Of a DNA stretch of 62,363 nt, positions 1-62,363 are shown piece by piece. The stretch spans positions 1 through 62,363 of the forward strand of contig JAZDHF010000044.1 of the NCBI GenBank assembly GCA_043806315.1, read 5' to 3'. This stretch comes from Planctomycetota bacterium. GTDB taxonomy: Bacteria; Planctomycetota; Phycisphaerae; UBA1845. Within the stretch, counting starts at the first letter, position 1, and every line of letters begins with the position of its first letter. The notes beneath the pieces are model-generated. The model saw only the letters and a program-made list of their open reading frames with translations. It ran no database searches and was not told the DNA's origin. The position numbers and the translations under genes are program-made.

Positions 1-111
1 GCCTTGGAAAGGGAACGATTGTTGAGTACACTCTGTTTCCATCAGGCTGCTCCTCCGTGAACGGTAAACTCGTGTAGCTACAGGTGTTATCGCACAGAGA
101 GCAGCCTGTTT

Positions 112-711
112 CTATCCCCTCGGTGAGAAATGCGGGTTACGATCTTCGGCCTTCGTGGTGGACGCTTTCCACAGTCGAGGAAGATCGTGGGCCAACTCGC
201 AGGCGCGAGCCCGCTGCTGTGGCGTCACCGCCAACGCCTCCGAGGCTTGACGCTCGGCGTACTCCTGCCTGAGCTTCTCCACGTTCTCCAGGGCCCCGTT
301 CCAACAACGTTCGAGCGTGGCCGCCACCAGGCGGTTCGACGGATCGACCTCTTCGTAGCGTCGTTGGCGCAGCTGGGCTTCGTACTCGGCTCGTTGAAGC
401 CGCATCTGCCGTTGACGGTCGATCGCCTGGTCCTGCCGCTCCAATTCCTCCAAAGCCTTCAGGGCAATCTCAATTTGCGCCGGCTTGAGAACCTCCAGAA
501 CCCGCTCCGCGATCTGGGCTCCGGATACCCCCAAGTCCGCATCCAGAATCCGGATCCTCGTTGAGGGCCATCCCAGTTTTGCGGCCTTGTCCTTCAAGGC
601 GTACTGCCGTTCGGTGCTCTCGCTGTGATGCCGCACCTGGGCCATAGTCGATTGGCGGAGGTAGACATAGGCTGGCTTGGTTTGATGATGATTCTGAATC
701 TTGGGGTTCAC
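112..711 (-). pseudogene. Large serine recombinase, internally deleted remnant
   Basis: N-terminus AYVYLRQSTMAQV...ERQ...ILDADLGVSGAQ looks like the catalytic-Ser start of large serine recombinases. From about aa 66 it jumps directly to a coiled-coil/C-terminal tail (YEAQLRQRRYEEVDPSNRLVAATLE...DLPRLWKASTT) typical of the far C-terminus of that family. It is only 199 aa, so most of the catalytic, recombinase and zinc-ribbon parts are absent. Confidence 0.55.
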
Positions 712-964
712 GGCTGTCCTTCGGTATCGGCTTGGCTGCCGAATCGGCGCGGAGCAGCCCGGCGAGCATGTTGGCCACCAAGGCGCAAATCTGCCGGAGG
801 TCTACGGACGCGATGTGCGGCTCCATGCCGTTGGCATCCATGCCTGGTCTCTACAAGTCCTCTCTGCGGCGCAGGAGTTCCCGGTTGATCTGCGAGATCT
901 CTGCGATGATCTCCCGCACGAGACGTAAACTGGTATGCGTTCACGCTCCCGCCTTGGTCGCGTT

Positions 965-1066
965 CACCCCAGCAAGAAACGCATCGCGCGGGTGTGCGAA
1001 AGGATCAGCGCGATCACGGATCGACGACGGAGTGGTCTGGACCCGGATGAGGTGGTGGGCGAGCTC
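965..1066 (+). pseudogene. Possible group II intron RT/maturase fragment
   Basis: Frame of ORF 935..1138: HPSKKRIARVCERISAITDRRRSGLDPDEVVGELN resembles the segment of intron-encoded RT/maturases just before the conserved LN-x-LRGW-x-NYF motif. The match stops abruptly where the neighbouring gene ends. Weak, short match. Confidence 0.25.
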
Positions 1067-4000
1067 AACGCGCCGTCAGGCTCTTCGGACCGCGAAGCTC
1101 CAGCACGGGCGGCAACTTGGGCATCGGACGGTTTTTGAACTTCTCGTAGTTTTCCGTCTGCGCACTGGTTAGCTCAATCGGCTGGCCGTCGATGAACATG
1201 TGCGTCACCTGGGCCACGGTCTGGATCGGCGTATCCGTCGTGAGGATCAGGTCCGCCCGCTTGCCCGGTTCGATCGAGCCGACGCGATCGGCGATGCCCA
1301 GAATCTCCGCCGCTCCGAGCGTCAAGGCGTATTCGGCGCGCTCCCGCGGCAGACCGTGGGCGACGGCCATGCCCACGATGCTCCCGAGATCGAACGCGCC
1401 CGAGGCGCTCTCGCTGCCGAAACAGAACCGCACGCCGGCCCGGTCCAGCTCACTCGCGCAGCGATACACCGAGTCCCACGTCTCATACTCGCCGCGCGGA
1501 TAGCTCAACACCGTCCCCAAGATGACCGGGATGTCCTTTTGCTTGAGTACGTCGGCGAGCTTCCAGGCCTCCTCGCCGCCGCTGAGGACGCACGTGAGCT
1601 TGTGTTTCTCCGCGAATTCGAGGGTATCCAGAATGTGCTTGTAGCTCGCGGCCTCGAATACAACCGGCCTTTCGCCGCGCACATAGGGGATCATCGCCTC
1701 GAGGGCGAGGTCCACGTCGTAACGAATCTTGGCGTCCGTCGCGGCAAGCTGTTTCACCTCCGCGTAATGCTTGGCCCTGGCGATGTAATCCTCCAGTTGC
1801 TTGAGCGCCTTCTTGTGCTCGTCGGTTTGTTTCTTCTTGGCCTCTTTGTCCTCGGGAAGATGAACCGGCAGACTCGGCACGCTCATGTGCAAGCCGTAAG
1901 CGTCCACCACCAGCATTTCCGGGGCCGTCCAGCCGTCGAGGTGAATGACGGCGCTCTGTCCGCTGATGCGTCCGCCGGAGGGTCTCGCCAGCGCCGTGGT
2001 GATCCCCGCCGTGCGGGCAATGCGAATGTGCTCGCTGTGCGAATGCACCGCGCTGGCGGCCTTGAGCTGCGGATTGAAGGTGCCGATTTCACTGAAATCT
2101 CGCGTGGAACGAAGCGAGTCGATCTCGTTCAAACCGAGAATGCTGCTCGCGTCGATCAAACCCGGATAGACGTGCAATCCCGATCCGTCAATCACCCCCG
2201 CGCCGGGTGGAACCGTGGCGTCGGGGCCGACTGTCAGAATCTTGTCTTCCAAGATCACCACCGTGCCCTTGCCGATCACCGGGCCGCTGATGGGATGAAT
2301 CGTGGCACCCACGATGGCGTACGCTCGGTGCGGGGTCTGCGGGATCGTGCGATCCACGAACGCCGGACCGGCTTTCCAATCGGTCAGCGGTTCCACCGGA
2401 TCGGGCCGCGGGTCCTCGAAATAAACTTCCCCGTCGATCAGCGTCATCACGCACTTGCTGAAGGTGTTGAGCGGGTGGCCGTTGAAGATGGCCAGGTCGC
2501 CGTCCTTGCCGACCTCGACGCTGCCGACCCGATTATCGACCTGCAACTGCATGGCCGGGTTGAGCGTCACCAAGCGTAGGGCCTGGTTTTCGTCCAACCC
2601 GCCCCATTTGGCGCACTTGGCCGCTTCCTGGTTCAAGAAGCGAATTGTGTTCGGCGAGTCGGAGTTGACCGAGCTGACCACGCCGCGTTGAGTCATCAGG
2701 GCCGCATTGTGCGGAATCGCGCCGTAGGCTTCGACTTTGTACGCCCAGTCGTTCGCAAAGGTGGACGCGCCGCAACCGTGCCGGGCGAGTTCGGGCGCGA
2801 CGCGGTACCCTTCCAGCACGTGGTGCAGCGTTCCGATGCGGATGCCGTACTCCTCGGCGACCGCGAGCAGCCTCAGGATCTCCTCCGAGCGGTAGCAATG
2901 GCTATGGACGGTGATCTTGCCGGAGAGCACGTCGGCCAAGGCTTCGAGCCGCAGGTCCTTCCGCGGCGGGGGTAGGTCCTGACCCGATTGCGATTGCCGG
3001 TTGTAGTCGTCCCACTCCCCTTGATACTTCTTCGCGGCTTCGAAGGCGGTGCGGATCGTCGCCTCGACGCCCATCCGCGTGTTGGGATAGCGCTTTCCGA
3101 AGTTCTCGAAGAAATTGGCCTGCGTGACGTTCTCGCCAAGGGCGAACTTGATGGTCCGCGGGGCGTCGGCGATCACCATTTCCGCGACCGGCCGCTCGTA
3201 CTTGAGCTTGAAGACGATATTCTGCCCGCCGATGGGATTGGCCGATCCGTGCATCGCGAGGTGCGTCGTCGCGCCGCCCGCAAGCGCGCGGTACATGCCG
3301 ATGTCGTGCGGATCGATGGTGTCGGCGACGCGCACTTCCGCACTGATCGCCAACGTCCCTTCGTTCACTCCGTCGATCGCCAAGTGCGAGTGCGGATCGA
3401 CGATCCCGGGCATGACGAATCGTCCCGCGGCGTCGATGACGGTTACACCCGTCGGGGCCGCCACGTCGGTCCCGACGGCCGCGATCTTCCCGTTGCGGAT
3501 CAACACCGACCCGTTCGGAATCGTCGGACCCGACACAGGTATGATCGTCGCGTTCTTCACCAGCACGCTGCCGCCGGTCTTCGTTTTCGGAATCCGATCG
3601 TCCTTGAGTTCGACGGTCCAGGTCGGCCCCTTGTCCTCTTTCTCGTCGGCGATAGTGACCCCGCCGGATTTGCCGCTCTCGCCCTCGTCAGCTTTTCGAT
3701 CCTTGTCTCCCTTCTCCTTCTCGTCCTCGGCTTCGATCTCGATCTTCTTGCCGTCGATGAAAACGAACTTCACCTTGCCGGCCTTATCCGACAGTGGCTT
3801 GGTCATCACCGTCACGTTGGCGACGTAACCGGGTGCGATCGCGCCGAGTTGGCCCTTCATGCCCAGTATTTCCGCCGCGTTCGTCATAAGCGCCGCAATC
3901 GCCGCCTCCTCCGGCAGGCCTTTTTCAATCACCATCCGCAGGCTGTCCATGAACTCTGATACTTTCTTGAACGGACGAGTGGTAAACGCAAACGGCACGC

Positions 4001-5234
4001 CGGCCTCATGCAGGCGAATCACGTTGGCCACTTGTTCTTCCCAGAGCCGGCGTTGTTCCTTGCGAAGCCTCAGGGGTTCGTAAATCTTCTCTTCTTTCTC
4101 TTCCTTTTTGGATTCCTTCGCCTCGGCGCCTTCCTTCGACTCAGCCGCGGCCTCCGCCGAGTCGGGCGCTTTGGCGTCGGGCTTCTTGACCTCCGATTTG
4201 GGCTTCTTTTTGCCGAACTCCGGCTCCTCGTCGAACTTGAGGCTGACGACGACCGGCACTCGATCGCCCTTGAGGCGATCAACCACTTTCCACGCCTCCT
4301 TCGCTCCGGTGATCGCCACGTCAAGCTTGAACTCGGCGGTCAGGTTCAAGGCGCGGAGGATTTCGTTGTCCGTGTTGGCCTCAAAGAAGATGCGCTGCGA
4401 CCTCCCCAGCATCGGCTGGAGCGCATCCAGGGCGGCGTCGGTCGGCGGCCGCGTCCCATTCGTCGGATGACGCTCGAAATACTTTTGCAACTTTGCATGT
4501 CGGCGGGCATCGAGAAGAACCTGCCGGAACTGGGCGAACGCGCCGAGGATGGTCTCTGGATACTCGCCCGGCTCGCCGATGGTGAACGACCCGTGTTGGG
4601 CCACGTCGGAACGGAGCACGGCACGGCGGATCGGATCGTTTGAGAGACTCACCAGGTCGCTGCTTCCGCCGAGAAGGCCGTCGCGCGGGGCGACGAGAGC
4701 GGCGGCAAATCCGACGGCGCGACGGGCCTCGCGCTGCTTGTCGTCCGGAACATACTGCTCGATGGCCCGGATTTGCGGGCGGATGCCTCGGCGGTCCGCA
4801 AAACGGGTGGCCGGCAGCGGCCCCTCGCGCGGGTCGGGATTGAGGTCCTCCGTTCGTTCGCGTTCTTCCTTGGTCCGCTCCTTTTCGGGGATGCCGAGGT
4901 TGGTGTGGGCGTCGAGGAACCCCGGGTAGGCGATAAGGCCGGACCCGTCGATGCGTTCGGCCTCCGGCGGGATGCCGACGTCGGTCCCGACGGCGACGAT
5001 GCGACCCTCAAGCATGACAATCGTGCCCGACTCGATCGTCGCACCGGTCCCCGTGACGATCTTCACGCCCGTGAGTGCGATGGGCGTCTCAAAGTCCGCC
5101 CGGACCGAATGGTCGGTGAGCCCGACTGATCCTTCGAGGCTCAGGACAAGAGCCAGGAGTACAAAGAGGCCGCGGACCGACCGGCTGTTACGTCCGTTTT
5201 CCACGGTTCCTTCGAGCCTCAGGACAAGCGTCAT
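1065..5234 (-). CDS. Secreted multi-module amidohydrolase-family protein (three tandem amidohydrolase-like modules)
   Basis: 1400-aa ORF. It has three repeats of the PG(F/I/L)(L/V/I)D-x-H/S... amidohydrolase entry motif: PGFLDAHTNLG, PGIVDPHSHLAIDG (canonical HxH) and PGLIDASSILG. There is a hydrophobic signal-like N-terminus (GLFVLLALVLSL) and K/E-rich linkers. The start is ambiguous (5234 ATG versus 5267). Confidence 0.85.
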   Translation of the reverse strand: MTLVLRLEGTVENGRNSRSVRGLFVLLALVLSLEGSVGLTDHSVRADFETPIALTGVKIVTGTGATIESGTIVMLEGRIVAVGTDVGIPPEAERIDGSGLIAYPGFLDAHTNLGIPEKERTKEERERTEDLNPDPREGPLPATRFADRRGIRPQIRAIEQYVPDDKQREARRAVGFAAALVAPRDGLLGGSSDLVSLSNDPIRRAVLRSDVAQHGSFTIGEPGEYPETILGAFAQFRQVLLDARRHAKLQKYFERHPTNGTRPPTDAALDALQPMLGRSQRIFFEANTDNEILRALNLTAEFKLDVAITGAKEAWKVVDRLKGDRVPVVVSLKFDEEPEFGKKKPKSEVKKPDAKAPDSAEAAAESKEGAEAKESKKEEKEEKIYEPLRLRKEQRRLWEEQVANVIRLHEAGVPFAFTTRPFKKVSEFMDSLRMVIEKGLPEEAAIAALMTNAAEILGMKGQLGAIAPGYVANVTVMTKPLSDKAGKVKFVFIDGKKIEIEAEDEKEKGDKDRKADEGESGKSGGVTIADEKEDKGPTWTVELKDDRIPKTKTGGSVLVKNATIIPVSGPTIPNGSVLIRNGKIAAVGTDVAAPTGVTVIDAAGRFVMPGIVDPHSHLAIDGVNEGTLAISAEVRVADTIDPHDIGMYRALAGGATTHLAMHGSANPIGGQNIVFKLKYERPVAEMVIADAPRTIKFALGENVTQANFFENFGKRYPNTRMGVEATIRTAFEAAKKYQGEWDDYNRQSQSGQDLPPPRKDLRLEALADVLSGKITVHSHCYRSEEILRLLAVAEEYGIRIGTLHHVLEGYRVAPELARHGCGASTFANDWAYKVEAYGAIPHNAALMTQRGVVSSVNSDSPNTIRFLNQEAAKCAKWGGLDENQALRLVTLNPAMQLQVDNRVGSVEVGKDGDLAIFNGHPLNTFSKCVMTLIDGEVYFEDPRPDPVEPLTDWKAGPAFVDRTIPQTPHRAYAIVGATIHPISGPVIGKGTVVILEDKILTVGPDATVPPGAGVIDGSGLHVYPGLIDASSILGLNEIDSLRSTRDFSEIGTFNPQLKAASAVHSHSEHIRIARTAGITTALARPSGGRISGQSAVIHLDGWTAPEMLVVDAYGLHMSVPSLPVHLPEDKEAKKKQTDEHKKALKQLEDYIARAKHYAEVKQLAATDAKIRYDVDLALEAMIPYVRGERPVVFEAASYKHILDTLEFAEKHKLTCVLSGGEEAWKLADVLKQKDIPVILGTVLSYPRGEYETWDSVYRCASELDRAGVRFCFGSESASGAFDLGSIVGMAVAHGLPRERAEYALTLGAAEILGIADRVGSIEPGKRADLILTTDTPIQTVAQVTHMFIDGQPIELTSAQTENYEKFKNRPMPKLPPVLELRGPKSLTAR

Positions 5235-5380
5235 CCTTCTATGAATGGGCGCGTACGCGAGAAACAACCACCCGGTACGTAAAAGGCAAGGCGTGCGGCG
5301 ACCGACCGCGTCCTAGGCCGAGCAGTGTAAGGACTGCCCCACGCCGTGTCGATAACCGATCCTTCGCCGCTCAGGACAAG
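5130..5380. repeat. Three copies of a ~21-nt motif TCCTTCG(A/C)(G/C)NCTCAGGACAAG
   Basis: Copies at about 5130-5150, 5208-5228 and 5360-5380. The first two lie inside the 5' coding end of the amidohydrolase ORF, giving LSLEG and LRLEG. The same motif recurs at 45.6-45.9 kb. Confidence 0.7.
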
Positions 5381-5490
5381 GCGGGAAGCCCAATCCGACT
5401 ACGGACGGGACAAGTCGGGGACGCTGTGTTAGAACTTGTCAACAACGCGGCTCGTGGAAGTCGCGAACGGACGGAGCGCAGGATTGTTTT

Positions 5491-5595
5491 GTCATTCTGA
5501 GCGAAGCGTTTGTCATTCTGAGCGAAGCGAAGCATCTAGAAGCGTAAGAAGATTCTTCGCTGCGCTCAGAATGACATCGCTGCGCTCAGGGTGAC
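5491..5595. repeat. Double inverted repeat of GTCATTCTGAGCGAAGCG
   Basis: Two direct copies (5491-5508, 5512-5529) face two inverted copies CGCTGCGCTCAG(A/G)(A/G)TGAC (about 5555-5575, 5578-5595). The element sits in the divergent intergenic region between the amidohydrolase and epimerase genes. Confidence 0.8.
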
Positions 5596-5610
5596 GGCTT
5601 TCGGGGCGAC

Positions 5611-6567
5611 ATGGCCGACATCTTGGTAACCGGCGGAGCGGGATTCATCGGATCGCACCTGGCGACGCGTTTTGTCGAGCTCGGCCACCGGGTCCGCGTC
5701 TTCGACAATTTCTCGACGGGACACCGATCCAACCTGTCACACCTGGGCGGGCAGGTCGAATTGATCGAGGCGGACTTGCGCGATGCGGCGGCGTGCTTGA
5801 AAGCATGCGAGGGGATCGAGTTCGTCTTCCATGAAGCCGCGCTTGGGTCCGTACCCAAGTCCGTCGAGGACCCGCAGACCAGCCATGACGTAAACATCAA
5901 CGGGACGTTCAACATTCTTCGGGCCGCGGTAGGACAAAAAGTCCGCCGCTTCATCTACGCGGGGAGCAGTTCGGCCTATGGCGACACGGACGAATCGCCC
6001 AAGCATGAAGGAATGCGCCCGCGACCGCTGAGCCCCTACGCCGTGCAGAAGCTCACCGGCGAGGAGTACGCCCGGGCGTTTCATGTTTGTTACGGGTTGG
6101 AAACGATCACGCTGCGATATTTCAACGTGTTCGGGCCGAGGCAGGATCCTAAGAGCCAATACGCGGCGGCGATCCCCGCCTTCGTCAGTGCGATATTGCA
6201 CGGACAAGCGCCCACCGTATATGGCGATGGCGAGCAGTCGCGGGACTTCACCTATATCGACAACGTGGTCGACGGGAACGTCCTCGCGATGTCCGCGAAG
6301 CTTGTCCCGAGTCTCGAAGGAAAGGCGTGCGGCGAGGTGGTGAACGTCGCGTGCGGCGGGCAGATCACCGTGAACCAGGTGATCGCGGCCATCAACAAGG
6401 CGCTGGGGACCAACATCCGACCGCGATACGTCGATCCACGACCCGGCGACGTGCGACATTCGTGCGCCGATGTGCGTTTGGCAACGACGCTTCTGGGATA
6501 CGTCCCGAAGGTGTCCTTCGAGGACGGTCTGGGCCGCGCGATCGACTACTACCGCTCGATCGCATGA
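5611..6567 (+). CDS. NAD-dependent epimerase/dehydratase (UDP-sugar 4-epimerase-like, extended SDR)
   Basis: N-terminal Rossmann motif ILVTGGAGFIGSHL, a catalytic YxxxK in SPYAVQKLTGEEY, and AGSSSAYGD. Length is 318 aa. Confidence 0.85.
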   Translation: MADILVTGGAGFIGSHLATRFVELGHRVRVFDNFSTGHRSNLSHLGGQVELIEADLRDAAACLKACEGIEFVFHEAALGSVPKSVEDPQTSHDVNINGTFNILRAAVGQKVRRFIYAGSSSAYGDTDESPKHEGMRPRPLSPYAVQKLTGEEYARAFHVCYGLETITLRYFNVFGPRQDPKSQYAAAIPAFVSAILHGQAPTVYGDGEQSRDFTYIDNVVDGNVLAMSAKLVPSLEGKACGEVVNVACGGQITVNQVIAAINKALGTNIRPRYVDPRPGDVRHSCADVRLATTLLGYVPKVSFEDGLGRAIDYYRSIA

Positions 6568-7727
6568 CCGCCGATGGCCAACCCGTTCCGCCGCCGCAAC
6601 CACCGCGGCCGCAGCGGCATGGGGACCCCATGTTGGAAACTCGATGCTTTCGGATTCTCGACGCCAACTTCAACCGAGCCCGCGAGGCCCTGCGGGTCAT
6701 GGAGGAGTACGCCCGCTTCGTGCTCGACGACGCGGGGTTGACGGCGGCCATCAAGGAAGCACGGCACGCCCTGACGCATGAGGTCGAGGAGATGGTCGCG
6801 CGAGTTCAAGCCGGCGGCTCGGTCATCGCCCACCGGGACATCATCGGCGATGTAGGGCGGGAGATCGCGACCCGAAGTGAGTATGAGCGCACGGATGCGG
6901 CGGCGGTCGCCGTCGCGGCCGGTAAGCGGCTGAGCGAAGCCTTGCGGGCGATCGAGGAGTACGGCAAGGTCCTCGATCCGACTCTCGCCGCGACGATCGA
7001 GAAGATCCGGTACCGGGGCTACGAGCTTGAGCGGCGATTGACCCTCGCCACCCAGGCCCGGCAACGCTTCGGGCAGGTGCGGCTGTACGTGGTCGTGACC
7101 GAGGAGCTATGTCGCGGAGATTGGTTCGAGACCGCCCGGGCGGCGCTTCGCGGTGGGGCCGATTGTCTACAGCTTCGTGAGAAGAGGCTGCTCGACCGGG
7201 AGTTGCTCGAACGGGCCAAACGGTTAAACGCCTTGTGTCGAGAGCATGAGGCCATGTTCATCGTCAACGATCGGCCTGACATCGCCGTGGCGAGCGGCGC
7301 ACACGGCGTGCACCTGGGGCAGGAGGACCTGCCGGTGGCCGCGGTGCGACGGACGGTGCGGGCGTCGTGTATCGTCGGCGTGAGCACGCATACGATCGAG
7401 CAAGTGTGCGCTGCGGCGGATCAGGCCCCCGACTACATCGCCGTCGGGCCGATGTTCGAGTCGCCGACCAAACCGCAAACGCACATCGCCGGGCCGGCGA
7501 CGCTCGCGGCGGCGCGGGCCCAGACCGCGTTGCCGCTGGTCGCCATCGGGGGAATTACGGCGGAGAACGCGACGACGGTTCTCGCCGCTGCCCCGTGTTG
7601 CCTCTGCGTTTGCCAGGCGGTGATCGCCCAGCCGGACGTGACCGCGGCCGCGCATTGCCTGCGGGACGTCATGGATCGCGCGGGGGAAGCGGCCGACGGT
7701 CCCTCCGCGAAAGAAAAGCGGACGTAA
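6564..7727 (+). CDS. thiE: Thiamine-phosphate synthase with N-terminal ThiD2-like domain
   Basis: RILDANFNRAREALRVMEEYARF (ThiD2-like) is followed by a ThiE-like core (LYVVVTEEL...LQLREK...FIVNDR...GVHLGQEDL...VGVSTH...YIAVGPMF...IGGI). The ATG at 6564 overlaps the epimerase stop (ATGA). The longer 6327 start is an artefact of the open upstream frame. Confidence 0.8.
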   Translation: MTADGQPVPPPQPPRPQRHGDPMLETRCFRILDANFNRAREALRVMEEYARFVLDDAGLTAAIKEARHALTHEVEEMVARVQAGGSVIAHRDIIGDVGREIATRSEYERTDAAAVAVAAGKRLSEALRAIEEYGKVLDPTLAATIEKIRYRGYELERRLTLATQARQRFGQVRLYVVVTEELCRGDWFETARAALRGGADCLQLREKRLLDRELLERAKRLNALCREHEAMFIVNDRPDIAVASGAHGVHLGQEDLPVAAVRRTVRASCIVGVSTHTIEQVCAAADQAPDYIAVGPMFESPTKPQTHIAGPATLAAARAQTALPLVAIGGITAENATTVLAAAPCCLCVCQAVIAQPDVTAAAHCLRDVMDRAGEAADGPSAKEKRT

Positions 7728-8071
7728 CCCGCGGATGGGTCATCACAATTCCAACAGGGTTCCGGCCTCGCGGTCGATATCCATAGGAAGCCGTCGACAA
7801 AGTCGCGGTCTGCGCCGATATTTCGCGCAGGACGAGTCGCCGGTCGGAATCGGGCGCCGGTGCAGCATTGACTCGACACGGATGCGGTCCTAACATTGAC
7901 TGAGTTATCGGAAGCGGCTTTGACGGTGCCGGTCGACGCCAGTGGACTTGCGTGTCGGCGATCGGACAGGCGCGCTGAGATCCATCGCACGCACGTCCCG
8001 ACGACACGATTGTAACCGACCGGACTTTGGGCAGAAGGTGGAGTCCGAGCTCCGCATGGAGAACTGCGGTC

Positions 8072-10138
8072 ATGGGAAACGCGGCTGACATTGTTTCCGT
8101 CGTCGAACAGCATTTGAACCCCAATCGGTTTCGGGAGCAGCATTGGGAAGGCGCGTTCTCGGACTACCTGGAGTTGGTGGCGGCCAACCCGCGCGTGGCG
8201 CGCAACGCTTTCCAGCGCATCTATGACATGATCATGTACTTCGGGTGCAAGCGTTATACGTCCCTGCGCCAGGAGTTGCAGCGCTACAACTTCTTCTCCG
8301 ATCCGATCGACAACGGCGCCGACGCGATCTACGGACTGGACCGGGCACTGATGAACCTGGTCGACTTCTTCAAGTCGGCGTCGCACCAGTATGGCACGGA
8401 GCGACGGATCCTCCTGCTGCACGGCCCGGTCGGGTCGTCGAAGAGCACCATTGCGCGACTGCTGAAGAAGGGACTCGAATACTACTCCAAGCTCGACGAG
8501 GGCGCACTGTACACGTTCGCGTGGCATATTCCCGATGAACATGGAAAGACAATGGTTCATACGTGCCCGATGCACGAGGAACCGCTGAAGCTCATTCCTC
8601 CCGAAGCCCGCAGGGCCGTCCTGGCGAAAATCAACCAGGAACTCGATGAGGGCTCGCAACTGCGGATCGACGGCTCGCTCGACCCGTTCTGCCGGCGGAT
8701 GTTCGAGGACCTGTTGGTCCGCAACGACGGCGACTGGCGGAAAGTCATGGAGCACATCCGGGTACGGCGACTGATCCTGAGCGAAAAAGACCGCGTGGGC
8801 ATCGGGACCTTCCAACCCAAGGACGAAAAAAACCAGGATTCGACCGAACTGACCGGCGACATCAACTATCGCAAGATCGCTGAATACGGCAGCGACAGCG
8901 ACCCGCGGGCGTTCAACTTCGACGGCGAACTGAATATCGCCAACCGCGGGATGGTGGAGTTCATCGAAGTGCTCAAGCTGGACGTGGCCTTCCTCTATGA
9001 TTTACTGGGAGCGTCGCAGGAACACGTCATCAAGCCCAAGAAGTTCGCTCAGACGCATATCGACGAGGTCATTGTGGGGCATACCAACGAACCCGAGTAC
9101 AAGAAACTGCAGTCCAATGAACTGATGGAAGCCTTCCGCGACCGAACCATCAAGATCGACATTCCCTACAACATTCGTCTGGACGACGAGATCGCGATTT
9201 ATCACAAGGACTTCAACAAGGAGCGCATTCGTGGGATCCACATCGCCCCGCACACCATCGAGATGGCCGCGATGTGGGCGGTGCTCACCCGTCTTGAAGA
9301 ACCGAAAAAAGCCGGTCTGACGTTGATGCAGAAACTCAAGCTCTACAACGGCAAGAGCATTCCCAATTTCACCGAAGACTCGGTGCGCGAACTGCGCGAC
9401 GAGGCCCCGCGAGAGGGAATGCAGGGCATCAGCCCGCGATACATCCAGGACAAGCTCTCCAATTCTCTGGTCAGCGACCAGGCCATTCAGGAGAAGTGCA
9501 TCAACCCGTTTATGGTAATGAACGAGCTGGAGGCCGGGATGGCCCACCACAGCCTTATTACCGATGAGGAACTGAAGAACCGTTATCGGGAACTCCTCGC
9601 GTTGGTCCGAGAAGAGTATGAGGATATCCTCAAATCGGAGGTCCAACGAGCCATCAGCGCCGACGAGGATGCCGTCACGCGGTTGTGCTCCAACTACATC
9701 GAGAACGTTCGCGCCTATACTCAGCATGAACGCGTGCGCAATCGGTACACCGGCAAGGACGAGAACCCCGACGAGCGGCTCATGCGCTCCATCGAGGAGA
9801 AAATCGATATTCCCGAAAGCCGGAAGGATGATTTCCGACAGGAAATCATGAACTACATCGGGTCGCTGGCGTTGGACGGAAAGAAGTTCGAATACAGCAC
9901 CAACGCCCGGCTGCATAAGGCGTTGGAGTTGAAGCTGTTTGAGGACCAGCGCGATACGATCAAGCTCAAGAACGTCGTGTCGGGGGTGGTGGATGACGAG
10001 ACGCAAGCGAAGATCGACGTCGTGAAGCAGCGGCTCATCAAGTACTTTGGATACAATGAGACCAGTGCGACGGACGTCCTCAACTACGTGGCCAGCATCT
10101 TCGCCCGCGGGGATGCGAAGGAGGAGAAGAAGAAATAA
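8072..10138 (+). CDS. prkA: PrkA-family serine protein kinase (YeaG-like AAA protein)
   Basis: Typical PrkA/YeaG N-terminus and P-loop ([13 protein letters not shown]). About 690 aa, followed by yeaH-like and spoVR-like genes in the conserved order. Confidence 0.9.
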
Positions 10139-10216
10139 CGTGTCGATGGGGCGAAGGGCAGCGACGTCCGTCCGTCGGGTGACGCCCGCGGATTACGATC
10201 CGTGGGTGGGTGGGTT

Positions 10217-11314
10217 ATGGTTCTACAGATCGACAAGGATCATCAGCGCTTTCGCCGGATTGTCAAGGGCAAAATCCGCGAGGACCTTCGCAAGTTCCTG
10301 ACGCGCAGCGAGCTTCTGGGCCGCGAGGGGAGGAAGTACATCAGCATTCCCATTCGCGGAGTGGACATTCCCCATTTCCGGTATGGGGACAACAACGACT
10401 CCGGCGTGGGGCGGGGAGACGGAAAAGCGGGGGACGCCGTCAGTGGAGACGGAGGCGCCGGGCCCGGCGGCGAACAGGAAGGGCAGCACATCCTCGAAGT
10501 CGAGGTCAGTCTCGACGAACTGGCGGAAATCCTCGGCGAGGAGCTGAAGCTCCCCCGCATCCAGCCCAAGGGTAAGCATCGCCTTACGGCCGAGCGGGAT
10601 CGCTACAGCGGGGTTCGCCAGTCCGGACCCGAGTCGTTGCGGCATTTCAAGAGGACGTTTCGCAGAGCTTTGCGTCGCCAGATTATGTCCGGCCTCTATA
10701 ATCCCGACGCTCCGCGGATCATTTTTGAGCGGCGCGACAAAGTGTATCGCAGTTGGAAGACCATTCTCAACCCGCAGTCCAACGCGGTGATCATTTACAT
10801 GATGGACGTCTCCGGCTCCATGGGTGACGAACAGAAGGAGCTCGTGCGACTGGAGGCGTTCTGGATCGACGCCTGGCTGCGGAGGAATTACCACGGTATT
10901 GAAAGCCGGTACATCGTCCACGACGTCCGGGCGGCCGAGGTGGACCGCGAGACGTTCTTCCGTATTCGCGAGGACGGCGGGACGCGGATCAGCAGTGCCT
11001 TCCGCCTCGCCCGTGAACTCATCGAGCATCGCTACGCCCCGTCGGAGTGGAATGTTTACCTGTTTCACTTTTCCGACGGCGACAACAGCAGTGAATCCGA
11101 CAGTCGGGAGTGCTGCGCGATCATGCGCGAGCATCTGCTGCCGGTGCTGAACTTATTCGGCTATTGCCAGGTCGCCAGCGCGTACGGAAGCGGGAACTTC
11201 ATCAACGTAGTGCATGAACACCTTTCCGGGACTGACGCGGTGTTGACCAGCCGGGTCAATACCAAGGACGATATTTACGACAGCATCAAGACGTTCTTTT
11301 CGGCGGGAAGATAA
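10217..11314 (+). CDS. yeaH: YeaH/YhbH-family protein (DUF444)
   Basis: MVLQIDKDHQRFRRIVKGKIREDLRKF start, a Gly/Asp-rich loop and a vWA-like MDVSGSMGDEQ motif. It sits between prkA and spoVR. Confidence 0.85.
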   Translation: MVLQIDKDHQRFRRIVKGKIREDLRKFLTRSELLGREGRKYISIPIRGVDIPHFRYGDNNDSGVGRGDGKAGDAVSGDGGAGPGGEQEGQHILEVEVSLDELAEILGEELKLPRIQPKGKHRLTAERDRYSGVRQSGPESLRHFKRTFRRALRRQIMSGLYNPDAPRIIFERRDKVYRSWKTILNPQSNAVIIYMMDVSGSMGDEQKELVRLEAFWIDAWLRRNYHGIESRYIVHDVRAAEVDRETFFRIREDGGTRISSAFRLARELIEHRYAPSEWNVYLFHFSDGDNSSESDSRECCAIMREHLLPVLNLFGYCQVASAYGSGNFINVVHEHLSGTDAVLTSRVNTKDDIYDSIKTFFSAGR

Positions 11315-11389
11315 GGAGCCTTGCGTTTGTCCCGGTTCGCGCCCGAGTCCGACAACTTGATCGTAGCACGCGGTGTGTAGCGCCTGCCC

Positions 11390-12943
11390 ATGAACTCGAT
11401 TTTGCCTAGAGAGATTGCGAAGCAGGGTGAAATGATCGCCGACCATGCGCGGCGCGAGGGGTTGGACTTCTATCCCACGGTGTTCGAGCTGTTGACGTCC
11501 GAGCAGATGTCGCAAGTCGCGGCCTATGGCGGGTTTCCCAAGCGTTATCCCCATTGGCGGTTCGGGATGGAATATGAACGCCTGCGGAAGCAGCACAAAT
11601 ACGGGTTGGGACGCATCTATGAGATGGTCATTAACAACAATCCGTGTTATGCGTATCTCCTGAGCGACAACATGCCGGTCGATCACAAGACGGTGATCGC
11701 GCATGTGTATGCGCACTGTGATTTCTTCAAGAACAACATCTGGTTCAGCCGCACCAACCGCAAAATGATCGACGAAATGGCGAACCACGGCACCCGCATC
11801 CGGCGCTACGTCGAGCAGTTTGGGATGGATGAGGTCGAGGAACGGATCGATACGTTCCTGTCCTTGGAGAACCTGATCGACCCGCACTCCGCCTTCATGC
11901 GCCGCGAGGGGAACAACGTTTCGACGGAAGAGCGGAAAAGACGGGCCGACGAGGAGGTCACCCGTTTTCCGGCGAAGAGCTACATGGATCGGTACATCAA
12001 CCCGCCGTCGCGCATGGCCAGCGACCGAGCGGCGAAGCAGGCGGAGGTCGTCCGGGACAAGCAGCGCTTCCCGGAAAAGCCGGTGCGCGACGTTCTGCTT
12101 TTTCTGCTGCAACAGGCCCCGTTGGAGGACTGGGAGGGCGACCTGTTGTCGCTCATCCGGGAGGAGGCTTACTATTTCGCGCCCCAGGGGCAGACCAAGA
12201 TCATGAATGAGGGGTGGGCCAGCTACTGGCACTCCACGCTCATGACCAATTACATTCTCGGCGACCACGAATTGATCGACTACTGTGAGCACCACGCGGG
12301 AACGCTGGCGACCTCCCCAGGCCAATTGAACCCCTACAAGTTGGGGATTGAACTGCTTCGTGATATTGAGCGGCGTTGGAACACCGGCCGATACGGCCCG
12401 AAGTATGATGCCTGCGACGACATGACCGTCCGACGGGAATGGGGGAAAGACAAGGCCCCAAAGGGACGCGTCGTGGGAAAGGGGTCGCCGGGACGGGAGA
12501 AAATCTTCGAGGTGCGGGCGTTGTACAACGACGTGACTTTCCTGGATGAGTTCTTGACGCCCGAATTCGTGGACGATCAGAAGCTCTACCACTATCGCCT
12601 CGACCCGGCGACGGGCAAGATGGTCGTGGTCAACCGCGACTTCGACAAGATCAAACAGCAACTCCTCTTCATGCTGACGAACCACGCTCAGCCGTACATC
12701 TATGTCATGGACGGCAACTACCGCAATCGCGGCGAATTGTACCTGACGCATCGCCATACCGGGGCGGACATCGAGATCAAGCACGCCGTGGAGACGCTCA
12801 AACGGCTGCACAAGGTGTGGAAGCGGCCCGTGCACCTGAACGCCCGCATCGACGACGAGCCGATCCTGTTCAGCTTCGACGGTGAACAATCCACCCAGCA
12901 GCACATCGACGAGGGCATGGAACCGCCGGCCCATCAGTTTTGA
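11390..12943 (+). CDS. spoVR: SpoVR-family protein (YcgB-like)
   Basis: Characteristic segments YPHWRFGMEYE, NEGWASYWH and a 517-aa length. It is the third gene of the prkA-yeaH-spoVR triad. Confidence 0.85.
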   Translation: MNSILPREIAKQGEMIADHARREGLDFYPTVFELLTSEQMSQVAAYGGFPKRYPHWRFGMEYERLRKQHKYGLGRIYEMVINNNPCYAYLLSDNMPVDHKTVIAHVYAHCDFFKNNIWFSRTNRKMIDEMANHGTRIRRYVEQFGMDEVEERIDTFLSLENLIDPHSAFMRREGNNVSTEERKRRADEEVTRFPAKSYMDRYINPPSRMASDRAAKQAEVVRDKQRFPEKPVRDVLLFLLQQAPLEDWEGDLLSLIREEAYYFAPQGQTKIMNEGWASYWHSTLMTNYILGDHELIDYCEHHAGTLATSPGQLNPYKLGIELLRDIERRWNTGRYGPKYDACDDMTVRREWGKDKAPKGRVVGKGSPGREKIFEVRALYNDVTFLDEFLTPEFVDDQKLYHYRLDPATGKMVVVNRDFDKIKQQLLFMLTNHAQPYIYVMDGNYRNRGELYLTHRHTGADIEIKHAVETLKRLHKVWKRPVHLNARIDDEPILFSFDGEQSTQQHIDEGMEPPAHQF

Positions 12944-13021
12944 CTTCGCACGTCCGCTGCGCTTCCAGCGAGTAGAGCTGCGGGCCGACTGTGGCGCTCG
13001 CTCGGAAGGGGGACGCCGGCG

Positions 13022-16000
13022 TCAACCCTCGGGGAGGCCATTGACGCCGTAGAGGGCGAAGACGGCCTCGTCGATGCGGCGCTCGTCGGCTTCGACCTCG
13101 CGTTCGAGTTGTTCGCGCTCGCGGTCGGAGAGCATGATGTCACGGAGCTTCACTTTCGCGTCCATAATCTCGCGAACGGATGCGACGATTCGAGAGGCGA
13201 GCTTCTTTTCGTCCTTCGTTCTAGGGAGCTTGATAGGGATGTCACGAATGAACCGGATTTCGCAGTTGAGATATCCACCGCGGAATGGTGTGCTAAATGT
13301 TCGGATGAAGTGGGCGGCGAGCTTACTGTTCAGGATGCCGAGAAGCAGGAAGGGATTAACGCCGCGATAGGGGACAATTGCAACGCCACCTGCAGCACCT
13401 CCCGAGAACACACAGTTGCCGGTGGCGTCCCAGCACATTTGGGGACGTTCACAAATATCCGGGTTCATGATCTTTGCCTGAGATAAGGGCTCGAAATTCT
13501 GCGCCCTCGAGTACTGGTAAAACGTTTCGCCGTCCCACCGTCCTTTCTCGCGTTTAGCCAGCGCCGACCTCAAGGGCACCAAGTACCCTTTCCAGAGCTT
13601 TGGAAAGCGGGACTGCATCTCCGCCGGAGTCAGTAGTCGCCACTTTGCGGAATCCCGCACGTACGGAAAGATCAAGCGCAGTTGGCTTGAACGAACCTCG
13701 AACGCCTTCATATGTTCGCTCTTGACAAGCATCCGAAGTGCGGAGGTTTCGACCTCATGCGTATGCCCTGTCTCCTGAGACTTGACGATGGAAACTCGAT
13801 CCTTTGCCCTAACGAACTCAACCACAAAAACCTTGTCGGCTCCCGTCTTGAAACCCTGTGCGAGGTCGGCGACTTGGTGAAGGGCACTTGTGTTTTCTGC
13901 AATCATTGATGGGAACGGGAGACCGAAGCGGAACGGTCCCGGTCCCGGAGTCGGGTGGATCAGTGCATGTCGCGTGACTCCAGCTCCCTGCCGAGTGCGG
14001 CTTGCATCTAGCAATCGGCATTGCGCAACGCCGTCGTTCAACTCCGAAAATCGCCCGTAGTCGACAGTCGATGTGCTCCTCGTCTTGGAAAGTACGTGGA
14101 TAGCTGTATATGTCGTAACTCCCTGGAAAACCTGCTGATCGCCGAAGTCCACGACGGACTTAAGATGCTTCCCGTCGGCGATGATCTTCCGAAGCCCCTG
14201 GCCGTATTTGGCCTGCCAGAACTTGTGGGGCATGATGAAGCCGAGGAGGCCGTCGGGGGCGAGGAGACTGAGGGCCTTTTCGGTGAAGACGACGTAAATG
14301 TCGTAGTTGCCCTTGGCCGCGCTCTTGTATCGCCATTTGTAGAACTTGCATTCCTCGGGGGCCCACTTGTTCAACTCCTGCACGCGGATGTAAGGGGGGT
14401 TACCGATGATGCAATCGAAGCCGGCGCGCCCGCGCTGCCCTACGGCCTGCGGGTCGAGAATTCGCCCGAAGCCGCGCGTGCGGCTGGTCCAGTCGAAGCG
14501 GTTGATGCGGAAGCGCACGTCCTCGTCGTCGAGGGGGAACAGGGTGCCGTTTTCCTCCTCGCACCAGCGGGCGAAGTCGATGGAGTCGATAAGCGAGTTG
14601 CCGCAGCGGACGTTGTTGTCGAGCGGCGGAAGGAGCTCGTTTTCGAGCCATTCACGCTGCCAGAGAGGCGGGAGCTCGCCTTCGAGCATTTTCAGGTAAA
14701 GGGACATGACCGTGACCTCGACGGCCTGCTGGTCGATATCCACGCCGTGCAGGCAGTTGGTGAGTAGGACGGCCTTGAAGTCGGGGGCGATGTGCCAGTG
14801 CCCCTTGCGATCCTTGAAGGCGATCTCCTTCCGTTTTTTCCGCGCCTTGGGTGACGCGGGAATCGAGGCGAGCGACGGGTCTTCGCTCACGGCGCGCGCG
14901 CAGTGGTCAATGAGGTACTGGAAAGCCGTAACGAGAAACGAGCCGGACCCGCAGGCGGGGTCGAGGATCTTCACGTCCAGTAATTCGGTGGGCGTCTTGC
15001 CCGCGATCTTGGGTCCGACGACGCGGCGGATGATGGTATCGACCACAAAACGCGGCGTGTAATAAACGCCGCCCGCGTGGCGGACTTCCGGCTTTTCCTC
15101 CACCTCGGCCTGGTGCTTCTTGACGGTGACGACGTTGCCGAGAAATCGCTCATAGACGATGCCGAGGATGTCGTCGGCGATCGCGGAGAAGTCCCACGGC
15201 CCGTCCGGGGGGTACAACTCGCGAATGAAGTCGGAAAGCACGCCGCCGTCAACCGTCAACTCCTCGGAGAAGTGCGGTTTGAAGAGGTAGCCGTTGTAGG
15301 CGCGGTCGAGGTCGCGAAACTCGGCACACAGAGCGGCGTGAAGGTCACCGCCTTCGGTCCCGATTCGCTCGAGCGTCTTCCGCAACCCGCCCCACTCGGC
15401 GATCCCCCGATCTTCGCAGACGCGCATGAACACGAGTCGATCCATCAATCGCTGCACGGCCTCGGTTAGCTTCGCGGCACCGTGGAGGGTATCGGCCTCC
15501 GGGAAGAGCTTGCGGTTGTCCCGGTAAATCTGACGGGCGAAGTGTCTGCGGCGCAGGTCGAGACAGGAAAGGAACTCGCGATCGACCGGCTCGTCCCCTT
15601 TTAGGTCGATCAACATGCGATCGACGGTGCGCAGTCGGCGGGTGGGAGACACCTTTCGGATTTGGGCGCGAAGGCGTTCGAGCGAGCCGCCGGCGACGGC
15701 GTCGCGCCCGAAGGTGGCGAGGAGCACGTCCCATTGGGTGGCGTACTTTTGGTGGTCGAGTACGAAGTCCGGTACCTGTCCACGACCGGGCTCGTTAAGA
15801 ACAGGCTTCAGCGTCGTGTCGAACAGACGAAACTGGTCGAAATTCGTCAGGACCGCGAACGGGATCACCGCACTCCACGCGTAGCGCTTGGCCTGGAAAA
15901 TCGCCTTTCGGTCGGTGTCAATATCGACGAACGGTTTTTTCGCTTCGACGGTGAAACGGGCGAAGCCGTTCACGCGGAAGAGGTAGTCGGGGTTGCGTGT

Positions 16001-16228
16001 GTGAAACCCACTTTCGTCGACCGTGTCCATCGACGGCTCGATGACGACTTCCACGTCCTGCGGGGGACGCTGCGCTTGGTTCTCCACGTCCCAACCGAGT
16101 AATCGCCAGAAGGGGTCAATATAGTCGAGTCGGACTCGGGACTCGTTGTATTGTGGGGTCTTGAGCTGCTTGAGGTTCCGGGCGAAGCCCCGGACCAGGT
16201 CGTTGATGTCGGATTGTTTCTCGGGCAT
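13022..16228 (-). CDS. Type IIG restriction enzyme / N6-adenine DNA methyltransferase (Eco57I-like single-chain R-M)
   Basis: An N-terminal PD-ExK-like nuclease (NPDYLFRVNG...FTVEAKKP) is preceded by RLDYIDPFWRLLGWDV. SAM motif I is LDPACGSGSFL and motif IV is IIGNPPYIRVQ. The C-terminal end is a target-recognition-like region. The probable start is MPEKQSD at 16228. Confidence 0.8.
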   Translation of the reverse strand: MPEKQSDINDLVRGFARNLKQLKTPQYNESRVRLDYIDPFWRLLGWDVENQAQRPPQDVEVVIEPSMDTVDESGFHTRNPDYLFRVNGFARFTVEAKKPFVDIDTDRKAIFQAKRYAWSAVIPFAVLTNFDQFRLFDTTLKPVLNEPGRGQVPDFVLDHQKYATQWDVLLATFGRDAVAGGSLERLRAQIRKVSPTRRLRTVDRMLIDLKGDEPVDREFLSCLDLRRRHFARQIYRDNRKLFPEADTLHGAAKLTEAVQRLMDRLVFMRVCEDRGIAEWGGLRKTLERIGTEGGDLHAALCAEFRDLDRAYNGYLFKPHFSEELTVDGGVLSDFIRELYPPDGPWDFSAIADDILGIVYERFLGNVVTVKKHQAEVEEKPEVRHAGGVYYTPRFVVDTIIRRVVGPKIAGKTPTELLDVKILDPACGSGSFLVTAFQYLIDHCARAVSEDPSLASIPASPKARKKRKEIAFKDRKGHWHIAPDFKAVLLTNCLHGVDIDQQAVEVTVMSLYLKMLEGELPPLWQREWLENELLPPLDNNVRCGNSLIDSIDFARWCEEENGTLFPLDDEDVRFRINRFDWTSRTRGFGRILDPQAVGQRGRAGFDCIIGNPPYIRVQELNKWAPEECKFYKWRYKSAAKGNYDIYVVFTEKALSLLAPDGLLGFIMPHKFWQAKYGQGLRKIIADGKHLKSVVDFGDQQVFQGVTTYTAIHVLSKTRSTSTVDYGRFSELNDGVAQCRLLDASRTRQGAGVTRHALIHPTPGPGPFRFGLPFPSMIAENTSALHQVADLAQGFKTGADKVFVVEFVRAKDRVSIVKSQETGHTHEVETSALRMLVKSEHMKAFEVRSSQLRLIFPYVRDSAKWRLLTPAEMQSRFPKLWKGYLVPLRSALAKREKGRWDGETFYQYSRAQNFEPLSQAKIMNPDICERPQMCWDATGNCVFSGGAAGGVAIVPYRGVNPFLLLGILNSKLAAHFIRTFSTPFRGGYLNCEIRFIRDIPIKLPRTKDEKKLASRIVASVREIMDAKVKLRDIMLSDREREQLEREVEADERRIDEAVFALYGVNGLPEG

Positions 16229-16531
16229 ACCTGCTGCGTAGGGTAGCGGCGGACGTGCAAACACACACCCCCCCCCTGCGACCGCGCGGCCGTTGCCGCC
16301 GTTGGCCGTCCATTCGGCGATCACGCGGGCGTAGCGCTGCTTCGCTTCCGGCGTGTCGGCACGGCCAAGGTAGACCCGACGGCCATTCAGGTTGACATAG
16401 CCTTGGCCGGTAGCTTTGTGGACTCGAAACGGTGGGACGACGTTGGGTTTAGCTATCTTCACGGCACAGCCTCCAAAGTAGGCGGGTAGGACTACCCGCG
16501 TTTCACCTTGGTAATGGCCGCGCCGCGTCAC
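16229..16531 (-). pseudogene. Tyrosine-integrase N-terminal remnant, in frame upstream of the R-M gene
   Basis: KPNVVPPFRVHKATGQGYVNLNGRRVYLGRADTPEAKQRYARVIAEWTANGG resembles, from memory, the N-terminal arm-type segment of integrases common in Planctomycetota. No catalytic domain follows. It starts 47 nt downstream of the tRNA-Arg 3' end, in the same orientation. Confidence 0.45.
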
Positions 16532-16577
16532 CGCGGGTATTGCAGAAACTCCTGCAATTCAGCCTGTTTTACGTCAC

Positions 16578-16651
<74 letters not shown>

Positions 16652-16725
16652 GATACCAGCGGCCTTCTCCGCATGGGGTAGATTGTAGCCTGGAACCGCC
16701 CGGAGACAACCCGGACCGGGAACCG

Positions 16726-17118
16726 CTACACGGGCAGATGAAGCATGAAGAAGGCGATGAGCAACACGACATCCAGCGTGAGCACGCCGCCGCCGAGGAA
16801 AAAGGCGATCCACGAGCGGGTGGACTGATCGTTGCGGCGCTGGCCCGCACTGTTCCAACCCATGAAGAACCCCACCGCAGCCGGCGTCATGGATAGCAGG
16901 ACGCAACCGAAGAACGCCGCCACGAACTGCCCCTGCATTCCGTAGACAATCCGGCCCAGAACGGCATCGAACCGCGCCCAGCCGAGCCACAGGGCCGCCA
17001 GGCACGGCGCGATCGAAACGATCACCAGCCCCAAGGCGTACTTGGCTTGCACATCGTACCGACGCAGGCTCCCCAGAACCAAGTCTGTCTCCTTACGAAC
17101 CCCGTACACCCGTCGCAA
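16726..17118 (-). CDS. Small integral membrane protein (hypothetical)
   Basis: 130-aa ORF with 3-4 hydrophobic spans (LGLVIVSIAPCLAALWLGW, FVAAFFGCVLLSM, WIAFFLGGGVLTLDVVLLIAFF). It is divergent from the next gene. No family recognised. Confidence 0.5.
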   Translation of the reverse strand: MRRVYGVRKETDLVLGSLRRYDVQAKYALGLVIVSIAPCLAALWLGWARFDAVLGRIVYGMQGQFVAAFFGCVLLSMTPAAVGFFMGWNSAGQRRNDQSTRSWIAFFLGGGVLTLDVVLLIAFFMLHLPV

Positions 17119-17240
17119 CTCGTGGATTCCGGCGCCCCCAACCCACCACGTGTTATATTCGAGATTGGGTCAATCGACAATCGGCCGTCGGCCATCGACA
17201 ATGAGCCTCCGACGCAACGGGGCGTGTCGAGCGATGAGCC

Positions 17241-18761
17241 GTGACTGAACCGCCGTCCAAGCCGGTCGAGATCGACCTGCATTGTCCGGAGTGCGACTAC
17301 AACCTGACCGGCGCGCCGGGCGATCGGTGTCCGTGGTGCGGGTGGGAGGTCGACGTCGACGCCTTGGTGACGATGAAGGCGGAGGCCGGTCATGCCCGGC
17401 GGCTCGGCCTCGCGGTGACGGCGTTGCTCGTGGGCGTCGGATCACTCGTCGCCCTGGCGAGTCTCATGCGTTATCTCCGGGGGCTTTCCCTTTGGGATGC
17501 TCTCGCGGTGTTGGCCGTGCTGACCGCCGCGGGCGGGCACCTGGCCCTGGGCGTGCAGGCGTTGCTTAACGCGGGTCACTGGCCGATGCGACCTCGTTCG
17601 CTCGCGGAGATCCTGCGGTTCGCGGGTTATCTTTCGATCGTCCTTGCCATGCTGGGGGCGAGGAACGTATTCGACGCGGTCCCGACCCCGCGCGTCGTCC
17701 GCGGAGTGCAAATCAACGGCGTTCTGGAGTATTCCGTCCTGGCGATGTTGTTGGCGATGCCGGGAGGTGCGCTGCTTGTATTGCGCTTGGTCGCGTTTCG
17801 CCCACCCGGGAGTTCACTCGCGGGCGCAGGCGCGGGACGGCGCGGAGCGAGTGCGACCGGCGATTCCTGCTCCGCGCCTTTCGCCGTGGAGTTTGCGCAA
17901 CGCTATTCGAAGGACCATCTCACGCAGAACTGGAACCCGGCGCCTCGACTGACGACGCCGGTCATTGAGGAATGCATCGGGCGGGTTTGGGAGACGGAGT
18001 TAGCCCTGGCGCGCGAAGGCGAGCGGATGCTATACAACGGCGATCTGATTCGTCTGGTGCGGTCGCGGGCGACGCCGACGGAATTGCATCTGGAATTAGG
18101 CCCGACGTGCTACCGCGATTTCCTGGGAACGAATCTGTACAACACCGCGACGGTGCTGCGCATCGGCGAAGATCATCTTTCCAACCCGGTCGGAATCAGC
18201 TCCACGGTGATGACCCGCGATGGGTTCCTGGTCTTCGGGCGGCGTGGTTCGCGAGTCGCGTTTCATGCCGGGCATCTGCACGCCTTCGGCGGATTGCTCG
18301 AACCGTCCGATCGAGACGCAGACCGGCGATTGGACGTGTTTGCGGCCGCGGTCCGGGAACTCTGCGAGGAGCTTCGCGTCAGCGGGGACGAGATCGCCGA
18401 GGTCGTCGTCGCGGGACTCGTACGTGATCGAATGATCCTCCAACCCGAGCTGCTCTTTGAGGCGACGCTCACGTTGACTCGCGCGGCGCTCACGGCCCGG
18501 TTCGATCCGGCCTCGCCCGATCAGGAACACACCGGTTGGGAGACGGTCCACGATGAACCGGAGGCGATCGTACCGTTCTTGCGGCGCTCGGCCCCGGTCG
18601 CCCCCGTGGCGGCGGCGGCGATGCTCCTGCACGGTCGTCATTGCTGGGGCCGGGACTGGTACGAGCAATCCTGCTACGTGCTTTTCGGCGAACTTCCGCC
18701 CGACTACGTCGCCCACCGCACTTCACATGGGACCGTGCCTATTCTGATCCAACGTGTTTGA
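17241..18761 (+). CDS. Zinc-ribbon / multi-TM / Nudix-like domain protein
   Basis: The N-terminus CPECDYNLTGAPGDRCPWCGW is followed by about four hydrophobic helices. The C-terminal half has a Nudix-like signature (GGLLEPSD...AAVRELCEELRV). Confidence 0.65.
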   Translation: MTEPPSKPVEIDLHCPECDYNLTGAPGDRCPWCGWEVDVDALVTMKAEAGHARRLGLAVTALLVGVGSLVALASLMRYLRGLSLWDALAVLAVLTAAGGHLALGVQALLNAGHWPMRPRSLAEILRFAGYLSIVLAMLGARNVFDAVPTPRVVRGVQINGVLEYSVLAMLLAMPGGALLVLRLVAFRPPGSSLAGAGAGRRGASATGDSCSAPFAVEFAQRYSKDHLTQNWNPAPRLTTPVIEECIGRVWETELALAREGERMLYNGDLIRLVRSRATPTELHLELGPTCYRDFLGTNLYNTATVLRIGEDHLSNPVGISSTVMTRDGFLVFGRRGSRVAFHAGHLHAFGGLLEPSDRDADRRLDVFAAAVRELCEELRVSGDEIAEVVVAGLVRDRMILQPELLFEATLTLTRAALTARFDPASPDQEHTGWETVHDEPEAIVPFLRRSAPVAPVAAAAMLLHGRHCWGRDWYEQSCYVLFGELPPDYVAHRTSHGTVPILIQRV

Positions 18762-18806
18762 TGCGATATACGAGCTGCCGCATTCATGCGACGCGAGTCA
18801 ACAGAG

Positions 18807-18860
18807 CACCGGGCGCAAGCCCGGTGACTGGACCGCGGGCTTGCGCCTGCGGCTCTGATC
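18807..18860. repeat. Pair of REP-like GC hairpins (CACCGGGCGCAAGCCCGGTG and CCGCGGGCTTGCGCCTGCGG-CTCTGATC)
   Basis: Two oppositely oriented copies of a GGGC-TTGC/GCAA-GCCC hairpin lie between convergent genes. A near-identical copy is at 21941-21968. Confidence 0.65.
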
Positions 18861-18907
18861 AGTACGTAGCGCCGTCGTATCAAGGTCGCGGCTCGGGCGA
18901 CACAGAC

Positions 18908-19696
18908 TCAGATCTGCGACAAAACTTTGCTCGTGTGGTACGCCCACCCGACGCGGAGTACGACAGCGGCGTAGACTTCCGCGGCCCCGCCGCGGCGTAA
19001 TACCTTGGCGCACTCTTCCAACGTCGCGCCGGTCGTCTTTACGTCGTCGACCAGAAGCACGCGGGCGTCGCGAAGCGTCACCCCCTTTCGAAGCGCGAAC
19101 GCACCGCGGACGTTGGCCGTTCGCTCGGCGGGAGATAGGCCGATCTGATGCGGGCCGGCGCGGACGCGGCGCAGAACGGACACGTTGGGTCGACCGATTC
19201 TTCCGGCGACATGAGCAGCCAGGGCATCGGCGGCGTGGAACGGGCGATTGAACCGCCGCTTCCAGTGCGTGGGGACGGAGACGACGGCCTCGATGCGGTC
19301 TCGCCACGGAGCGTTGTGGATCGCCTCGGCCAACCAGCCGCCCAGCAGCGTTTGAAGCTCCTCGCGGCCTTCATACTTGTACGCCCGGAGAAGTTGGCTC
19401 AGCAGCGTGCGGTAGATGCCGACGCGGACCGTCGCCGCGATGCGCAGAGACCTGCCGCGACACTGCCCGCATCGCTCGAGCGAGACTTCGTACGGAGCCA
19501 CCCCGGCGGCGCAGGTCGGACAAGTTGCCCCTCCCCGCTCGCGCTCGATGACCTCCGTACACTCGGCGCATAGCGAGCTGGACCCCAAGTTCCGCCAAGT
19601 CCGGCACGCCAGGCATCGCGCCGGATAGACCAGCTCGACCAACGAGCGCGACAGACGCGTGACTTGACTCACGGCGCCTTTACTCATCATCCACAT
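18908..19696 (-). CDS. comF: ComF-family phosphoribosyltransferase-domain protein
   Basis: An N-terminal double CxxC region (CLAC...CAEC, CPTC...CGQC) and the PRTase motif VLLVDDVKTTGATL. Confidence 0.8.
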   Translation of the reverse strand: MWMMSKGAVSQVTRLSRSLVELVYPARCLACRTWRNLGSSSLCAECTEVIERERGGATCPTCAAGVAPYEVSLERCGQCRGRSLRIAATVRVGIYRTLLSQLLRAYKYEGREELQTLLGGWLAEAIHNAPWRDRIEAVVSVPTHWKRRFNRPFHAADALAAHVAGRIGRPNVSVLRRVRAGPHQIGLSPAERTANVRGAFALRKGVTLRDARVLLVDDVKTTGATLEECAKVLRRGGAAEVYAAVVLRVGWAYHTSKVLSQI

Positions 19697-19842
19697 GGTG
19701 GAATCCTACCCGATGTCCGCGGACTTGTGTCCGGCGAGAAAGCGGGGGAAGGAGCGATTTTTTGAGTGGCTGCGTCGACGCCGATCGTCTAGGCTCAGGT
19801 GAGGATGTTCGACTACCGAGGCGTTCCTAAGAGAGAGTTGCA

Positions 19843-21615
19843 ATGAAGACACCCGTAATGGTTTCGTGGTTTCTGGCGACGACCGGGATCATGGGAATCG
19901 GGACGGCGGCCGGCGCCTTCGCCGACGAGACCTCGGATCGACCGGTCGTCCGCACGGAGCTTGGGACAAAGCTCGATGAATACCTGACTCGACTCGCCGA
20001 CTTGGGCTTTTCGGGCTCGGTTCTGGCGGCCAAGGACGGCTCGGTGATTCTGTCCAAGGGTTATGGTTTCGCGGATCGGCAGACGGGCAGGCCGGTCACG
20101 CCCGCGACCGTCCTTCCCATCGGCTCGATCACCAAGCAGTTCACCGGGGCGGCTATCCTCAAACTCGAAATGCAGGGGAAGCTCAAGGTTGAGGACCCGA
20201 TCACCAAGTTTTTCAAGGATGTGCCGCCCGACAAAGCCGGGATCACTTTGCATCAACTGCTGACGCATACGGCGGGGTTGGAGTGCGACTACGGCACGAG
20301 CGATTTCGAGGAGGTGTCGCGCGACGAAATCATTCAGCGGGCGATGAGCGGCCCGTTACGATCCGCGCCTGGCGGACAGCACCACTATTCCAACGCCGGG
20401 TATAGCCTGTTGGGGGCGATCGTTGAGCTCGTGTCCGGGCAGTCGTACGAAGCGTACCTGCGCGAGAACCTGTTCAAGCCGGCGGGGATGCCGGACACGG
20501 GATACAAGCTGCCCAACTGGAGTTCCGACCGAATCGCCCAAGGGTATCGGGGCGGAGAGCGTTGGGGCACGATCCTCGAGCGCCCTTGGGCGGCGGACGG
20601 GCCGTACTGGAACCTCCGCGCCAACGGGGGGATCCACTCGACGATCGGCGACATGTACAAGTGGCATCTCGCGTTGGAAGGTGACAGCGTCCTGTCAGCG
20701 GAGGCCAAGAAGAAGTACTTCGCCCCGCACGTCGACGAAGGCAGCGGCGACTCATTCTACGGCTACGGATGGGTGACCTGGACCGCTCCGCATCGACCGC
20801 GGGTCAGCCACAACGGGGGCGACGGAATCTTCATGGCCGACTTTCGCCGCTACAAGGACAACGGTGTGGTCATTCTCGGTATGAGCAACGACGCGGACCT
20901 GCACTTCATCCGCGTCGCTCCGCTCCTGGAACGGATCGTTTTCGGCGACGAGTACTCGATGCCGCCGAAGGTCGCCAAGATCGACCCGAAAGTCCTCGAT
21001 CGCTATGCGGGGACGTACGCCTTGTCGTCCGGGGGGAAGTTCGTCGCATCGGCCGAGGGATCCCGGCTCGCGCTCAGGCCCGACGGTCAAGACGCGTTCA
21101 GTCTGTTGTTCGCGGGCGAGCAAGTCGATCCCCAAGTGGCGGCGGATTTGAACGAGCGATCCGGACGGATCGTCCAAGAAGGCGCCAGGGGCAACTTTCG
21201 TCCCGTGCACGAGGCTTTCGGCGGGCGGATGCCGCTGGGGCGTATCGAGGCCATGGAGCGTGAGATGTGGGAGCAGCGGCGGCAGATGTTCGGCCGGTAC
21301 AAGGACTGCCAGGTCCTTGGCACCATCCCGGCTCGCGACGGGGTGCTGTCGACCACCGTCCGATTGGATTTCGCGGACCGTTCGGTCTTCAACAAGTTCC
21401 AATGGCGAAAGGGCGTCCTGGCGGGGATCGACGCCGAGCCGAACGCGGCCCCCGAAACGCTGGTGCCTCTTTCGGAGACCGAGTTCGTGTCCTTCGAACT
21501 CGGTTCGGGAATGAGCACTGAGATACGGTTCGAGGTCGGTGCGGACGGCCGGGCTACCGCGTTGACGTTGAAAGGGAAGACGGGGCCGGTTCGGGCCGCA
21601 AAGGCGCCGAACTAG
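19843..21615 (+). CDS. Secreted serine hydrolase, beta-lactamase/PBP (class C-like) family
   Basis: A signal-like N-terminus, SxxK in GSITKQF, a YxN motif in YSNAGY, and a long C-terminal extension. Confidence 0.8.
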   Translation: MKTPVMVSWFLATTGIMGIGTAAGAFADETSDRPVVRTELGTKLDEYLTRLADLGFSGSVLAAKDGSVILSKGYGFADRQTGRPVTPATVLPIGSITKQFTGAAILKLEMQGKLKVEDPITKFFKDVPPDKAGITLHQLLTHTAGLECDYGTSDFEEVSRDEIIQRAMSGPLRSAPGGQHHYSNAGYSLLGAIVELVSGQSYEAYLRENLFKPAGMPDTGYKLPNWSSDRIAQGYRGGERWGTILERPWAADGPYWNLRANGGIHSTIGDMYKWHLALEGDSVLSAEAKKKYFAPHVDEGSGDSFYGYGWVTWTAPHRPRVSHNGGDGIFMADFRRYKDNGVVILGMSNDADLHFIRVAPLLERIVFGDEYSMPPKVAKIDPKVLDRYAGTYALSSGGKFVASAEGSRLALRPDGQDAFSLLFAGEQVDPQVAADLNERSGRIVQEGARGNFRPVHEAFGGRMPLGRIEAMEREMWEQRRQMFGRYKDCQVLGTIPARDGVLSTTVRLDFADRSVFNKFQWRKGVLAGIDAEPNAAPETLVPLSETEFVSFELGSGMSTEIRFEVGADGRATALTLKGKTGPVRAAKAPN

Positions 21616-21646
21616 TGCCCCATCGCACCTAATTCTGCGAGTAGGT

Positions 21647-21700
21647 ATGGCCCAGCCGCCCTCGGCTGGGCCATAGGGCACAGCGGAGGGCCGCTGTGCC
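21647..21700 (+). terminator. Two tandem perfect GC hairpins after the hydrolase gene
   Basis: ATGGCCCAGCC-GCCCTC-GGCTGGGCCAT is an 11-bp stem and GGCACAGCGG-AGGG-CCGCTGTGCC is a 10-bp stem, starting about 32 nt after the stop. There is no U-tract, so this could be a REP rather than an intrinsic terminator. Confidence 0.4.
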
Positions 21701-21940
21701 ACAAAACACCGAACCCGGGGGTTTGGCTGCGACAGAGCACTAGGCATTCCGGCCGTGTGTTTCACCTCTTTTTTCGCAATGGCTCGCGTTTCGGGCCGGC
21801 TTGCCCACTGGTTGCAGCAGCTTGAGAACAATCGGATCTTCCGGCCGACGCAGCGTTACGTCGGGGGACACGACCAACCGTACGTCCCCATCACCGAACG
21901 CTAGGGGTTCGACGCACCTGCATCTTCGGGTCGGACGGGT

Positions 21941-21968
21941 CCGCGGGCTTGCGCCCGCGGCTCTGATC
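21941..21968. repeat. REP-like hairpin CCGCGGGCTTGCGCCCGCGG-CTCTGATC
   Basis: Perfect 8-bp stem with a TTGC loop. It belongs to the same family as 18833-18860. Confidence 0.65.
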
Positions 21969-22045
21969 GTTCGACTTCACGCGACGTTTCGTATGTGTTT
22001 GAAACGGTGACGGAGCACTCCTCTCGCTTCCTGACCGCCCGCGCG

Positions 22046-22051
22046 TATAAT
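22046..22051 (+). promoter_or_regulatory. Candidate -10 box (TATAAT) immediately upstream of secA
   Basis: A perfect TATAAT ends 10 nt before the secA ATG. No Shine-Dalgarno-like purine run lies in between and no convincing -35 is seen. Confidence 0.25.
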
Positions 22052-22061
22052 CGGCCCGATT

Positions 22062-25000
22062 ATGTCCGTCAGTGAACTGACTTCATCGGTGGTGAAGGGC
22101 GTCACCAACCTGCCGCGCAAGGTTTTCGGCTCGCGCAACGAACGCTTGCTGAAGGTTTATCAGCGTCAGGTCGGACCGATCAACGCCTTTGAACCCGAGC
22201 TACGCGGCGACTATGACGAACGATTCACCCGCCGCTGCGCCGAGGAGCGCATCGCGGAGCTGCCCGAGGAGGAGCGCGAACCCGCGACCCGGCGCATCCG
22301 CGTCGAACTCAGCGAGGATCTCCATCGGCGGACGGAGTCGCTCCGCGAGCGGACGTGGGAACACTATGGACCGCTCGAACGCTGGTGGCAGACGCTCACG
22401 CCCGCCCAACGGTTGGAACACTATTACCACGACGAATACCGCAAGCGCAACGCGAAGATCATCGAGACCCTGGACCGCGCGGGAGTCAATCAGGAGGGCT
22501 TCGCCGTCCTGCGTGAGGCCTCACGCCGCGCCCAGAACCACCGCCATTTCGACTGTCAACTCATCGGCGGTCGCGTCCTCTACGAGGGCAAGATCGCAGA
22601 GATGCGGACCGGCGAGGGCAAGACCATCGTCTGCCACCTTGCGGCCTTTCTCAACGTGCTCGCCAGCCGCAAAGTCCACATCATCACGGTCAACGACTAT
22701 CTCGTGAAACGCGACGCGGAGTTCGCCACGCCCATCTTCGAGTTGGTGGGCATGACCGTCGGATACATCCAGGCCCAGCTCGATCCCGGCGGGCGCGAAG
22801 GCATCCGCCAACATGCCTATGGTTGCAACATCACCTACGGCACGAACAGCGAGTTCGGGTTCGACTACCTGCGCGACAACATGAAGTCGGCGCTGGACGA
22901 ACAGGTCCAGGGGCCTCTCGACTACGTGATCGTCGACGAGGTGGACTCGATTCTGATCGACGAGGCCCGCACGCCCCTGATTATTTCCGGGCCGACGCAG
23001 GACGACGTGACCCGCTATCCGCGAGCGGACAAGGTCGCCGCGGAACTGGTCCGTCGGCAGGTGGCGTGGGATCGCCGCGTCATGGGCACGGTTGCGAAGT
23101 TCGACGGCGACGACCACAACATCCCCAAGCTGAAGGATGCCATGTCCATCCTGGGCTACAAGGAAAAAAAGGCCAAATCCGCCAAGGTCGCCGTCACCGT
23201 CCCACCGGATGACGCCGATGACCCGGCGGCGGAACCTTCGCCGGAAAGCCAAGCCACGCTCGGTCCCGACTTTCTGACCGACGATCAGGTCGAGGCCATT
23301 CAATATTATGAGGCCGAGCACCTCAAGGTCCCCCAGCCGGAGCAGTATCGGCGGTTCTTCATTGTCCAGATGGAACGCAAGCAGGCCGCCGTGACGCACG
23401 ACGGCGTCACCATCGCCCAGGAATTGCTGGATGTGGGGAGCCTCTACGGCGGGGCGAACATGGAATGGCCTCATCTCATCGAAAACTCCCTTCGTGCCCA
23501 CAAGGTGTACCTGCGCGATAAGGATTACGTCGTCCAGAACGGTCAGATCATCATCGTGGATCCCTTCACCGGCCGTCTGATGCACGGTCGGCAGTGGTCC
23601 GACGGACTGCACCAGTCCGTGGAGGCCAAGGAAGGCGTCCGCGTCAAAGAGGAGACCCAGACCCTCGCCACCATCACCATCCAGAACTTCGTCAAGCTCT
23701 ATCGCATCCGGGCGGGCATGACCGGAACCGCCCTCACCGAGGCCAACGAGTTCGACAAGATCTACAAGCTCGACGTGGTCGAAATTCCCACCAATCGCCC
23801 CATCAACCGCGTCGATCACAACGACAAGATGTACCGCGACGCCGAGCAGAAGTACGGCGCCATCGTTGAGGAAATCTTCGAGATGCACCGCCGCGGCCGA
23901 CCGGCGGACCCCTTCCTGCTCGCCGACGTCTTTCGGGCGATAAGGCCGATTCTGGAACGTCAAGGCAAAGAGACCGCCAAGGTGGATGAGGCCCTGCGCC
24001 GCTTCAACTCGGCCGAGTACGGCGACAAGAAAGTCATCGGCTTCATGCTCGACACCTACGACGAGGTGATGGGCGACCTCGCCCGCGGGCGCCCGATCCT
24101 GGTGGGCACGACCAGCGTCGAAAACTCGGAGAAGCTCTCTCGCCTTCTCGAACACCGCTACGGGATCGAGCACGAGGTGCTCAACGCCAAGAACCACGCC
24201 CGCGAGGCGGAGATCGTCGCCAAGGCGGGGTTTTGCTCGCTGCCGGTGCTGGGCAACGACAAGACGCTCCGCGGCCACGTCACGATCGCCACGAATATGG
24301 CCGGTCGGGGTACGGACATCAAGCTCGGCCCCGGCGTCGTCTATGCCAAGTGCAAGGTGCCGGATAAGCTACCGGACGGCGCTAGGCACAGTCCCTTGTT
24401 CCCCTCCGGCGTCACGAAATGCTGCGTACACTGCGAGGAGTACGACCCGGCCACCAACTGTGCCCATTGCTACAAACCCAAGATCGACCCGCGTTTCCCG
24501 GCCCTGGGTCGCAAGGTTTGCACGGTCGCCGTCCCCTGCGGGCTGCACATCATCGGCACCGAGCGGCACGAGGCCCGCCGCATTGACAATCAGCTTCGCG
24601 GTCGATCGGGCCGGCAGGGCGACCCCGGCTCATCGCGGTTCTCCCTCTCCTTGCAGGACGATCTGCTCAAGCTGTTCATGTCCGACTGGATGCTGAAGAT
24701 GATGGAGCGCCTGGGCTTCACCGAGGGCACGAGTCTGGAGGACAAGCGGCTCAACAAAGGCATCGAGCGCGCCCAACGGAAGGTCGAGGAGCGCAACTTC
24801 TCCACCCGCAAGCACCTTCTCGAATGGGACGAGCCGATGGACTTCCAACGGAAGGAGTTCTACACGGCTCGGCAACGCATCCTGGAGGAGCGCGATCTCC
24901 CCGAGCTGATCCTCGCCACCATCGACAACGCCATCGACACCACGCTCAAGCAATACCTCAGCGGGCGCTACAACCGGGCCTGCATCGTCGAGTGGTGCCG

Positions 25001-26315
25001 CACGCACCTCGACCTGACCCTCGACGAAGACGCGATCGACATGAACTACCTGGAGTCCGCTCAGGCCAGCATCCGCACCAAGGCCAAAGACGAAGCCTAC
25101 GACATGATCCGCACCTCCCTCGGCGAGTACATCGACGCCGAAGAGCCGCCGAGCGAATGGGACGTGGGCGGATTGCTGCAATGGGCGCGGCGGGTCTTCA
25201 AGCTCTCCACGCTCACCCAAAACCAACTTCGAAAGATGGAACCGCGTGATATCGAGGACGTCATCTGCAAAGCCGCCGAAGCCCTCTACGACGACGTGGA
25301 CCTGTCCGGCATCGCCATGTACCTCGATCCGCAATATCCCTATCGCGCCCTCAGCGAATGGGCCCGCACCAAGTTCAACATCAAGGTCGAGATGGAGGAG
25401 TTGCTCGACCGTCCGCAAGAGGAAATCCGTGAGCTGTTCGACCGCCGCGTTCGAGAGGCCTATCGCCAACGGGAGATCGTCTACCCCGTCGAGTGGTGCC
25501 TGGAACGGGCATTGGCCGGGGAGACGGCCGACAATGCCGCCGCCGCGGCGGCGATCGCCGCTTGGGCCAACGGAAAGTTCAACGTCGAATGGAAACTGGA
25601 GGATGTCCAAAGTCAGTCGCCCGCCGAATTGCACGAGACCCTGGTCAAGCTCAACGAGGAGTTTTTGAACGGGCGGCTTGATCGCGAGATCGAACAGGGC
25701 ATTGCCGGCAAGGAGCGCGAGCCCGCCGTGGAATGGGCCAAGAACCGCTTCGGACGCGCGTGGAACCAACAGCGTTTTGATCGCTTCAATGGCGAGCTCA
25801 AGGACGCATTGCTCGCCCAGGGCCGTGAGATGTTGCGCTGGGAGCTCACCCGCCTCGAACAGTTCGTCCTCCTGCGTATTTACGACCAGGCCTGGAAAGA
25901 TCACCTGCTGGAAATGGACCACCTCAAGACCGCGATCATGCAGCGCCCCCTCGGCGGCGACCAGACCCATCCCCAAAGCCAGTACGCCATCGAGGGCCGC
26001 GACCTCTTCACCCAGATGTGGGGGCGCATCGCCGGCCGCGTCACCGATATCGTCTTCAAGGTCCGCGCGACCGCCGGACCCGAAGGCGACGGTCGAGGCG
26101 AGGCCCAACCCGGACCGCGGGCGCTGGCTTTCAGGCACGCCGACGCCACCGGCGCCGGGTTTACCTCCGCCGACCAGCAAGCAGCCATGCGCGCCCAGGG
26201 CGTCGAGGGCAAAGTCGAAACCATCCGCCGCGAACAACCCAAGGTCGGCCGCAATGCTCCCTGCCCCTGCGGCAGCGGCAAGAAGTTCAAGCAATGCCAC
26301 GGCAAAGGAAACTAG
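22062..26315 (+). CDS. secA: Preprotein translocase ATPase SecA (unusually long, 1417 aa)
   Basis: Walker A MRTGEGKT, then [28 protein letters not shown] and [29 protein letters not shown]. The C-terminal zinc motif is [14 protein letters not shown]. Confidence 0.95.
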
Positions 26316-26316
26316 G

Positions 26317-26428
26317 GAATTACGAATTACAAATTACGAATTACGAAGCAGGTGTCTTTCCCTCCGCCGCCCGGCACTCAGGCTCCGCTTTCGTAATTTG
26401 TAATTCGTAATTTGTAATTCGTAATTCG
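26317..26428. repeat. Heptad-built palindrome (AATTACG/AATTACA)n ... (CGTAATT/TGTAATT)n
   Basis: The left arm is GAATTAC GAATTAC AAATTAC GAATTAC GAA (26317-26347). The right arm is its complement with one extra heptad (26390-26428). The spacer is about 42 nt and the element fills the secA-oxoprolinase intergenic region. It is probably a terminator or REP. Confidence 0.8.
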
Positions 26429-26434
26429 TTTCGT

Positions 26435-29400
26435 ATGCGCGAAGCGGCGTGGCAGTTCTTCATCGACGTGGGCGGCACGTTCACGGACATCGTCGCCCGC
26501 CGCCCCGACGGGGAGTTGGTTACCTACAAGCTTCTTAGCTCCGGCGTCATCCGCGGCCAGTGCGGGGAAGGTTCGACCACCGACTGCATCATCGACTCCC
26601 GCCGCATCGGCGAACCCGACGACCTCTGGGTCGGATATCGAGTAACCGTTCTCGATGTCGTGCATCAGAGCCGGGAGCGCAAGCGACCGGTTTCCTCCTC
26701 GACGAACGTTGCGCGTTTCGATCCGCGTACCGGTCGCCTCCACGTGGACCCGTTCCTGGAGGTCCCTCCCTCAGTCGCCATGTCCTACGAGCTTGAATCC
26801 GACGAGGAAGCCCCGGTCGTCGCGATTCGTTTACTCATGGACCTGAAGCTCACCGACACCATCGGTGAGATCGACGTGCGTCTGGGCACCACCCGCGCCA
26901 CCAACGCCCTGCTGGAACGCAAAGGAGCGAACGTCGCTTTCATCACCACCAAGGGCTTCGGCGACATCCTCAAGATCGGTTATCAGGATCGACCGTCGTT
27001 GTTCGAACTGAACATCCGCAAGCGCGAGGAACTTGCCCAATCGGTCATCGAAATCGACGAGCGACTTTCCGCCGGCGGCGAAGTCCTGCGCACGCCTGAC
27101 GCACGGGTCGTCCGCCGCCAACTCGAAGAAGCGAAGGCCTCCGGGGTCGAAGCCGTCGCGATTTGCTTCCTCCATTCGCACGTCAATCCGATCCACGAAG
27201 AACTCGTCGCGGGCATCGCCGAATCCGTCGGGTTTTCGCACGTTTCCGTCTCCTCGCGCTTGATGCGTCTCGAACGGATAGTGCCGCGCGGCGACACCAC
27301 CGTCGTCGACGCCTACCTCAGCGGGGTCACCCGCTCGTACGTCGCCTCGCTCCGCCGCTCTATGCCGCAGGCCCGCATCCGCCTGATGACCAGCAGCGGC
27401 GGGCTCATCGACGCCGCCCTCGCGTCCGGCAAGGACACGATCCTCAGCGGTCCGGCGGGCGGCGCCGTCGGCTGTGCCCACGTGACGTACGCGGCGGGCT
27501 TTGACCGTGCCATCGGCTTTGACATGGGGGGCACCAGCACCGACGTCTGCCGCATCGAACCGCCGCCGGACTCCTTCGAGTATCAGCACGAAACAGTCAA
27601 AGCCGGTGTCAGAATCATGGCACCGATGATCGCGGTGGAGACCGTCGCCGCGGGCGGCGGCAGTATCTGCGCCTTCGACGGGCAGAAGCTCACCGTCGGC
27701 CCGCACAGCGCCGGCGCCGACCCCGGTCCCGCCTGCTACGGCCGAGGCGGACCGCTCACCATCACCGATATGAATCTGGCGCTCGGGCGCATCGTGGCCG
27801 ATCACTTTCCCTTCCGCCTGGACCGCGAGATCGTCCAGCGCCGTCTGGCGGGTCTCTGTGCCGAAGTCAACGCCGCGACCGGCTCATCGCTTTCTCCTTT
27901 CGAACTGGCCGACGGCTTCATCAAGATCGCCAACGCCAACATGGCCGCCGCCATCAAGCGGATTTCCCTCGCCAAGGGCTATGATCCCGCACATTACGTC
28001 CTGACAACCTTCGGCGGCGCCGGCGCGCAGCACGCCTGCGCCCTCGCCCGGACGCTGGGCATCACACGGATCCTCTGCAGTCCCTTCGCCGGAGTTCTCA
28101 GTGCCCTGGGGCTGGGCGTGGCCGACGTGAAGCGCATCGGCCAGCGAAGCGTCCATGTCCGGCTCGACGCCGAATCGACACGCGTTCTTGAGCCGGTGTT
28201 CCAGGCGATCGCGGAGGAACTTCGTCGTTCGCTGATCGAGGAGGAGATTGCGTCAGCGGCGACGGGACCGGCGGCACGAGCAATGGATGTCTGTTACGTC
28301 GGGCAAGCGAGTCTGATTACGGTTCCGGCCGCGCCCTCCGACCAGACGCGCGAGCGCTTCGAGCATCTTCATCGACAGCTTTACGGCTACTGTCACGAGG
28401 GGCGAGATATTGACATCCGCGTAGTGCGCGTCGAGTTGACCGCGCGTTCGGAGCGCGAGAGTCCGCGCGGGCTGCGCCCCGCGACTCGGGGGCGCGACCG
28501 AACGGCGCCCGCAGATTGGGTCGAGCATGAAATGGTCGTCAAGGGAATCCGCCGACCGGTACGCCTCTATCTTCGCGGACGGCTTTCACCGGGAGATCGG
28601 TTGCTCGGCCCGGCCATTGTGATTGAGGACACCAGTACGATCGTGGTGGACCCCGGTTGGGAGGCCACGGTGACCGATGCCGGTGACATCCTGCTCACCG
28701 ACGCCGCGACCGCGACGGACGATGAAGTGGTTTCCGCCCGCGTCGATCCCATCCGCCTCGAACTGTTCCACAACCAGTTCGCCGCAGTGGCCGAGCAGAT
28801 GGGCGCGACCCTGCGACGAACGGCGCTTTCGGTAAACGTCAAGGAGCGGCTGGACTTTTCCTGCGCCGTCTTTACCCCCGGCGGCGATCTGGTCGCCAAT
28901 GCCCCGCACATTCCCGTGCATCTCGGCGGAATGAGCGACTGCATCAAGGCATTGATGCAGGATGTCGCGGCGTTCGAGCCCGGCGACGTGTACATCACCA
29001 ACGATCCCTTCCGCGGCGGTTCGCATCTCAATGACGTCACAGTGATCACGCCGACCCACGATGATCGCGGCGAGCGTATCTTGTTTTTCGTCGCCAGTCG
29101 CGCCCACCACGCGGAGATCGGCGGCACCCGGCCCGGCTCCATGCCGCCCGACTCGACTTGCCTCGCCCACGAGGGCGTTCTGATCCGCGCGTTCCGTTGG
29201 ATCGTGGACGGGAAGCCGCAACAGGAACGTCTACGAGCGTTGCTCACTGCGCCTCCGTATCCGTCACGTACGCCGGACGAGAATCTCGCGGACATCGCCG
29301 CCCAAGTCGCGGCCAACCAAAGGGGCGTGCACGGTTTGATGGAAATGGTCGCCCGCTACGGCGTCGATGTGGTTCACGGTTACATGCACCATATCCAAGA

Positions 29401-30340
29401 CGCGGCCGAGCGGAAGATGCGATCCGCGATCCGCAAACTGCCCGAAGGCGTGCATCGGTTTGAGGACCGGCTGGACGACGGCTCGGCGATCCGGCTGGCA
29501 GTCGCGGTCGAGGGCGACTGCGCCACACTCGACTTCACCGGCACCGGCCCCGTGCTCAAGGGCAATCTCAACGCCAACCGGGCGATCGTCACGAGTGCGG
29601 TGCTCTACTGCCTCCGGTGTCTGATCGACGAGGACATTCCCCTCAACAGCGGCGTACTCGCCCCAATTACGGTCATCTTGCCGGAATGTTTCTTGAATCC
29701 GCGGGGTTCGCCCGATCCGTTGCAGTGTCCGGCCGTCGTCGGCGGCAACGTCGAGACCTCCCAACGGGTGGTCGATTGCATCTTCGGGGCGTTGGGCACT
29801 GTGGCCGCCGGCCAGGGTACGATGAACAATGTACTGATGGGCAACGAGCGATTCGGGTACTATGAGACAATCTGCGGCGGAGCCGGCGCAGGACCGGGCT
29901 TCGACGGCGCGGATGCGGTGCACACGCACATGACGAATACACGGCTCACCGACCCGGAAGTCCTCGAATCGCGGTATCCGGTGCGCCTGGTGCGTTTTGC
30001 CATCCGCCGAGGATCGGGCGGGGCCGGGCGATACCGCGGCGGATGCGGAGTCATTCGGGAGATCGAGTTCTTGGAGCCGCTGGAAGTGTCGATCATCAGT
30101 CAGCGTCGTACCACCGCGCCGTATGGATTGCACGGCGGCGGCGACGGCCAACGCGGGCGAAACATACTCCGTCGAGTGGGAACTGACGCCGATGTGGAAC
30201 TTCCGCCGATCGTTAGTATTTCCGTTCATGCGGGCGACCGATTGACTATCGAGACCCCGGGCGGCGGCGCATGGGGGAAAGTGAAGTTCGAGGCTCGGAG
30301 TGCGAAGTGCGAAAGAGACCTTTTGAACTTTGAACTTTGA
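26435..30340 (+). CDS. Fused hydantoinase A/B family enzyme (5-oxoprolinase-type, ATP-hydrolysing)
   Basis: 1301 aa. The HyuA-like N-terminus is [16 protein letters not shown] and the HyuB-like half starts around [20 protein letters not shown]. The overall size and architecture match eukaryote-type 5-oxoprolinases. Confidence 0.85.
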
Positions 30341-30343
30341 ACT
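30299..30343. repeat. Short heptad tandem repeats (AGTGCGA x2; TTGAACT x3) spanning the stop codon
   Basis: AGTGCGAAGTGCGA (30299-30312) and TTGAACTTTGAACTTTGAACT (30323-30343). They encode the last residues (..[13 protein letters not shown]) and the stop of the upstream gene. Confidence 0.7.
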
Positions 30344-30415
30344 TCGACGTAGTTTGTGAGGGTTGGCGAAAACATCAGACGGACGCATCGCCTCGTGAAC
30401 CCGCGCATCACATCC

Positions 30416-32155
30416 ATGGAGAACCTCATTGCCTCCGACCCAGGCGGGCGGAACGTCTTCGGTCTGGTCGTCGCGGATCAGCTTCGGCTCGCTGCCCAGT
30501 CGTTGCGGTTGGGCAGGCGTGTGGGCATTGTGAGCGGGTTCTATATTCCGCAGGCAGGCGCCGGCGAGACTGACGGCCCGCCGGGCGCAAAAGTCGTCGG
30601 CGACGCCCTTCGCGCCCTCGGCATCGAAGTGGATTACATCACTGACCGCTGGAACGAACCGCTGTTTCGCGCCCTTGACATCGAACCGCTTCTCGAACCG
30701 CACGACTACGTGACGCGAGTACAGCCCACGCACCTGGTCGCCGTCGAGCGCGCCGGTCGGGGCCGCGACGGACGGTATCGCAACATGCGGGGCCTCGACA
30801 TTTCCGCGACCACTGTGCCGCTCGACGAACTGTTCTTGGAGGCAGGACGGCGGGGATTGACCACCATCGGCATCGGCGATGGCGGCAACGAGATCGGCAT
30901 GGGCAAGGTGTTCGCCGAAGCTCTTTCGACCATCGACCACGGAGCGGACATCGCCAGCACTGTGGCCACCGACTTTTGCATCGCCGCCGGGGTGTCGAAC
31001 TGGGGGGCGTACGGGCTGGCCGGGGCGTTGTCCGTGCTTACAGGCCGTGATTTGCTGCCCTCGGCCGAGGACTGCGTGAAGGACATTGTTCGCGTCGTGC
31101 AATCGGGTGGTGCCGTGGACGGCGTCACCCACCGTCGGGAAGCGACTGTCGATGGCCTAAAGCTTTCCGCCAGTGTTCGGATGCTCGAGAACATCCGCCG
31201 CCAGATCACCCCCTCGCCCTTGGAGAAGGGCGAGTCGTTGTTGGTGGGGGTCCTGGGTTACGGCGAGACGGGTCGATCTGCGTCGGCTCTGCTGAGCAAG
31301 CACGGCCACCGTGTCCGTATCTCCGATATCGGAAGCCTCACCCTGGAGCGAGGTCTGGTCGTCGATGGGGTCGAGACCGGCGGTCATACCCTTGATTTTC
31401 TGCAGGGCTGCGACCTCGTCGTCGCCAGCCCCGGCGTCCGCGAGGACAGTCCGATCCGCGACGAGCTTCACCGTCGCGGCGTCCCGGTGATGAGCGAACT
31501 GGAAATGGCCTTCCAGCTCTGCCCGCGCGATCTGATCGCCGTCACCGGCACGATCGGCAAGCGCACCACGGTCGAGCTTCTGCAGTCATTGTTCAAGTGC
31601 GCGGGTCGGACGCTGACCATCGGCGGCAATCGCGGGTTACCCCTATCCGCACTACTTCTCGACCGCGAGGACCCCCCTGAATCCCCCCTTACAAAGGGGG
31701 GAAAGAGGGGGGTCACCGCTTCCGACCCTATTGCCCTCGCGGTCTCAAGTTTCCAATTGGAGACCGTGGTCCATTTTCGTCCGCACATCGCCATTCTCCT
31801 CAACATCGACGAGGCCCATCTCGACCGCCACCGCTCCATCGCCGAGTACATCCGCATCAAGAGCCGCATCTTCATGAACCACCGGCCCGACGATATCCTC
31901 ATTCTTCCCTTCGACGACGAGCGACTGCGGACGCTCTCCCGTAAGCACCATGGCCGCACTTTCTTCGTCTCGCGCAAGCAAGCCGTCGATCGCGGGGCCT
32001 GGCTCGCCGACGGGGCGATCTGGACGAACATCGACGGAACCGTCGAGCGCATCGGCGACGCCGAAGCCTGCCCATCGGCCCGTTATCCGTATCCCGAAAA
32101 CCTGCTGTCCGCCGCAATCGCCGCTCGCCTCTGCGGCCTGCCCGCCGCCGTGTAA
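30416..32155 (+). CDS. Fusion protein: DUF4392 (D-glutamate cyclase-like) domain + MurD-like Mur-ligase N-terminal and central domains, with no Mur-ligase C-terminal domain
   Basis: The N-terminal half has GFYIPQAGAGETDGPPGA and GIGDGGNEIGMGKV, which are DUF4392 hallmarks. The C-terminal half aligns by eye to MurD: LVVASPGV, VTGTIGKRTT (P-loop), GGNRGLPLS, AVSSFQLE, LLNIDEAHLDRH, YIRIKSRIF. It ends at ..ARLCGLPAAV, where MurD domain 3 would begin. The start is ATG 30416, with an alternative GTG at 30356. Confidence 0.7.
   Translation: MENLIASDPGGRNVFGLVVADQLRLAAQSLRLGRRVGIVSGFYIPQAGAGETDGPPGAKVVGDALRALGIEVDYITDRWNEPLFRALDIEPLLEPHDYVTRVQPTHLVAVERAGRGRDGRYRNMRGLDISATTVPLDELFLEAGRRGLTTIGIGDGGNEIGMGKVFAEALSTIDHGADIASTVATDFCIAAGVSNWGAYGLAGALSVLTGRDLLPSAEDCVKDIVRVVQSGGAVDGVTHRREATVDGLKLSASVRMLENIRRQITPSPLEKGESLLVGVLGYGETGRSASALLSKHGHRVRISDIGSLTLERGLVVDGVETGGHTLDFLQGCDLVVASPGVREDSPIRDELHRRGVPVMSELEMAFQLCPRDLIAVTGTIGKRTTVELLQSLFKCAGRTLTIGGNRGLPLSALLLDREDPPESPLTKGGKRGVTASDPIALAVSSFQLETVVHFRPHIAILLNIDEAHLDRHRSIAEYIRIKSRIFMNHRPDDILILPFDDERLRTLSRKHHGRTFFVSRKQAVDRGAWLADGAIWTNIDGTVERIGDAEACPSARYPYPENLLSAAIAARLCGLPAAV
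31672..31716. repeat. C6/G6 hairpin element inserted in frame inside the MurD-like region
   Basis: ATCCCCCC-TTACAAA-GGGGGG-AAAGA-GGGGGG-T encodes ..PESPLTKGGKRGV.. at a position where E. coli MurD has no residues. A second copy lies at 59460-59497 in intergenic DNA. Confidence 0.7.
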
Positions 32156-32187
32156 AAACGGGTGCCACTCGCAGCTCGTCCGCGAGT

Positions 32188-32323
32188 GCCTTCAACTTTT
32201 CAACCCTTGAACCCTTCCCACTCTTCAAACCCTTGAACTCCTCCCACTCTTCAAACCCTTGAACCCCTCTCCCCCTTTACACCTTTCAACCTTCCGCCCT
32301 TGAACCCTTCAACCTTCCGCCCC
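32188..32323. repeat. Low-complexity direct repeats (CCCACTCTTCAAACCCTTGAAC x2; TTCAACCTTCCGCCC x2)
   Basis: Copies at 32217-32238 and 32243-32264, and at 32285-32299 and 32308-32322. They start about 30 nt after the stop of the fusion gene. The TTGAAC-rich composition resembles the heptads at 30323-30343. Confidence 0.7.
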
Positions 32324-32371
32324 GCCTTGCCACACCACACGCGACCCCTGGAAAGCGTCCCCCACACAACC

Positions 32372-32485
32372 TCGCAGTTTGTCCGGCAATGTCCCTCCAG
32401 GTCGGCTGAGCATCCGATCGACCGTCTGAACCAGCCGACGCGTTCGCCGCCGGTCACCCAATTGCGCTTTCCCGAAATGCTCCAT
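32372..32485 (-). mobile_element. IS4/Tn5-like transposase N-terminal (DNA-binding) fragment
   Basis: MEHFGKAQLGDRRRTRRLVQTVDRMLSRPGGTLPDKL matches the LGD-x-RRT-x-RLV...PG-x-S/T-LP pattern at the N-terminus of Tn5-type transposases. Nothing recognisable follows. Confidence 0.55.
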
Positions 32486-32831
32486 CCCCAAACTGACCGC
32501 CTCGCCTTGCAGGGCCTCCATGCCCCACGCTCCTTCCCTTCGCGGCTCAGGGCAGGCCTTGTATCTGAAACCCGTCCGCAGGAATCCACTCCGGCGGCTA
32601 CTCATAATGTACCCGAGATGTGGGTAAACCTAAGGCGCCGACCCGGGGGCCAAGACCGAAGGGCGGGCGGCCGGCTCGGTCGCCCGTCTTTCCCCTCTTC
32701 GGGATTGGCGCCCAAGCGGAAAATCCCTCGCGGCGCAGCCGCGAGTTCCCAGTGTGAAAACTCCGGGAGGCGGTCTCCCGGACGTAGCGAACTCAGAACG
32801 ACATAGACTCCATCTCACGCTGAACCAGCAC

Positions 32832-32960
32832 ATGCGTCGGAGGCATTTGCGTGAACACCCCAACATTCTCAAACGACTGCTGATTCACGTCGCCGGATTC
32901 AATCTGAGTTTGGTGCTGCGGAAGATGCTGGGTCTGGGAACGGCCCGAGGCTTGCAGGGT
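32832..32960 (+). mobile_element. IS5/IS1182-like transposase C-terminal fragment
   Basis: MRRRHLREHPNILKRLLIHVAGFNLSLVLRKMLGLGTARGLQG resembles the extreme C-terminus of IS5/IS1182-group DDE transposases. No upstream catalytic region is present. Confidence 0.55.
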
Positions 32961-32992
32961 CTGACGGCGGCGACGCGGCGGGAACGAAGAAG

Positions 32993-33178
32993 GTGTACGA
33001 TGACATGGTGAAGCTGGCGGCAACGCTGGCGAAGTACGCGCCAAAGGTTTGTCAGTGCCCGATGAAGTGTGAGGGCGAGAAGAGCTACGACAAGCCCGGA
33101 AAATGCCCCAAGTGCGGCATGGACCTCAAGGACGCCAAGTCGCACGTCGACCATGAGGCCGAGCACGGGGGACATTAA
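32993..33178 (+). CDS. Small heavy-metal-binding-domain (HMBD-like zinc-ribbon) protein, possibly 5'-truncated
   Basis: CQCPMKCEGEKSYDKPGKCPKCGMDLK fits the CPMH...PG-x-CP-x-CGM-x-L HMBD pattern, with a His-rich tail (HVDHEAEHGGH). It begins directly at the IS fragment and uses a GTG start. Confidence 0.5.
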   Translation: MYDDMVKLAATLAKYAPKVCQCPMKCEGEKSYDKPGKCPKCGMDLKDAKSHVDHEAEHGGH

Positions 33179-33295
33179 CGATGACCGGGGCCCACGTCCG
33201 ATGAGGGAGATGGCTGACGGGCGGCCACACGAGAGAGCCCCAGACCCGATTCGGAGTGGCCTTGGATTTCGGGACATGTTCGGTACGGGTCCGCG

Positions 33296-34864
33296 TTGGC
33301 GATTGGATCCGCAACGGAAAATGCTATGATAGTGCGCAAGATGAGTGGGAGATCGTGTGTCGTGTTGCTGGCCGGCTTGACCTGTTCGTGCGCGCGGGTG
33401 GACCACACGGCGGAGTTTCGTCAGGCGGCCGGACAGATGAAGACGGCGTCGGGCCTGGAACCACCGTGGGGCGACGGCGCCGAGCCGCAGGACTTGACGC
33501 TGGACGACGGCGACGTGCTCCCCCTGGATCGCGCCGTCGTGCTGGCTCTACGCAACAACCGGTCCCTTCGCGCGGATCTGGAAACGATCGCGTCGGCCAA
33601 GGCGGATCTCGTACAGGCCGGACTCCTGTCGAATCCGATGCTTTCGGTGATGGCGCGTTTCCCGGAGGGCGGCGGGCGGGCGAGTCTCGATTTCGGTCTT
33701 TCGAAAGACATTGCGGAACTGTGGTTGATCCCCAGCCGCAAACGGGCCGCGCAGCGGATGCTCCAGCGCACGATCCTGTCGTTCACGGATTCGGCCGTCG
33801 CCCTGGTCAACGAAGTGAAGACGACTTACTACACGGTTGGCTATCAGACTACGGCGATCGAGTTGCAGAATCGGAACATCCGGGTCTTGCAGGAGACGGT
33901 GGAACTGGCTCAGGCGAGGTTCCGCGCCGGCGATACGAGCCAGCTCGACGTGAACCTGACGCGAAGTCGGCTCATCGAGGCGCAGTTGGAGCTTCTGGCG
34001 CTTCGAACCGAATACGGGACTTCGCAGCGCACGCTGTTGCGTATGATGGGCGTCGCCGCGTTTCCCGGCGAATGGAGATTCCAGCCAATCGAGCCGCCGC
34101 GTCTTACCGTCGCGGAAGACGAATCCGTCGTGGAAAACACGGCCTTGGAACGGCGACTGGATGTGCAGGCGGCGTGGTGGGAGGTCGAGACCGCCGCGGC
34201 CGACGTGGAGCAGCAGCGCCTCCGCCTGTTTCCTTCATTGGGGCTGGGGCTGTCGGCGGAACGACCCGAACGTCGGGCGACGCCGGGACGCAAACTCTTG
34301 GCGGACACAGCCAGAGCCTCAGCGGCAAACGGAGCGCTGACGGCGCCGGATATCCAGTCCCGCGCTGAGCGCCGTCGCGAACGCAGCCAGGAGATCGACG
34401 CCGTCCTCGGTCCCTCGATCGAGGTTCCGTTGCCGATCTTCGACCAGAACCAGGCCCAGGTCGCCAAAGCACAGGCTCGGGCGCGGGAGTTAAAGCAGCG
34501 TTATGAAGAGATCGAGCAGCGCGTCGTCGAGGGCGTGCGTACCGCACTGTACACCTATCGACTGGCGCAAGAGCGGGTCCGGGTGTTCAAGGAATCCCTC
34601 CTTCCCCAGCAGGACGCGAACCTGCGCTTCGCGGAGAAATCATACCAGGCCGGTCAGGAAAACATCCTGACCGTTCTTCTGGCGCAGGAAGCGCTCATCC
34701 GTTCGCAGCTCAGCGCCGCGGCGGCGGAGCGCGATCTTGCAGTCAGTTCGGCCAACCTCGAACGCCAGCTCGCCGGTCAAATCCCGGACTTTTTGCTTCA
34801 ACCTGCCGAAACTGCGTCGCCGTCCGCGCTGCCGGAGGGCGGAGAAAAGAACAACGATAACTGA
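33296..34864 (+). CDS. Outer-membrane efflux protein, TolC/CzcC/CusC family
   Basis: A lipoprotein-like N-terminus (VVLLAGLTCSCA) and a duplicated OEP-type coiled-coil pattern (LDRAVVLALRNNRSLRA.., ..LTRSRLIEAQLELL..). It is the first gene of a three-gene RND operon. An alternative start is at 33326. Confidence 0.8.
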   Translation: MAIGSATENAMIVRKMSGRSCVVLLAGLTCSCARVDHTAEFRQAAGQMKTASGLEPPWGDGAEPQDLTLDDGDVLPLDRAVVLALRNNRSLRADLETIASAKADLVQAGLLSNPMLSVMARFPEGGGRASLDFGLSKDIAELWLIPSRKRAAQRMLQRTILSFTDSAVALVNEVKTTYYTVGYQTTAIELQNRNIRVLQETVELAQARFRAGDTSQLDVNLTRSRLIEAQLELLALRTEYGTSQRTLLRMMGVAAFPGEWRFQPIEPPRLTVAEDESVVENTALERRLDVQAAWWEVETAAADVEQQRLRLFPSLGLGLSAERPERRATPGRKLLADTARASAANGALTAPDIQSRAERRRERSQEIDAVLGPSIEVPLPIFDQNQAQVAKAQARARELKQRYEEIEQRVVEGVRTALYTYRLAQERVRVFKESLLPQQDANLRFAEKSYQAGQENILTVLLAQEALIRSQLSAAAAERDLAVSSANLERQLAGQIPDFLLQPAETASPSALPEGGEKNNDN

Positions 34865-34887
34865 CCCGACTTTTCAGGATCGCTGCC

Positions 34888-36861
34888 ATGCCGTCGCCAT
34901 CGAGTAACTCAGTCGGAGAGCAGGGGACATCCGTCCTCGGCCGTCTGTGGACGTTCGTTCGGATCATGAACGTCCGACTTCGATTCATCTTCCTGATGCT
35001 CCTCGTGGGCCTGCTCGTCGGCTACTGGGAAACCGTCATGAACTACTACGACCGATGGACGAGACCGGAAACCGTCGTTGCGGCTGTCCAAGCCGAAGAG
35101 ATCGAATACTACTGCGCGATGCATCCCAACATCGTGCGTTCCGAGCCGAGCCAATGCCCGATCTGCGGGATGCCGCTGTCGAAGCGGTCCAAGACGGCCG
35201 CGGCGCAATTGCCGGAGGGTGTTCTGGCACGCCAGCAACTGAGCCCTTACAGGGTAGCGCTGGGGGGCATCGCTACCTCGCCCATCGAGTATCGCCTGCT
35301 GGCGCGGGAAATCCGTACCGTCGGCATTGTGGATTACGATGAGACCCGTCGCGCCTTCATCGCCGCTCGTATCAAGGGGCGCATCGACAAGCTGTTCGTG
35401 AATTATGAAGGACAGCACGTCGAGAAGGGCGACCCTCTGGCTTGGATATACAGTCCGGACCTGCTCACGACGCAGGAAGGTCTACTGGTTGAATACCGCC
35501 GACTTCAGCAGATGCGGGCCGGCAACAGCTCCGACCTCGCCGCCCAGGAATCATTGGTCGAGGACGCCAAGAAAAGACTGATCCTCTGGGGCATTACCGA
35601 ACGGCAAATCGACGAAATCCTCGCCCGCGGCACGTCACAGACTCACCTCGTCATCTACTCACCGATGGCCGGCATTGTGACGGAGAAGAACGTGCTTGAG
35701 GGCCATTATGTGGAGGCAGGCGGAGACCTTTATACGATCGCGGATCTCAGTCGAGTTTGGATGCAGGCGAAAATCTTTGAAGACGAGATGGCCGGCGTCG
35801 ATGTCGGCAGCGCGGTGGAAACCAGGAGCACGGCCTACCCCAATGAAATCTTCGCCGGGCGGATCGCGTTCGTCGCGTACACGGTAGACCCCACGACCCG
35901 AACCGTGGCGGCCCGGGTGGAAGTCGATAACCCAGACTACAAACTGAAACCGGGCATGTACGCCCAGGCCTACATTCGACTGCCGGTCGGCAAAGTGACC
36001 GTACTAACGGAGGAGGAGGCGAAAGCCGCCTTGGCGCCCCAGGCTGCGAAACCTTCCGCCACATCGACGGACGTCCTGACGGCCGCGTACCTCGATCTCG
36101 TCGCCGCGTTCTTTAACGACAAGACGGACGAGGCGGCCCTCGCCAAGCTGCGTTCCGAGGCCGAAACCCTCAAACAGCGTCTCACCGGCGAAGCCGCCGC
36201 ACACTCAGGCGCCATTTTCGAAAGCGCCGTCGCCATGACCGGCAAGCCCCTCGCCGAGCAACGCAAACAGCTCAAGTCCCTCAGCGCTCACGCCATCGAG
36301 CTGCTACGGAAGAATCCCCCCGCCCAGGTCACCCTGTACGTCGTGCACTGCCCGATGGTCCCGGCTGACTGGCTGCAATCGCGGAAGGGAATCAACAATC
36401 CCTATTACGGACCGGAGATGGCCTACTGCGGTGAAGTGACCGGCTCCATTGAACACGCCGCCGGCGGACAGGACCCGCGGTTCGCGGTGGGTTACTACTG
36501 CCCGGTTTTTCCCGATCGGCTTTACGAGAAACCGGAAACCTGCCCACTGGACAAGTTTCCGTTGAAACCGGCCAGGGTGGAGAGGGTTCTTGCTGTTCCC
36601 GCATCCGCGATTGTGAACACGGGCAAGCGGAAAGTCGTCTACCGCGAGAGCGCTCCCGGCACCTTCGATATGCTCGAGATTGAAGCGGGCAACCGGGCGG
36701 GCGAATTCTATCCCGTGGTTACGGGCCTGAAGGAAGGTGATCGCGTGGCGACGGCCGGGGCCTTTCTCGTCGACGCCGAGAATCGTTTGAATCCCGCCGC
36801 GAGCGCCCAGTACTTCGGCGCCAGCGGCGGACCGCAAAGCGGTCAGCAGGACAAACATTAG
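34888..36861 (+). CDS. RND efflux periplasmic adaptor (CusB/CzcB-like) with N-terminal HMBD and an internal DUF3347-like insert
   Basis: The HMBD is YYCAMHPNIVRSEPSQCPICGMPL and the MFP core includes IKGRIDKLFVNYEGQHVEKGDPL. An extra helical segment is followed by VVHCPMV...WLQ and a degenerate second CP..CP motif. Confidence 0.8.
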   Translation: MPSPSSNSVGEQGTSVLGRLWTFVRIMNVRLRFIFLMLLVGLLVGYWETVMNYYDRWTRPETVVAAVQAEEIEYYCAMHPNIVRSEPSQCPICGMPLSKRSKTAAAQLPEGVLARQQLSPYRVALGGIATSPIEYRLLAREIRTVGIVDYDETRRAFIAARIKGRIDKLFVNYEGQHVEKGDPLAWIYSPDLLTTQEGLLVEYRRLQQMRAGNSSDLAAQESLVEDAKKRLILWGITERQIDEILARGTSQTHLVIYSPMAGIVTEKNVLEGHYVEAGGDLYTIADLSRVWMQAKIFEDEMAGVDVGSAVETRSTAYPNEIFAGRIAFVAYTVDPTTRTVAARVEVDNPDYKLKPGMYAQAYIRLPVGKVTVLTEEEAKAALAPQAAKPSATSTDVLTAAYLDLVAAFFNDKTDEAALAKLRSEAETLKQRLTGEAAAHSGAIFESAVAMTGKPLAEQRKQLKSLSAHAIELLRKNPPAQVTLYVVHCPMVPADWLQSRKGINNPYYGPEMAYCGEVTGSIEHAAGGQDPRFAVGYYCPVFPDRLYEKPETCPLDKFPLKPARVERVLAVPASAIVNTGKRKVVYRESAPGTFDMLEIEAGNRAGEFYPVVTGLKEGDRVATAGAFLVDAENRLNPAASAQYFGASGGPQSGQQDKH

Positions 36862-36888
36862 TCGGCGCCGCCAGCCGCGAGGGCGGAC

Positions 36889-39800
36889 ATGGTCCCAAGG
36901 ATCATCGAATACTGCATCCGCAACCGCTTCATCGTGCTCATGATCATGGCCGGTGTGGCCGTGTGGGGCGTCTATTGCGTGCTCAAGACGCCGATCGACG
37001 CCATTCCCGACCTTTCCGAAAACCAGGTCATCGTCTTCACCGATTGGATGGGTCGGGCGCCGCAGGAAATCGACGACCAGATCACCTATCCGCTGTCGGT
37101 GAACTTGCAAGGCCTCGCGGGCGTGAAGGCCATCCGCTCGGCGAGCGAATTCAACTTCTCGATGATCAACATCATCTTCGACGAGCACACGGACTTCTAC
37201 TTCGCTCGCACGCGGGTCCTCGAACGGTTGAACATCGCCGGCACCTTCCTGCCCGCGGGGGCAGTGCCCTACCTCGCCCCTGATGCGACGGCGCTGGGAC
37301 AAATCTTTTGGTATACGGTGGAAGGCGACGGCTACAGCATCGACGAGCTGCGTGCCGTTCAGGACTGGTATGTCCGCTACCAGCTTTACGTTCCGGGCGT
37401 AGCCCAGGTGTCCAGCGTCGGAGGGTTCGTCCGGGAGTACCAGATCGACGTGGACCCCGACAAGCTGCGGGCGTTCGAGATTCCGCTCAGCACCGTCTTC
37501 GACGCCGTCGCCCGCAGCAACATCGCCGTCGGCGGCAAGGTCTATTTCGAGAACAACGCCGAGTACCTGATCCGCGGCGTGGGCTGGCTTCGCGGCGTCC
37601 ACGACCTGGAAAACGTCGTCGTCGCCGAGCGCAAGGGCGTGCCGATCTACATTCGCAACCTCGCCGCGGTGCAACTCGGTCCCGAATACCGCCGCAGCAT
37701 GTTGGAGAAGAACGACCGCGAGGCCGTCGGCGGCGTGGTGATGATGCGCTTTGGCGAGAACCCGCTGGCCGTCACCCAGTCCATCAAGGAACGCATCGAG
37801 CAATTGCAGGCGGGGCTCCCACCCGGCGTTCGCATCGTTCCCTTCTACGACCGTACCCGTCTAATCGATGGCGCCATCCACACCCTCGTCAGCACGCTCA
37901 CGCAAGAACTGATCGTAGCCAGCATTGCGATTCTGCTGATCCTGGCTCATTTCCGCAGCGCGATCGTCGTGTGCAGCACCCTGCCGATGGCCGTGCTCGT
38001 GGCGTTCATTTTCATGTATTACCTGGGCGTGCCCAGCAACATCATGTCCCTGTCCGGCATCGCCATTTCCATCGGTCTTTTCGTGGATGCCGCCGTGGTG
38101 ATGGTCGAGAACACGATCCACCAGTTGACCAAAGAGCATGGATCGGCCCGGATTCGCGGCGACACAACGGAAGCGGTGGTCCGCGCCTGCCGGTTGGTCG
38201 GCGCACCCATCTTTTTCGCCATGCTGATCATGCTGGTCTCGTTCATTCCCGTCTTTGCACTGGGCGGCACGGAAGGAAAGATGTTCCATCCGCTCGCGTT
38301 CACCAAGACGTTTGCCATGATCGGCGTGGCCATCATGGCCGTGACATTCGTGCCGGCGATGATTCCGATCTTCGTCAGGGGCCGCCTCCAGCGCGAAGAG
38401 GACAACTGGTTCGTCCGCACTTTCATCAACATCTACAAGCCGGTCCTGACTTGGCTCATGCACGTGCCCGCCGCGGGCATCTGGTTCATGGGTTTTTTGT
38501 TCATCGTCGGGACCGGGTTCATTGGGAGCCGTTCGCTTTTTCTGGGCATGCTCGCCCTGTCGTTGTTTTTCGGCAGCGTGTTCTTTCGACGGGCGTGGAG
38601 TAAGGGGCTGGCGTTCGTTCTGCTGTTCGCGACCGCGGTGTGGGCGTGGGGATTCCCGAAGCTGGGACGCGAGTTCATGCCTCCCCTGGACGAGGGGAGC
38701 GTTCTCGACATGCCCGTGACCGTCCCGCGAGTCTCGATCACTCAAGCGGCCGACGACATCCGCGTACGCGATGCGGTCATGCGCGGCTTCCCGGAAGTGG
38801 ACCAGGTCGTCGGCAAGGTCGGTCGGGCCGACACACCCACCGACCCGTCCGGCATCGACATGGTCGAGACGGTGGTCACTTTGCGACCCAAGGAGTGGTG
38901 GCCCAAGCGTAAGCTGCAGTTCAATGACGCCCTTGACGAAGCCCGACGATTGATCGCCGTCCTTCAGGAGAAAGGTCAACTGAAAGAGGATCTCGCCAAG
39001 GACGCGATCGAGACGCTGGCCAACAACGCGGCGATGGATGCGACGGTGGAGTTCGACCGCGCGATGCGCGATCTCGCCCTCCGGAGGCAGTTGGAGTTCG
39101 AGCCGGTGCTCGCCGAGCGTCTGGTTCGTGGGACCGTCGACGACCTCCTACGACTTTTCCGAACGAAGGGCGTCCTCAAACACGAGCCGGCGACGGCGGA
39201 CCTCGGTCCGATGATCGCGCCGCTCGTCAAGGAACACGGCTTGCTTCTCGTCGAAGTGCCGCGGCAGGAGGAAATAACTAAGCTCGTTGATTCGATCGCC
39301 CAGCGTCTTTCCGATCTCGGCGCCGTGGACAGGACGCCGGAGCTGCTTCTGCCGCGAGCCTTGTTCTGGACGGATCTGCGCGACGCGGTCCTCACGGCCC
39401 TGGGCGGCGAAAAACTGACGCTCGTCGGCGACTTGTTCGAACGCTGGCAACAGCGACTTCACGACGGTTGGGTCGAACGCGTCAGGGTGCTGAATTGGGA
39501 GCTAGAGGACCAGGCCGGCGGCGGCATGGTCTGGTCGCTGCTCACCGTCCTACGAGGACATGCCGAAGCAACCGGTCAGATCGCCCGTAATCCGAGCGAC
39601 GCCGACCTCCAGGCCATCCGCGCAACAGAGGAAGCGAGTTTTCGCAAACGCATCTTCCTCTGGCACAAGCTCAAGAGCGACATCGTCAAGGAAATGGACA
39701 GCGAACTGCAGATGCCCGGCTGGGGCAACATCTGGACGCAGCCCATCATCAACCGCGTGGATATGCTCGCCACCGGCGTGCGCACCATGATCGGCGTCAA

Positions 39801-41046
39801 GGTCTTCGGTCCCCGCCAGGAGGATCTTACGGAGAACACCGTCGAGAACGGCGTCGCGCGGGAGGTCGTGAAGGAGAAGGGTATTCAGTCCATCGCCAAC
39901 GAGCTCGCCGCCGTGCTCCGCGGCATCCGCGGTGCCGTGGACGTTTTCCCCGACCAAATCGTCGGCCGCAGCTACCTGCAGATCGACATCGATCGTGAGA
40001 AAGCGGCCCGCTACGGCGTCAATGTGTCGGAGATCGAGGAAGCGATCGAGGTGGCGATGGGGGGAAAGACGATCACGACCACCGTCGAGGGGCGACGACG
40101 GTTCCCCGTTCGCGTCCGCTACGCCCGCGATTTCTGGCAGACCGAGGACGCCCTTCGACGGGTGCTGGTTACCGGTAGACGAGGGGCGAGCGCCGAAAGA
40201 ATCGCAACCGGAAGCACGACGTCGCCCGCTTCTATGGGTAGGGATAACTCCGCCGCGATGGCCGGCGGCGAGGTCTTCCAGATACCCATCAGCGAAGTGG
40301 CCGACATCAACGTCGTCGAAGGCCCGAGCGTCATCAAGAGCGAAAACGGCATGTTGCGCTCCTATGTGCAACTGAACGTTCGCGACCGCGACATCGTCGG
40401 TTTCGTCGAAGAGGCCCAGCGCGCCGTCGCGGAACAGGTCAAACTTCCCACCGGTTTCTTCATCGAATGGAGCGGCCAATTTGAGCACCAGGTCCGGGCG
40501 AAGAAAACGCTCCAGGTCATCTTTCCGATGGTCGTGCTGTTGATGTTCGTCATCCTCTACATGACTTTCAACGACGTCCGCGATGCGCTGCTTATCATGC
40601 TCTCCGTGCCCGGGGCCCTGATCGGCGGCGTCATCTTTCAGAGCCTCTTCGGCTTCAATTTCAGCGTGGCCGTCTGGGTCGGCTACATTGCCTGTTTCGG
40701 GGAGGCGACACAGACCGGCATCGTCATGCTCGTGTACTTGCACGATGCGATCAACTCCCGCGGCGGGCTTGCGAAGATCGCGACCCCAAGCGAACTCACC
40801 AATGCGATCATCAGCGGAGCGGTCCACCGGCTTCGCCCGAAACTCATGACCGAGGGCGTGGCCATCGTCGGCCTGATGCCCATGCTCTGGGCCACGGGGG
40901 TCGGGGCGGAAGTCATGAAACCGATGGCGGCCCCGGTGCTAGGTGGCCTGTTGGTGGCGGACGAGGTCATCGATCTGCTACTGCCGGTCGTGTTCAATTG
41001 GTACCAGAGCCGCCGTTGGCGCCGCTTACACGCAGTAGTCCCTTGA
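36889..41046 (+). CDS. cusA: Heavy-metal efflux RND pump, CusA/CzcA family (expanded, 1385 aa)
   Basis: The N-terminus is [16 protein letters not shown]...[35 protein letters not shown]. There are 12-TM RND topology blocks, and large extra segments relative to the usual length of about 1040 aa. Confidence 0.9.
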   Translation: [1385 protein letters not shown]

Positions 41047-41220
41047 CCCCTCATCGGAGTTAGCTTATGATCGGGAGCGCATTGGAAGATGTTCAAGCCC
41101 GTCCAACCGGGTTTGGCTTGGCGCGCTGCGCTAGTGCAAGGGGCGTGACCGCGCCAAGAGCGCACTGGGCGCGGCTCCTGTGATGCTCGGGTACGATCCA
41201 AGGTGTGTTGAGATGGTGCA

Positions 41221-41874
41221 ATGGAAGAGCGAACTAAGTCCTTTGATGCGCTAGTTGACTTTCGCAGGCGAACGCCTCTAAGCGAACTCGACGAAGCCAG
41301 GCTAGCGGAGTTCGTCGAATCGCTTCAACTGGACAAAGATGGCTATGACATCGGACGGCGGAAAGAAGCGAGGATATTATCGTTCGCCGGCGGTCAGATG
41401 ATCCTACAAGAAGACGGCACCGCGCACGTCCGGCTCAAGGGGTGGCCATGGGGAAAGGCAGCTACTGTCGTGACCGCATTCATTCGTCAGCTTTGTACCG
41501 TGTATAATTGGGATGCCGACGTCGAAGTATTCCAGCTTTACCTTGATGTTGATCTCGAGGTCGATTTTCCAGATGCTACCTCGTCGGCGCATCTCGAGAA
41601 CGCGATAAAAGCCGATTGGCTGAGCAGGCTTACGCCGGAGGGCGAGACCGCGAGAGCAGCGGGGTTGAAGCTGTTCTTGAGTGACCTCGGCAGCCGTGAT
41701 GAGGACGTTCGTCTTCGCGTTGAGCCCCTCGCGGCTGAGCCGCACTCAAAGGCGTTCGTGAACGTGACAGGGCTTTTCAGCAATACGAGTGTTGCGCAGG
41801 CAAACCAATGCGTGGAACGGCTTGAGAAGATCGCTGCCGCCACCCAATTAACGCTGAAGAATCAGGGCAGTTGA
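41221..41874 (+). CDS. Hypothetical acidic cytoplasmic protein (no recognisable family)
   Basis: 217-aa ORF in an AT-richer tract. Its stop (TGA at 41872-41874) is 1 nt from the ATG of the next ORF. No TM segment or signal, and no motif I can name. Confidence 0.55.
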   Translation: MEERTKSFDALVDFRRRTPLSELDEARLAEFVESLQLDKDGYDIGRRKEARILSFAGGQMILQEDGTAHVRLKGWPWGKAATVVTAFIRQLCTVYNWDADVEVFQLYLDVDLEVDFPDATSSAHLENAIKADWLSRLTPEGETARAAGLKLFLSDLGSRDEDVRLRVEPLAAEPHSKAFVNVTGLFSNTSVAQANQCVERLEKIAAATQLTLKNQGS

Positions 41875-41875
41875 T

Positions 41876-42991
41876 ATGCTTTCATCCGATATTCGTCAAG
41901 ATCCCACTGCCCGTAGGAAGAAGAACACTAAGACCCGGTCGGGCGGATTCGAAAAAACTCAGGAAGTGCAGGCGCTTCCGTCTGGCGTGGACCTTGTTGG
42001 GTTCCTGGCGTTGGAGAATTACGCCCGATGGAAGCGTTCGACAGGATTGGAACCTTCAGAACCGTCAAGGGTTCCGGCTGGCGTAGCGCGCGAGCTAGAC
42101 CGTGGCAATGTGTGGAGAGCCAGGAAGCTCGACCTGCCAAGCGGTTCCACGGGTGTATTCGACTACGAGGATTACTCTGACCGTAACATTCCAAGCTACG
42201 AGCTCCCTCCCGCAAGAGATCGGTTTGTTCGCGGGAAAATTCCCAAGCGGGCCCGTCCGTCGACCGGGTTCGTCGGGCAGAACTTGACGCTCACAGAGTA
42301 CATCGCCTTGACCCAGCAGCAGAAGCTCGACCTACAACTTGATGTGCTGGAGGCGAACAGGGAGTGGATCCAGCAGACATTCCAACAGACGGGTGCCGCA
42401 TGGTTCATGGTAGTCGATGGGGAAGTAGTAGGATCCTCGACTGATATCGACGAGTATCCTCAGGAGGCCGCTGTATTGCAGATTTGCCAGCGGAGAGGCA
42501 AATTCCCTTTCATATTCACGGACGATCGTCGCTTGCTGGTTGAGGAAAACTCTTCACCCTGGTCCAGAACAGAGAATCCGGGCGACACCTACCCTACAGT
42601 GAAAATTGCGATACGCTCGGACGATTCGGCTCTCAGTTGGACCGCGGATTTTGATACGGGTGCCGGTATCGATTTTTTCGACCTCGGTCGATTGGAGTCT
42701 TGTGCTTTGATCGAGATCCTGTCCACGGACGTCCCGCAGCGCGGCCGCCATCTGGATATGGAGTACTGGTACTTCTGGAAGCTCCTCCTCATCGGGCTAG
42801 TGCCAGCTGCCGGTCCCGCGCGTTATCCGCCCTCTCCGGTGAACGTCAGGTGCGTGTTGAAGTGGGACGAGAGCCCGTGGGTGAAGATCAATCCCGATCG
42901 CTCGGCGCTGATGGGACGTCGCCTTTTCCACATGCTGCAACCAGCCGTCATCCTCAGGTTCGCCACGCAAACAACAGACATCATATTCTGA
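41876..42991 (+). CDS. Unknown N-terminal region + DUF5678-like segment + retropepsin-like (clan AA) aspartic protease domain
   Basis: GAAWFMVVDGEVVGSSTDIDEYPQEAAVLQICQRRGKFPFIF looks DUF5678-like. It is followed by YPTVKIAIRS...WTADFDTGAGIDFF (a D-T-G-A active-site motif) and a C-terminal ALMGRRLFHML, like the ILG-x-D-x-L flap-end motif. Confidence 0.6.
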   Translation: MLSSDIRQDPTARRKKNTKTRSGGFEKTQEVQALPSGVDLVGFLALENYARWKRSTGLEPSEPSRVPAGVARELDRGNVWRARKLDLPSGSTGVFDYEDYSDRNIPSYELPPARDRFVRGKIPKRARPSTGFVGQNLTLTEYIALTQQQKLDLQLDVLEANREWIQQTFQQTGAAWFMVVDGEVVGSSTDIDEYPQEAAVLQICQRRGKFPFIFTDDRRLLVEENSSPWSRTENPGDTYPTVKIAIRSDDSALSWTADFDTGAGIDFFDLGRLESCALIEILSTDVPQRGRHLDMEYWYFWKLLLIGLVPAAGPARYPPSPVNVRCVLKWDESPWVKINPDRSALMGRRLFHMLQPAVILRFATQTTDIIF

Positions 42992-43002
42992 CGTAGCCTC
43001 AG

Positions 43003-43227
43003 GGCGTACATCGACTGCGACCGCAACACATGACCGAGGGAACCACGATCATCGGCCTGCTGCCCATGCTCTGGGCCACGGGCGTGGGTGCTGAGATTAT
43101 GAGGCCGATGGCGGCCCCGGTGCTCGGCGGCTTGTTGGTCGCAGACGAAGTGATTGACCTGCTGCTTCCCGTCATCTTCAACTGGTACCAAACGCGGCGT
43201 TGGCGAAAACTCCATCCATCGGCGTAA
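43003..43227 (+). pseudogene. Orphan 3'-terminal fragment of a cusA/czcA gene (last ~74 codons)
   Basis: [74 protein letters not shown] parallels the end of the intact CusA ([22 protein letters not shown]...[16 protein letters not shown]). It begins 11 nt after the stop of the preceding ORF, with a stop codon just upstream in frame. Confidence 0.85.
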
Positions 43228-43590
43228 CCTCGGAAAGTTGAGCCGACAGTTTGTTGTCGGGCGGCACCCTCGAAACAGCGAGTGGGGTCGTGTTCACGCC
43301 GCGACAGAGAGTACATGGCCCGAGCGTGGGCAAGTCACGGCGCGCCGCGCAAGATGAGTTTCGCGGTGCCGGGTGCGAGGGTAAGTAGGCCCAAAAACAA
43401 GTGAAAAGTGATCAATCCACTCCGCTGAGTTCCGCGCGACGCTTCTTCCCCACCAATGGAATCTTCCGATTTGTCGCGTGCCTAACGAATCACCAAACGG
43501 AGTGAACCCGCACAAGACATCGGGGCGTGAGCGGCAACGTCCAGGTCTCGCGACCCGCGGCGCAGCCCAACGCCTGCGGGTCGGAAACGG

Positions 43591-44529
43591 TCATTCACTC
43601 GGCCCCCTTGTCTTCAGCTCGCGTCCCGCGTCCGGCCTGGAGGTGGCGAGAACGATCCCGACGATCAGCAGCGCCGACCCGACGGCCACCCATCCGCTGA
43701 GGCGCTGTTGAAACCAAGCCGCCTCCACCAGGACGGTGATGAGGAAGTGGGCGTTGGTCACCACCGACGAGCGGGTGACGTCGTATCGGGCCGTGACGAG
43801 ATACCACAGAAGGTAGTTCGTGTAGGCGGTAAGGAGGGTGATGAAGCCGAAGCCCGTCCACCCCCGCCACGTCACGCGAGCGATATCGAACGTCGATAGA
43901 TCGAACCACAGACCGTCCGCGACGACCAGGGGGATTTGCCAGACGGTTCCGATCACGAACACGGCCGTCAGGGTTTGGACGGCCCCCAGCTCCCTGACCA
44001 GCGGCTGACTGAGGACCGCGAAGACCGACCAACTCACCGCCGCCGAGAGGAGCAGGCCGTCCCCGATGATCAGACTGAACCCCAATCGCGCGGGTTGGGA
44101 GACGGCCGGTCCGGTGGACAGGTCCACCACCGTCGCGCCCGCAAAGGCCGACAACGAGGCCAAGGTCATCCGCAGGCTCAGCGTCGTGCGCCGCAGAGCG
44201 AGGGAAATCCAAAACACCAACAGCGGCACAAGGGCGTAGGCGATCGCGGCGTGGGAGGCGCCGGCCAGTTTGATCCCAAACAGAAAGCCGGTCTGGTTGA
44301 TCGGCACACAAAGCGCCCCGAGGACGATGAGCACGCGCCGTTGGGAGGGCGTAATCGACCACCGCAGTCCCATCGCCCGGCCGGTCAACAGCAGCAGCAC
44401 CCCGGCCGATCCGAACCGGCAAAAGGCCAGCGTCAGCGGGGGCAGCTCCGCCGTCGCCATCCGGGCCGCGATCGGCGTCAAGCCGGCGATCAGTGTCGTG
44501 GCCGCAAGCAGGGCATAGACGTTCCACAT
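43591..44529 (-). CDS. DMT-superfamily (EamA-like) transporter
   Basis: 312 aa, about 10 TM helices and a two-fold EamA-like repeat organisation. Confidence 0.75.
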   Translation of the reverse strand: MWNVYALLAATTLIAGLTPIAARMATAELPPLTLAFCRFGSAGVLLLLTGRAMGLRWSITPSQRRVLIVLGALCVPINQTGFLFGIKLAGASHAAIAYALVPLLVFWISLALRRTTLSLRMTLASLSAFAGATVVDLSTGPAVSQPARLGFSLIIGDGLLLSAAVSWSVFAVLSQPLVRELGAVQTLTAVFVIGTVWQIPLVVADGLWFDLSTFDIARVTWRGWTGFGFITLLTAYTNYLLWYLVTARYDVTRSSVVTNAHFLITVLVEAAWFQQRLSGWVAVGSALLIVGIVLATSRPDAGRELKTRGPSE

Positions 44530-44725
44530 CGGGGGTACGGTAGTAACTCGCGGGCCGACACGACAGGGGCCGTTGTGCGAGGCCGGCCTGCGTTGGAACG
44601 CGGCTATGCCGCCGGCCTTACGCCTCGGGTCCCAAGGGCCTTGCGGCCTCTCCCGGTGGGGCGAGGACCCGAGGGCGACGGCCTTAAACGGCAGGCCGGC
44701 AAGGCCCGACCTGTACTTGTCACTG

Positions 44726-44743
44726 ATGCCACAAGTGTGGCAT
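44726..44743. promoter_or_regulatory. Perfect palindrome ATGCCACA-AG-TGTGGCAT (candidate operator)
   Basis: An 8+2+8 inverted repeat in a locally AT-richer stretch, about 200 nt upstream of the DMT transporter start. Confidence 0.3.
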
Positions 44744-44869
44744 ATTAGGCAAATGGAAAACCTGCGAATCGTGGACGAAACAGCCGGGACGAAGTATGGG
44801 ATGCCGGCGGGTTCGCGCAGCCGTCGAAGAGGCCGCCCGCCGGTCAGCGCGCGAATCCGCTGCGTGCGG

Positions 44870-45625
44870 TTACGACCGGCTGGCGATGGCCGCCGCGAGC
44901 GGGTTCACGAAGCTGGGGACCACCTTGTCGGTGGCGAGCTCGTCGGCGGTGTCGAACAACGAGGGCAGCACGTCCGCCGGCGACGAGGCCCCGTTCATGC
45001 CCCAATACTTGCGGAGGGTCAGGAAGACGCTGATCGGCTCGCCGTCGAAGTTGCCGCTGCGGACCTCGAAGGTGGAGGTGCGCGACTTCACTTCGACGTA
45101 GGCCTGCAAGTCGCACTCCGGCGTAAGAGCGATGCCGAAGTAGGGCTGAGCGTCGATGATGTGCGTCGCCTGGTCGCCGAACAAGAGGCCCGCGGCTGCG
45201 TGCTCGCCGCAGAGCGTCTCGGCCACAAGCTGGTCATGGTTGCCGCGATAGCGCAGGTCGAACCCGTAGATCAACTCAAGGTGGTCGTAGGCCAGGTCGC
45301 TGAAGGTCAGGTGATACGGCGCTTGGGCGAGGATCAACCCGCCGAACCGGCGGACGGCGTCCAGGTCGGGCGGGGCGAAGTGCCCGAAGCGCAGGCTGCT
45401 CGCGTCCAGCCGGATCCAGCGGCGCGAGCCGTGCTCATCGGCCTCGTCTTCCAGGGTGAACGCGCCCGCCTCTCGACGCCGCAGCTTGCGCAGCGTCGGG
45501 TACTCCTTGCGGATGCGGTCGAAAAAGTGTAACACCGCCTCCGGCTCAAGGCTCATCTCGAGCTTGAGGAAGAGGCGACTGCTGACGTAGAAGTCGTCGC
45601 AAACCGCGCCGTAGCCGTTGCTCAT
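44870..45625 (-). CDS. Hypothetical protein (no recognisable family)
   Basis: 251-aa ORF with ordinary composition and an ATG start. The overlapping + strand ORF 44573..45532 is Arg/Gly/Val-rich, as expected for an antisense frame. Confidence 0.6.
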   Translation of the reverse strand: MSNGYGAVCDDFYVSSRLFLKLEMSLEPEAVLHFFDRIRKEYPTLRKLRRREAGAFTLEDEADEHGSRRWIRLDASSLRFGHFAPPDLDAVRRFGGLILAQAPYHLTFSDLAYDHLELIYGFDLRYRGNHDQLVAETLCGEHAAAGLLFGDQATHIIDAQPYFGIALTPECDLQAYVEVKSRTSTFEVRSGNFDGEPISVFLTLRKYWGMNGASSPADVLPSLFDTADELATDKVVPSFVNPLAAAIASRS

Positions 45626-45635
45626 GGCCGACCTC

Positions 45636-45968
45636 TCCTTCGAGACTCAGGACGAGTTTCGGACGGACGCTCCACTGGGTTGTGGCGCCGGCTTCCAGCC
45701 GGTGAGAACACGGGCTGGAAGCCCGTGCCACGCTGCCGCCTCATTATTAGTGAAGTCGCGAGCGATTTCAACCGTCCACCGTTCCTTCGAGACCTGAGCG
45801 GCGAAGGGTCAGGACAGGTCCGGGTCGGGGATGACGGGGCTCCGGTCCTTCGAGACTCAGGACAAGGGTTGCCAAGACCGGTCGCTGCGGGAATCATACA
45901 GCCGATCCACTTGGTTGTGGCACCGGCTTCCAGCCGGTGAGAACACGGGCTGGAGGCCCGCGTCACAC
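45636..45968. repeat. Composite repeat array: three TCCTTCGAGACTCAGGAC(A/G)AG-type motifs plus two copies of a GGCTTCCAGCC-loop-GGCTGGA(A/G)GCC hairpin
   Basis: Motifs lie at 45636-45656, 45782-45818 (interrupted) and 45846-45866. Hairpins with conserved flanks (TTGTGGC(G/A)CCGGCTTCCAGCCGGTGAGAACACGGGCTGGA..) lie at 45690-45723 and 45925-45958. Confidence 0.8.
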
Positions 45969-46022
45969 CGCCGACGCAACGATGGGCTGCGGGCGGACTT
46001 TCGACCGAAGAAGGAGGACTCC

Positions 46023-46631
46023 GTGGCTGAAGCGAAGCGCTATCCGTCGATCTTGATGTTCGGATGTCCAGGCTCGGGTAAGGGCACGCAGGGGGTGGCG
46101 CTGGGGGCCATGCCGAACCTAGTGCACCTGGCCATGGGCGACATCTTCCGCGGGCTGGATAAGACCTCGGAGATCGGCAAGGAGTTCCTTTCCTTCTCCA
46201 CGAAGGGCCTGCTGGTCCCCGACGAACTGACCGTGCGGGTCTTCCGGCAACACGTCGAACAACTTATCGCCGCGGGCCGGATCGACCCGGCGTACCACAC
46301 GTTGATCCTCGACGGGATTCCGCGCACGCTGCGTCAGGTCGAGTTGCTGGCCGACGTAATCGAGGTGAAACGCGTCGTTTATCTTATGATCGAGGACCGC
46401 GATGCGCTCATCGCCCGGCTGGCCAAGCGGGCGGCGAAATCGAACCGCCCCGACGACGCCGATCGTGCGGTGATCGAGAACCGCATCCTGGTGTACGAAC
46501 GCGAGACGCACCCCGTGCTCGATGCGTATCCGAAGAAGCTGCTCGCCCGGGTCAACGCGGACCAGCCGCCGCTGGGCGTCCTGCGCGACGTGGCCGATTG
46601 CCTGGTCGGATACGTGTCGGCCAAGATTTAG
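46023..46631 (+). CDS. adk: Adenylate kinase
   Basis: P-loop FGCPGSGKGTQG. The GTG start at 46023 is preceded by AAGGAGG with 5-nt spacing. About 202 aa. The longer 45831 start runs through the repeat array. Confidence 0.8.
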   Translation: MAEAKRYPSILMFGCPGSGKGTQGVALGAMPNLVHLAMGDIFRGLDKTSEIGKEFLSFSTKGLLVPDELTVRVFRQHVEQLIAAGRIDPAYHTLILDGIPRTLRQVELLADVIEVKRVVYLMIEDRDALIARLAKRAAKSNRPDDADRAVIENRILVYERETHPVLDAYPKKLLARVNADQPPLGVLRDVADCLVGYVSAKI

Positions 46632-46857
46632 GGCCGGAACTTACGGCGAGGCGAGGCCTCCGGGAGCATGTCGCCCACCCCTCCGGCCGTCAAACGGGCG
46701 GGGGAGGGCAGCCGGGGCGCCCTGACCGCTCATGGGCTGGCGAGTTTCGAGCGGGCGTGTTACCCTTGCGGACTGGCGACCAACGTGGCGCCGAACGGTC
46801 GGGGGAGGTTGTCCCCCGGACGATCTCGCGAGGGTCTTTTCGAGTGGGAGAAACTAA

Positions 46858-47400
46858 ATGCGTACGAAGACATTGACGACGATGGGGCTTATGGCCATTG
46901 CGTGCCTTCCGTTGGCCGGTTGCCCGCAGGTTCGGATTCCCGTGGAGTTCAGTTTAGCGGGAGGTCTGGGGACGTTCGCCGTGACGGCTGGCGAGCCGAC
47001 TCAGAACCGCGGGACGGGGTCGCTGGCTGATACGCAGATCAACATCGGAAGTGCCACGATGAAGATCGACCCGTCCAACATCACCATCACGCCGGCCAAT
47101 GGCGGCGGCGGCAAGGGGACGGTGAACCTGCAAGCCGGCGGGACCCTGGTGGTCAGCGCTTCAATCGCCTCGGCCGATGCGGTCGATACGGTGTGCGAGA
47201 GCGGCGAGAAGTACGGCCCGTTCGATATCGCGCTGGACGTCAACTACCAACCGGTGTCCGTCGATCCGTCAAGCGTGACGCTCAGCCAGAACACGATCGA
47301 CCTGATCAACGGCGGCGAGTTCAGCCTGTGCATCGAGGTCACCTCGCCGATCGACGGAACGGTGACCATCGCCGCCCTGAGTTTCAGCCTCGGGCTGTAG
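46858..47400 (+). CDS. Small lipoprotein (hypothetical)
   Basis: Signal plus lipobox MAIACLPLAGC, 180 aa, beta-rich Gly/Thr/Ser composition. Confidence 0.6.
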   Translation: MRTKTLTTMGLMAIACLPLAGCPQVRIPVEFSLAGGLGTFAVTAGEPTQNRGTGSLADTQINIGSATMKIDPSNITITPANGGGGKGTVNLQAGGTLVVSASIASADAVDTVCESGEKYGPFDIALDVNYQPVSVDPSSVTLSQNTIDLINGGEFSLCIEVTSPIDGTVTIAALSFSLGL

Positions 47401-47438
47401 ACCCGAGTTCGTACTCGGATTAGGTCCGCAACGCGAAA

Positions 47439-47494
47439 AACAGGTTCCATCCGCCGTGCCTGGGGTAAAAAGGGGGGCCCGGATGGAACCTGTT
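47439..47494. terminator. Long perfect hairpin between convergent genes (bidirectional terminator candidate)
   Basis: AACAGGTTCCATCCG (47439-47453) pairs with CGGATGGAACCTGTT (47480-47494), a 15-bp perfect stem. A-runs precede it and TTGTTG follows. A smaller hairpin CCGAGT-TCGT-ACTCGG lies at 47403-47418. Confidence 0.6.
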
Positions 47495-47537
47495 GTTGCG
47501 CGCCGACTACGCGTTCTTACTTCGTCGTCCCCGAAAA

Positions 47538-49004
47538 TCAGATTAAAACCGCCGCGGGCGTGCATGCATGCCAATCGGTCGACTTCTGATAGTGATGGGC
47601 GGCGGCGAGAAGACCTTCTTCACCGAACGCCGGGCCCATCAGTTGCAGTCCGATCGGCAGGCCGTTGGAATCGAACCCGCACGGAACGCTGATCGCACAG
47701 ATTCCCGCTAGATTGGCCGAGATGGTGTAGATGTCGCTCAAATACATCGTCAGCGGGTCGTTTGATTTCTCGCCGACGCGGAAGGCCGTCGTCGGCGCGA
47801 CCGGCGAGGCGATCACGTCCACGCGCTCGAAAGCCTGGTCGAAATCACCTTTAATGAGCGTCCGCACCTTCAGGGCCTTCAGATAGTATGCGTCGTAGTA
47901 TCCGCTCGACAGCGCGTACGTCCCCAGCATGATCCGCCGTTTGACCTCCGCCCCTAAGCCCTCTCCGCGCGACGATTCGTACAGGTCGATGATGTCGGTC
48001 GGCCTCGGCGTTCGGTAACCGTAGTGTACCCCGTCGAACCGGGCGAGGTTGCTCGACGCCTCGGCCGTCGCCACCAGATAGTAACAGGCGATTCCGTATT
48101 TCATGTGTGACAGGCGGATCGGCACAACTTCGGCGCCTCCCCTCGCCATCAATTCGATGGCCGCCTCGACAGCCCGCCGCACCTCGCCGTCGAGTCCCTC
48201 GGCGAAGTATTCATCGCTGACCCCGATTCGAACTCCTTTCACGGGTCGGTCGAGTCCGGACAGATAATCCGGGACCGGTCGGTCGACGCTGGTGGAGTCC
48301 CGCTCATCCTGCCCCGCTATGACGCTCAGAAGCAGGGCGACGTCGCGAACGTCCGTGGCGATCGGCCCGATCTGATCGAGACTGCTGCCGAAGGCGACCA
48401 GTCCGTACCGGGAAACTCGCCCGTAGCTCGGTTTCAGCCCAACCACGCCGCAGAACGCCGCCGGTTGGCGGATCGATCCGCCGGTGTCGCTGCCGAGCGC
48501 CGCAGGCACGATCCTCGCTGCCACCGCCGCGCACGACCCGCCGGAGGAGCCGCCCGCCACGCGGGCCGTGTCCCACGGATTGAGCGTGGTGGCGTATGCA
48601 CTGTTCTCGGTGCTGCTGCCCATGGCGAACTCGTCGAGGTTCGTCTTGCCGATCACGACGGCCCCGGCGGATTCCAACCGGTCGATCACATGGGCGTTGT
48701 AGCGCGATTGGAATGACTCCAGGATTCGCGAGCCGCAGGTCGTCGCCCCGAACGTCGTACACATGTTGTCCTTGACGGCGACAGGCACGCCAGCGAGCGG
48801 GCCGAGCTTCTCCCCCTGCGCTCGGCTTCGGTCGATCTGCGTGGCGGCCGAAAGCGCCCGTTCGCGGTCGTGGCTGAGGAAGGAATGGTGCCGGCTCTGC
48901 AAGGCATCGAGCCGATCGAGGCTCCTCCGCACGGCCTCTCCAGCCGAATAGTCGCCCCTGCGTACGGCCGCGGCAATGTCGGTCACTGTGCCGTTGGCGG
49001 TCAC
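47538..49004 (-). CDS. gatA: Glu-tRNA(Gln)/Asp-tRNA(Asn) amidotransferase subunit A
   Basis: Amidase signature GGSSGGSCAAVAA and GSDTGGSIRQPA. 488 aa, immediately downstream of gatC. Confidence 0.95.
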   Translation of the reverse strand: MTANGTVTDIAAAVRRGDYSAGEAVRRSLDRLDALQSRHHSFLSHDRERALSAATQIDRSRAQGEKLGPLAGVPVAVKDNMCTTFGATTCGSRILESFQSRYNAHVIDRLESAGAVVIGKTNLDEFAMGSSTENSAYATTLNPWDTARVAGGSSGGSCAAVAARIVPAALGSDTGGSIRQPAAFCGVVGLKPSYGRVSRYGLVAFGSSLDQIGPIATDVRDVALLLSVIAGQDERDSTSVDRPVPDYLSGLDRPVKGVRIGVSDEYFAEGLDGEVRRAVEAAIELMARGGAEVVPIRLSHMKYGIACYYLVATAEASSNLARFDGVHYGYRTPRPTDIIDLYESSRGEGLGAEVKRRIMLGTYALSSGYYDAYYLKALKVRTLIKGDFDQAFERVDVIASPVAPTTAFRVGEKSNDPLTMYLSDIYTISANLAGICAISVPCGFDSNGLPIGLQLMGPAFGEEGLLAAAHHYQKSTDWHACTPAAVLI

Positions 49005-49007
49005 CGG

Positions 49008-49322
49008 CTAGGAGCTTTCCTGATCGAGAACTTTGGGAACGCGGAAGAAGCCTTCATGGCGATCCGGGGCGTTGTGGAGGGCCTGGTCCGGAGTCCAACA
49101 CGCGCGAACCACGTCTTCTCGGAACACGTTCGACGCCGGTAGCGCGTGGGCGGTCGGCTCGACGTCCCGTGTGTCCAGCCCGTTAAGCTGTTCGACGTAG
49201 TCCAGCACCTTCGACAGTTGCGATGCGAACAACGCAGCTTCCGTGTCTGTGATTTTGAGGCGTGCAAGACGGGCGACATGCCTCACGGCCGCCTCGTCCA
49301 ACGATTGCGCCATGTCGGTCAC
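49008..49322 (-). CDS. gatC: Glu-tRNA(Gln)/Asp-tRNA(Asn) amidotransferase subunit C
   Basis: 104 aa with VRHVARLARLKITDTEAALFASQLSKVLDYVEQL. Its stop is 3 nt before the gatA start. Confidence 0.9.
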   Translation of the reverse strand: MTDMAQSLDEAAVRHVARLARLKITDTEAALFASQLSKVLDYVEQLNGLDTRDVEPTAHALPASNVFREDVVRACWTPDQALHNAPDRHEGFFRVPKVLDQESS

Positions 49323-49542
49323 TCCGTCTTACGCACGGCTCCGATGAGCAATCCGGCTCGGAATCCACCCGGCCGACCCCGTTTTCAGACGATCGAGCGT
49401 ACCGCGGCGATGCCGACCCGTCTATGACGTGCCCTCCGAGACGTGCGGCCTCGCTTGCTGAATCGTCGTTCCTACATGTCCGATAAGCCTTCCGAAGCTG
49501 CATTGCACCCACGGACCCTCGTGCTGAGGGCGGAGAGATTCC

Positions 49543-51231
49543 GTGCCCAGAGCGTTGATGAACTTCATCAAGGCGCAGCCGGCCTCGTCCGCTGGGCGGA
49601 TCACCGTTGCGGACTGCGCTCTCTTGGCCGCGCTTTGGGCCGCGACGGCGGTGGTTCTCGGCAAGGACATTGCCTTGGGCGGACTCGCCGACGCTGACTC
49701 CGCGGCGCACGCCATGGACGGCGTGCTCATCCACGACTGGGTCATGGCCGGACCTTCCGCATGGCGGTCGCCGATGGAGTTCGCCCGACAGCAATACGGC
49801 CACTATCCGACACTCGGAATCGGACGACACTATCCGCCGGGCTTCGCCATTGTCGAGGCCGCGTTCTTCGCGACCTTCGGCATATCCGCCGTCTCCGCCC
49901 GACTGTGCATTCTTTTCTTCGGTCTGATCGCAATCACCGGGACGTTCGTGTTCGTGCGTGATCTTGCCGGGCGCGGCGCCGGCTCTCTAGCCGCAATGAC
50001 GTTGCTGGCCATGCCCGCGACGACGTTGTGGGGCCGCCAGACCATGCTGGAAGTACCGACCCTCGCCGCTCTTGCGTGGGGCGCGGTCACGTTCTCGTGG
50101 TACCTTCGCAATCCGTCGAACCGACGGCTCAGCGTACTCCTTGCCGTCTCCCTTGGAGCCATCCTGTTCAAGCAGACAGGCGTGTTCCTGGTCTGCGCGG
50201 TAGCCATGACCTTAATAGTATGTGCAATCGCTAAGGTCGTCCGCGTTGCACATGCCCTTGCAGCGACGGCCGTCGCCGTTGTCGCCCTACTCTTAGTGGT
50301 CTTGTCCTTCGATGACGCTTGCTTCAAGACCTTGTCCGGGTACGACACATACCCTGACCCGTGGTGCCTTGGCGCACTGACTTTCTATCTGCGGGCGCTT
50401 CCCTACCTGACGGGTTCCCTATTCTTGGCTCTAGCTGTCTTGGGCTTCGCAGTGAGTCGGCGCTCATTGGGAGTTCACTGGTTTTTCCTTCTGGGTTGGG
50501 CCGTCATGGCCTACCTCATGGTAACGGCGGCAAGCCTGAAAGTCCCACGGTTCTACTACGTCGGCGTGTTCCCCCTGGCAATATGGACGGCGCTCGGTAT
50601 GAATCGCCTCGTCTTCCTCGTGCCGAAACCGGCGACTCGCGCAGTGCTCACCGCCGGCGTCGCCGCGTGTATGGGGGCCTTCGCCTATGCCCGACCCATT
50701 CAGCACGCCCCTGACTACGGACCATTGGTCGCGGCCCACCGCAATCAAATCGAGGGACGCGCCGTCTTGTTCACCGGATTACGGGACGGCGATTTTGTGT
50801 TTGCAGTGCGTGAACACATCCCCTGGCGCCGTGCGGTCGTGGTTCGCGGGAGCAAACTTCTCTATACCTGTACGGCGGGTCCGAACCTCGACCTCGTCTC
50901 CTTTGCTGCTTCCTCCGACGCCTTGGCCGCATTGATGCGCCGTTTTGCGTTTGAATATGTATTCATTGAGCGAGAAAACAAAGTCGGCACAGTCGAGGAC
51001 GATCTCTTACGCCGTTATCTTTCCGAGAGCGGCGACTACGAGCGGATCTCCACGCAGGCCCTCGATGCGGTTCCCCATTCCTGCCGGTTTGCGAGCGCGG
51101 TTGACGTATACGAACTCACCCAACCGTTGACCCGTCAGGTCGATTACTTCGACATTCCCATGCCCCGCACTGGTGCGCCGATCCGAGTCCAGCTCAGTGC
51201 GAACACGCTATCCGGTCAGGGGCCGTCATGA
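49543..51231 (+). CDS. Polytopic membrane glycosyltransferase, ArnT/PMT-like (GT39/GT83-type) - putative
   Basis: 562 aa with more than 10 TM helices. An early loop YPPGFAIVEAAFFATFG is typical of the PMT_2/ArnT-like fold, and there is a soluble C-terminal domain. Confidence 0.55.
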   Translation: MPRALMNFIKAQPASSAGRITVADCALLAALWAATAVVLGKDIALGGLADADSAAHAMDGVLIHDWVMAGPSAWRSPMEFARQQYGHYPTLGIGRHYPPGFAIVEAAFFATFGISAVSARLCILFFGLIAITGTFVFVRDLAGRGAGSLAAMTLLAMPATTLWGRQTMLEVPTLAALAWGAVTFSWYLRNPSNRRLSVLLAVSLGAILFKQTGVFLVCAVAMTLIVCAIAKVVRVAHALAATAVAVVALLLVVLSFDDACFKTLSGYDTYPDPWCLGALTFYLRALPYLTGSLFLALAVLGFAVSRRSLGVHWFFLLGWAVMAYLMVTAASLKVPRFYYVGVFPLAIWTALGMNRLVFLVPKPATRAVLTAGVAACMGAFAYARPIQHAPDYGPLVAAHRNQIEGRAVLFTGLRDGDFVFAVREHIPWRRAVVVRGSKLLYTCTAGPNLDLVSFAASSDALAALMRRFAFEYVFIERENKVGTVEDDLLRRYLSESGDYERISTQALDAVPHSCRFASAVDVYELTQPLTRQVDYFDIPMPRTGAPIRVQLSANTLSGQGPS

Positions 51232-52181
51232 CTGTCCGCAGCGACGACGACGCAGGTGAATCGCGCCGATCCAGTTCCCAACGGGATCGGCGAGTGCGCC
51301 GCTGGTTCGCATTGCTCATGCTGGGTTCCATCGGCGCCGCAACGGGATGCTACATCGACTACCGCCGCGACTGCGCGCGGCTCAAAGCGACGGCACAACT
51401 CGTGGTAGCCGGAGCAGAATCACCCGCGGACCGTGTGATCGCCCTCCTGCATTGGGTCTTTGCCAATCAGTCCACCAAGGAAAACCCGCGTTATTTTCTC
51501 TTTCCCCGGCTCCGAGCGACGCCGTGCCAGGTGCTTGAAACAGGCGGAGACTGCGCCGACAAATCGCGGTTGCTGAGCGCCCTGCTGCGGGAGGTGGGGG
51601 TTCCCGCGAGCATGGCCATGTGCTTTGATCCGCGAACCGGCCATTCGACTCACACCATCGTCGTTGCCGTTATTGCTCCAGGTACGGATATGGTCGTAGA
51701 TCCGGTGTATGACCTTTTCTTCCCACGGCCTGAACAACGCGGTTACTACGGTTTGTTGGACTTGCGAAGAGATGCAACTATTCTCCCGCATCGCCTGGAC
51801 ACGTTGTGCGCCGAGCGACCGCGGTCGCATCCGATCCACTACTACAACCGCGTGTCGGCTGTGTACTCGCACGCCAGTTGCATGAACTGGGAGAAAAACG
51901 GTCTGACGCGTATCTTGGGCGATTTCCTGGTCCGCAACGATGACGACGCGCTTTACACCATTGCGCGTCCTCTTGTGTTGGAGGAACCGAAGCTGTTGGT
52001 GAGCCTGGCCGCCGCATTACTCGGGATCGGCGCCGGGTTCATATACGCTGTCATGGCTCGCGGTGCGCTAAGCCATCAGGGTGATGTCGGCAAATCTCGC
52101 GTACCCGTCCGTGGTTCAGCGGATGCCTATGATTCTGCAAACACCCGCCTTGGAGGAGGGATGAGCGTGTGTGGCCGCTGA
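51228..52181 (+). CDS. Transglutaminase-like cysteine-protease-fold protein (membrane anchored)
   Basis: Candidate Cys-His-Asp arrangement: GGDCADKSRLLSALLREVGVPA ... HSTHTIVVAV ... MVVDPVYD. There are N- and C-terminal TM helices. The ATG overlaps the upstream stop (ATGA). Confidence 0.6.
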   Translation: MTVRSDDDAGESRRSSSQRDRRVRRWFALLMLGSIGAATGCYIDYRRDCARLKATAQLVVAGAESPADRVIALLHWVFANQSTKENPRYFLFPRLRATPCQVLETGGDCADKSRLLSALLREVGVPASMAMCFDPRTGHSTHTIVVAVIAPGTDMVVDPVYDLFFPRPEQRGYYGLLDLRRDATILPHRLDTLCAERPRSHPIHYYNRVSAVYSHASCMNWEKNGLTRILGDFLVRNDDDALYTIARPLVLEEPKLLVSLAAALLGIGAGFIYAVMARGALSHQGDVGKSRVPVRGSADAYDSANTRLGGGMSVCGR

Positions 52182-53524
52182 AAAGCATTCTTTACTTCGG
52201 TGTGTTTTGGATAGCATGCGTGATGGCTCTGGCCAACCCCATCTGGGGCGTGCTCAACTACATGGTCGTGTATCAGACCGATCCGACGAACACCTGGTGG
52301 GGGCGGCCTCTGGCCGAACTGGGGATGAGGTTTTCCTTGCTTGCAGCCGGCTCGACTGTGTTGGGGCTGTTGCTGGGTCGCAAACACGTACCGGACGTCC
52401 GCCCCGCCTTTTCCGCGTGGGAATGGGGAGTTCTCGCGCTCTTCGTCATTGCATCTCTCAACATCGTGATTGGGGCGGAGTTCGGAGCCAGCGCAAGGAG
52501 GGAGTTCGAGAAGTTCTGGAAAGTGCTTCTATTCACGCTCATCCTGACCCGCTTGGCGAGCGTTCGCAAAAATCTTCTGATGGTGATGTGGGCGCTCGTC
52601 ATCGGCTGCCTTTATCTTGGATATGACGCATACACCGCGCCATCCTGGGCCTTTTTGCTCGGACGGTTGGAGACGTTCGGCGGACCGGATTTTTCAACCA
52701 GCTCCGGAGCCGCCGCGCACCTCAGCGCCATGCTTCCCATCATTGGGACGGCATTCCTGGCGGCCAAGCACTGGAAATGGAAGCTGTTGGCGGGCGTCTC
52801 TGGGGCATTGACGGTGAACGCGGTCATCATGTGTCGGACGCGATCGGCATTCATAGGCTTGGTCGTCGGGCTCTTGGCCGCGTTTCTCGTCGCACCCCGC
52901 GTCAGGCGTTATCGCATTCACGCGCTCCTTTTCGCCGGCGGCGTCGTGGCCTTCGGATTGACGGACGACCATTTCTGGGCGCGAATGGGGACATTGGCGG
53001 ACCAGGAGGTGCTCGAGACGGACCTGGCGACGGTAAGCCGAAAGGAGATTTGGCTGGCGTCGTTGCAGATCATTGCGGACCATCCCTTGGGGATCGGCGT
53101 CGGGAACTTCACGCGCGTCATTGGCGACTATGACCCCCGCCATAACCAACGGTCCAGCCATAATTCGCTCATTGTGTGCTTCGCGGAGTTGGGCGTGCAA
53201 GGGGGAATAGTGTTCCTTTCGATGGTGGCCCTGTCTGTGCGGCTATTGCATCGCAGTTCCAAATTAGCAGGACTGAGTGATAAGCCGCTCGAAACGAAGA
53301 TGTTGGCGTACGGTTTTCTTATCGCACTGGTGACCTATTTCACCACAGCACTGGGGACGCAGCGATTCTATTGTGAATCGTTTTGGTGGGTGTTGGCGCT
53401 GCCCCTGTGCCTCTACCGCGCCGTGCTTGCGGAGGCGGACGCGCGCGTGGGGATTCCAGCCCCGGTCGCGTCACCGGCCGGGAACGAGGAGATGCGCGTT
53501 GTCGGTCAACTGCAATCGCCGTGA
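52169..53524 (+). CDS. O-antigen ligase / Wzy_C-domain membrane protein
   Basis: Polytopic, with the Wzy_C-like loop RSAFIGLVVG...SRKEIWLASLQIIADHPLGIGVGNF...SSHNSLIVCFAELGVQGG. Confidence 0.75.
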   Translation: MWPLKSILYFGVFWIACVMALANPIWGVLNYMVVYQTDPTNTWWGRPLAELGMRFSLLAAGSTVLGLLLGRKHVPDVRPAFSAWEWGVLALFVIASLNIVIGAEFGASARREFEKFWKVLLFTLILTRLASVRKNLLMVMWALVIGCLYLGYDAYTAPSWAFLLGRLETFGGPDFSTSSGAAAHLSAMLPIIGTAFLAAKHWKWKLLAGVSGALTVNAVIMCRTRSAFIGLVVGLLAAFLVAPRVRRYRIHALLFAGGVVAFGLTDDHFWARMGTLADQEVLETDLATVSRKEIWLASLQIIADHPLGIGVGNFTRVIGDYDPRHNQRSSHNSLIVCFAELGVQGGIVFLSMVALSVRLLHRSSKLAGLSDKPLETKMLAYGFLIALVTYFTTALGTQRFYCESFWWVLALPLCLYRAVLAEADARVGIPAPVASPAGNEEMRVVGQLQSP

Positions 53525-53525
53525 C

Positions 53526-54833
53526 GTGGACAGACCGTTGGTGTTGCACGTCATTCACTCTCTCGAGGGAGGGGGAACCGAACGGGTTCTCGTCGACCTG
53601 CTGAGGGCGGGTGATGCGGCGCTTTTTCGCCATGCCGTGGTCACGCAGCGAACGGCGGGGGCGTTGGCGTCGGCGTTGCCCGACCACGTCCCGTGCGTGG
53701 CGATGGGGGCGCGCGGGCGATCGTGGGCGACCGGGCTTCGGCTGGGGCTGATTGCACGAGCGCTGCGGCCCGCGGTCCTTCACGCGCGAAACACCGGGTG
53801 TTGGAACGACGCTGTGGTTGCCAAGATGCTCACGCCCGGCGCGCGATTGGTGCTGGGGTTCCACGGCCTGGAGTCCGCGTCGTGTTTGGGCTGCGGTCCA
53901 CGGCGGAGCGCCAAGTGGGGAATGCACTGGGGAGCGCGATTCACGAGCGTATCGGAGGCCGGGCGCCGCCAGCTACAAGCTGAGGCTCACATTCCCGCGG
54001 AGCGGATCGACGTTTTGGAGAACGGCGTGCGGCTCGAACGGTTCTTGGACGTCGGCATCGAAGCACGGCGCAGCGTTCGAGCACCTCTGTTGCTGCCCGA
54101 TTCGGCGTTCGTTGTCGGGACGGTCGGCTCACTCACGGCGGTCAAGAATCAGGCCCTGCTGATCAGCGCCGTCGCGCAACTTACGAAGGCGAGGGTGGAC
54201 GTTCGCCTTCTCATCGTCGGGGACGGTCCGCTGCGCGAGAGCTTAGCGCAGCAGGCGCTTGAGGTCGGCATCGCCGACCGCGTCTGTTTCACCGGATGGC
54301 GCGAGGACGTTCCCACGCTCCTCTCCGCGATGGACGCCTATGTATGCAGCAGCGCCTCGGAGGGGATGAGCAATGCGGTGTTGGAGGCCATGGCCGCCGG
54401 CCTGCCGATCGTGACGACGGACGTTGGCGACAATGCGGTGATGATACGAAACCATCGGGAGGGCCTGATCATCGAGCCCCATTCAGCGACGGCCCTCGCT
54501 CAAGCCCTGCGGGCGCTTGTGTTCGCACCCGATCTTCGCCGCCGCCTGGGGGCCGCGGCGCGAGCGCGTGCCCAAAGCTACAACTTTGAGCAAGTTGTTC
54601 GGCGTTACGAGCGTTACTACCACATGCTTGTCGCTTCGACCGCGCGACGGTGGCATTCGTTGGGCGGGTTAGCCGTCGAGCGGGTCCGTCTTGCGAAAGT
54701 AGCGAACGGGAACGTCGGCCCGGTAGCCCAACGCCTCGAACAAGGCCGCGGAGGCCGCGTTGTCCGATTCGACCAGGGCGGCCACGATCCCGATGCCGTG
54801 GCCGCGGATGGCCGTGTCACAGGCTGTCACTAG
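53526..54833 (+). CDS. Glycosyltransferase family 4 (GT-B, RfaB-like)
   Basis: VLHVIHSLEGGGTERV N-terminus and the E-x7-E region SSASEGMSNAVLEAMAAGLPIVTTDVGDN. The GTG start is 2 nt after the upstream stop. The last ~55 codons overlap the convergent GNAT gene. Confidence 0.75.
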   Translation: MDRPLVLHVIHSLEGGGTERVLVDLLRAGDAALFRHAVVTQRTAGALASALPDHVPCVAMGARGRSWATGLRLGLIARALRPAVLHARNTGCWNDAVVAKMLTPGARLVLGFHGLESASCLGCGPRRSAKWGMHWGARFTSVSEAGRRQLQAEAHIPAERIDVLENGVRLERFLDVGIEARRSVRAPLLLPDSAFVVGTVGSLTAVKNQALLISAVAQLTKARVDVRLLIVGDGPLRESLAQQALEVGIADRVCFTGWREDVPTLLSAMDAYVCSSASEGMSNAVLEAMAAGLPIVTTDVGDNAVMIRNHREGLIIEPHSATALAQALRALVFAPDLRRRLGAAARARAQSYNFEQVVRRYERYYHMLVASTARRWHSLGGLAVERVRLAKVANGNVGPVAQRLEQGRGGRVVRFDQGGHDPDAVAADGRVTGCH

Positions 54834-55124
54834 AGCGGCGGCGATTCCTTGCCGCCGATGGTCAGGCTGGACGGCCAGGCGGTTGATCCAGCCCTTCCGC
54901 CCGTCGTGCGTGCCCAGGACGACGCCGACGATCCGCTCCCCCTCCGTGGCCACCAAATACAGGTCGGGGAACTGTTCAAGTTGCTTGAGAAACGCCGCTC
55001 GGCTTTCGCGGCCTTGGATCTCAAGATCCCCACCGCTCACCATCCAAAGTTCGACGAGCGCGTCGTAGTCCGCCGCGACCGCCCGACGGATAGTGAACGG
55101 AGTTGGGGTGTGCAACGCGCTCAC
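54669..55124 (-). CDS. GNAT-family N-acetyltransferase
   Basis: 151 aa. The acetyl-CoA motif is LAVQPDHRRQGIAAALV. The GTG start overlaps the stop of the upstream CPBP gene (GTGA). Confidence 0.8.
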   Translation of the reverse strand: MSALHTPTPFTIRRAVAADYDALVELWMVSGGDLEIQGRESRAAFLKQLEQFPDLYLVATEGERIVGVVLGTHDGRKGWINRLAVQPDHRRQGIAAALVTACDTAIRGHGIGIVAALVESDNAASAALFEALGYRADVPVRYFRKTDPLDG

Positions 55125-56026
55125 GTCCAGGAGTCCCCCGCTTGTACGTACAGCAGCAGAAGCTGCGACAAGTCGAACAAGGCGTGGGCGATGATCGCCG
55201 GGATGATGGATCGCCGCCAGATCGTCGCCAAGCTGAACACCAACGAGAGAATGGCAACCACCACCAGCGCCGAACGGGTTTGGTCGAACGCGTGGAGCGA
55301 GGTGAAAACCACCGTGCTCAACGCCACGGCGACCGTCCAACTCCCCGTCCCCCGTCGTAATCGAGTCATCAGGAACCCACGAAAGACAAGTTCCTCGTAG
55401 ATGCCGATGATGGCGGTTAAGGGCACGAACTCCGCGGGGCGCAATTTCGGAACGAGCTCCATGATGCGCCGCGCGTTCTCGTTCATCTCTTCTCGCACCA
55501 CATCGGGCCAGAAAAGCCAAAGTAGCGCCATCACCACGAAGATCGCCCCATACACGACCAAGAGCGCCGCCAGACCGATCACCACGTTGAGCGGCATTTC
55601 GAGCCAAGAGAGACCCACCGAGCGAGCGGTTTGACCGCGTCGTAGGACCAGAGCCGCGATGATGACGATCGCCCCCAGCGCGCGCAACGAGATGGTCGGA
55701 AGCAGCATCGCCTGCCGAATTTCGGCGGCTTGGTCTCCGGGCGATTGAGCGCCGACCTCCAGCGGGAATCCGGTGGCAAGATGGACCAAACCGGCGGTGA
55801 AGAACTCGAACGCGATGACGAAGAGCACCAGCCAGCCGATGTCCGCCCAGGCCGAGCGGGGCGTCTGTTGGAGCAGAAGGAACTCCGAAAGCGGCGATGG
55901 AAGTGGTTCGGCGAAGTCCAACGCGATCGGTCGAGCGACGGGAATCGTCGCAGGGACTTGGTCCAACGCGTCAGTCTCCGATGGAGAGGAGGTCACAGAC
56001 CGCCCATTTTCATGAGCTTTCGCCAC
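55121..56026 (-). CDS. CPBP-family intramembrane glutamic endopeptidase (CAAX protease/Abi-like)
   Basis: The motifs are IYEELVFRGFL (EExxxR), FTSLHAF (FxxxH) and IIAHALFDL (HxxxD). The start is uncertain. The maximal ORF reaches 56179 but then reads through the REP copy and the end of the RAYT gene, and 56026 is the first in-frame GTG below the REP. Confidence 0.7.
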   Translation of the reverse strand: MAKAHENGRSVTSSPSETDALDQVPATIPVARPIALDFAEPLPSPLSEFLLLQQTPRSAWADIGWLVLFVIAFEFFTAGLVHLATGFPLEVGAQSPGDQAAEIRQAMLLPTISLRALGAIVIIAALVLRRGQTARSVGLSWLEMPLNVVIGLAALLVVYGAIFVVMALLWLFWPDVVREEMNENARRIMELVPKLRPAEFVPLTAIIGIYEELVFRGFLMTRLRRGTGSWTVAVALSTVVFTSLHAFDQTRSALVVVAILSLVFSLATIWRRSIIPAIIAHALFDLSQLLLLYVQAGDSWT

Positions 56027-56047
56027 AACGCAACGGGTACTCTGTAG

Positions 56048-56787
56048 GGTGGCATGGCCAAGCGAAGCGCCGCCATGCTCTAACGTTGCCACTGATCGCG
56101 CGGTGGCATCGAACCCACATCTGGCGCGAGGACATAATCGTCCCGACCCGCAAAGAAACGAGCGCTTGACCAAGGCCAATCCTCGGGGGTATCGGCTAAT
56201 CCGCGCCGGACGGGGTTCGCATGGATGTAGTCGATTGTGGCGTGAACGGTTTTCGTGTTTACCAAGTTCCTGTCATACCCACCGCCACGCTGCCGGAAGC
56301 GGTACGCGACTTCTCCATTCGGTTGTTCGTCTCGCATCATCTTCAAAAAGCCAGGCGCCTGCGCCCGAACGAATCGGACGGCTTGGCGGGCCACGGGTCG
56401 CTTCATATCCAGAAGGATTCCGCTAATCGAGTACTCGTCGCGGAGCGGATAGATCAGGAGATGAACATGCTCGGGCATGAGCACATAGCCCCACAGTTCG
56501 AAGCCATGTTTGTCACGTGCCTTGGCGAGTGCATCGAGAAGCCATCGCCGCGACCGGTCGCCATTTAAGAACGGGCGATTCCTGAAACAACTGAACGTCA
56601 GCGCATGTGCATGGCCGGGAGTGTTTTCTCGATGGCAGGTCTTGCGTTTTCGCGTATCACGGCCCTGGCGCGATGGTCCCACAAGCATGGCAGGGAATCC
56701 GTCGTTCGCATGCAACTCATGCCGCATGGCGGCGCTCGCCTTCGGCGAGCTTGGCCATGCCACCCCATCGAGCTTGGCCATGCCACC
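56048..56787. mobile_element. Minimal RAYT unit: HUH/Y1 transposase gene flanked by inverted REP copies
   Basis: The left end is GGTGGCATGGCCAAGC (56048-56063). The right end carries two tandem inverted copies GCTTGGCCATGCCACC (56749-56764, 56772-56787). CTGTA(G/A)G-type flanks lie outside both ends. Confidence 0.75.
56080..56727 (-). CDS. REP-associated tyrosine transposase (IS200/IS605-like Y1 HUH protein)
   Basis: The HUH motif is MPEHVHLLIY and the catalytic-Tyr region is TIDYIHANPVRRGLADTPEDWPWSS. Start is taken at M19 (56727), because the first 18 codons of the maximal ORF lie in the REP copies. Confidence 0.8.
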   Translation of the reverse strand: MRHELHANDGFPAMLVGPSRQGRDTRKRKTCHRENTPGHAHALTFSCFRNRPFLNGDRSRRWLLDALAKARDKHGFELWGYVLMPEHVHLLIYPLRDEYSISGILLDMKRPVARQAVRFVRAQAPGFLKMMRDEQPNGEVAYRFRQRGGGYDRNLVNTKTVHATIDYIHANPVRRGLADTPEDWPWSSARFFAGRDDYVLAPDVGSMPPRDQWQR

Positions 56788-56792
56788 CCGAC

Positions 56793-57677
56793 TTACAGCA
56801 GCGCCGCGACGGTTTCGCCGATTTTCGCGGGCGAATCGGCGACGGTGACCCCGGCCTCCTTCAAGGCGGCGATTTTGGATTTCGCCGTGCCCTCCCCGCC
56901 GCTGATGATGGCCCCGGCGTGGCCCATGCGCTTGCCGGGCGGGGCCGTCTGACCGGCGATGAAGGCGACGATCGGTTTGGTCACGTTGTGCAGGATGTAC
57001 TTGGCCGCTTCCTCCTCGTCGGTCCCGCCGATCTCGCCGATCATCACGATGGCGTCCGTTTTGGGGTCCTTCTCAAACATCTCCAGCAGCTCAATGAAGT
57101 TCAGCCCCTTCACCGGGTCGCCGCCGATGCCGATGCAGGTGGATTGGGCGAAGCCCCGCGTCGTGCATTGCCAGACGGCCTCGTAGGTGAGCGTCCCGCT
57201 ACGGGAGATGATGCCTACGCTCTTGCACTTCCCGTCGGTCGGCTTGTGGATGTAGCCGGGCATGATCCCGATCTTGCACTCACCGGGCGTGATGATCCCC
57301 GGGCAGTTTGGGCCGATCAGGAACGTTTTCTTCTCATCGAGGAACTGCCGAATGCGAACCATGTCGAGCGTCGGAATCCCCTCGGTAATGAGCACGATGA
57401 GCGAGCATCCGGCGTCGGCGGCCTCCATCGCGGCGTCGGCGGCGAACGGCGCGGGCACGAACATCATCGACACGTCGGCGCCGGTGGCCGCGACCGCGTC
57501 GTGACAGGTGTCGAACACCGGCAACCCGTGCTCCGACTTCGTCCCTCCCTTGCCGGGCGAGACCCCGCCGACCATCTTCGTGCCGTATTCCAGACACCCC
57601 GCGGTGTGGAACGCCCCGGCCTTGCCGGTGATGCCCTGACAGATCACCGTCGTATCGCGATTGACCAGAATGCTCAT
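56793..57677 (-). CDS. sucD: Succinyl-CoA synthetase alpha subunit
   Basis: [21 protein letters not shown]..., [15 protein letters not shown] and the phospho-His region [18 protein letters not shown]. 294 aa. The 395-aa maximal ORF is an upstream run-on. Confidence 0.95.
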
Positions 57678-58100
57678 GCTGACCGCCGATCGCTGCCGTT
57701 GTTCGCCGTTGCCATCCCAGCGATAAATCGCTGGGCTATTCTCAAGTGCCCCTACGGGGCACGGTGCCGGCAGATCGGAGGGATGATAACGGTCCGTCGT
57801 TGGACCGTCGAGTCGCGCGGACGATCGCGGTTTTTCGCCGTCCGAGAAAGGTCCCGATCCCACCATGTCGCTGCGTTTCTCACCTGACCCGGGCCTCGGC
57901 CTCCGCCTTCGTATCGTAGAGTCGTTCGGAGGGGACGAAGCACAGTGGGTCGCGGGGTACTCCGTTGTGGGACGCCGCAAGAGACGCGGCGTCGACGACG
58001 GCCCCAGCAGGTTGTCCGCGACTGAATCAGCCCTGAGCGGCCGCCATCAACCGGAAGCGTTGGTGGGGAAGCCGGCCAAAGACTAAGGGGGGAAGAAGCT

Positions 58101-59399
58101 GTGTGCGTCCGAAAAATGGCGGACGGTGGGGCCGCGCGCCTCGCCGGTCTCGTGGCTCGCGCCTTGATCGCCCCGAGCCTTGCGTTAGTCCTAAACGGGT
58201 GCGGCGTCAACGTCGGCTCTCCACCGAGCGACGGATCGCCGTCGACCTCTACGCTCTCCACGCTGAATCTCGACGCCATCCCCACGTTCTACGAGAACGA
58301 CGCCAACAACCTGTTGGATCTCGCGCAATCCATCGCCGTGACGGGAGAGCCGCAGGCCATCCGCGGCAGCATCAGCAGCGCCGACGATGTGGACGTCTAT
58401 GACCTGGGCCCGGTCGAGCCGGGGGACCACATCGTCGTCAACATCACCGCCGACGACTCGCTGACGGCGGCGATGGCCCTTTTTGACGATGCCGGGGCGG
58501 CCTTGCTCATCAACGACCATCGCAACGTTTATCTCGGGCGATATGGACCCTTCATCGACGTGGTCATCCGCCGCCCGTCGCAGTCGTCCTTCGTCGCTCT
58601 CGCCTCGACGCCGGGGTACGCCTCGACGGGCGACTATGTTCTCACCGCGGTCGACGAATTCCCCACGCCGATCCCCGACCCGCGACCGGACGTGATCCTG
58701 TTGGACTTCGCCCGCGAGAAGAACCTGCGCATCGGCAGCCGTCCGGTCATCGACGTGCCTGCCTTCGACGCCGCCAACATTTCTTCCGCCTACCAGGGAA
58801 GCACCGACGATATGATCGCCCGGATCGTCGCCCGCGTGCGTGAGGACTTCGTCGCCTACGACGTGACCATCGTGTCCACCAGCGAGGGTGCGGCATACGA
58901 TGGGAAGATGAGCCGGATCCATTTCGGCACGTTCGATCCGGCGTTGCTAGGCGTCGCGGAGGGCGTGGACGAGTTCAACGCCGCCGGCGCTCAAGAAGCG
59001 ATCGTCTTCACGGATACGTTTTCCGCGTTCATGCCGCTCGCCCCGTCGGTCGCCGACATGGCCCAAGCCGTCGCCAACGTCGCCAGCCACGAAATCGGGC
59101 ATCTACTCGGCTTGGTCCACACCAACAACGCCGACGATCTGATGGACGTCACCGCGAGCCTGAGCGAGCTGCTGCTCGACCAGGATTTCGCGAAGTCGCC
59201 GCTCTACTCCGCCGTGTTTCCGTTGGGTAATCAAGATTCGGTCCAATCGTTGCTCGATGCCCTGGGCGGCGATGAGGAACTTGCTCATCAAAAGAGCCAG
59301 GAGCGCGATCGTTCGAGAGTGCAGGTCCGCGATCGACCCTGGTTGCCGCCGGCGCGGGCGTCCAGCATGTTGAGCGGCTGCGGGTTGCACGGGCACTAA
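58101..59399 (+). CDS. Lipoprotein with PPC-like (pre-peptidase C-terminal type) domain and metzincin Zn-protease domain
   Basis: The lipobox is LVLNGC. DDVDVYDLGPVEPGDHIVVNI looks PPC-like and HEIGHLLGLVH is an HExxHxxGxxH motif. An alternative ATG is at 58116. Confidence 0.75.
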   Translation: MCVRKMADGGAARLAGLVARALIAPSLALVLNGCGVNVGSPPSDGSPSTSTLSTLNLDAIPTFYENDANNLLDLAQSIAVTGEPQAIRGSISSADDVDVYDLGPVEPGDHIVVNITADDSLTAAMALFDDAGAALLINDHRNVYLGRYGPFIDVVIRRPSQSSFVALASTPGYASTGDYVLTAVDEFPTPIPDPRPDVILLDFAREKNLRIGSRPVIDVPAFDAANISSAYQGSTDDMIARIVARVREDFVAYDVTIVSTSEGAAYDGKMSRIHFGTFDPALLGVAEGVDEFNAAGAQEAIVFTDTFSAFMPLAPSVADMAQAVANVASHEIGHLLGLVHTNNADDLMDVTASLSELLLDQDFAKSPLYSAVFPLGNQDSVQSLLDALGGDEELAHQKSQERDRSRVQVRDRPWLPPARASSMLSGCGLHGH

Positions 59400-59428
59400 A
59401 CGACCGCGCGTGATTGTGCAACAGCTCT

Positions 59429-59523
59429 CCGAACCCCAAGGCGCAAGCGCGGGGCTGGCATCCCCCCTCTCCGAGGGGGGACAAAAGGGGGGTGAGGGCC
59501 GGTCGCTTGCGCTCCCGGTTCGG
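59429..59523 (+). terminator. Compound hairpin after the first metzincin gene, enclosing a C6/G6 element
   Basis: The outer stems are CCGAACC...GGTTCGG and GCGCAAGCG...CGCTTGCGC. The inner element is ATCCCCCC-TCTCCGA-GGGGGG-ACAAAA-GGGGGG-T (59460-59497), the same family as 31672-31716. Confidence 0.55.
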
Positions 59524-59586
59524 ATCGGCGTCGCAGGATGGAACACGCCGATATAGGTTGCATCCATCGGCCTCCGACCTATAACT

Positions 59587-60864
59587 ATGCCGAGACCGGC
59601 GGAACGGAGAGTGTCTCGGATGAGGAATGGACTCATGAAGGCTGTGTTTGGCCAAGCGGAGTCGCACGAGGGTCTTCCCGTGCGGGGTCGCGTCGGCCTG
59701 ATCGGTTGGTTCATCGTTGTTATCTGGGTGGGCGGCTGCCCGTCGATCGTGGTTCCGCCCGACGGCGGCGGGCCGATCGTGGACGGCAATCGGGATACCT
59801 CCGTGACCAGCACCCTCGGAAAGACCTCCGGCGAGCCGAACGACGCATTCAGCGACCCGGTCGTCGCGGTCTTTGATTCGACCGGCACGGCCCGGTTGCA
59901 GGGGACGGTGGAGACCGTGGACGACCTTGACGTTTATCTGCTCGGACGAATGTCGCCCGGTGATCGGATCATCGTGGACGCCTACGCCAATGGCTCCCCC
60001 TTGGACGTCACCATTGCCCTGTTCGACGACCAGAGCCGCCTAGTGTACAACAACGACGACCGTCAAGCTCAAACCTCCTGCGGACAGGACATTCAGCCCC
60101 CGACGTCGCTTGACGCCTACATCGACTTTGTCGTCCGCCATGCGGGTAATCCCTACTACTTGGCGGTAACCCGTTCACCCTTCGCCTCCAGCAACATGTT
60201 GATCGGAAGTTACCGGGTGGATATCACCGCGAAATCGGGGTTCGACGTGCCGCCGCCGGCCGTTCAGACCTTGTTGCTCGACTTTGACGGTGCGGTGGTG
60301 AACTCGCCCATGCTCGGTCAGATGACGCTCCTGCCCTTCGACGCGGCCGCCATCGCCCCCGTGTATCAGGGGACGACCCAAACGGTCAAGGACCGCATCC
60401 GTGACGTGTTTGATCAGAACTACGAGCGCTTCAATGTGATCATCCTCACCACCGACGATCCGCCTCCGCCGCCGGGCACGGTTTATTCGACGATCTTTTT
60501 CGGAGGCTTCGACCGCAGCGCCTTCGGCCTGTCGGAGGACGTGGACCTGTACGACATCGATCGCTGTGACGATGCCATCATCTTTACCGAGTCCTTCACC
60601 CCGTCCGTCTTTACAGGCGTGCCGACGGCCGTCGAACTCGGGACCGCGATCGGCAACGTAGGTGCGCACGAGGCCGGGCACTTGTTGGGATTGAACCATA
60701 CAGACGATGATCTAGATCTGATGGACGATCAATCGCCCGCGGACGCCTTCCTGGACGACCAGGAGTTCAAAGAGGCGCCCTTGTCCACCGACATTATGCC
60801 CATCGGCACGCAGGACGGCGTGCTCCTGCTGGACGAAATCGTCGGACCGCGCGACGCAACGTAA
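59587..60864 (+). CDS. Paralogous lipoprotein with PPC-like domain and metzincin Zn-protease domain
   Basis: The lipobox-like segment is VIWVGGC. DDLDVYLLGRMSPGDRIIVDA looks PPC-like and HEAGHLLGLNH is HExxHxxGxxH. The architecture matches the upstream gene. The start is uncertain (M1, M12 or M17). Confidence 0.75.
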   Translation: MPRPAERRVSRMRNGLMKAVFGQAESHEGLPVRGRVGLIGWFIVVIWVGGCPSIVVPPDGGGPIVDGNRDTSVTSTLGKTSGEPNDAFSDPVVAVFDSTGTARLQGTVETVDDLDVYLLGRMSPGDRIIVDAYANGSPLDVTIALFDDQSRLVYNNDDRQAQTSCGQDIQPPTSLDAYIDFVVRHAGNPYYLAVTRSPFASSNMLIGSYRVDITAKSGFDVPPPAVQTLLLDFDGAVVNSPMLGQMTLLPFDAAAIAPVYQGTTQTVKDRIRDVFDQNYERFNVIILTTDDPPPPPGTVYSTIFFGGFDRSAFGLSEDVDLYDIDRCDDAIIFTESFTPSVFTGVPTAVELGTAIGNVGAHEAGHLLGLNHTDDDLDLMDDQSPADAFLDDQEFKEAPLSTDIMPIGTQDGVLLLDEIVGPRDAT

Positions 60865-60867
60865 AGA

Positions 60868-60958
60868 GAATTACGAATTACAAATTACGAAAAATGAATG
60901 GCCGACCGCCTGTCTGTAATCTGTAATTCGTAACTCGTAATTCGTAACTCGTAACTCG
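60868..60958. repeat. Second heptad-built palindrome of the AATTACG family
   Basis: The left arm is GAATTAC GAATTAC AAATTAC GAA (60868-60891). The right arm is CTGTAAT CTGTAAT TCGTAAC TCGTAAT TCGTAAC TCGTAAC TCG (60914-60958). It begins 4 nt after the stop codon. Confidence 0.75.
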
Positions 60959-61015
60959 CTTCCCGCAGAACCATTTGAGGCATCGCGGAGCCGTCGGCCG
61001 GTCGGTTCACCGGCC

Positions 61016-61258
61016 TTGGGGGGACGGAACATGACGCCTCTGTATGCCCATTGCCCGTACTGCGGGTTTCCGGTCGTCGTGAACGGAATCGAGCGGGTCA
61101 TCCCACGCCGGTGTCGGCAGTGCCGCGAGGAGTACACGCCCGGCGTGCCGCCTCGTCGCAACCAAGCCGCCACGCGTGAAGGACGGTCCGTGGCCGTCGA
61201 GCATCAGCGAGCGACGCTGCGTGCCCGAATCAAGCAGCGCCGCCGATCGCTCCAGTGA
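61016..61258 (+). CDS. Small zinc-ribbon protein (hypothetical)
   Basis: CPYCGFPV...RRCRQCREEY gives a CxxC...CxxC pattern, with a basic C-terminal tail. The likely start is MTPLY at 61031. The overlapping antisense ORFs lack any motif. Confidence 0.45.
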   Translation: MGGRNMTPLYAHCPYCGFPVVVNGIERVIPRRCRQCREEYTPGVPPRRNQAATREGRSVAVEHQRATLRARIKQRRRSLQ

Positions 61259-61381
61259 GGACGGTCGCGTCGCGACGGGCTGGACGCTATACTGGCGGAC
61301 GTAGCCTCGGCCCTGACGGATCGGCCGGCGCCGACGAGCTATGAGGATGAATCGTTCCCGTTCCGGGCGAACCCGTACGAC

Positions 61382-61978
61382 GTGAAAACGGAACTACGCC
61401 AACGGCTTCGGAAGGTCCTGGCCGGCATCCCGCCCGACGAGCTCGGCGCACGGTCGCTCCGCGCCTGTCACCGGCTCTTTGAGCAACCCGAGTATCTCGG
61501 GGCCGAGGTCATCATGGTGTTTCTCTCCCTGCCCACCGAGATCGAAACCGCCCCCATCGTCCTTCGCGGCTGGCAGGATCGAAAGCGGATGCTCGCCCCG
61601 AAGGTCAGTTGGAGCCAACGGCGAATGTTGCCCGTGGAAATCCGCTCGCTTACCGAGGACCTGGTCGTCTCCACGATGGGCATCCGCGAGCCGGTGTCGG
61701 GCATTCCGTTCCCGATATCGTTGATCGATCTGGTCATCGTACCCGGTCTGGGTTTCGACGAGTTCGGAAACCGCCTGGGCCGGGGGCGGGGGTTCTACGA
61801 TCGGTTCCTTTCGCATTCGGAGTTTCACGGCGTCGCCTGCGCCTTGGCCTTCGAGGCTCAGATGACCCCGGCCGTCCCCGTTGGACCACTCGATCGTCAC
61901 GTCGATATGCTCGTCACCGACGAAAAAGTCCGACGATTCTCTTCTGGAGGCGACGCCCAGGGCGATTCACGGAGTTGA
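61382..61978 (+). CDS. 5-formyltetrahydrofolate cyclo-ligase
   Basis: 198 aa, family pattern ...MVFLSLPTEIETAPIV... and VIVPGLGFDEFGNRLGRGRGFYDRFL. GTG start. Confidence 0.85.
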   Translation: MKTELRQRLRKVLAGIPPDELGARSLRACHRLFEQPEYLGAEVIMVFLSLPTEIETAPIVLRGWQDRKRMLAPKVSWSQRRMLPVEIRSLTEDLVVSTMGIREPVSGIPFPISLIDLVIVPGLGFDEFGNRLGRGRGFYDRFLSHSEFHGVACALAFEAQMTPAVPVGPLDRHVDMLVTDEKVRRFSSGGDAQGDSRS

Positions 61979-61984
61979 TCCGAG

Positions 61985-62004
61985 CCGCGGCATTCATGCC
62001 GCGG
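61985..62004 (+). terminator. GC hairpin after the cyclo-ligase gene
   Basis: CCGCGGCA-TTCA-TGCCGCGG is an 8-bp perfect stem 7 nt after the stop. It is followed by GTGTGTATG, so there is no clean U-tract. Confidence 0.4.
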
Positions 62005-62334
62005 GTGTGTATGCCCCGCCCATCAATGGGGCGGCTCGGGTCGAGGGCACGGACCGGAGTCTGCTCTACGCATCCGCCCGCCACGTCGGTTCGCGGGTCC
62101 TCGGCGTTGGCCGCGTCATTCGTCGAATCGCCTCCGCGAACTGCTCGTCGTCCTTCACGATCGCCCGCAGATGATCAAAAGATCGGTGGCACGATCATGC
62201 CGGCGCCGTTCCCAGGGGATCGACCCTCACCCTTACCCATAACTTTTGGAGTTTCTGCGGTCCGGGGACCGAATAAAGAATGTCGCTGTTCGCGCGAACG
62301 AGCTGTGAAGGAGTTCTGAACAGGAGGTTCACCG

Positions 62335-62363
62335 ATGACGGAGATTCTGCGCGCAGCGGATTG
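62335..62363 (+). CDS. 5' end of an unidentified CDS running off the window
   Basis: The ATG is preceded by AGGAGG with 7-nt spacing. Only 9 codons (MTEILRAAD) are visible. Confidence 0.35.

Follow-up and report, generated by a model that had tools for sequence, protein, structure and literature searches.

A conserved bacterial gene pair links a 5-oxoprolinase-family gene to a DUF4392-MurD fusion gene

A fused hyuAB gene and a gene joining DUF4392 to the first two domains of MurD compose a conserved, uncharacterised bacterial gene pair, described here from a window of 62,363 nucleotides, the whole stretch analysed, belonging to a Planctomycetota bacterium of the Phycisphaerae (contig JAZDHF010000044.1). 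As judged from the encoded sequences, the pair hints at a previously undescribed connection between the handling of D-glutamate and 5-oxoproline and the provision of cell-wall precursors.

Both open reading frames, designated ORF A and ORF B, lie on the forward strand of the window, as first described (Table 1). ORF B could begin as early as the GTG at 30356, giving 599 residues to the stop at 32155, and an ATG at 30416 offers a further alternative. Homologues, however, start at the equivalent of the GTG at 30395 with the consensus N-terminus MNPRITSIENL..., making this the most likely true start and 54 nt the most likely gap after the hyuAB stop, inside the 15-75 nt originally given. Residue numbers for the ORF B domains follow the 599-residue version. 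Alignments with homologues extend as far as residues 595-597 of these 599, so the C-terminus is intact, and the translation contains every motif quoted in the preliminary description (ETDGPPGA, GDGGNEIGMGKV, GTIGKRTT, GGNRGLP, SSFQLE, DEAHLDRH and YIRIKSRIF).

Table 1. Features of the hyuAB and fusion-gene locus, in window coordinates.
Feature	Position	Strand	Basis
ORF A, hyuAB, fused HyuA/HyuB, 1301 aa	26435..30340	+	Pfam, 7hk5 relative, conserved synteny
ORF B, DUF4392-MurD(N+M) fusion gene, 586 aa from GTG 30395	30395..32155	+	
DUF4392 / GLUCM-like_C domain, residues 21-281	30416..31198	+	PF14336, TON_0340 alignment, structural superposition
MurD-like N-terminal Rossmann-type domain (UDP-binding domain 1), residues 297-379	31244..31492	+	PF21799, PF21377 just below cut-offs
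Mur ligase central domain (MurD domain 2), residues 396-599, remodelled Mg-ATP site	31541..32152	+	PF08245, 3lk7/1e0d alignments
Rearranged downstream region	32156..33250	.	Repeats and transposase fragments

Consistent with its initial assignment as a fused HyuA/HyuB protein of 5-oxoprolinase architecture, ORF A carries the complete A-B domain set in the Pfam order Hydant_A_N, Hydantoinase_A (E 1.7e-87), Hydant_A_C and Hydantoinase_B (E 1.5e-198). Its closest solved relative is a fused N-methylhydantoinase of 1288 residues (7hk5, E 1.6e-134), and it scores far under the cut-offs of the NCBIfam equivalog models for caprolactamase and acetophenone carboxylase; ORF A is predicted to be an ATP-dependent lactamase or oxoprolinase-family enzyme. 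The two genes are tightly linked in Phycisphaerae: of the 13 Phycisphaerae-type loci that extend far enough upstream to show it, 12 have a hyuAB orthologue directly before the fusion gene, and in three Phycisphaerae loci the hyuAB stop and the fusion-gene start overlap. One locus, L009, retains only the HyuB half upstream of the fusion gene. Looked for in other genomes, the adjacency holds within this class but not beyond it, hyuAB standing beside the fusion gene in none of six loci from other lineages.

The N-terminal half of ORF B is a DUF4392 domain, matching the GLUCM-like_C profile PF14336 over its full length (positions 1-291 of 291, E 7e-75), and in an AlphaFold2 model (pLDDT 89, pTM 0.88) this half superposes on TON_0340 (4fc5; TM 0.87, normalised to the target). 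All six metal ligands, assigned from the TON_0340 alignment and the published ligand list (PMC5132392), are present in ORF B (E71, D73, E131, D175, E179, D266) and invariant across 71 family members. The earlier placement of this half in the family whose characterised animal member is D-glutamate cyclase is upheld as a domain assignment but not supported as an activity. In animals that enzyme is a DUF1445-DUF4392 fusion, and the paper identifying it ascribes the activity to neither domain in particular, DUF4392 included (PMC5339696); TON_0340, the sole member of the DUF4392 family to have been studied by itself, shows weak Mn-dependent phosphatase activity with a preference for AMP and has a small invariant cavity (PMC5132392); and a tblastn search of the whole window yielded no match to DUF1445.

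Profile searches also uphold the presence of MurD domains 1 and 2 in the C-terminal half. Mur_ligase_M (PF08245) matches with an E of 2e-18 and both MurD_N models fall slightly under their cut-offs, while the murD model TIGR01087 aligns only over positions 2-256 of 441 and scores 169 bits, short of its cut-off of 212. Mur_ligase_C gave no match in these searches, and ORF B terminates exactly at the MurD domain 2/3 boundary. The module aligns with 3lk7 at an E of 1.5e-25 and, by Foldseek, with MurD at 4e-20, superposing on domains 1-2 over approximately 315 aligned columns, and the pTM of the model suggests that the domains of ORF B hold a fixed mutual arrangement. The closest canonical MurDs reach no more than 44% identity and belong to unrelated phyla; the module is a paralogue of long standing and specialised character, distinct from any resident murD.

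A column-by-column comparison of 160 fusion proteins with 118 canonical MurDs reveals a divided pattern of conservation. Among near-invariant positions of MurD domains 1-2, 26 of 28 are retained, with equivalents of G12, G17, D35 and S71-P72-G73 conserved in domain 1, and of N138, S159, Q162, H183, K198 and N271 elsewhere; ORF B itself keeps K402 (K115 in MurD), T404 (T117), N425 (N138), H488 (H183) and K502 (K198). Residues contacting UDP-MurNAc-L-Ala in MurD include the L15/T16 region, D35, G73 and N138 (PMC9780078). The Mg-ATP site, in contrast, is remodelled, ORF B having I400 for N113, R403 for S116, A462 for E157 and A487 for D182. Position 157 is Glu in 118/118 canonical MurDs and in 0/160 fusion proteins, which have Ala, Ser or Thr there in every case; in 150 of the 160 an Arg takes the place of the Walker-A Ser/Thr, N113 gives way to Ile or Val, and Ala is the usual residue at D182. 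None of the 19 conserved domain-3 positions is present, nor are equivalents of R302 and D317, the domain-3 ATP ligands of MurD (PMC9780078). The motif-by-motif alignment proposed at the outset thus holds for the homology of domains 1 and 2 but not for the Mg-ATP site, whose lost ligands had gone unnoticed. These patterns point to strong constraint on a putative binding site in a module lacking the canonical catalytic metal site, and because the Mg-ATP ligands are lost across the family, a canonical ligase is unlikely.

A working ligase of another kind is a distinctly doubtful reading, in which the MurD domains would make an acyl-phosphate while DUF4392 and DUF1445 together take over the part of domain 3 in presenting D-Glu. 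The D-Glu might be made in situ from 5-oxo-D-proline, ligation pulling an unfavourable ring opening and so giving salvage or a glutamate-racemase-independent D-Glu supply. The invariance of the UDP-MurNAc-L-Ala-binding positions and of K115, H183 and K198 would fit such an enzyme, as would the apparently fixed domain arrangement, the exact end of every member at the domain 2/3 boundary, the fusion of DUF1445 in some proteins exactly at the place of domain 3, and the precedent of MurT/GatD, in which a Mur-ligase-like core is reportedly served by a partner enzyme (PMC6085368, PMC6113224). Set against it are the replaced Mg-ATP ligands, the missing R302 and D317 and the sub-threshold TIGR01087 score. 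The DUF1445 fused C-terminally in P0104, moreover, is attached through a low-complexity linker of some 50 residues and does not resemble a structural stand-in for domain 3. Desulfobacterota-type lineages, where ordinary dcw clusters are to be expected, carry the fusion as well. In addition, a cultured member of the Phycisphaerae is reported to have complete murA-G, including murD (PMC13514998).

Immediately downstream of ORF B the window is rearranged, with tandem repeats of 23-26 bp at 32195-32322 (TRF) and a Tnp_DNA_bind fragment on the reverse strand at 32309-32605; the DUF1445 gene found after the fusion gene in many relatives is missing here, and in a 97%-identical relative (L083) the downstream genes likewise differ. 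Such debris could suggest a decaying remnant, whether a murD truncated by nearby transposase activity or a chance, functionless fusion, and one divergent homologue, P0137, has indeed lost the equivalents of the P-loop Lys, H183 and K198. P0137 is, however, a singleton without close relatives, and the architecture recurs in at least 150 database clusters from several phyla, among them Phycisphaerae, SAR324 and Desulfobacterota-type lineages, whose proteins keep the same length range (563-650 aa), stop at the same C-terminal position and have dozens of residues invariant across the two halves, with no Mur C-terminal domain found in any of these clusters. A remnant is extremely improbable and effectively refuted by this conservation, which also means that the fusion is no artefact of the transposase debris, is not unique to this genome and is not the product of a local deletion.

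Gene neighbourhoods lend independent support to the glutamate/5-oxoproline theme first proposed. Firstly, DUF1445 is the commoner partner: 9 of 18 fusion loci, SAR324 and Deferrisomatales among them, have it next to the fusion gene or fused with it, and it adjoins standalone DUF4392 in 28 of 69. Secondly, in Clostridia DUF4392 and DUF1445 lie within operons of the non-homologous 5-oxoprolinase PxpABC, whose function is documented (PMC13274462); PxpB/PxpC adjoin the pair in four Clostridia loci, with PxpA detected in two. A link of DUF4392 to MurD-type genes also reappears among separate genes: in three phyla, namely Omnitrophota, Rokubacteria/Methylomirabilia and an alphaproteobacterium (L031, L042/L104 and L069), murL and murD2 come immediately after a standalone DUF4392 gene, accompanied or not by DUF1445. 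DUF4392 is carried by only 3 of 80 murL loci, and tblastn found no murL in the window or in the fusion loci examined.

Other contexts are more varied. The fusion gene directly follows sucA-sucB-lpd at L166 and sits in a carB-like/GATase/SIS-CBS/GT4 cluster at L169, and in 22 of 69 loci with standalone DUF4392 the next gene encodes a class-III aminotransferase. Such variety outside Phycisphaerae would suit a composite enzyme with a non-peptidoglycan substrate, in which a di-Mn, phosphatase-type DUF4392 site and the remodelled P-loop module act jointly on a phosphorylated or nucleotide-linked small molecule, for example in an ATP- or acyl-phosphate-dependent step of glutamate, 2-oxoglutarate or 5-oxoproline metabolism, MurD ancestry being incidental. 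The phosphatase activity and small cavity of TON_0340 are in keeping with this, as is the coincidence of Mg-ligand loss with fusion to a metal-binding domain. Nevertheless, retention of 26 of 28 MurD-specific positions, ligand contacts included, argues that the MurD ligand or a near equivalent is still bound, and the independent murL-murD2 neighbourhoods point to peptidoglycan, leaving the composite enzyme rather unlikely.

Tentatively, we favour a D-Glu/5-oxoproline homeostasis module that would be connected to the pool of peptidoglycan precursors through a binding domain descended from MurD. ORF B would be the di-manganese DUF4392 half of a two-part bacterial enzyme of D-glutamate-cyclase type, in which DUF1445 is the usual partner, and would have gained, as a permanent part, a module originating from MurD domains 1-2. 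Because this module appears to keep UDP-MurNAc-L-Ala-type binding features and the P-loop lysine, while the Mg-ATP ligands and the domain 3 that closes over D-Glu and ATP are gone, it is read as a ligand-binding pseudo-ligase, possibly a sensor or substrate-docking device, and not as a working ligase. UDP-MurNAc-L-Ala would build up under D-Glu shortage, and ORF B may link the conversion between free D-glutamate and 5-oxoproline with the condition of the precursor pool; in Phycisphaerae the fusion gene would be co-expressed, presumably by co-transcription, with HyuAB, which would spend ATP reopening 5-oxoproline to glutamate.

In favour of this homeostatic role are the retained TON_0340 fold and metal ligands, the frequent DUF1445 neighbour, the constrained binding site devoid of the canonical catalytic metal site, the suggested fixed arrangement of the domains, the age and specialisation of the MurD-like paralogue, the occurrence of two non-homologous 5-oxoprolinase types (HyuAB in Phycisphaerae, Pxp in Clostridia) beside the pair, and the independent recurrence of a MurD-type link, as a fusion in at least three lineages and as the DUF4392-murL-murD2 order. 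Against it, TON_0340 acts as a weak phosphatase and not a cyclase (PMC5132392), and the invariant K115, H183 and K198 (second Mg site, carbamylated lysine) seem to exceed the needs of a pure binding domain. Some phosphoryl chemistry may survive, for which the DUF4392 site could provide metals or Arg could act in place of Mg. As DUF1445 is missing from the window and about half of the fusion loci, and HyuAB from those outside Phycisphaerae, the word module is to be taken loosely.

Comparison with known systems places ORF B among several partial counterparts. TON_0340 of Thermococcus onnurineus (4DWZ, 4FC5, 5GL2-4) shares its fold, approximately 35% identity and the six acidic metal ligands, but is a single-domain protein with weak Mn-dependent phosphatase as its sole known activity. 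Animal DGLUCY (mouse 9030617O03Rik, human C14orf159) has DUF4392 in common with ORF B but the order DUF1445-DUF4392 and no MurD module; it carries DUF1445 in the same chain, whereas relatives of ORF B encode it next door or fused. Canonical MurD shares domains 1 and 2 and the P-loop lysine, yet possesses the domain 3 and D-Glu site that ORF B lacks; the module of ORF B is fused behind DUF4392 and falls below the TIGR01087 cut-off. The lipid II isoglutaminyl synthase MurT/GatD, as described in the literature (PMC6085368, PMC6113224), likewise has a Mur-ligase-derived core without the normal amino-acid-binding domain 3, a second enzyme supplying the nucleophile, and in this sense offers a precedent; MurT, however, still has a domain at its C-terminus and an ATP site that is, so far as known, competent, and its partner is a glutaminase in place of a DUF4392/DUF1445 protein.

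The MurD2/MurL pathway, an alternative in which L-Glu is ligated and then epimerised in an ATP-dependent manner, affords another, independent case in which DUF4392 is associated with a MurD-type enzyme, although the MurD2 proteins at those loci are full length and above the TIGR01087 cut-off. ORF A, for its part, shares the complete fused A-B architecture with the ATP-dependent 5-oxoprolinase/hydantoinase family (HyuA/HyuB; 7HK5; caprolactamase 6YRA), its own substrate being putative, and PxpABC in Clostridia pairs with DUF4392/DUF1445 in the same functional combination as HyuAB in Phycisphaerae.

ORF B, the gene that follows the fused hyuAB gene (ORF A) in the window, encodes a complete DUF4392 domain joined to counterparts of MurD domains 1 and 2. 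Homologues begin at the equivalent of the second of three possible starts, which gives a product of 586 aa; residue numbers used here are those of the 599-aa form. Pfam and NCBIfam searches recovered DUF4392 (PF14336, GLUCM-like_C) over profile positions 1-291 of 291 (252.6 bits against a gathering score of 27.9, E 7e-75) together with the Mur ligase central domain. Matches to the MurD N-domain were weak, with PF21799 and PF21377 just under their cut-offs, and the murD profile TIGR01087 scored 169.4 bits, under its cut-off of 211.95, and was covered at positions 2-256 of 441 only. The Mur C-terminal domain (PF02875) was found neither in ORF B nor in any homologue listed. In an AlphaFold2 model derived from 71 homologues (pLDDT 89.2, pTM 0.88), the N-terminal half superposes on TON_0340 (Foldseek TM 0.81-0.87, normalised to the target, rmsd about 2 A) and the C-terminal half on MurD domains 1-2. 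The six acidic metal ligands of DUF4392, invariant in 71 family members, are kept as E71, D73, E131, D175, E179 and D266 (TON_0340 E59, D61, E115, D157, E161 and D246); TON_0340 itself shows weak, Mn-dependent phosphatase activity, and its small cavity is invariant (PMC5132392). Together, the profile matches and the confident model confirm what the preliminary description had observed, a DUF4392 N-terminal half followed by a MurD-like one.

Coordinates of features in the window and in loci retrieved for comparison (L-numbers)
Locus	Feature	Position (nt)	Strand	Remarks
Window	PrkA-DUF444-SpoVR	8027-12943	+	conserved trio
Window	Restriction-modification enzyme	13022-16531	-	Eco57I/MmeI-like, large single chain (type IIG-like)
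Window	Beta-lactamase-family gene (PF00144)	19843-21615		just 5' of secA; compare hydrolase in L029
Window	secA	22062-26315	+	gene 5' of ORF A
Window	(GAATTAC)n	26317-26347		7-bp tandem-repeat array between secA and hyuAB
Window	(TTCGTAA)n	26390-26429		7-bp tandem-repeat array between secA and hyuAB
Window	ORF A, hyuAB	26435-30340	+	1301 aa; full fused HyuA/HyuB domain series (profile search)
Window	(TTTGAAC)x3.3	30322-30344		similar heptamers, overlapping hyuAB end
Window	ORF B	30356, 30395 or 30416 to 32155	+	open reading frame; possible starts GTG, GTG and ATG, respectively
Window	23-26-bp tandem repeats	32195-32322		downstream of ORF B
Window	Transposase fragment	32309-32605	-	Tnp_DNA_bind match
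Window	Transposase fragment	32754-33011	+	by eye like C-terminus of IS5-type transposase; no Pfam match
Window	Heavy-metal/RND efflux trio	33296-41046	+	OEP outer-membrane factor, CusB/HlyD-type adaptor with heavy-metal-binding domain, AcrB/CusA-type pump
L009	ORF 5' of fusion gene	6660-10004		1114 aa; homology to window HyuAB in C-terminal (HyuB) half only
L029	Clostridial DUF1445/DUF4392 interleaved with pxp	4075-10789		plus beta-lactamase-family hydrolase, amidohydrolase
L072	Clostridial DUF1445/DUF4392 interleaved with pxp	6323-11583		plus class-IV (D-amino-acid-type) aminotransferase
L166	Fusion gene and 2-oxoglutarate dehydrogenase operon (sucA-sucB-lpd)	4432-11761		Thermodesulfobacteriota bin; fusion gene overlaps stop of E3 gene

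The best 120 database clusters (62-97% identity) all share the architecture of ORF B; lengths among them are 563-656 aa, except for one of 710 aa, and six longer fusion proteins (864-945 aa) carry DUF1445 (PF07286) in addition. A further search that started from a distant member also placed the fusion in bins labelled SAR324, Thermodesulfobacteriota, Syntrophobacteraceae and Deferrisomatales. Carriers with complete or nearly complete genomes include CP070718.1, CP070744.1, GCA_040756475.1, GCA_047921355.1 and GCA_027296185.1. Recurrence of one architecture across these clusters and several lineages indicates that the fusion is not the product of a local deletion, and its conservation excludes the explanation that ORF B is a decayed remnant. 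Alignments with homologues extend to residues 595-597 of the 599, an end that corresponds to about residue 290 of E. coli MurD, at the domain 2/3 boundary. Transposase fragments lie right after the stop of ORF B; removal of domain 3 by an insertion sequence was ruled out, since the end point is shared by all homologues. One divergent fusion protein (P0137, 596 aa) has Arg for the P-loop Lys and has lost the equivalents of H183 and K198; being a singleton without close database relatives, it does not mark a catalytically dead clade. Source labels for the fusion proteins read only "DUF4392 domain-containing" or "glutamate cyclase domain-containing", and full-text literature searches returned no paper discussing the fusion, bacterial DUF4392/DUF1445 pairs, or their links to MurD or 5-oxoprolinases. 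The component families are all known; their combination and the remodelled MurD site are previously undescribed.

When 160 fusion proteins were aligned with 118 canonical MurDs, with numbering taken from E. coli residues 8-220, the fusions were found to retain 26 of the 28 near-invariant positions (at least 93% conserved) of MurD domains 1-2. The retained set includes S71-P72-G73, G114, K115, T117, G137, N138, S159, Q162, H183, K198 and the equivalent of N271; G12, G17 and D35 of domain 1 are likewise conserved. The P-loop Lys is present in 159, His183 in 158 and Lys198 in 157 of the 160 fusions (K402, H488 and K502 in the window). Exceptions to MurD conservation all fall within the Mg-ATP phosphate site. 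Specifically, E157, a Glu in 118/118 canonical MurDs, is Ala in 153 fusions, Ser in 6, Thr in 1 and Glu in 0 (window A462), while S116, the Walker-A Ser/Thr (Ser/Thr in 116/118), is Arg in 150 and Leu in 7 (window R403). N113 (Asn in 112/118) is mainly Ile (86), Val (47) or Arg (11; window I400), and D182 (Asp in 109, Asn in 9) is mainly Ala (115), Glu (20), Leu (12) or Asp (4; window A487). E157 itself is reportedly a Mg ligand of MurD (Bouhss et al. 1999; Bertrand et al. 1999). At all 19 positions conserved in domain 3 the fusions have gaps.

In MurD, UDP-MurNAc-L-Ala is bound by L15, T16, D35, T36, R37, G73 and N138, and ADP by G114-T117, N271, R302 and D317; H183 contacts Mg2+, and a conserved Glu and His common to Mur ligases serve this ion (PMC9780078, a review after Bertrand et al.). 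A role of the carbamylated K198 has also been described (PMC4816537). Unlike MurD, the module has neither the canonical first metal site nor the closing domain 3, with its D-Glu site and the ATP ligands R302 and D317. Judged by the residues conserved, the module looks strongly constrained towards binding a ligand that resembles the MurD substrate. Homology to MurD domains 1-2, as anticipated for this half, is borne out by the superposition and the retained positions, but the Mg-ATP ligands are lost, so a normal ligase is unlikely. A true ligase of non-canonical type, to which the still invariant K115, H183 and K198 would point, is improbable given the same loss. Those canonical MurDs that lie closest to the module share no more than 44% identity with it and belong to unrelated phyla, which makes the module an old paralogue.

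ORF A is as the preliminary description had it, a fused HyuA/HyuB enzyme: a single chain of about 1300 aa contains both the Hydantoinase_A and Hydantoinase_B domains. The best match of ORF A among solved structures is an N-methylhydantoinase, likewise fused and 1288 aa long (7hk5, E 1.6e-134); caprolactamase is more remote, as are the acetone and acetophenone carboxylases. The adjacency of hyuAB and the fusion gene proved specific to Phycisphaerae: among 13 Phycisphaerae-type loci reaching far enough upstream, 12 have a hyuAB orthologue directly 5' of the fusion gene on the same strand (L009 with the HyuB half only), whereas hyuAB was found in 0/6 fusion loci from other lineages. In every Phycisphaerae-type locus whose contig extends far enough secA lies 5' of hyuAB, and in L080 secA directly precedes the fusion gene, without hyuAB. 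In L003, L005 and L009 the two genes overlap, hyuAB stop with fusion-gene start, which favours their co-transcription. In the window, scans of 26000-33400 found no promoter-like site, terminator-like sites were no more frequent than expected from shuffled sequence, and a hairpin 3' of the ORF B stop was not significant (z -1.0). The heptamer arrays between secA and hyuAB are mutual reverse complements that form a stem of ~33 bp (dG -52.7 kcal/mol, z -7.1 against shuffles), which may serve to separate these genes as a terminator or processing element.

A more general partner than hyuAB is DUF1445, adjacent or fused in 9 of 18 fusion loci with enough flanking sequence: directly 3' in seven (L002, L003, L004, L005, L006, L010, L167), directly 5' in L168, and fused C-terminally in L082 (protein P0104). 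The fused proteins carry a low-complexity linker of about 50 residues before DUF1445, which looks like read-through of an intergenic spacer rather than a structural replacement of domain 3. DUF1445 was not found anywhere in the 62-kb window, nor at the locus of L083, a relative with 97% identity, in which the genes that follow are different again. The tandem repeats and transposase fragments of the window occupy the position of DUF1445 in relatives. Outside Phycisphaerae, contexts vary (L166, after sucA-sucB-lpd; L169), consistent with ORF B being a composite enzyme that acts on some other phospho- or nucleotide-linked substrate, an explanation that we consider rather unlikely.

A survey of standalone DUF4392 genes (69 loci, many phyla) revealed several recurrent neighbours. 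Firstly, DUF1445 adjoins DUF4392 in 28 loci, nearly always directly upstream, and the adjacent genes are a split form of the animal enzyme. Secondly, DUF4392 and DUF1445 are embedded among genes for PxpABC, a non-homologous 5-oxoprolinase, in 4 loci, all from Clostridia, two of which also have a class-IV (D-amino-acid-type) aminotransferase. Thirdly, in 3 loci (Omnitrophota, Rokubacteria and an alphaproteobacterium) DUF4392 is followed directly by genes for a MurL-like epimerase and for a MurD-type ligase of full length. A reciprocal scan centred on murL found DUF4392 in 3/80 loci; the link to murL-murD2 thus recurs across phyla but is rare, and DUF4392 as a regular companion of this pair was ruled out on that count. 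Pairs of the murL-murD2-like kind are adjacent in 77 of the 80 murL loci (L086-L164) and occur widely in Patescibacteria/CPR (Saccharibacteria, Paceibacterota), Acidobacteriota, Binatia, Clostridia/Ruminococcaceae, Bipolaricaulota, Poribacteria and an anammox planctomycete, a far wider spread than the few genera named in a 2021 minireview (PMC8788868). A class-III aminotransferase accompanies standalone DUF4392 in 22/69 loci, mostly directly downstream (L012-L028, L043, L064, L068, L073; mostly Rokubacteria/Methylomirabilota). In Dehalococcoidia the neighbours are mostly housekeeping genes (MutS-, UvrB- and RecG-like by sequence) and functionally uninformative.

Taken together, the neighbourhood of DUF4392 is consistent, comprising DUF1445 as neighbour or fused domain, 5-oxoprolinases of two unrelated kinds (pxp and hyuAB neighbourhoods), and MurD-type enzymes reached by two independent routes (the fusion and the murL-murD2 operons). 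Indirectly, the company of DUF1445/DUF4392, companions of PxpABC in Clostridia, makes ORF A a candidate enzyme for 5-oxoproline (L or D) in preference to hydantoins, caprolactam or ketones. The best-supported reading, which we hold tentatively, is that ORF B would be the DUF4392 component of a system converting D-Glu and 5-oxoproline, that its MurD-derived domain would be a ligand-binding, catalytically remodelled one coupling this system to the UDP-MurNAc-L-Ala pool, and that in Phycisphaerae HyuAB would be the partner opening 5-oxoproline with ATP. More far-reaching, and a long shot, is the proposal that the fusion and DUF1445, with HyuAB in Phycisphaerae, constitute a new D-Glu route into peptidoglycan precursors that dispenses with racemase-derived free D-Glu. 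The di-manganese DUF4392 would here replace both the lost Mg site and MurD domain 3 in a composite site, and UDP-MurNAc-L-Ala would directly receive D-Glu that is generated on the spot, either out of 5-oxo-D-proline or through inversion while still 5-oxoproline. One cultured Phycisphaerae member is reported, at the level of annotation, to have a full murA-G set with murD (PMC13514998).

That D-glutamate/5-oxoproline homeostasis might be tied to the step at which cell-wall precursors receive D-Glu is a cheaply testable idea. The MurD-derived module, widespread and with its Mg-ATP site remodelled, also bears on the re-use of Mur-ligase folds, and annotation pipelines could take DUF4392-MurD fusions for MurD. 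DUF4392 is conserved from archaea to humans, whose DGLUCY/C14orf159 has it as C-terminal half. In mouse, the DUF1445-DUF4392 protein is a D-glutamate cyclase, the activity having been assigned to neither domain (PMC5339696), and whereas the animal enzyme (DGLUCY, EC 4.2.1.48) unites both DUF1445 and DUF4392, the window encodes DUF4392 only.

Follow-up and report, generated by a model that had tools for sequence, protein, structure and literature searches.

At positions 41221-42991 of a 62,363-nt stretch of DNA from a Planctomycetota bacterium of the Phycisphaerae (contig JAZDHF010000044.1; the whole stretch is called the window below), two genes on the + strand form a compact cassette. The first, ORF-A (41221-41874), encodes an acidic, unannotated protein of 217 amino acids from a very rare family, whose members lead operons with variable downstream genes. 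The second, ORF-B (41876-42991), encodes 371 amino acids. A single nucleotide (t, 41875) lies between the ORF-A stop codon TGA (41872-41874) and the ORF-B ATG (41876-41878), as a preliminary description of this DNA had noted, and this spacing is compatible with translational coupling. The foreign composition proposed there was borne out as well: the GC content of the cassette is 0.53-0.58 vs 0.62-0.68 in the flanks, and GC3 is 0.61 for ORF-A and 0.65 for ORF-B compared with 0.75-0.91 in neighbouring genes. Neither ORF can be assigned to a family in Pfam, NCBIfam, PADLOC or PHROGs, and PDB sequence searches using family profiles gave no matches. To judge from their relatives, both are real coding genes, since ORF-A has one homologue at 52% identity and another 16 full-length relatives (about 200-230 amino acids) and the C-terminal ~240 amino acids of ORF-B have counterparts at about 48 loci.

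Upstream of ORF-A, a spacer on the + strand (41047-41220) follows the stop codon of a gene for an RND efflux pump. A sigma-70-like site is found at 41043-41071 (TTGACC-17-TATGAT, 10/12 matches), but the number of such sites is not above chance expectation, and we do not consider it a meaningful signal. The predicted RNA fold of the spacer is nothing special (z = -0.23; no structured leader), no Rfam family matched it, and no terminator-like site on the + strand separates the cassette from the RND gene.

Insertion of the cassette at the 3' end of an RND gene

The cassette is carried by an insertion of ~2.18 kb (about 40822-43005) located at the 3' end of a cusA-like RND efflux gene. The gene now ends in a surrogate 3' end (40822-41046, + strand), which forms the left edge of the insertion, and the ancestral 3' end lies displaced at the right edge (43002-43227, + strand). 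The latter includes an ORF of 65 amino acids (43030-43227, + strand) that encodes a C-terminal fragment of the pump (Pfam ACR_tran, E=3.6e-9). With the insert, the pump gene acquired a new 3' end in place of its own, which was displaced. The two ends form an imperfect direct repeat of 200 nt (40822-41021 vs 43006-43205, 79% identity). This repeat of the RND 3' end was absent from the preliminary description. An assembly artefact is unlikely because the repeat copies are only 79% identical.

The closest relative (L022) possesses an uninterrupted RND gene end, and positions 43005-43266 of the window align with 9323-9584 of L022 at 91.6% identity, through the L022 stop codon and ~60 nt further. 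The left repeat copy originates from another lineage (best match L052, 86.9%) and is only ~75-78% identical to L022. Because this surrogate 3' end came along with the insert, the donor context would also have had an RND gene upstream. The cassette is absent from 80 of 80 related RND loci. Taken with the direct repeat, the uninterrupted site in L022 and the lower GC3, this supports the earlier suggestion of a foreign, apparently mobile cassette: it is both foreign and inserted. The insertion was most probably acquired horizontally and without a recombinase of its own: its content is limited to ORF-A and ORF-B, neither of which matches a recombinase family in Pfam or NCBIfam. Furthermore, searches of phages, plasmids and viral contigs revealed no relatives of the cassette genes.

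The arrangement resembles genomic islands that restore the 3' end of their target gene, as an imperfect direct repeat of the target 3' end surrounds the insert, the incoming copy completes the gene, the original end is displaced and an empty site exists in a close relative. However, the insert is only ~2.2 kb long here and has no integrase. Note also that the RND gene is mosaic and that the window begins to diverge from L022 ~400 nt upstream of the repeat; on these grounds we do not accept site-specific integration as the only mechanism. Given the size of ~2.2 kb, the missing integrase and this early divergence, homology-facilitated or Campbell-type recombination and decay of a larger island are equally possible.

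Domain structure of ORF-B

The N-terminal part of ORF-B (residues 1-128; 41876-42259, + strand) is a basic extension that is predicted to be disordered and is unique to the window. Its basic character and lack of a known family had been recognized before; its pI is 10.1. GC3 is 0.578 in this part, the codon periodicity is weak, and the AlphaFold2 model has pLDDT values below 50 at residues 1-38 and 58-128. No homologue of the extension was found, the relatives of ORF-B being mostly gapped or unconserved here. An in-frame GTG at 42110, 235 nt past the ORF-A stop, would give a product of 293 amino acids, which is the typical length for the family, and a start at this codon instead of the ATG at 41876 is possible. 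The probability that the 128 codons upstream of the conserved module stay open is about 0.01, as estimated from base composition.

The conserved module begins with residues ~129-230 (42260-42565, + strand), which comprise a helical linker and, after it, a DUF5678-like domain (residues ~173-215; core AAWFMVVDGEVV...GKFPFIF). This region is conserved across 27 relatives and is modelled with pLDDT of 80-92, as is the whole of residues 130-371. ORF-B itself does not match the Pfam model of DUF5678 (PF18929, gathering threshold 23.2 bits). Its relatives give sub-threshold matches of 12-17.5 bits (E 0.0036-0.18), which fall at the aligned segment in P0006 (E=0.0036), P0005, L104 and L105. An HMM of the ORF-B mid-domain matches the DUF5678 protein L009_78 with E=2.7e-6 in a search restricted to a 22-sequence set; hhalign of the domain against DUF5678 gave E=9e-4 with a probability of only 23%, and the alignment to the DUF5678 segment of L016_264 gave E=0.1. 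The resemblance claimed at first reading thus appears to be real but remote, with the sub-threshold Pfam matches confined to homologues. The shared features are a G-x-W-hydrophobic-A-V-V-x-G-x-V-V core and a subsequent G-x-x-P-hydrophobic-hydrophobic motif. In addition, separate DUF5678 and clan AA protease genes occur as overlapping pairs in L007/L008, L009 and L016. The gene directly upstream of the protease is a true DUF5678 gene in L009 and L016, and in L007 a sub-threshold match (E=0.014). The order of these split pairs, DUF5678 and then protease, is that of ORF-B, where the domain is however embedded in a chain of 371 amino acids and is not a separate protein of ~78 amino acids. No publication on the function of DUF5678 was found in the literature searched.

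The C-terminal part (residues ~231-371; 42566-42991, + strand) is a predicted retropepsin-like (clan AA) aspartic protease domain. Both motifs named in the preliminary description are present: ADFDTGAG at residues 257-264, with D260-T-G at nt 42653-42661, and close to the C-terminus LMGRRLF, which contains G347-R348 and corresponds to an "aLiGR" motif conserved across the family. Of 27 full-length relatives, 26 retain the catalytic Asp of the D(T/S)G motif. The domain is modelled with pLDDT of about 80-90 (residues 235-371), and a Foldseek search of the PDB with the ORF-B model has HTLV-1, HIV-2, SIV and HIV-1 proteases as top matches (target TM-score 0.6-0.73, probability 1.0, E from 9e-4). 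The DTG motif is therefore, as had been proposed, predicted to be embedded in a retropepsin fold of the single-lobe type. ORF-B contains neither a signal peptide nor a membrane segment. It is a cytoplasmic protein in which a DUF5678-like domain precedes the predicted clan AA (retropepsin-like) aspartic protease domain.

Prokaryotic clan AA proteases (PF13650 Asp_protease_2, PF13975 gag-asp_proteas, TIGR02281 clan_AA_DTGA, TIGR03698 clan_AA_DTGF) share with ORF-B the single-lobe domain of ~130 amino acids, the hydrophobic-hydrophobic-D-T-G-A motif and the late G-R motif, and stand-alone members adjoin ORF-B relatives (e.g., L007_129; PF13650 E=6e-9, TIGR02281 E=7e-9). ORF-B differs from them in its fusion behind the DUF5678-like domain and a variable N-terminal extension as well as in the longer DTG-to-GR spacing (87 residues). 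None of these four models matched ORF-B at E<=1, and clan AA HMMs did not match its relatives either (13 scanned with Pfam, 3 with NCBIfam).

The ORF-B family

The expectation that homologues of the two genes co-occur failed. An ORF-A relative is absent from all ~48 ORF-B-family loci, where the ORF-B-family genes stand alone among unrelated neighbours. Conversely, no ORF-B-family gene is present at any ORF-A locus examined other than the window, and the exact pair is unique to it. As the ORF-B-family genes are solitary at ~48 loci, the fused protease does not need ORF-A. Between syntenic loci, the coding sequences of the family are 69-76% identical, with flanks at 86-92%. Many copies can be found in one metagenome, tandem copies and fragments also occur, and some members lie close to toxin-antitoxin genes (ParE near P0005; a VapB-like N-terminus in P0004). 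This hypervariability and copy-number expansion suggest a behaviour like that of conflict genes.

The ORF-A family and its operons

The ORF-A protein has a pI of 4.95 and possesses no hydrophobic segment, in line with its first description as an acidic protein that fits no family. Its relatives form a very rare, unnamed family present in bacteria and archaea, with about 8 locus types. Members detect each other with E values of 1e-10 to 1e-80, whereas their partner proteins do not. A match of ORF-A to PPL4 (Prim-pol 4, E=0.13) is noise, as no other family member shows it. The family searches detected no DNA-binding domain in ORF-A. The AlphaFold2 model, built from 2 sequences, has a pLDDT of 59.7 and no significant match among PDB and viral folds. 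Weak SRPBCC/Bet v1-like matches (probability up to 0.6) recur with this low-confidence model and are noted as a lead only.

In 8 of 8 locus types the gene following the ORF-A homologue is on the same strand, at a distance of -62 to +8 nt; these neighbourhood statistics are thin, the family being known from only about 8 locus types. The usual partner is a protein of ~260-330 amino acids unrelated to ORF-B. This also applies to the only close homologue of ORF-A, which contradicts the idea that the pairing recurs in other genomes: its next gene encodes an unrelated 329-aa protein, with the same 1-nt gap from stop codon to ATG as between ORF-A and ORF-B. The downstream genes have no similarity to each other in BLASTP, single-sequence hhalign or MAFFT comparisons, except for one pair (L001_329 vs L144_295, 25% identity, E=0.019), and the N-terminus of ORF-B has none to the middle proteins of the ORF-A operons.

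A retropepsin-like protease is encoded in 3 of 6 informative ORF-A operons, namely as a fused protein in the window and as the third gene in L001-L004 and L016. The double motif on which this is based occurs in no other ORF of a background of 2520. The assignment of L003_226 follows from the motifs alone, and that of L016_181 from the motifs and very weak Pfam and BLASTP matches, with no significant HMM or PDB sequence match for either. The proposed association of ORF-A with retropepsin-like genes thus seems to hold at the level of the protease class, and not for the exact pair. Other operons contain a SIR2 gene (L020) or a gene with PIN-like motifs (L014_151), the latter judged by eye from the motifs alone, without a significant HMM or PDB sequence match. 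HerA-like ATPase and Pol-beta nucleotidyltransferase genes are also among the neighbours, and the L014 locus is flanked by an integrase and a resolvase.

Possible function of the cassette

The preliminary description compared the cassette to toxin-antitoxin or phage-defence modules. No catalogued system was recovered: in PADLOC-DB 2.0, only neighbours in distant ORF-A loci have matches (SIR2/ThsA, E about 1e-8; mad8/HerA, E 1e-10 to 1e-14), and ORF-A, ORF-B and the ~300-aa middle proteins of related operons match no model. As a tentative reading, possible though short of probable, we propose that the cassette represents the compact form of a modular effector operon that has not been described before and would have a toxin- or defence-like function. 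In such an operon, a constant ORF-A-family protein would be coupled to an interchangeable effector, i.e. a retropepsin-like protease in the window and two other operons, SIR2 in one and a PIN-like protein in one. ORF-A would act as a regulatory or sensing partner that holds the effector in check or licenses it. The DUF5678-like domain of ORF-B may correspond, in fused form, to the small DUF5678 proteins whose genes lie just upstream of stand-alone clan AA proteases, and could serve as an in-cis inhibitor or pro-domain. Once triggered (e.g. by an infecting phage or when the partner is lost), the protease would homodimerize, each chain contributing one DTG, free itself and cleave cellular targets, leading to growth arrest. 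The outcome would be toxin-antitoxin-like or abortive-infection-like behaviour.

A wider claim, which we regard as unlikely, is that ORF-A defines an unrecognized family of modular conflict systems in bacteria and archaea, consisting of the ~215-aa protein, usually a fast-evolving ~300-aa middle protein, and swappable effectors (retropepsin, SIR2, PIN-like), some with a HerA-like ATPase or Pol-beta nucleotidyltransferase. The window would then contain its compact two-gene form with a DUF5678-gated retropepsin, the first retroviral-type aspartic protease to serve as an effector in prokaryotic immune or toxin systems.

The two genes might also have come together by chance in a decayed island, so that ORF-B is a solitary gene, ORF-A has lost its usual ~300-aa partner, deletions made them neighbours and the 1-nt gap reflects compaction. 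We consider this somewhat unlikely, yet much of the above is consistent with it: every other ORF-B-family gene is solitary, ORF-A relatives usually have a different partner, an insertion free of a recombinase fits a remnant, and the N-terminus of ORF-B is unique and weakly coding, with the distant GTG as a possible start. However, a retropepsin-like protease is independently present in two further ORF-A operons, one of which also has DUF5678, and because these domains are so rare this is unlikely to have happened by chance. The ATG 1 nt after the ORF-A stop mirrors the operon of the closest homologue, and the open reading of 128 codons upstream of the conserved module, on the base-composition estimate given above, also argues against a chance neighbourhood.

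Another explanation is a plain type II toxin-antitoxin pair, in which ORF-A, acidic and labile, would inhibit a protease toxin by binding to the basic N-terminal part of ORF-B, the pair stabilizing acquired DNA with no role in phage defence. The adjacent genes on one strand, their coupling-compatible spacing on foreign DNA, the opposite charges (pI 4.95 vs 10.1) and the toxin-antitoxin genes near or within ORF-B relatives are in line with this. Nevertheless it seems improbable: ORF-A, with 217 amino acids, would be a large antitoxin and contains no recognizable DNA-binding domain, the pairing of the two families is not conserved across genomes, and operons of three and four genes with a constant ORF-A and a varying downstream gene are unlike classic families. 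The literature searched describes no protease toxin of this class. Finally, the cassette could be cargo unrelated to conflict, that is, a regulated processing protease that cleaves ORF-A or a host protein and is possibly expressed by read-through from the metal-efflux operon. Its position directly downstream of a cusCBA-like operon on the same strand, without an intervening terminator-like site, and the RND gene in the donor context would agree with such a function, as would the physiological roles of characterized bacterial retropepsin-like enzymes (Rickettsia APRc, PMC4140852; Pseudomonas Rlo proteins, PMC11957051). We regard this as very improbable, though, as the cassette is found in 0 of 80 related RND loci, relatives of both genes occur in unrelated contexts, and, in contrast to APRc and the Rlo proteins, ORF-B possesses neither a signal peptide nor a membrane segment. 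Hypervariability and copy-number expansion are likewise unexpected for a housekeeping enzyme.

Comparison with known systems and significance

The modular effector operon that we favour resembles SIR2-HerA systems, systems with Thoeris ThsA-like SIR2 and type II toxin-antitoxin modules, which are tight operons on mobile or foreign DNA with a constant component linked to interchangeable effector domains. It differs in that ORF-A, ORF-B and the ~300-aa middle proteins match no PADLOC model. A retropepsin-type effector in a toxin-antitoxin or defence context is not described in the literature searched. To our knowledge, prokaryotic retropepsin-like proteases are widespread but have hardly been studied, and no toxin or immune function has been ascribed to any of them. 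The Rickettsia protease APRc is membrane-associated. RloA of Pseudomonas is periplasmic according to its PDB description (9g58). The fold class of ORF-B is that of these enzymes, and structures of APRc (5c9f, 5c9d) and RloA (9g58) are among its Foldseek matches. Physiological roles are ascribed to APRc (PMC4140852) and to the secreted retropepsin-like Rlo proteins RloA-C (PMC11957051). ORF-B differs from both in its location on foreign DNA, its hypervariable multi-copy family and its lack of a signal peptide or membrane segment.

This locus ties a retropepsin-like protease to a DUF5678-like domain, which elsewhere is encoded by its own gene upstream, to a very rare protein family with SIR2 and PIN-like effectors also present in its operons, and to hypervariability and copy-number expansion across the family. 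Should the module not be real, the locus would still show cleanly how a small insertion without a recombinase can repair the gene that it enters, and it would define a new clan AA protease subfamily that current HMM libraries miss. If it is real, DUF5678 would gain a testable function as a protease gate, aspartic proteases would join the effector types of prokaryotic conflict systems, and the finding would have a bearing on how retroviral proteases arose from clan AA enzymes of cells.

A foreign insertion at an RND pump gene

The cassette consists of two real genes on the forward strand, ORF-A (41221-41874, 217 aa) and ORF-B (41876-42991, 371 aa), whose one-nucleotide spacing (TGA-t-ATG) fits translational coupling. 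ORF-A is acidic (pI 4.95) and soluble, and residues 1-128 of ORF-B are basic (pI 10.1). Neither protein matched a family in Pfam, PADLOC, NCBIfam or PHROGs, in line with the preliminary description, which could place ORF-A in no family; the only match at E<=1 in the family libraries (ORF-A to PPL4, E=0.13) was taken as noise. The cassette had also been described as compositionally foreign, and indeed its GC content is 0.53-0.58 vs. 0.62-0.68 in the surroundings, and the GC3 of its genes is 0.61 and 0.65 vs. 0.75-0.91 in the adjacent genes.

Upstream lies a cusCBA-like operon encoding an outer-membrane factor (33296-34864), a HlyD/CusB-like protein that includes a heavy-metal-binding domain (34888-36861) and a cusA-like RND pump (36889-41046, 1385 aa). 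The final 200 nt of the pump gene (40822-41021) recur as a direct repeat downstream of the cassette (43006-43205, 79% identity), where they code for a 65-aa C-terminal fragment of ACR_tran, the Pfam family of the pump. The closest of 80 related loci, L022 from a metagenome-assembled genome of an uncultured Phycisphaera, is 90.4% identical over 33160-41019 and lacks the cassette; neither ORF-A nor ORF-B is present at any of the 80. At 43005-43266 the match to L022 (91.6% identity) continues unbroken through the pump stop codon and ~60 nt further, which identifies the right-hand fragment as the pump gene's ancestral 3' end. The 3' end now in use has its best match in another lineage (L052, 86.9%). 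Thus, the cassette is a foreign insertion that repairs its target gene. No recombinase is encoded in the insert, which may have arisen by site-specific integration followed by decay, by Campbell-type integration or by homology-facilitated recombination; as identity to L022 drops already from ~40400 and the pump gene is a mosaic, these three mechanisms are equally possible.

The mosaic comprises L063-like segments at 38549-38788 (95-98%) and 40409-40768, an L022-like segment at ~38800-40400 (mostly 87-98%) and sequence of another lineage after 40769. The pump matches the 1021 positions of ACR_tran in three stretches (the first at residues 5-539), and its additional length presumably sits between them. 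Further downstream, a gene with a very high GC3 of 0.91 (44870-45625, reverse strand) encodes a 251-aa protein without a Pfam match; of the loci retrieved, L095 alone contains a relative (33% identity). An 81-nt element resembling REP or MITE-like palindromic repeats occurs in two copies (45663-45743 and 45898-45978, 85% identical), each with an internal hairpin with 23-nt arms. One copy is upstream of the annotated adenylate-kinase ORF (45831-46631) and the other inside its 5' end, the true start being probably downstream of the second copy.

ORF-B is a predicted retropepsin-like protease

Six close homologues and 42 further metagenomic loci (L102-L143, mostly metagenome Ga0247727, to which the family's expansion contributes more than 30 of the 42) share with ORF-B only its C-terminal ~240 residues. 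AlphaFold2 modelled residues 130-371 with pLDDT 80-92 and predicted disorder at residues 1-38 and 58-128. The top Foldseek matches of this model in the PDB were the HTLV-1, HIV-2, SIV and HIV-1 proteases (target TM-scores 0.6-0.73, probability 1.0, best E 9e-4), with Ddi1, Rickettsia APRc and Pseudomonas RloA ranked lower. Of 27 full-length relatives, 26 have the DTG aspartate, and the family also conserves the late GR motif. The proposed retropepsin-like nature of ORF-B is therefore supported: the fold predicted for the domain is that of a retropepsin and its catalytic Asp is conserved, although none of the curated HMMs recognises the family.

The suggested likeness to DUF5678 is remote. It concerns the segment AAWFMVVDGEVV...GKFPFIF, at whose aligned position relatives show sub-threshold Pfam DUF5678 matches (E 0.0036-0.18); an HMM of the ORF-B domain, run against a small sequence set, matches a bona fide DUF5678 protein (E=2.7e-6). 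Overlapping pairs of a DUF5678 gene followed by a clan-AA protease gene recur (L007/L008, L009, L016), and ORF-B would thus be the fused form of this pair. ORF-B is a new subfamily and a new architecture within a known protease clan.

N-terminal extensions vary among the relatives and bear other small domains, VapB_antitoxin-like in P0004 (L007 986-1954, E=4e-4) and Clp_N in P0006 (L011 590-1906, E=2e-5). The gene of another homologue, P0005, adjoins an 85-aa gene, after which comes a gene for a ParE toxin. L104 contains a tandem triple of ORF-B-family genes (515-3383), and L108 and L136 contain fragments. At syntenic loci (L107/L122, L102/L106, L112/L113) the coding sequences are 69-76% identical vs. 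86-92% for the flanks, which marks the site as a hypervariable locus.

ORF-A-family genes head variable operons

A single homologue of ORF-A (P0008, 52% identity) emerged when 5.8 billion proteins were searched by word-based methods. Scanned exhaustively with HMMER, 1.84 billion representatives gave 18 matches at E<=0.001 including ORF-A itself, mostly full-length (~200-230 aa), with one fragment of 92 aa. Another of the 18, a 474-aa insect protein with matches in six short stretches, was set aside as unrelated. The sources include one Woesearchaeota and one Thermofilum genome, both metagenome-assembled. ORF-A represents a real family, very rare and without annotation. Fold searches with the poor ORF-A model (pLDDT 59.7, built from 2 sequences) returned nothing significant.

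The specific pairing of ORF-A with a protease of the ORF-B family, put forward in the preliminary description, did not hold by that description's own criterion of co-occurring homologues: no ORF-A relative occurs at any locus of the ORF-B family, and the gene 1 nt behind that of P0008, the spacing seen in the cassette, encodes a 329-aa protein without similarity to ORF-B. Genes of the ORF-B family are otherwise solitary with unrelated neighbours. The pairing in the window is unique. Nevertheless, all eight locus types have a same-strand gene for 264-371 aa behind the ORF-A-family gene, at a distance of -62 to +8 nt; in the eighth, L013, the end of the contig truncates this gene after 63 aa. 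Each ORF-A protein detects the others (E 1e-10 to 1e-80); the same is not true of the partner proteins. A weak similarity of two partners (L001_329 and L144_295; E=0.019, 25% over 153 aa), which share the motifs GLRxxFVxG and hydrophobic-V-hydrophobic-D...ALhxG, suggests that at least some are one fast-evolving family.

Beyond the partner there is often an effector-like gene. The partner in L016 has a C-terminal DUF5678 domain (E=1e-5), and the next gene encodes a 181-aa protein bearing LLDSGAP...GIIGTDFF; the third gene of L001-L004 bears VVDTGAW...AVLGMDVL. This double motif was absent from the rest of 2520 background ORFs, a true Asp_protease_2 gene excepted, and a retropepsin-like protease is present in three of the six informative operons. 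The final gene in L020 (5235-6353) encodes SIR2, and L014 encodes a 151-aa protein with motifs judged by eye as PIN-like (MIAVDSDVFL, FGDALIIG, TWNVKDF).

The latter lies in an island-like stretch (L014 1915-9045, from Woesearchaeota GCA_016177265.1) with the order tyrosine integrase, 659-aa HerA-like ATPase with a possible Cas4/CoiA-like nuclease tail, ORF-A relative, 322-aa protein, PIN-like protein and, on the opposite strand, serine resolvase. At the archaeal-type loci L017 (2694-3881) and L020 (2453-3556, reverse strand), homologous Pol-beta-type nucleotidyltransferases (39% identity) adjoin the ORF-A relatives and match CBASS cyclase models of PADLOC weakly.

Possible function of the cassette

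The cassette as observed was confirmed, and its preliminary interpretation was supported in part. Phage, plasmid and viral-contig collections contained no relatives. The literature searched contained nothing on DUF5678, nor on a part played by retropepsins in defence or toxin-antitoxin systems. A plain toxin-antitoxin pair appears rather improbable. ORF-B might be a physiological processing protease, which we regard as quite unlikely. A chance juxtaposition of both genes in a decayed island is a somewhat doubtful but serious alternative.

We tentatively prefer to see the cassette as a modular operon in compact form, in which an ORF-A-family protein would control or license an interchangeable effector. 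In the window this effector would be a protease gated in cis by the DUF5678-like domain and acting after dimerisation. Such a modular system is a reasonable, if thinly supported, lead.
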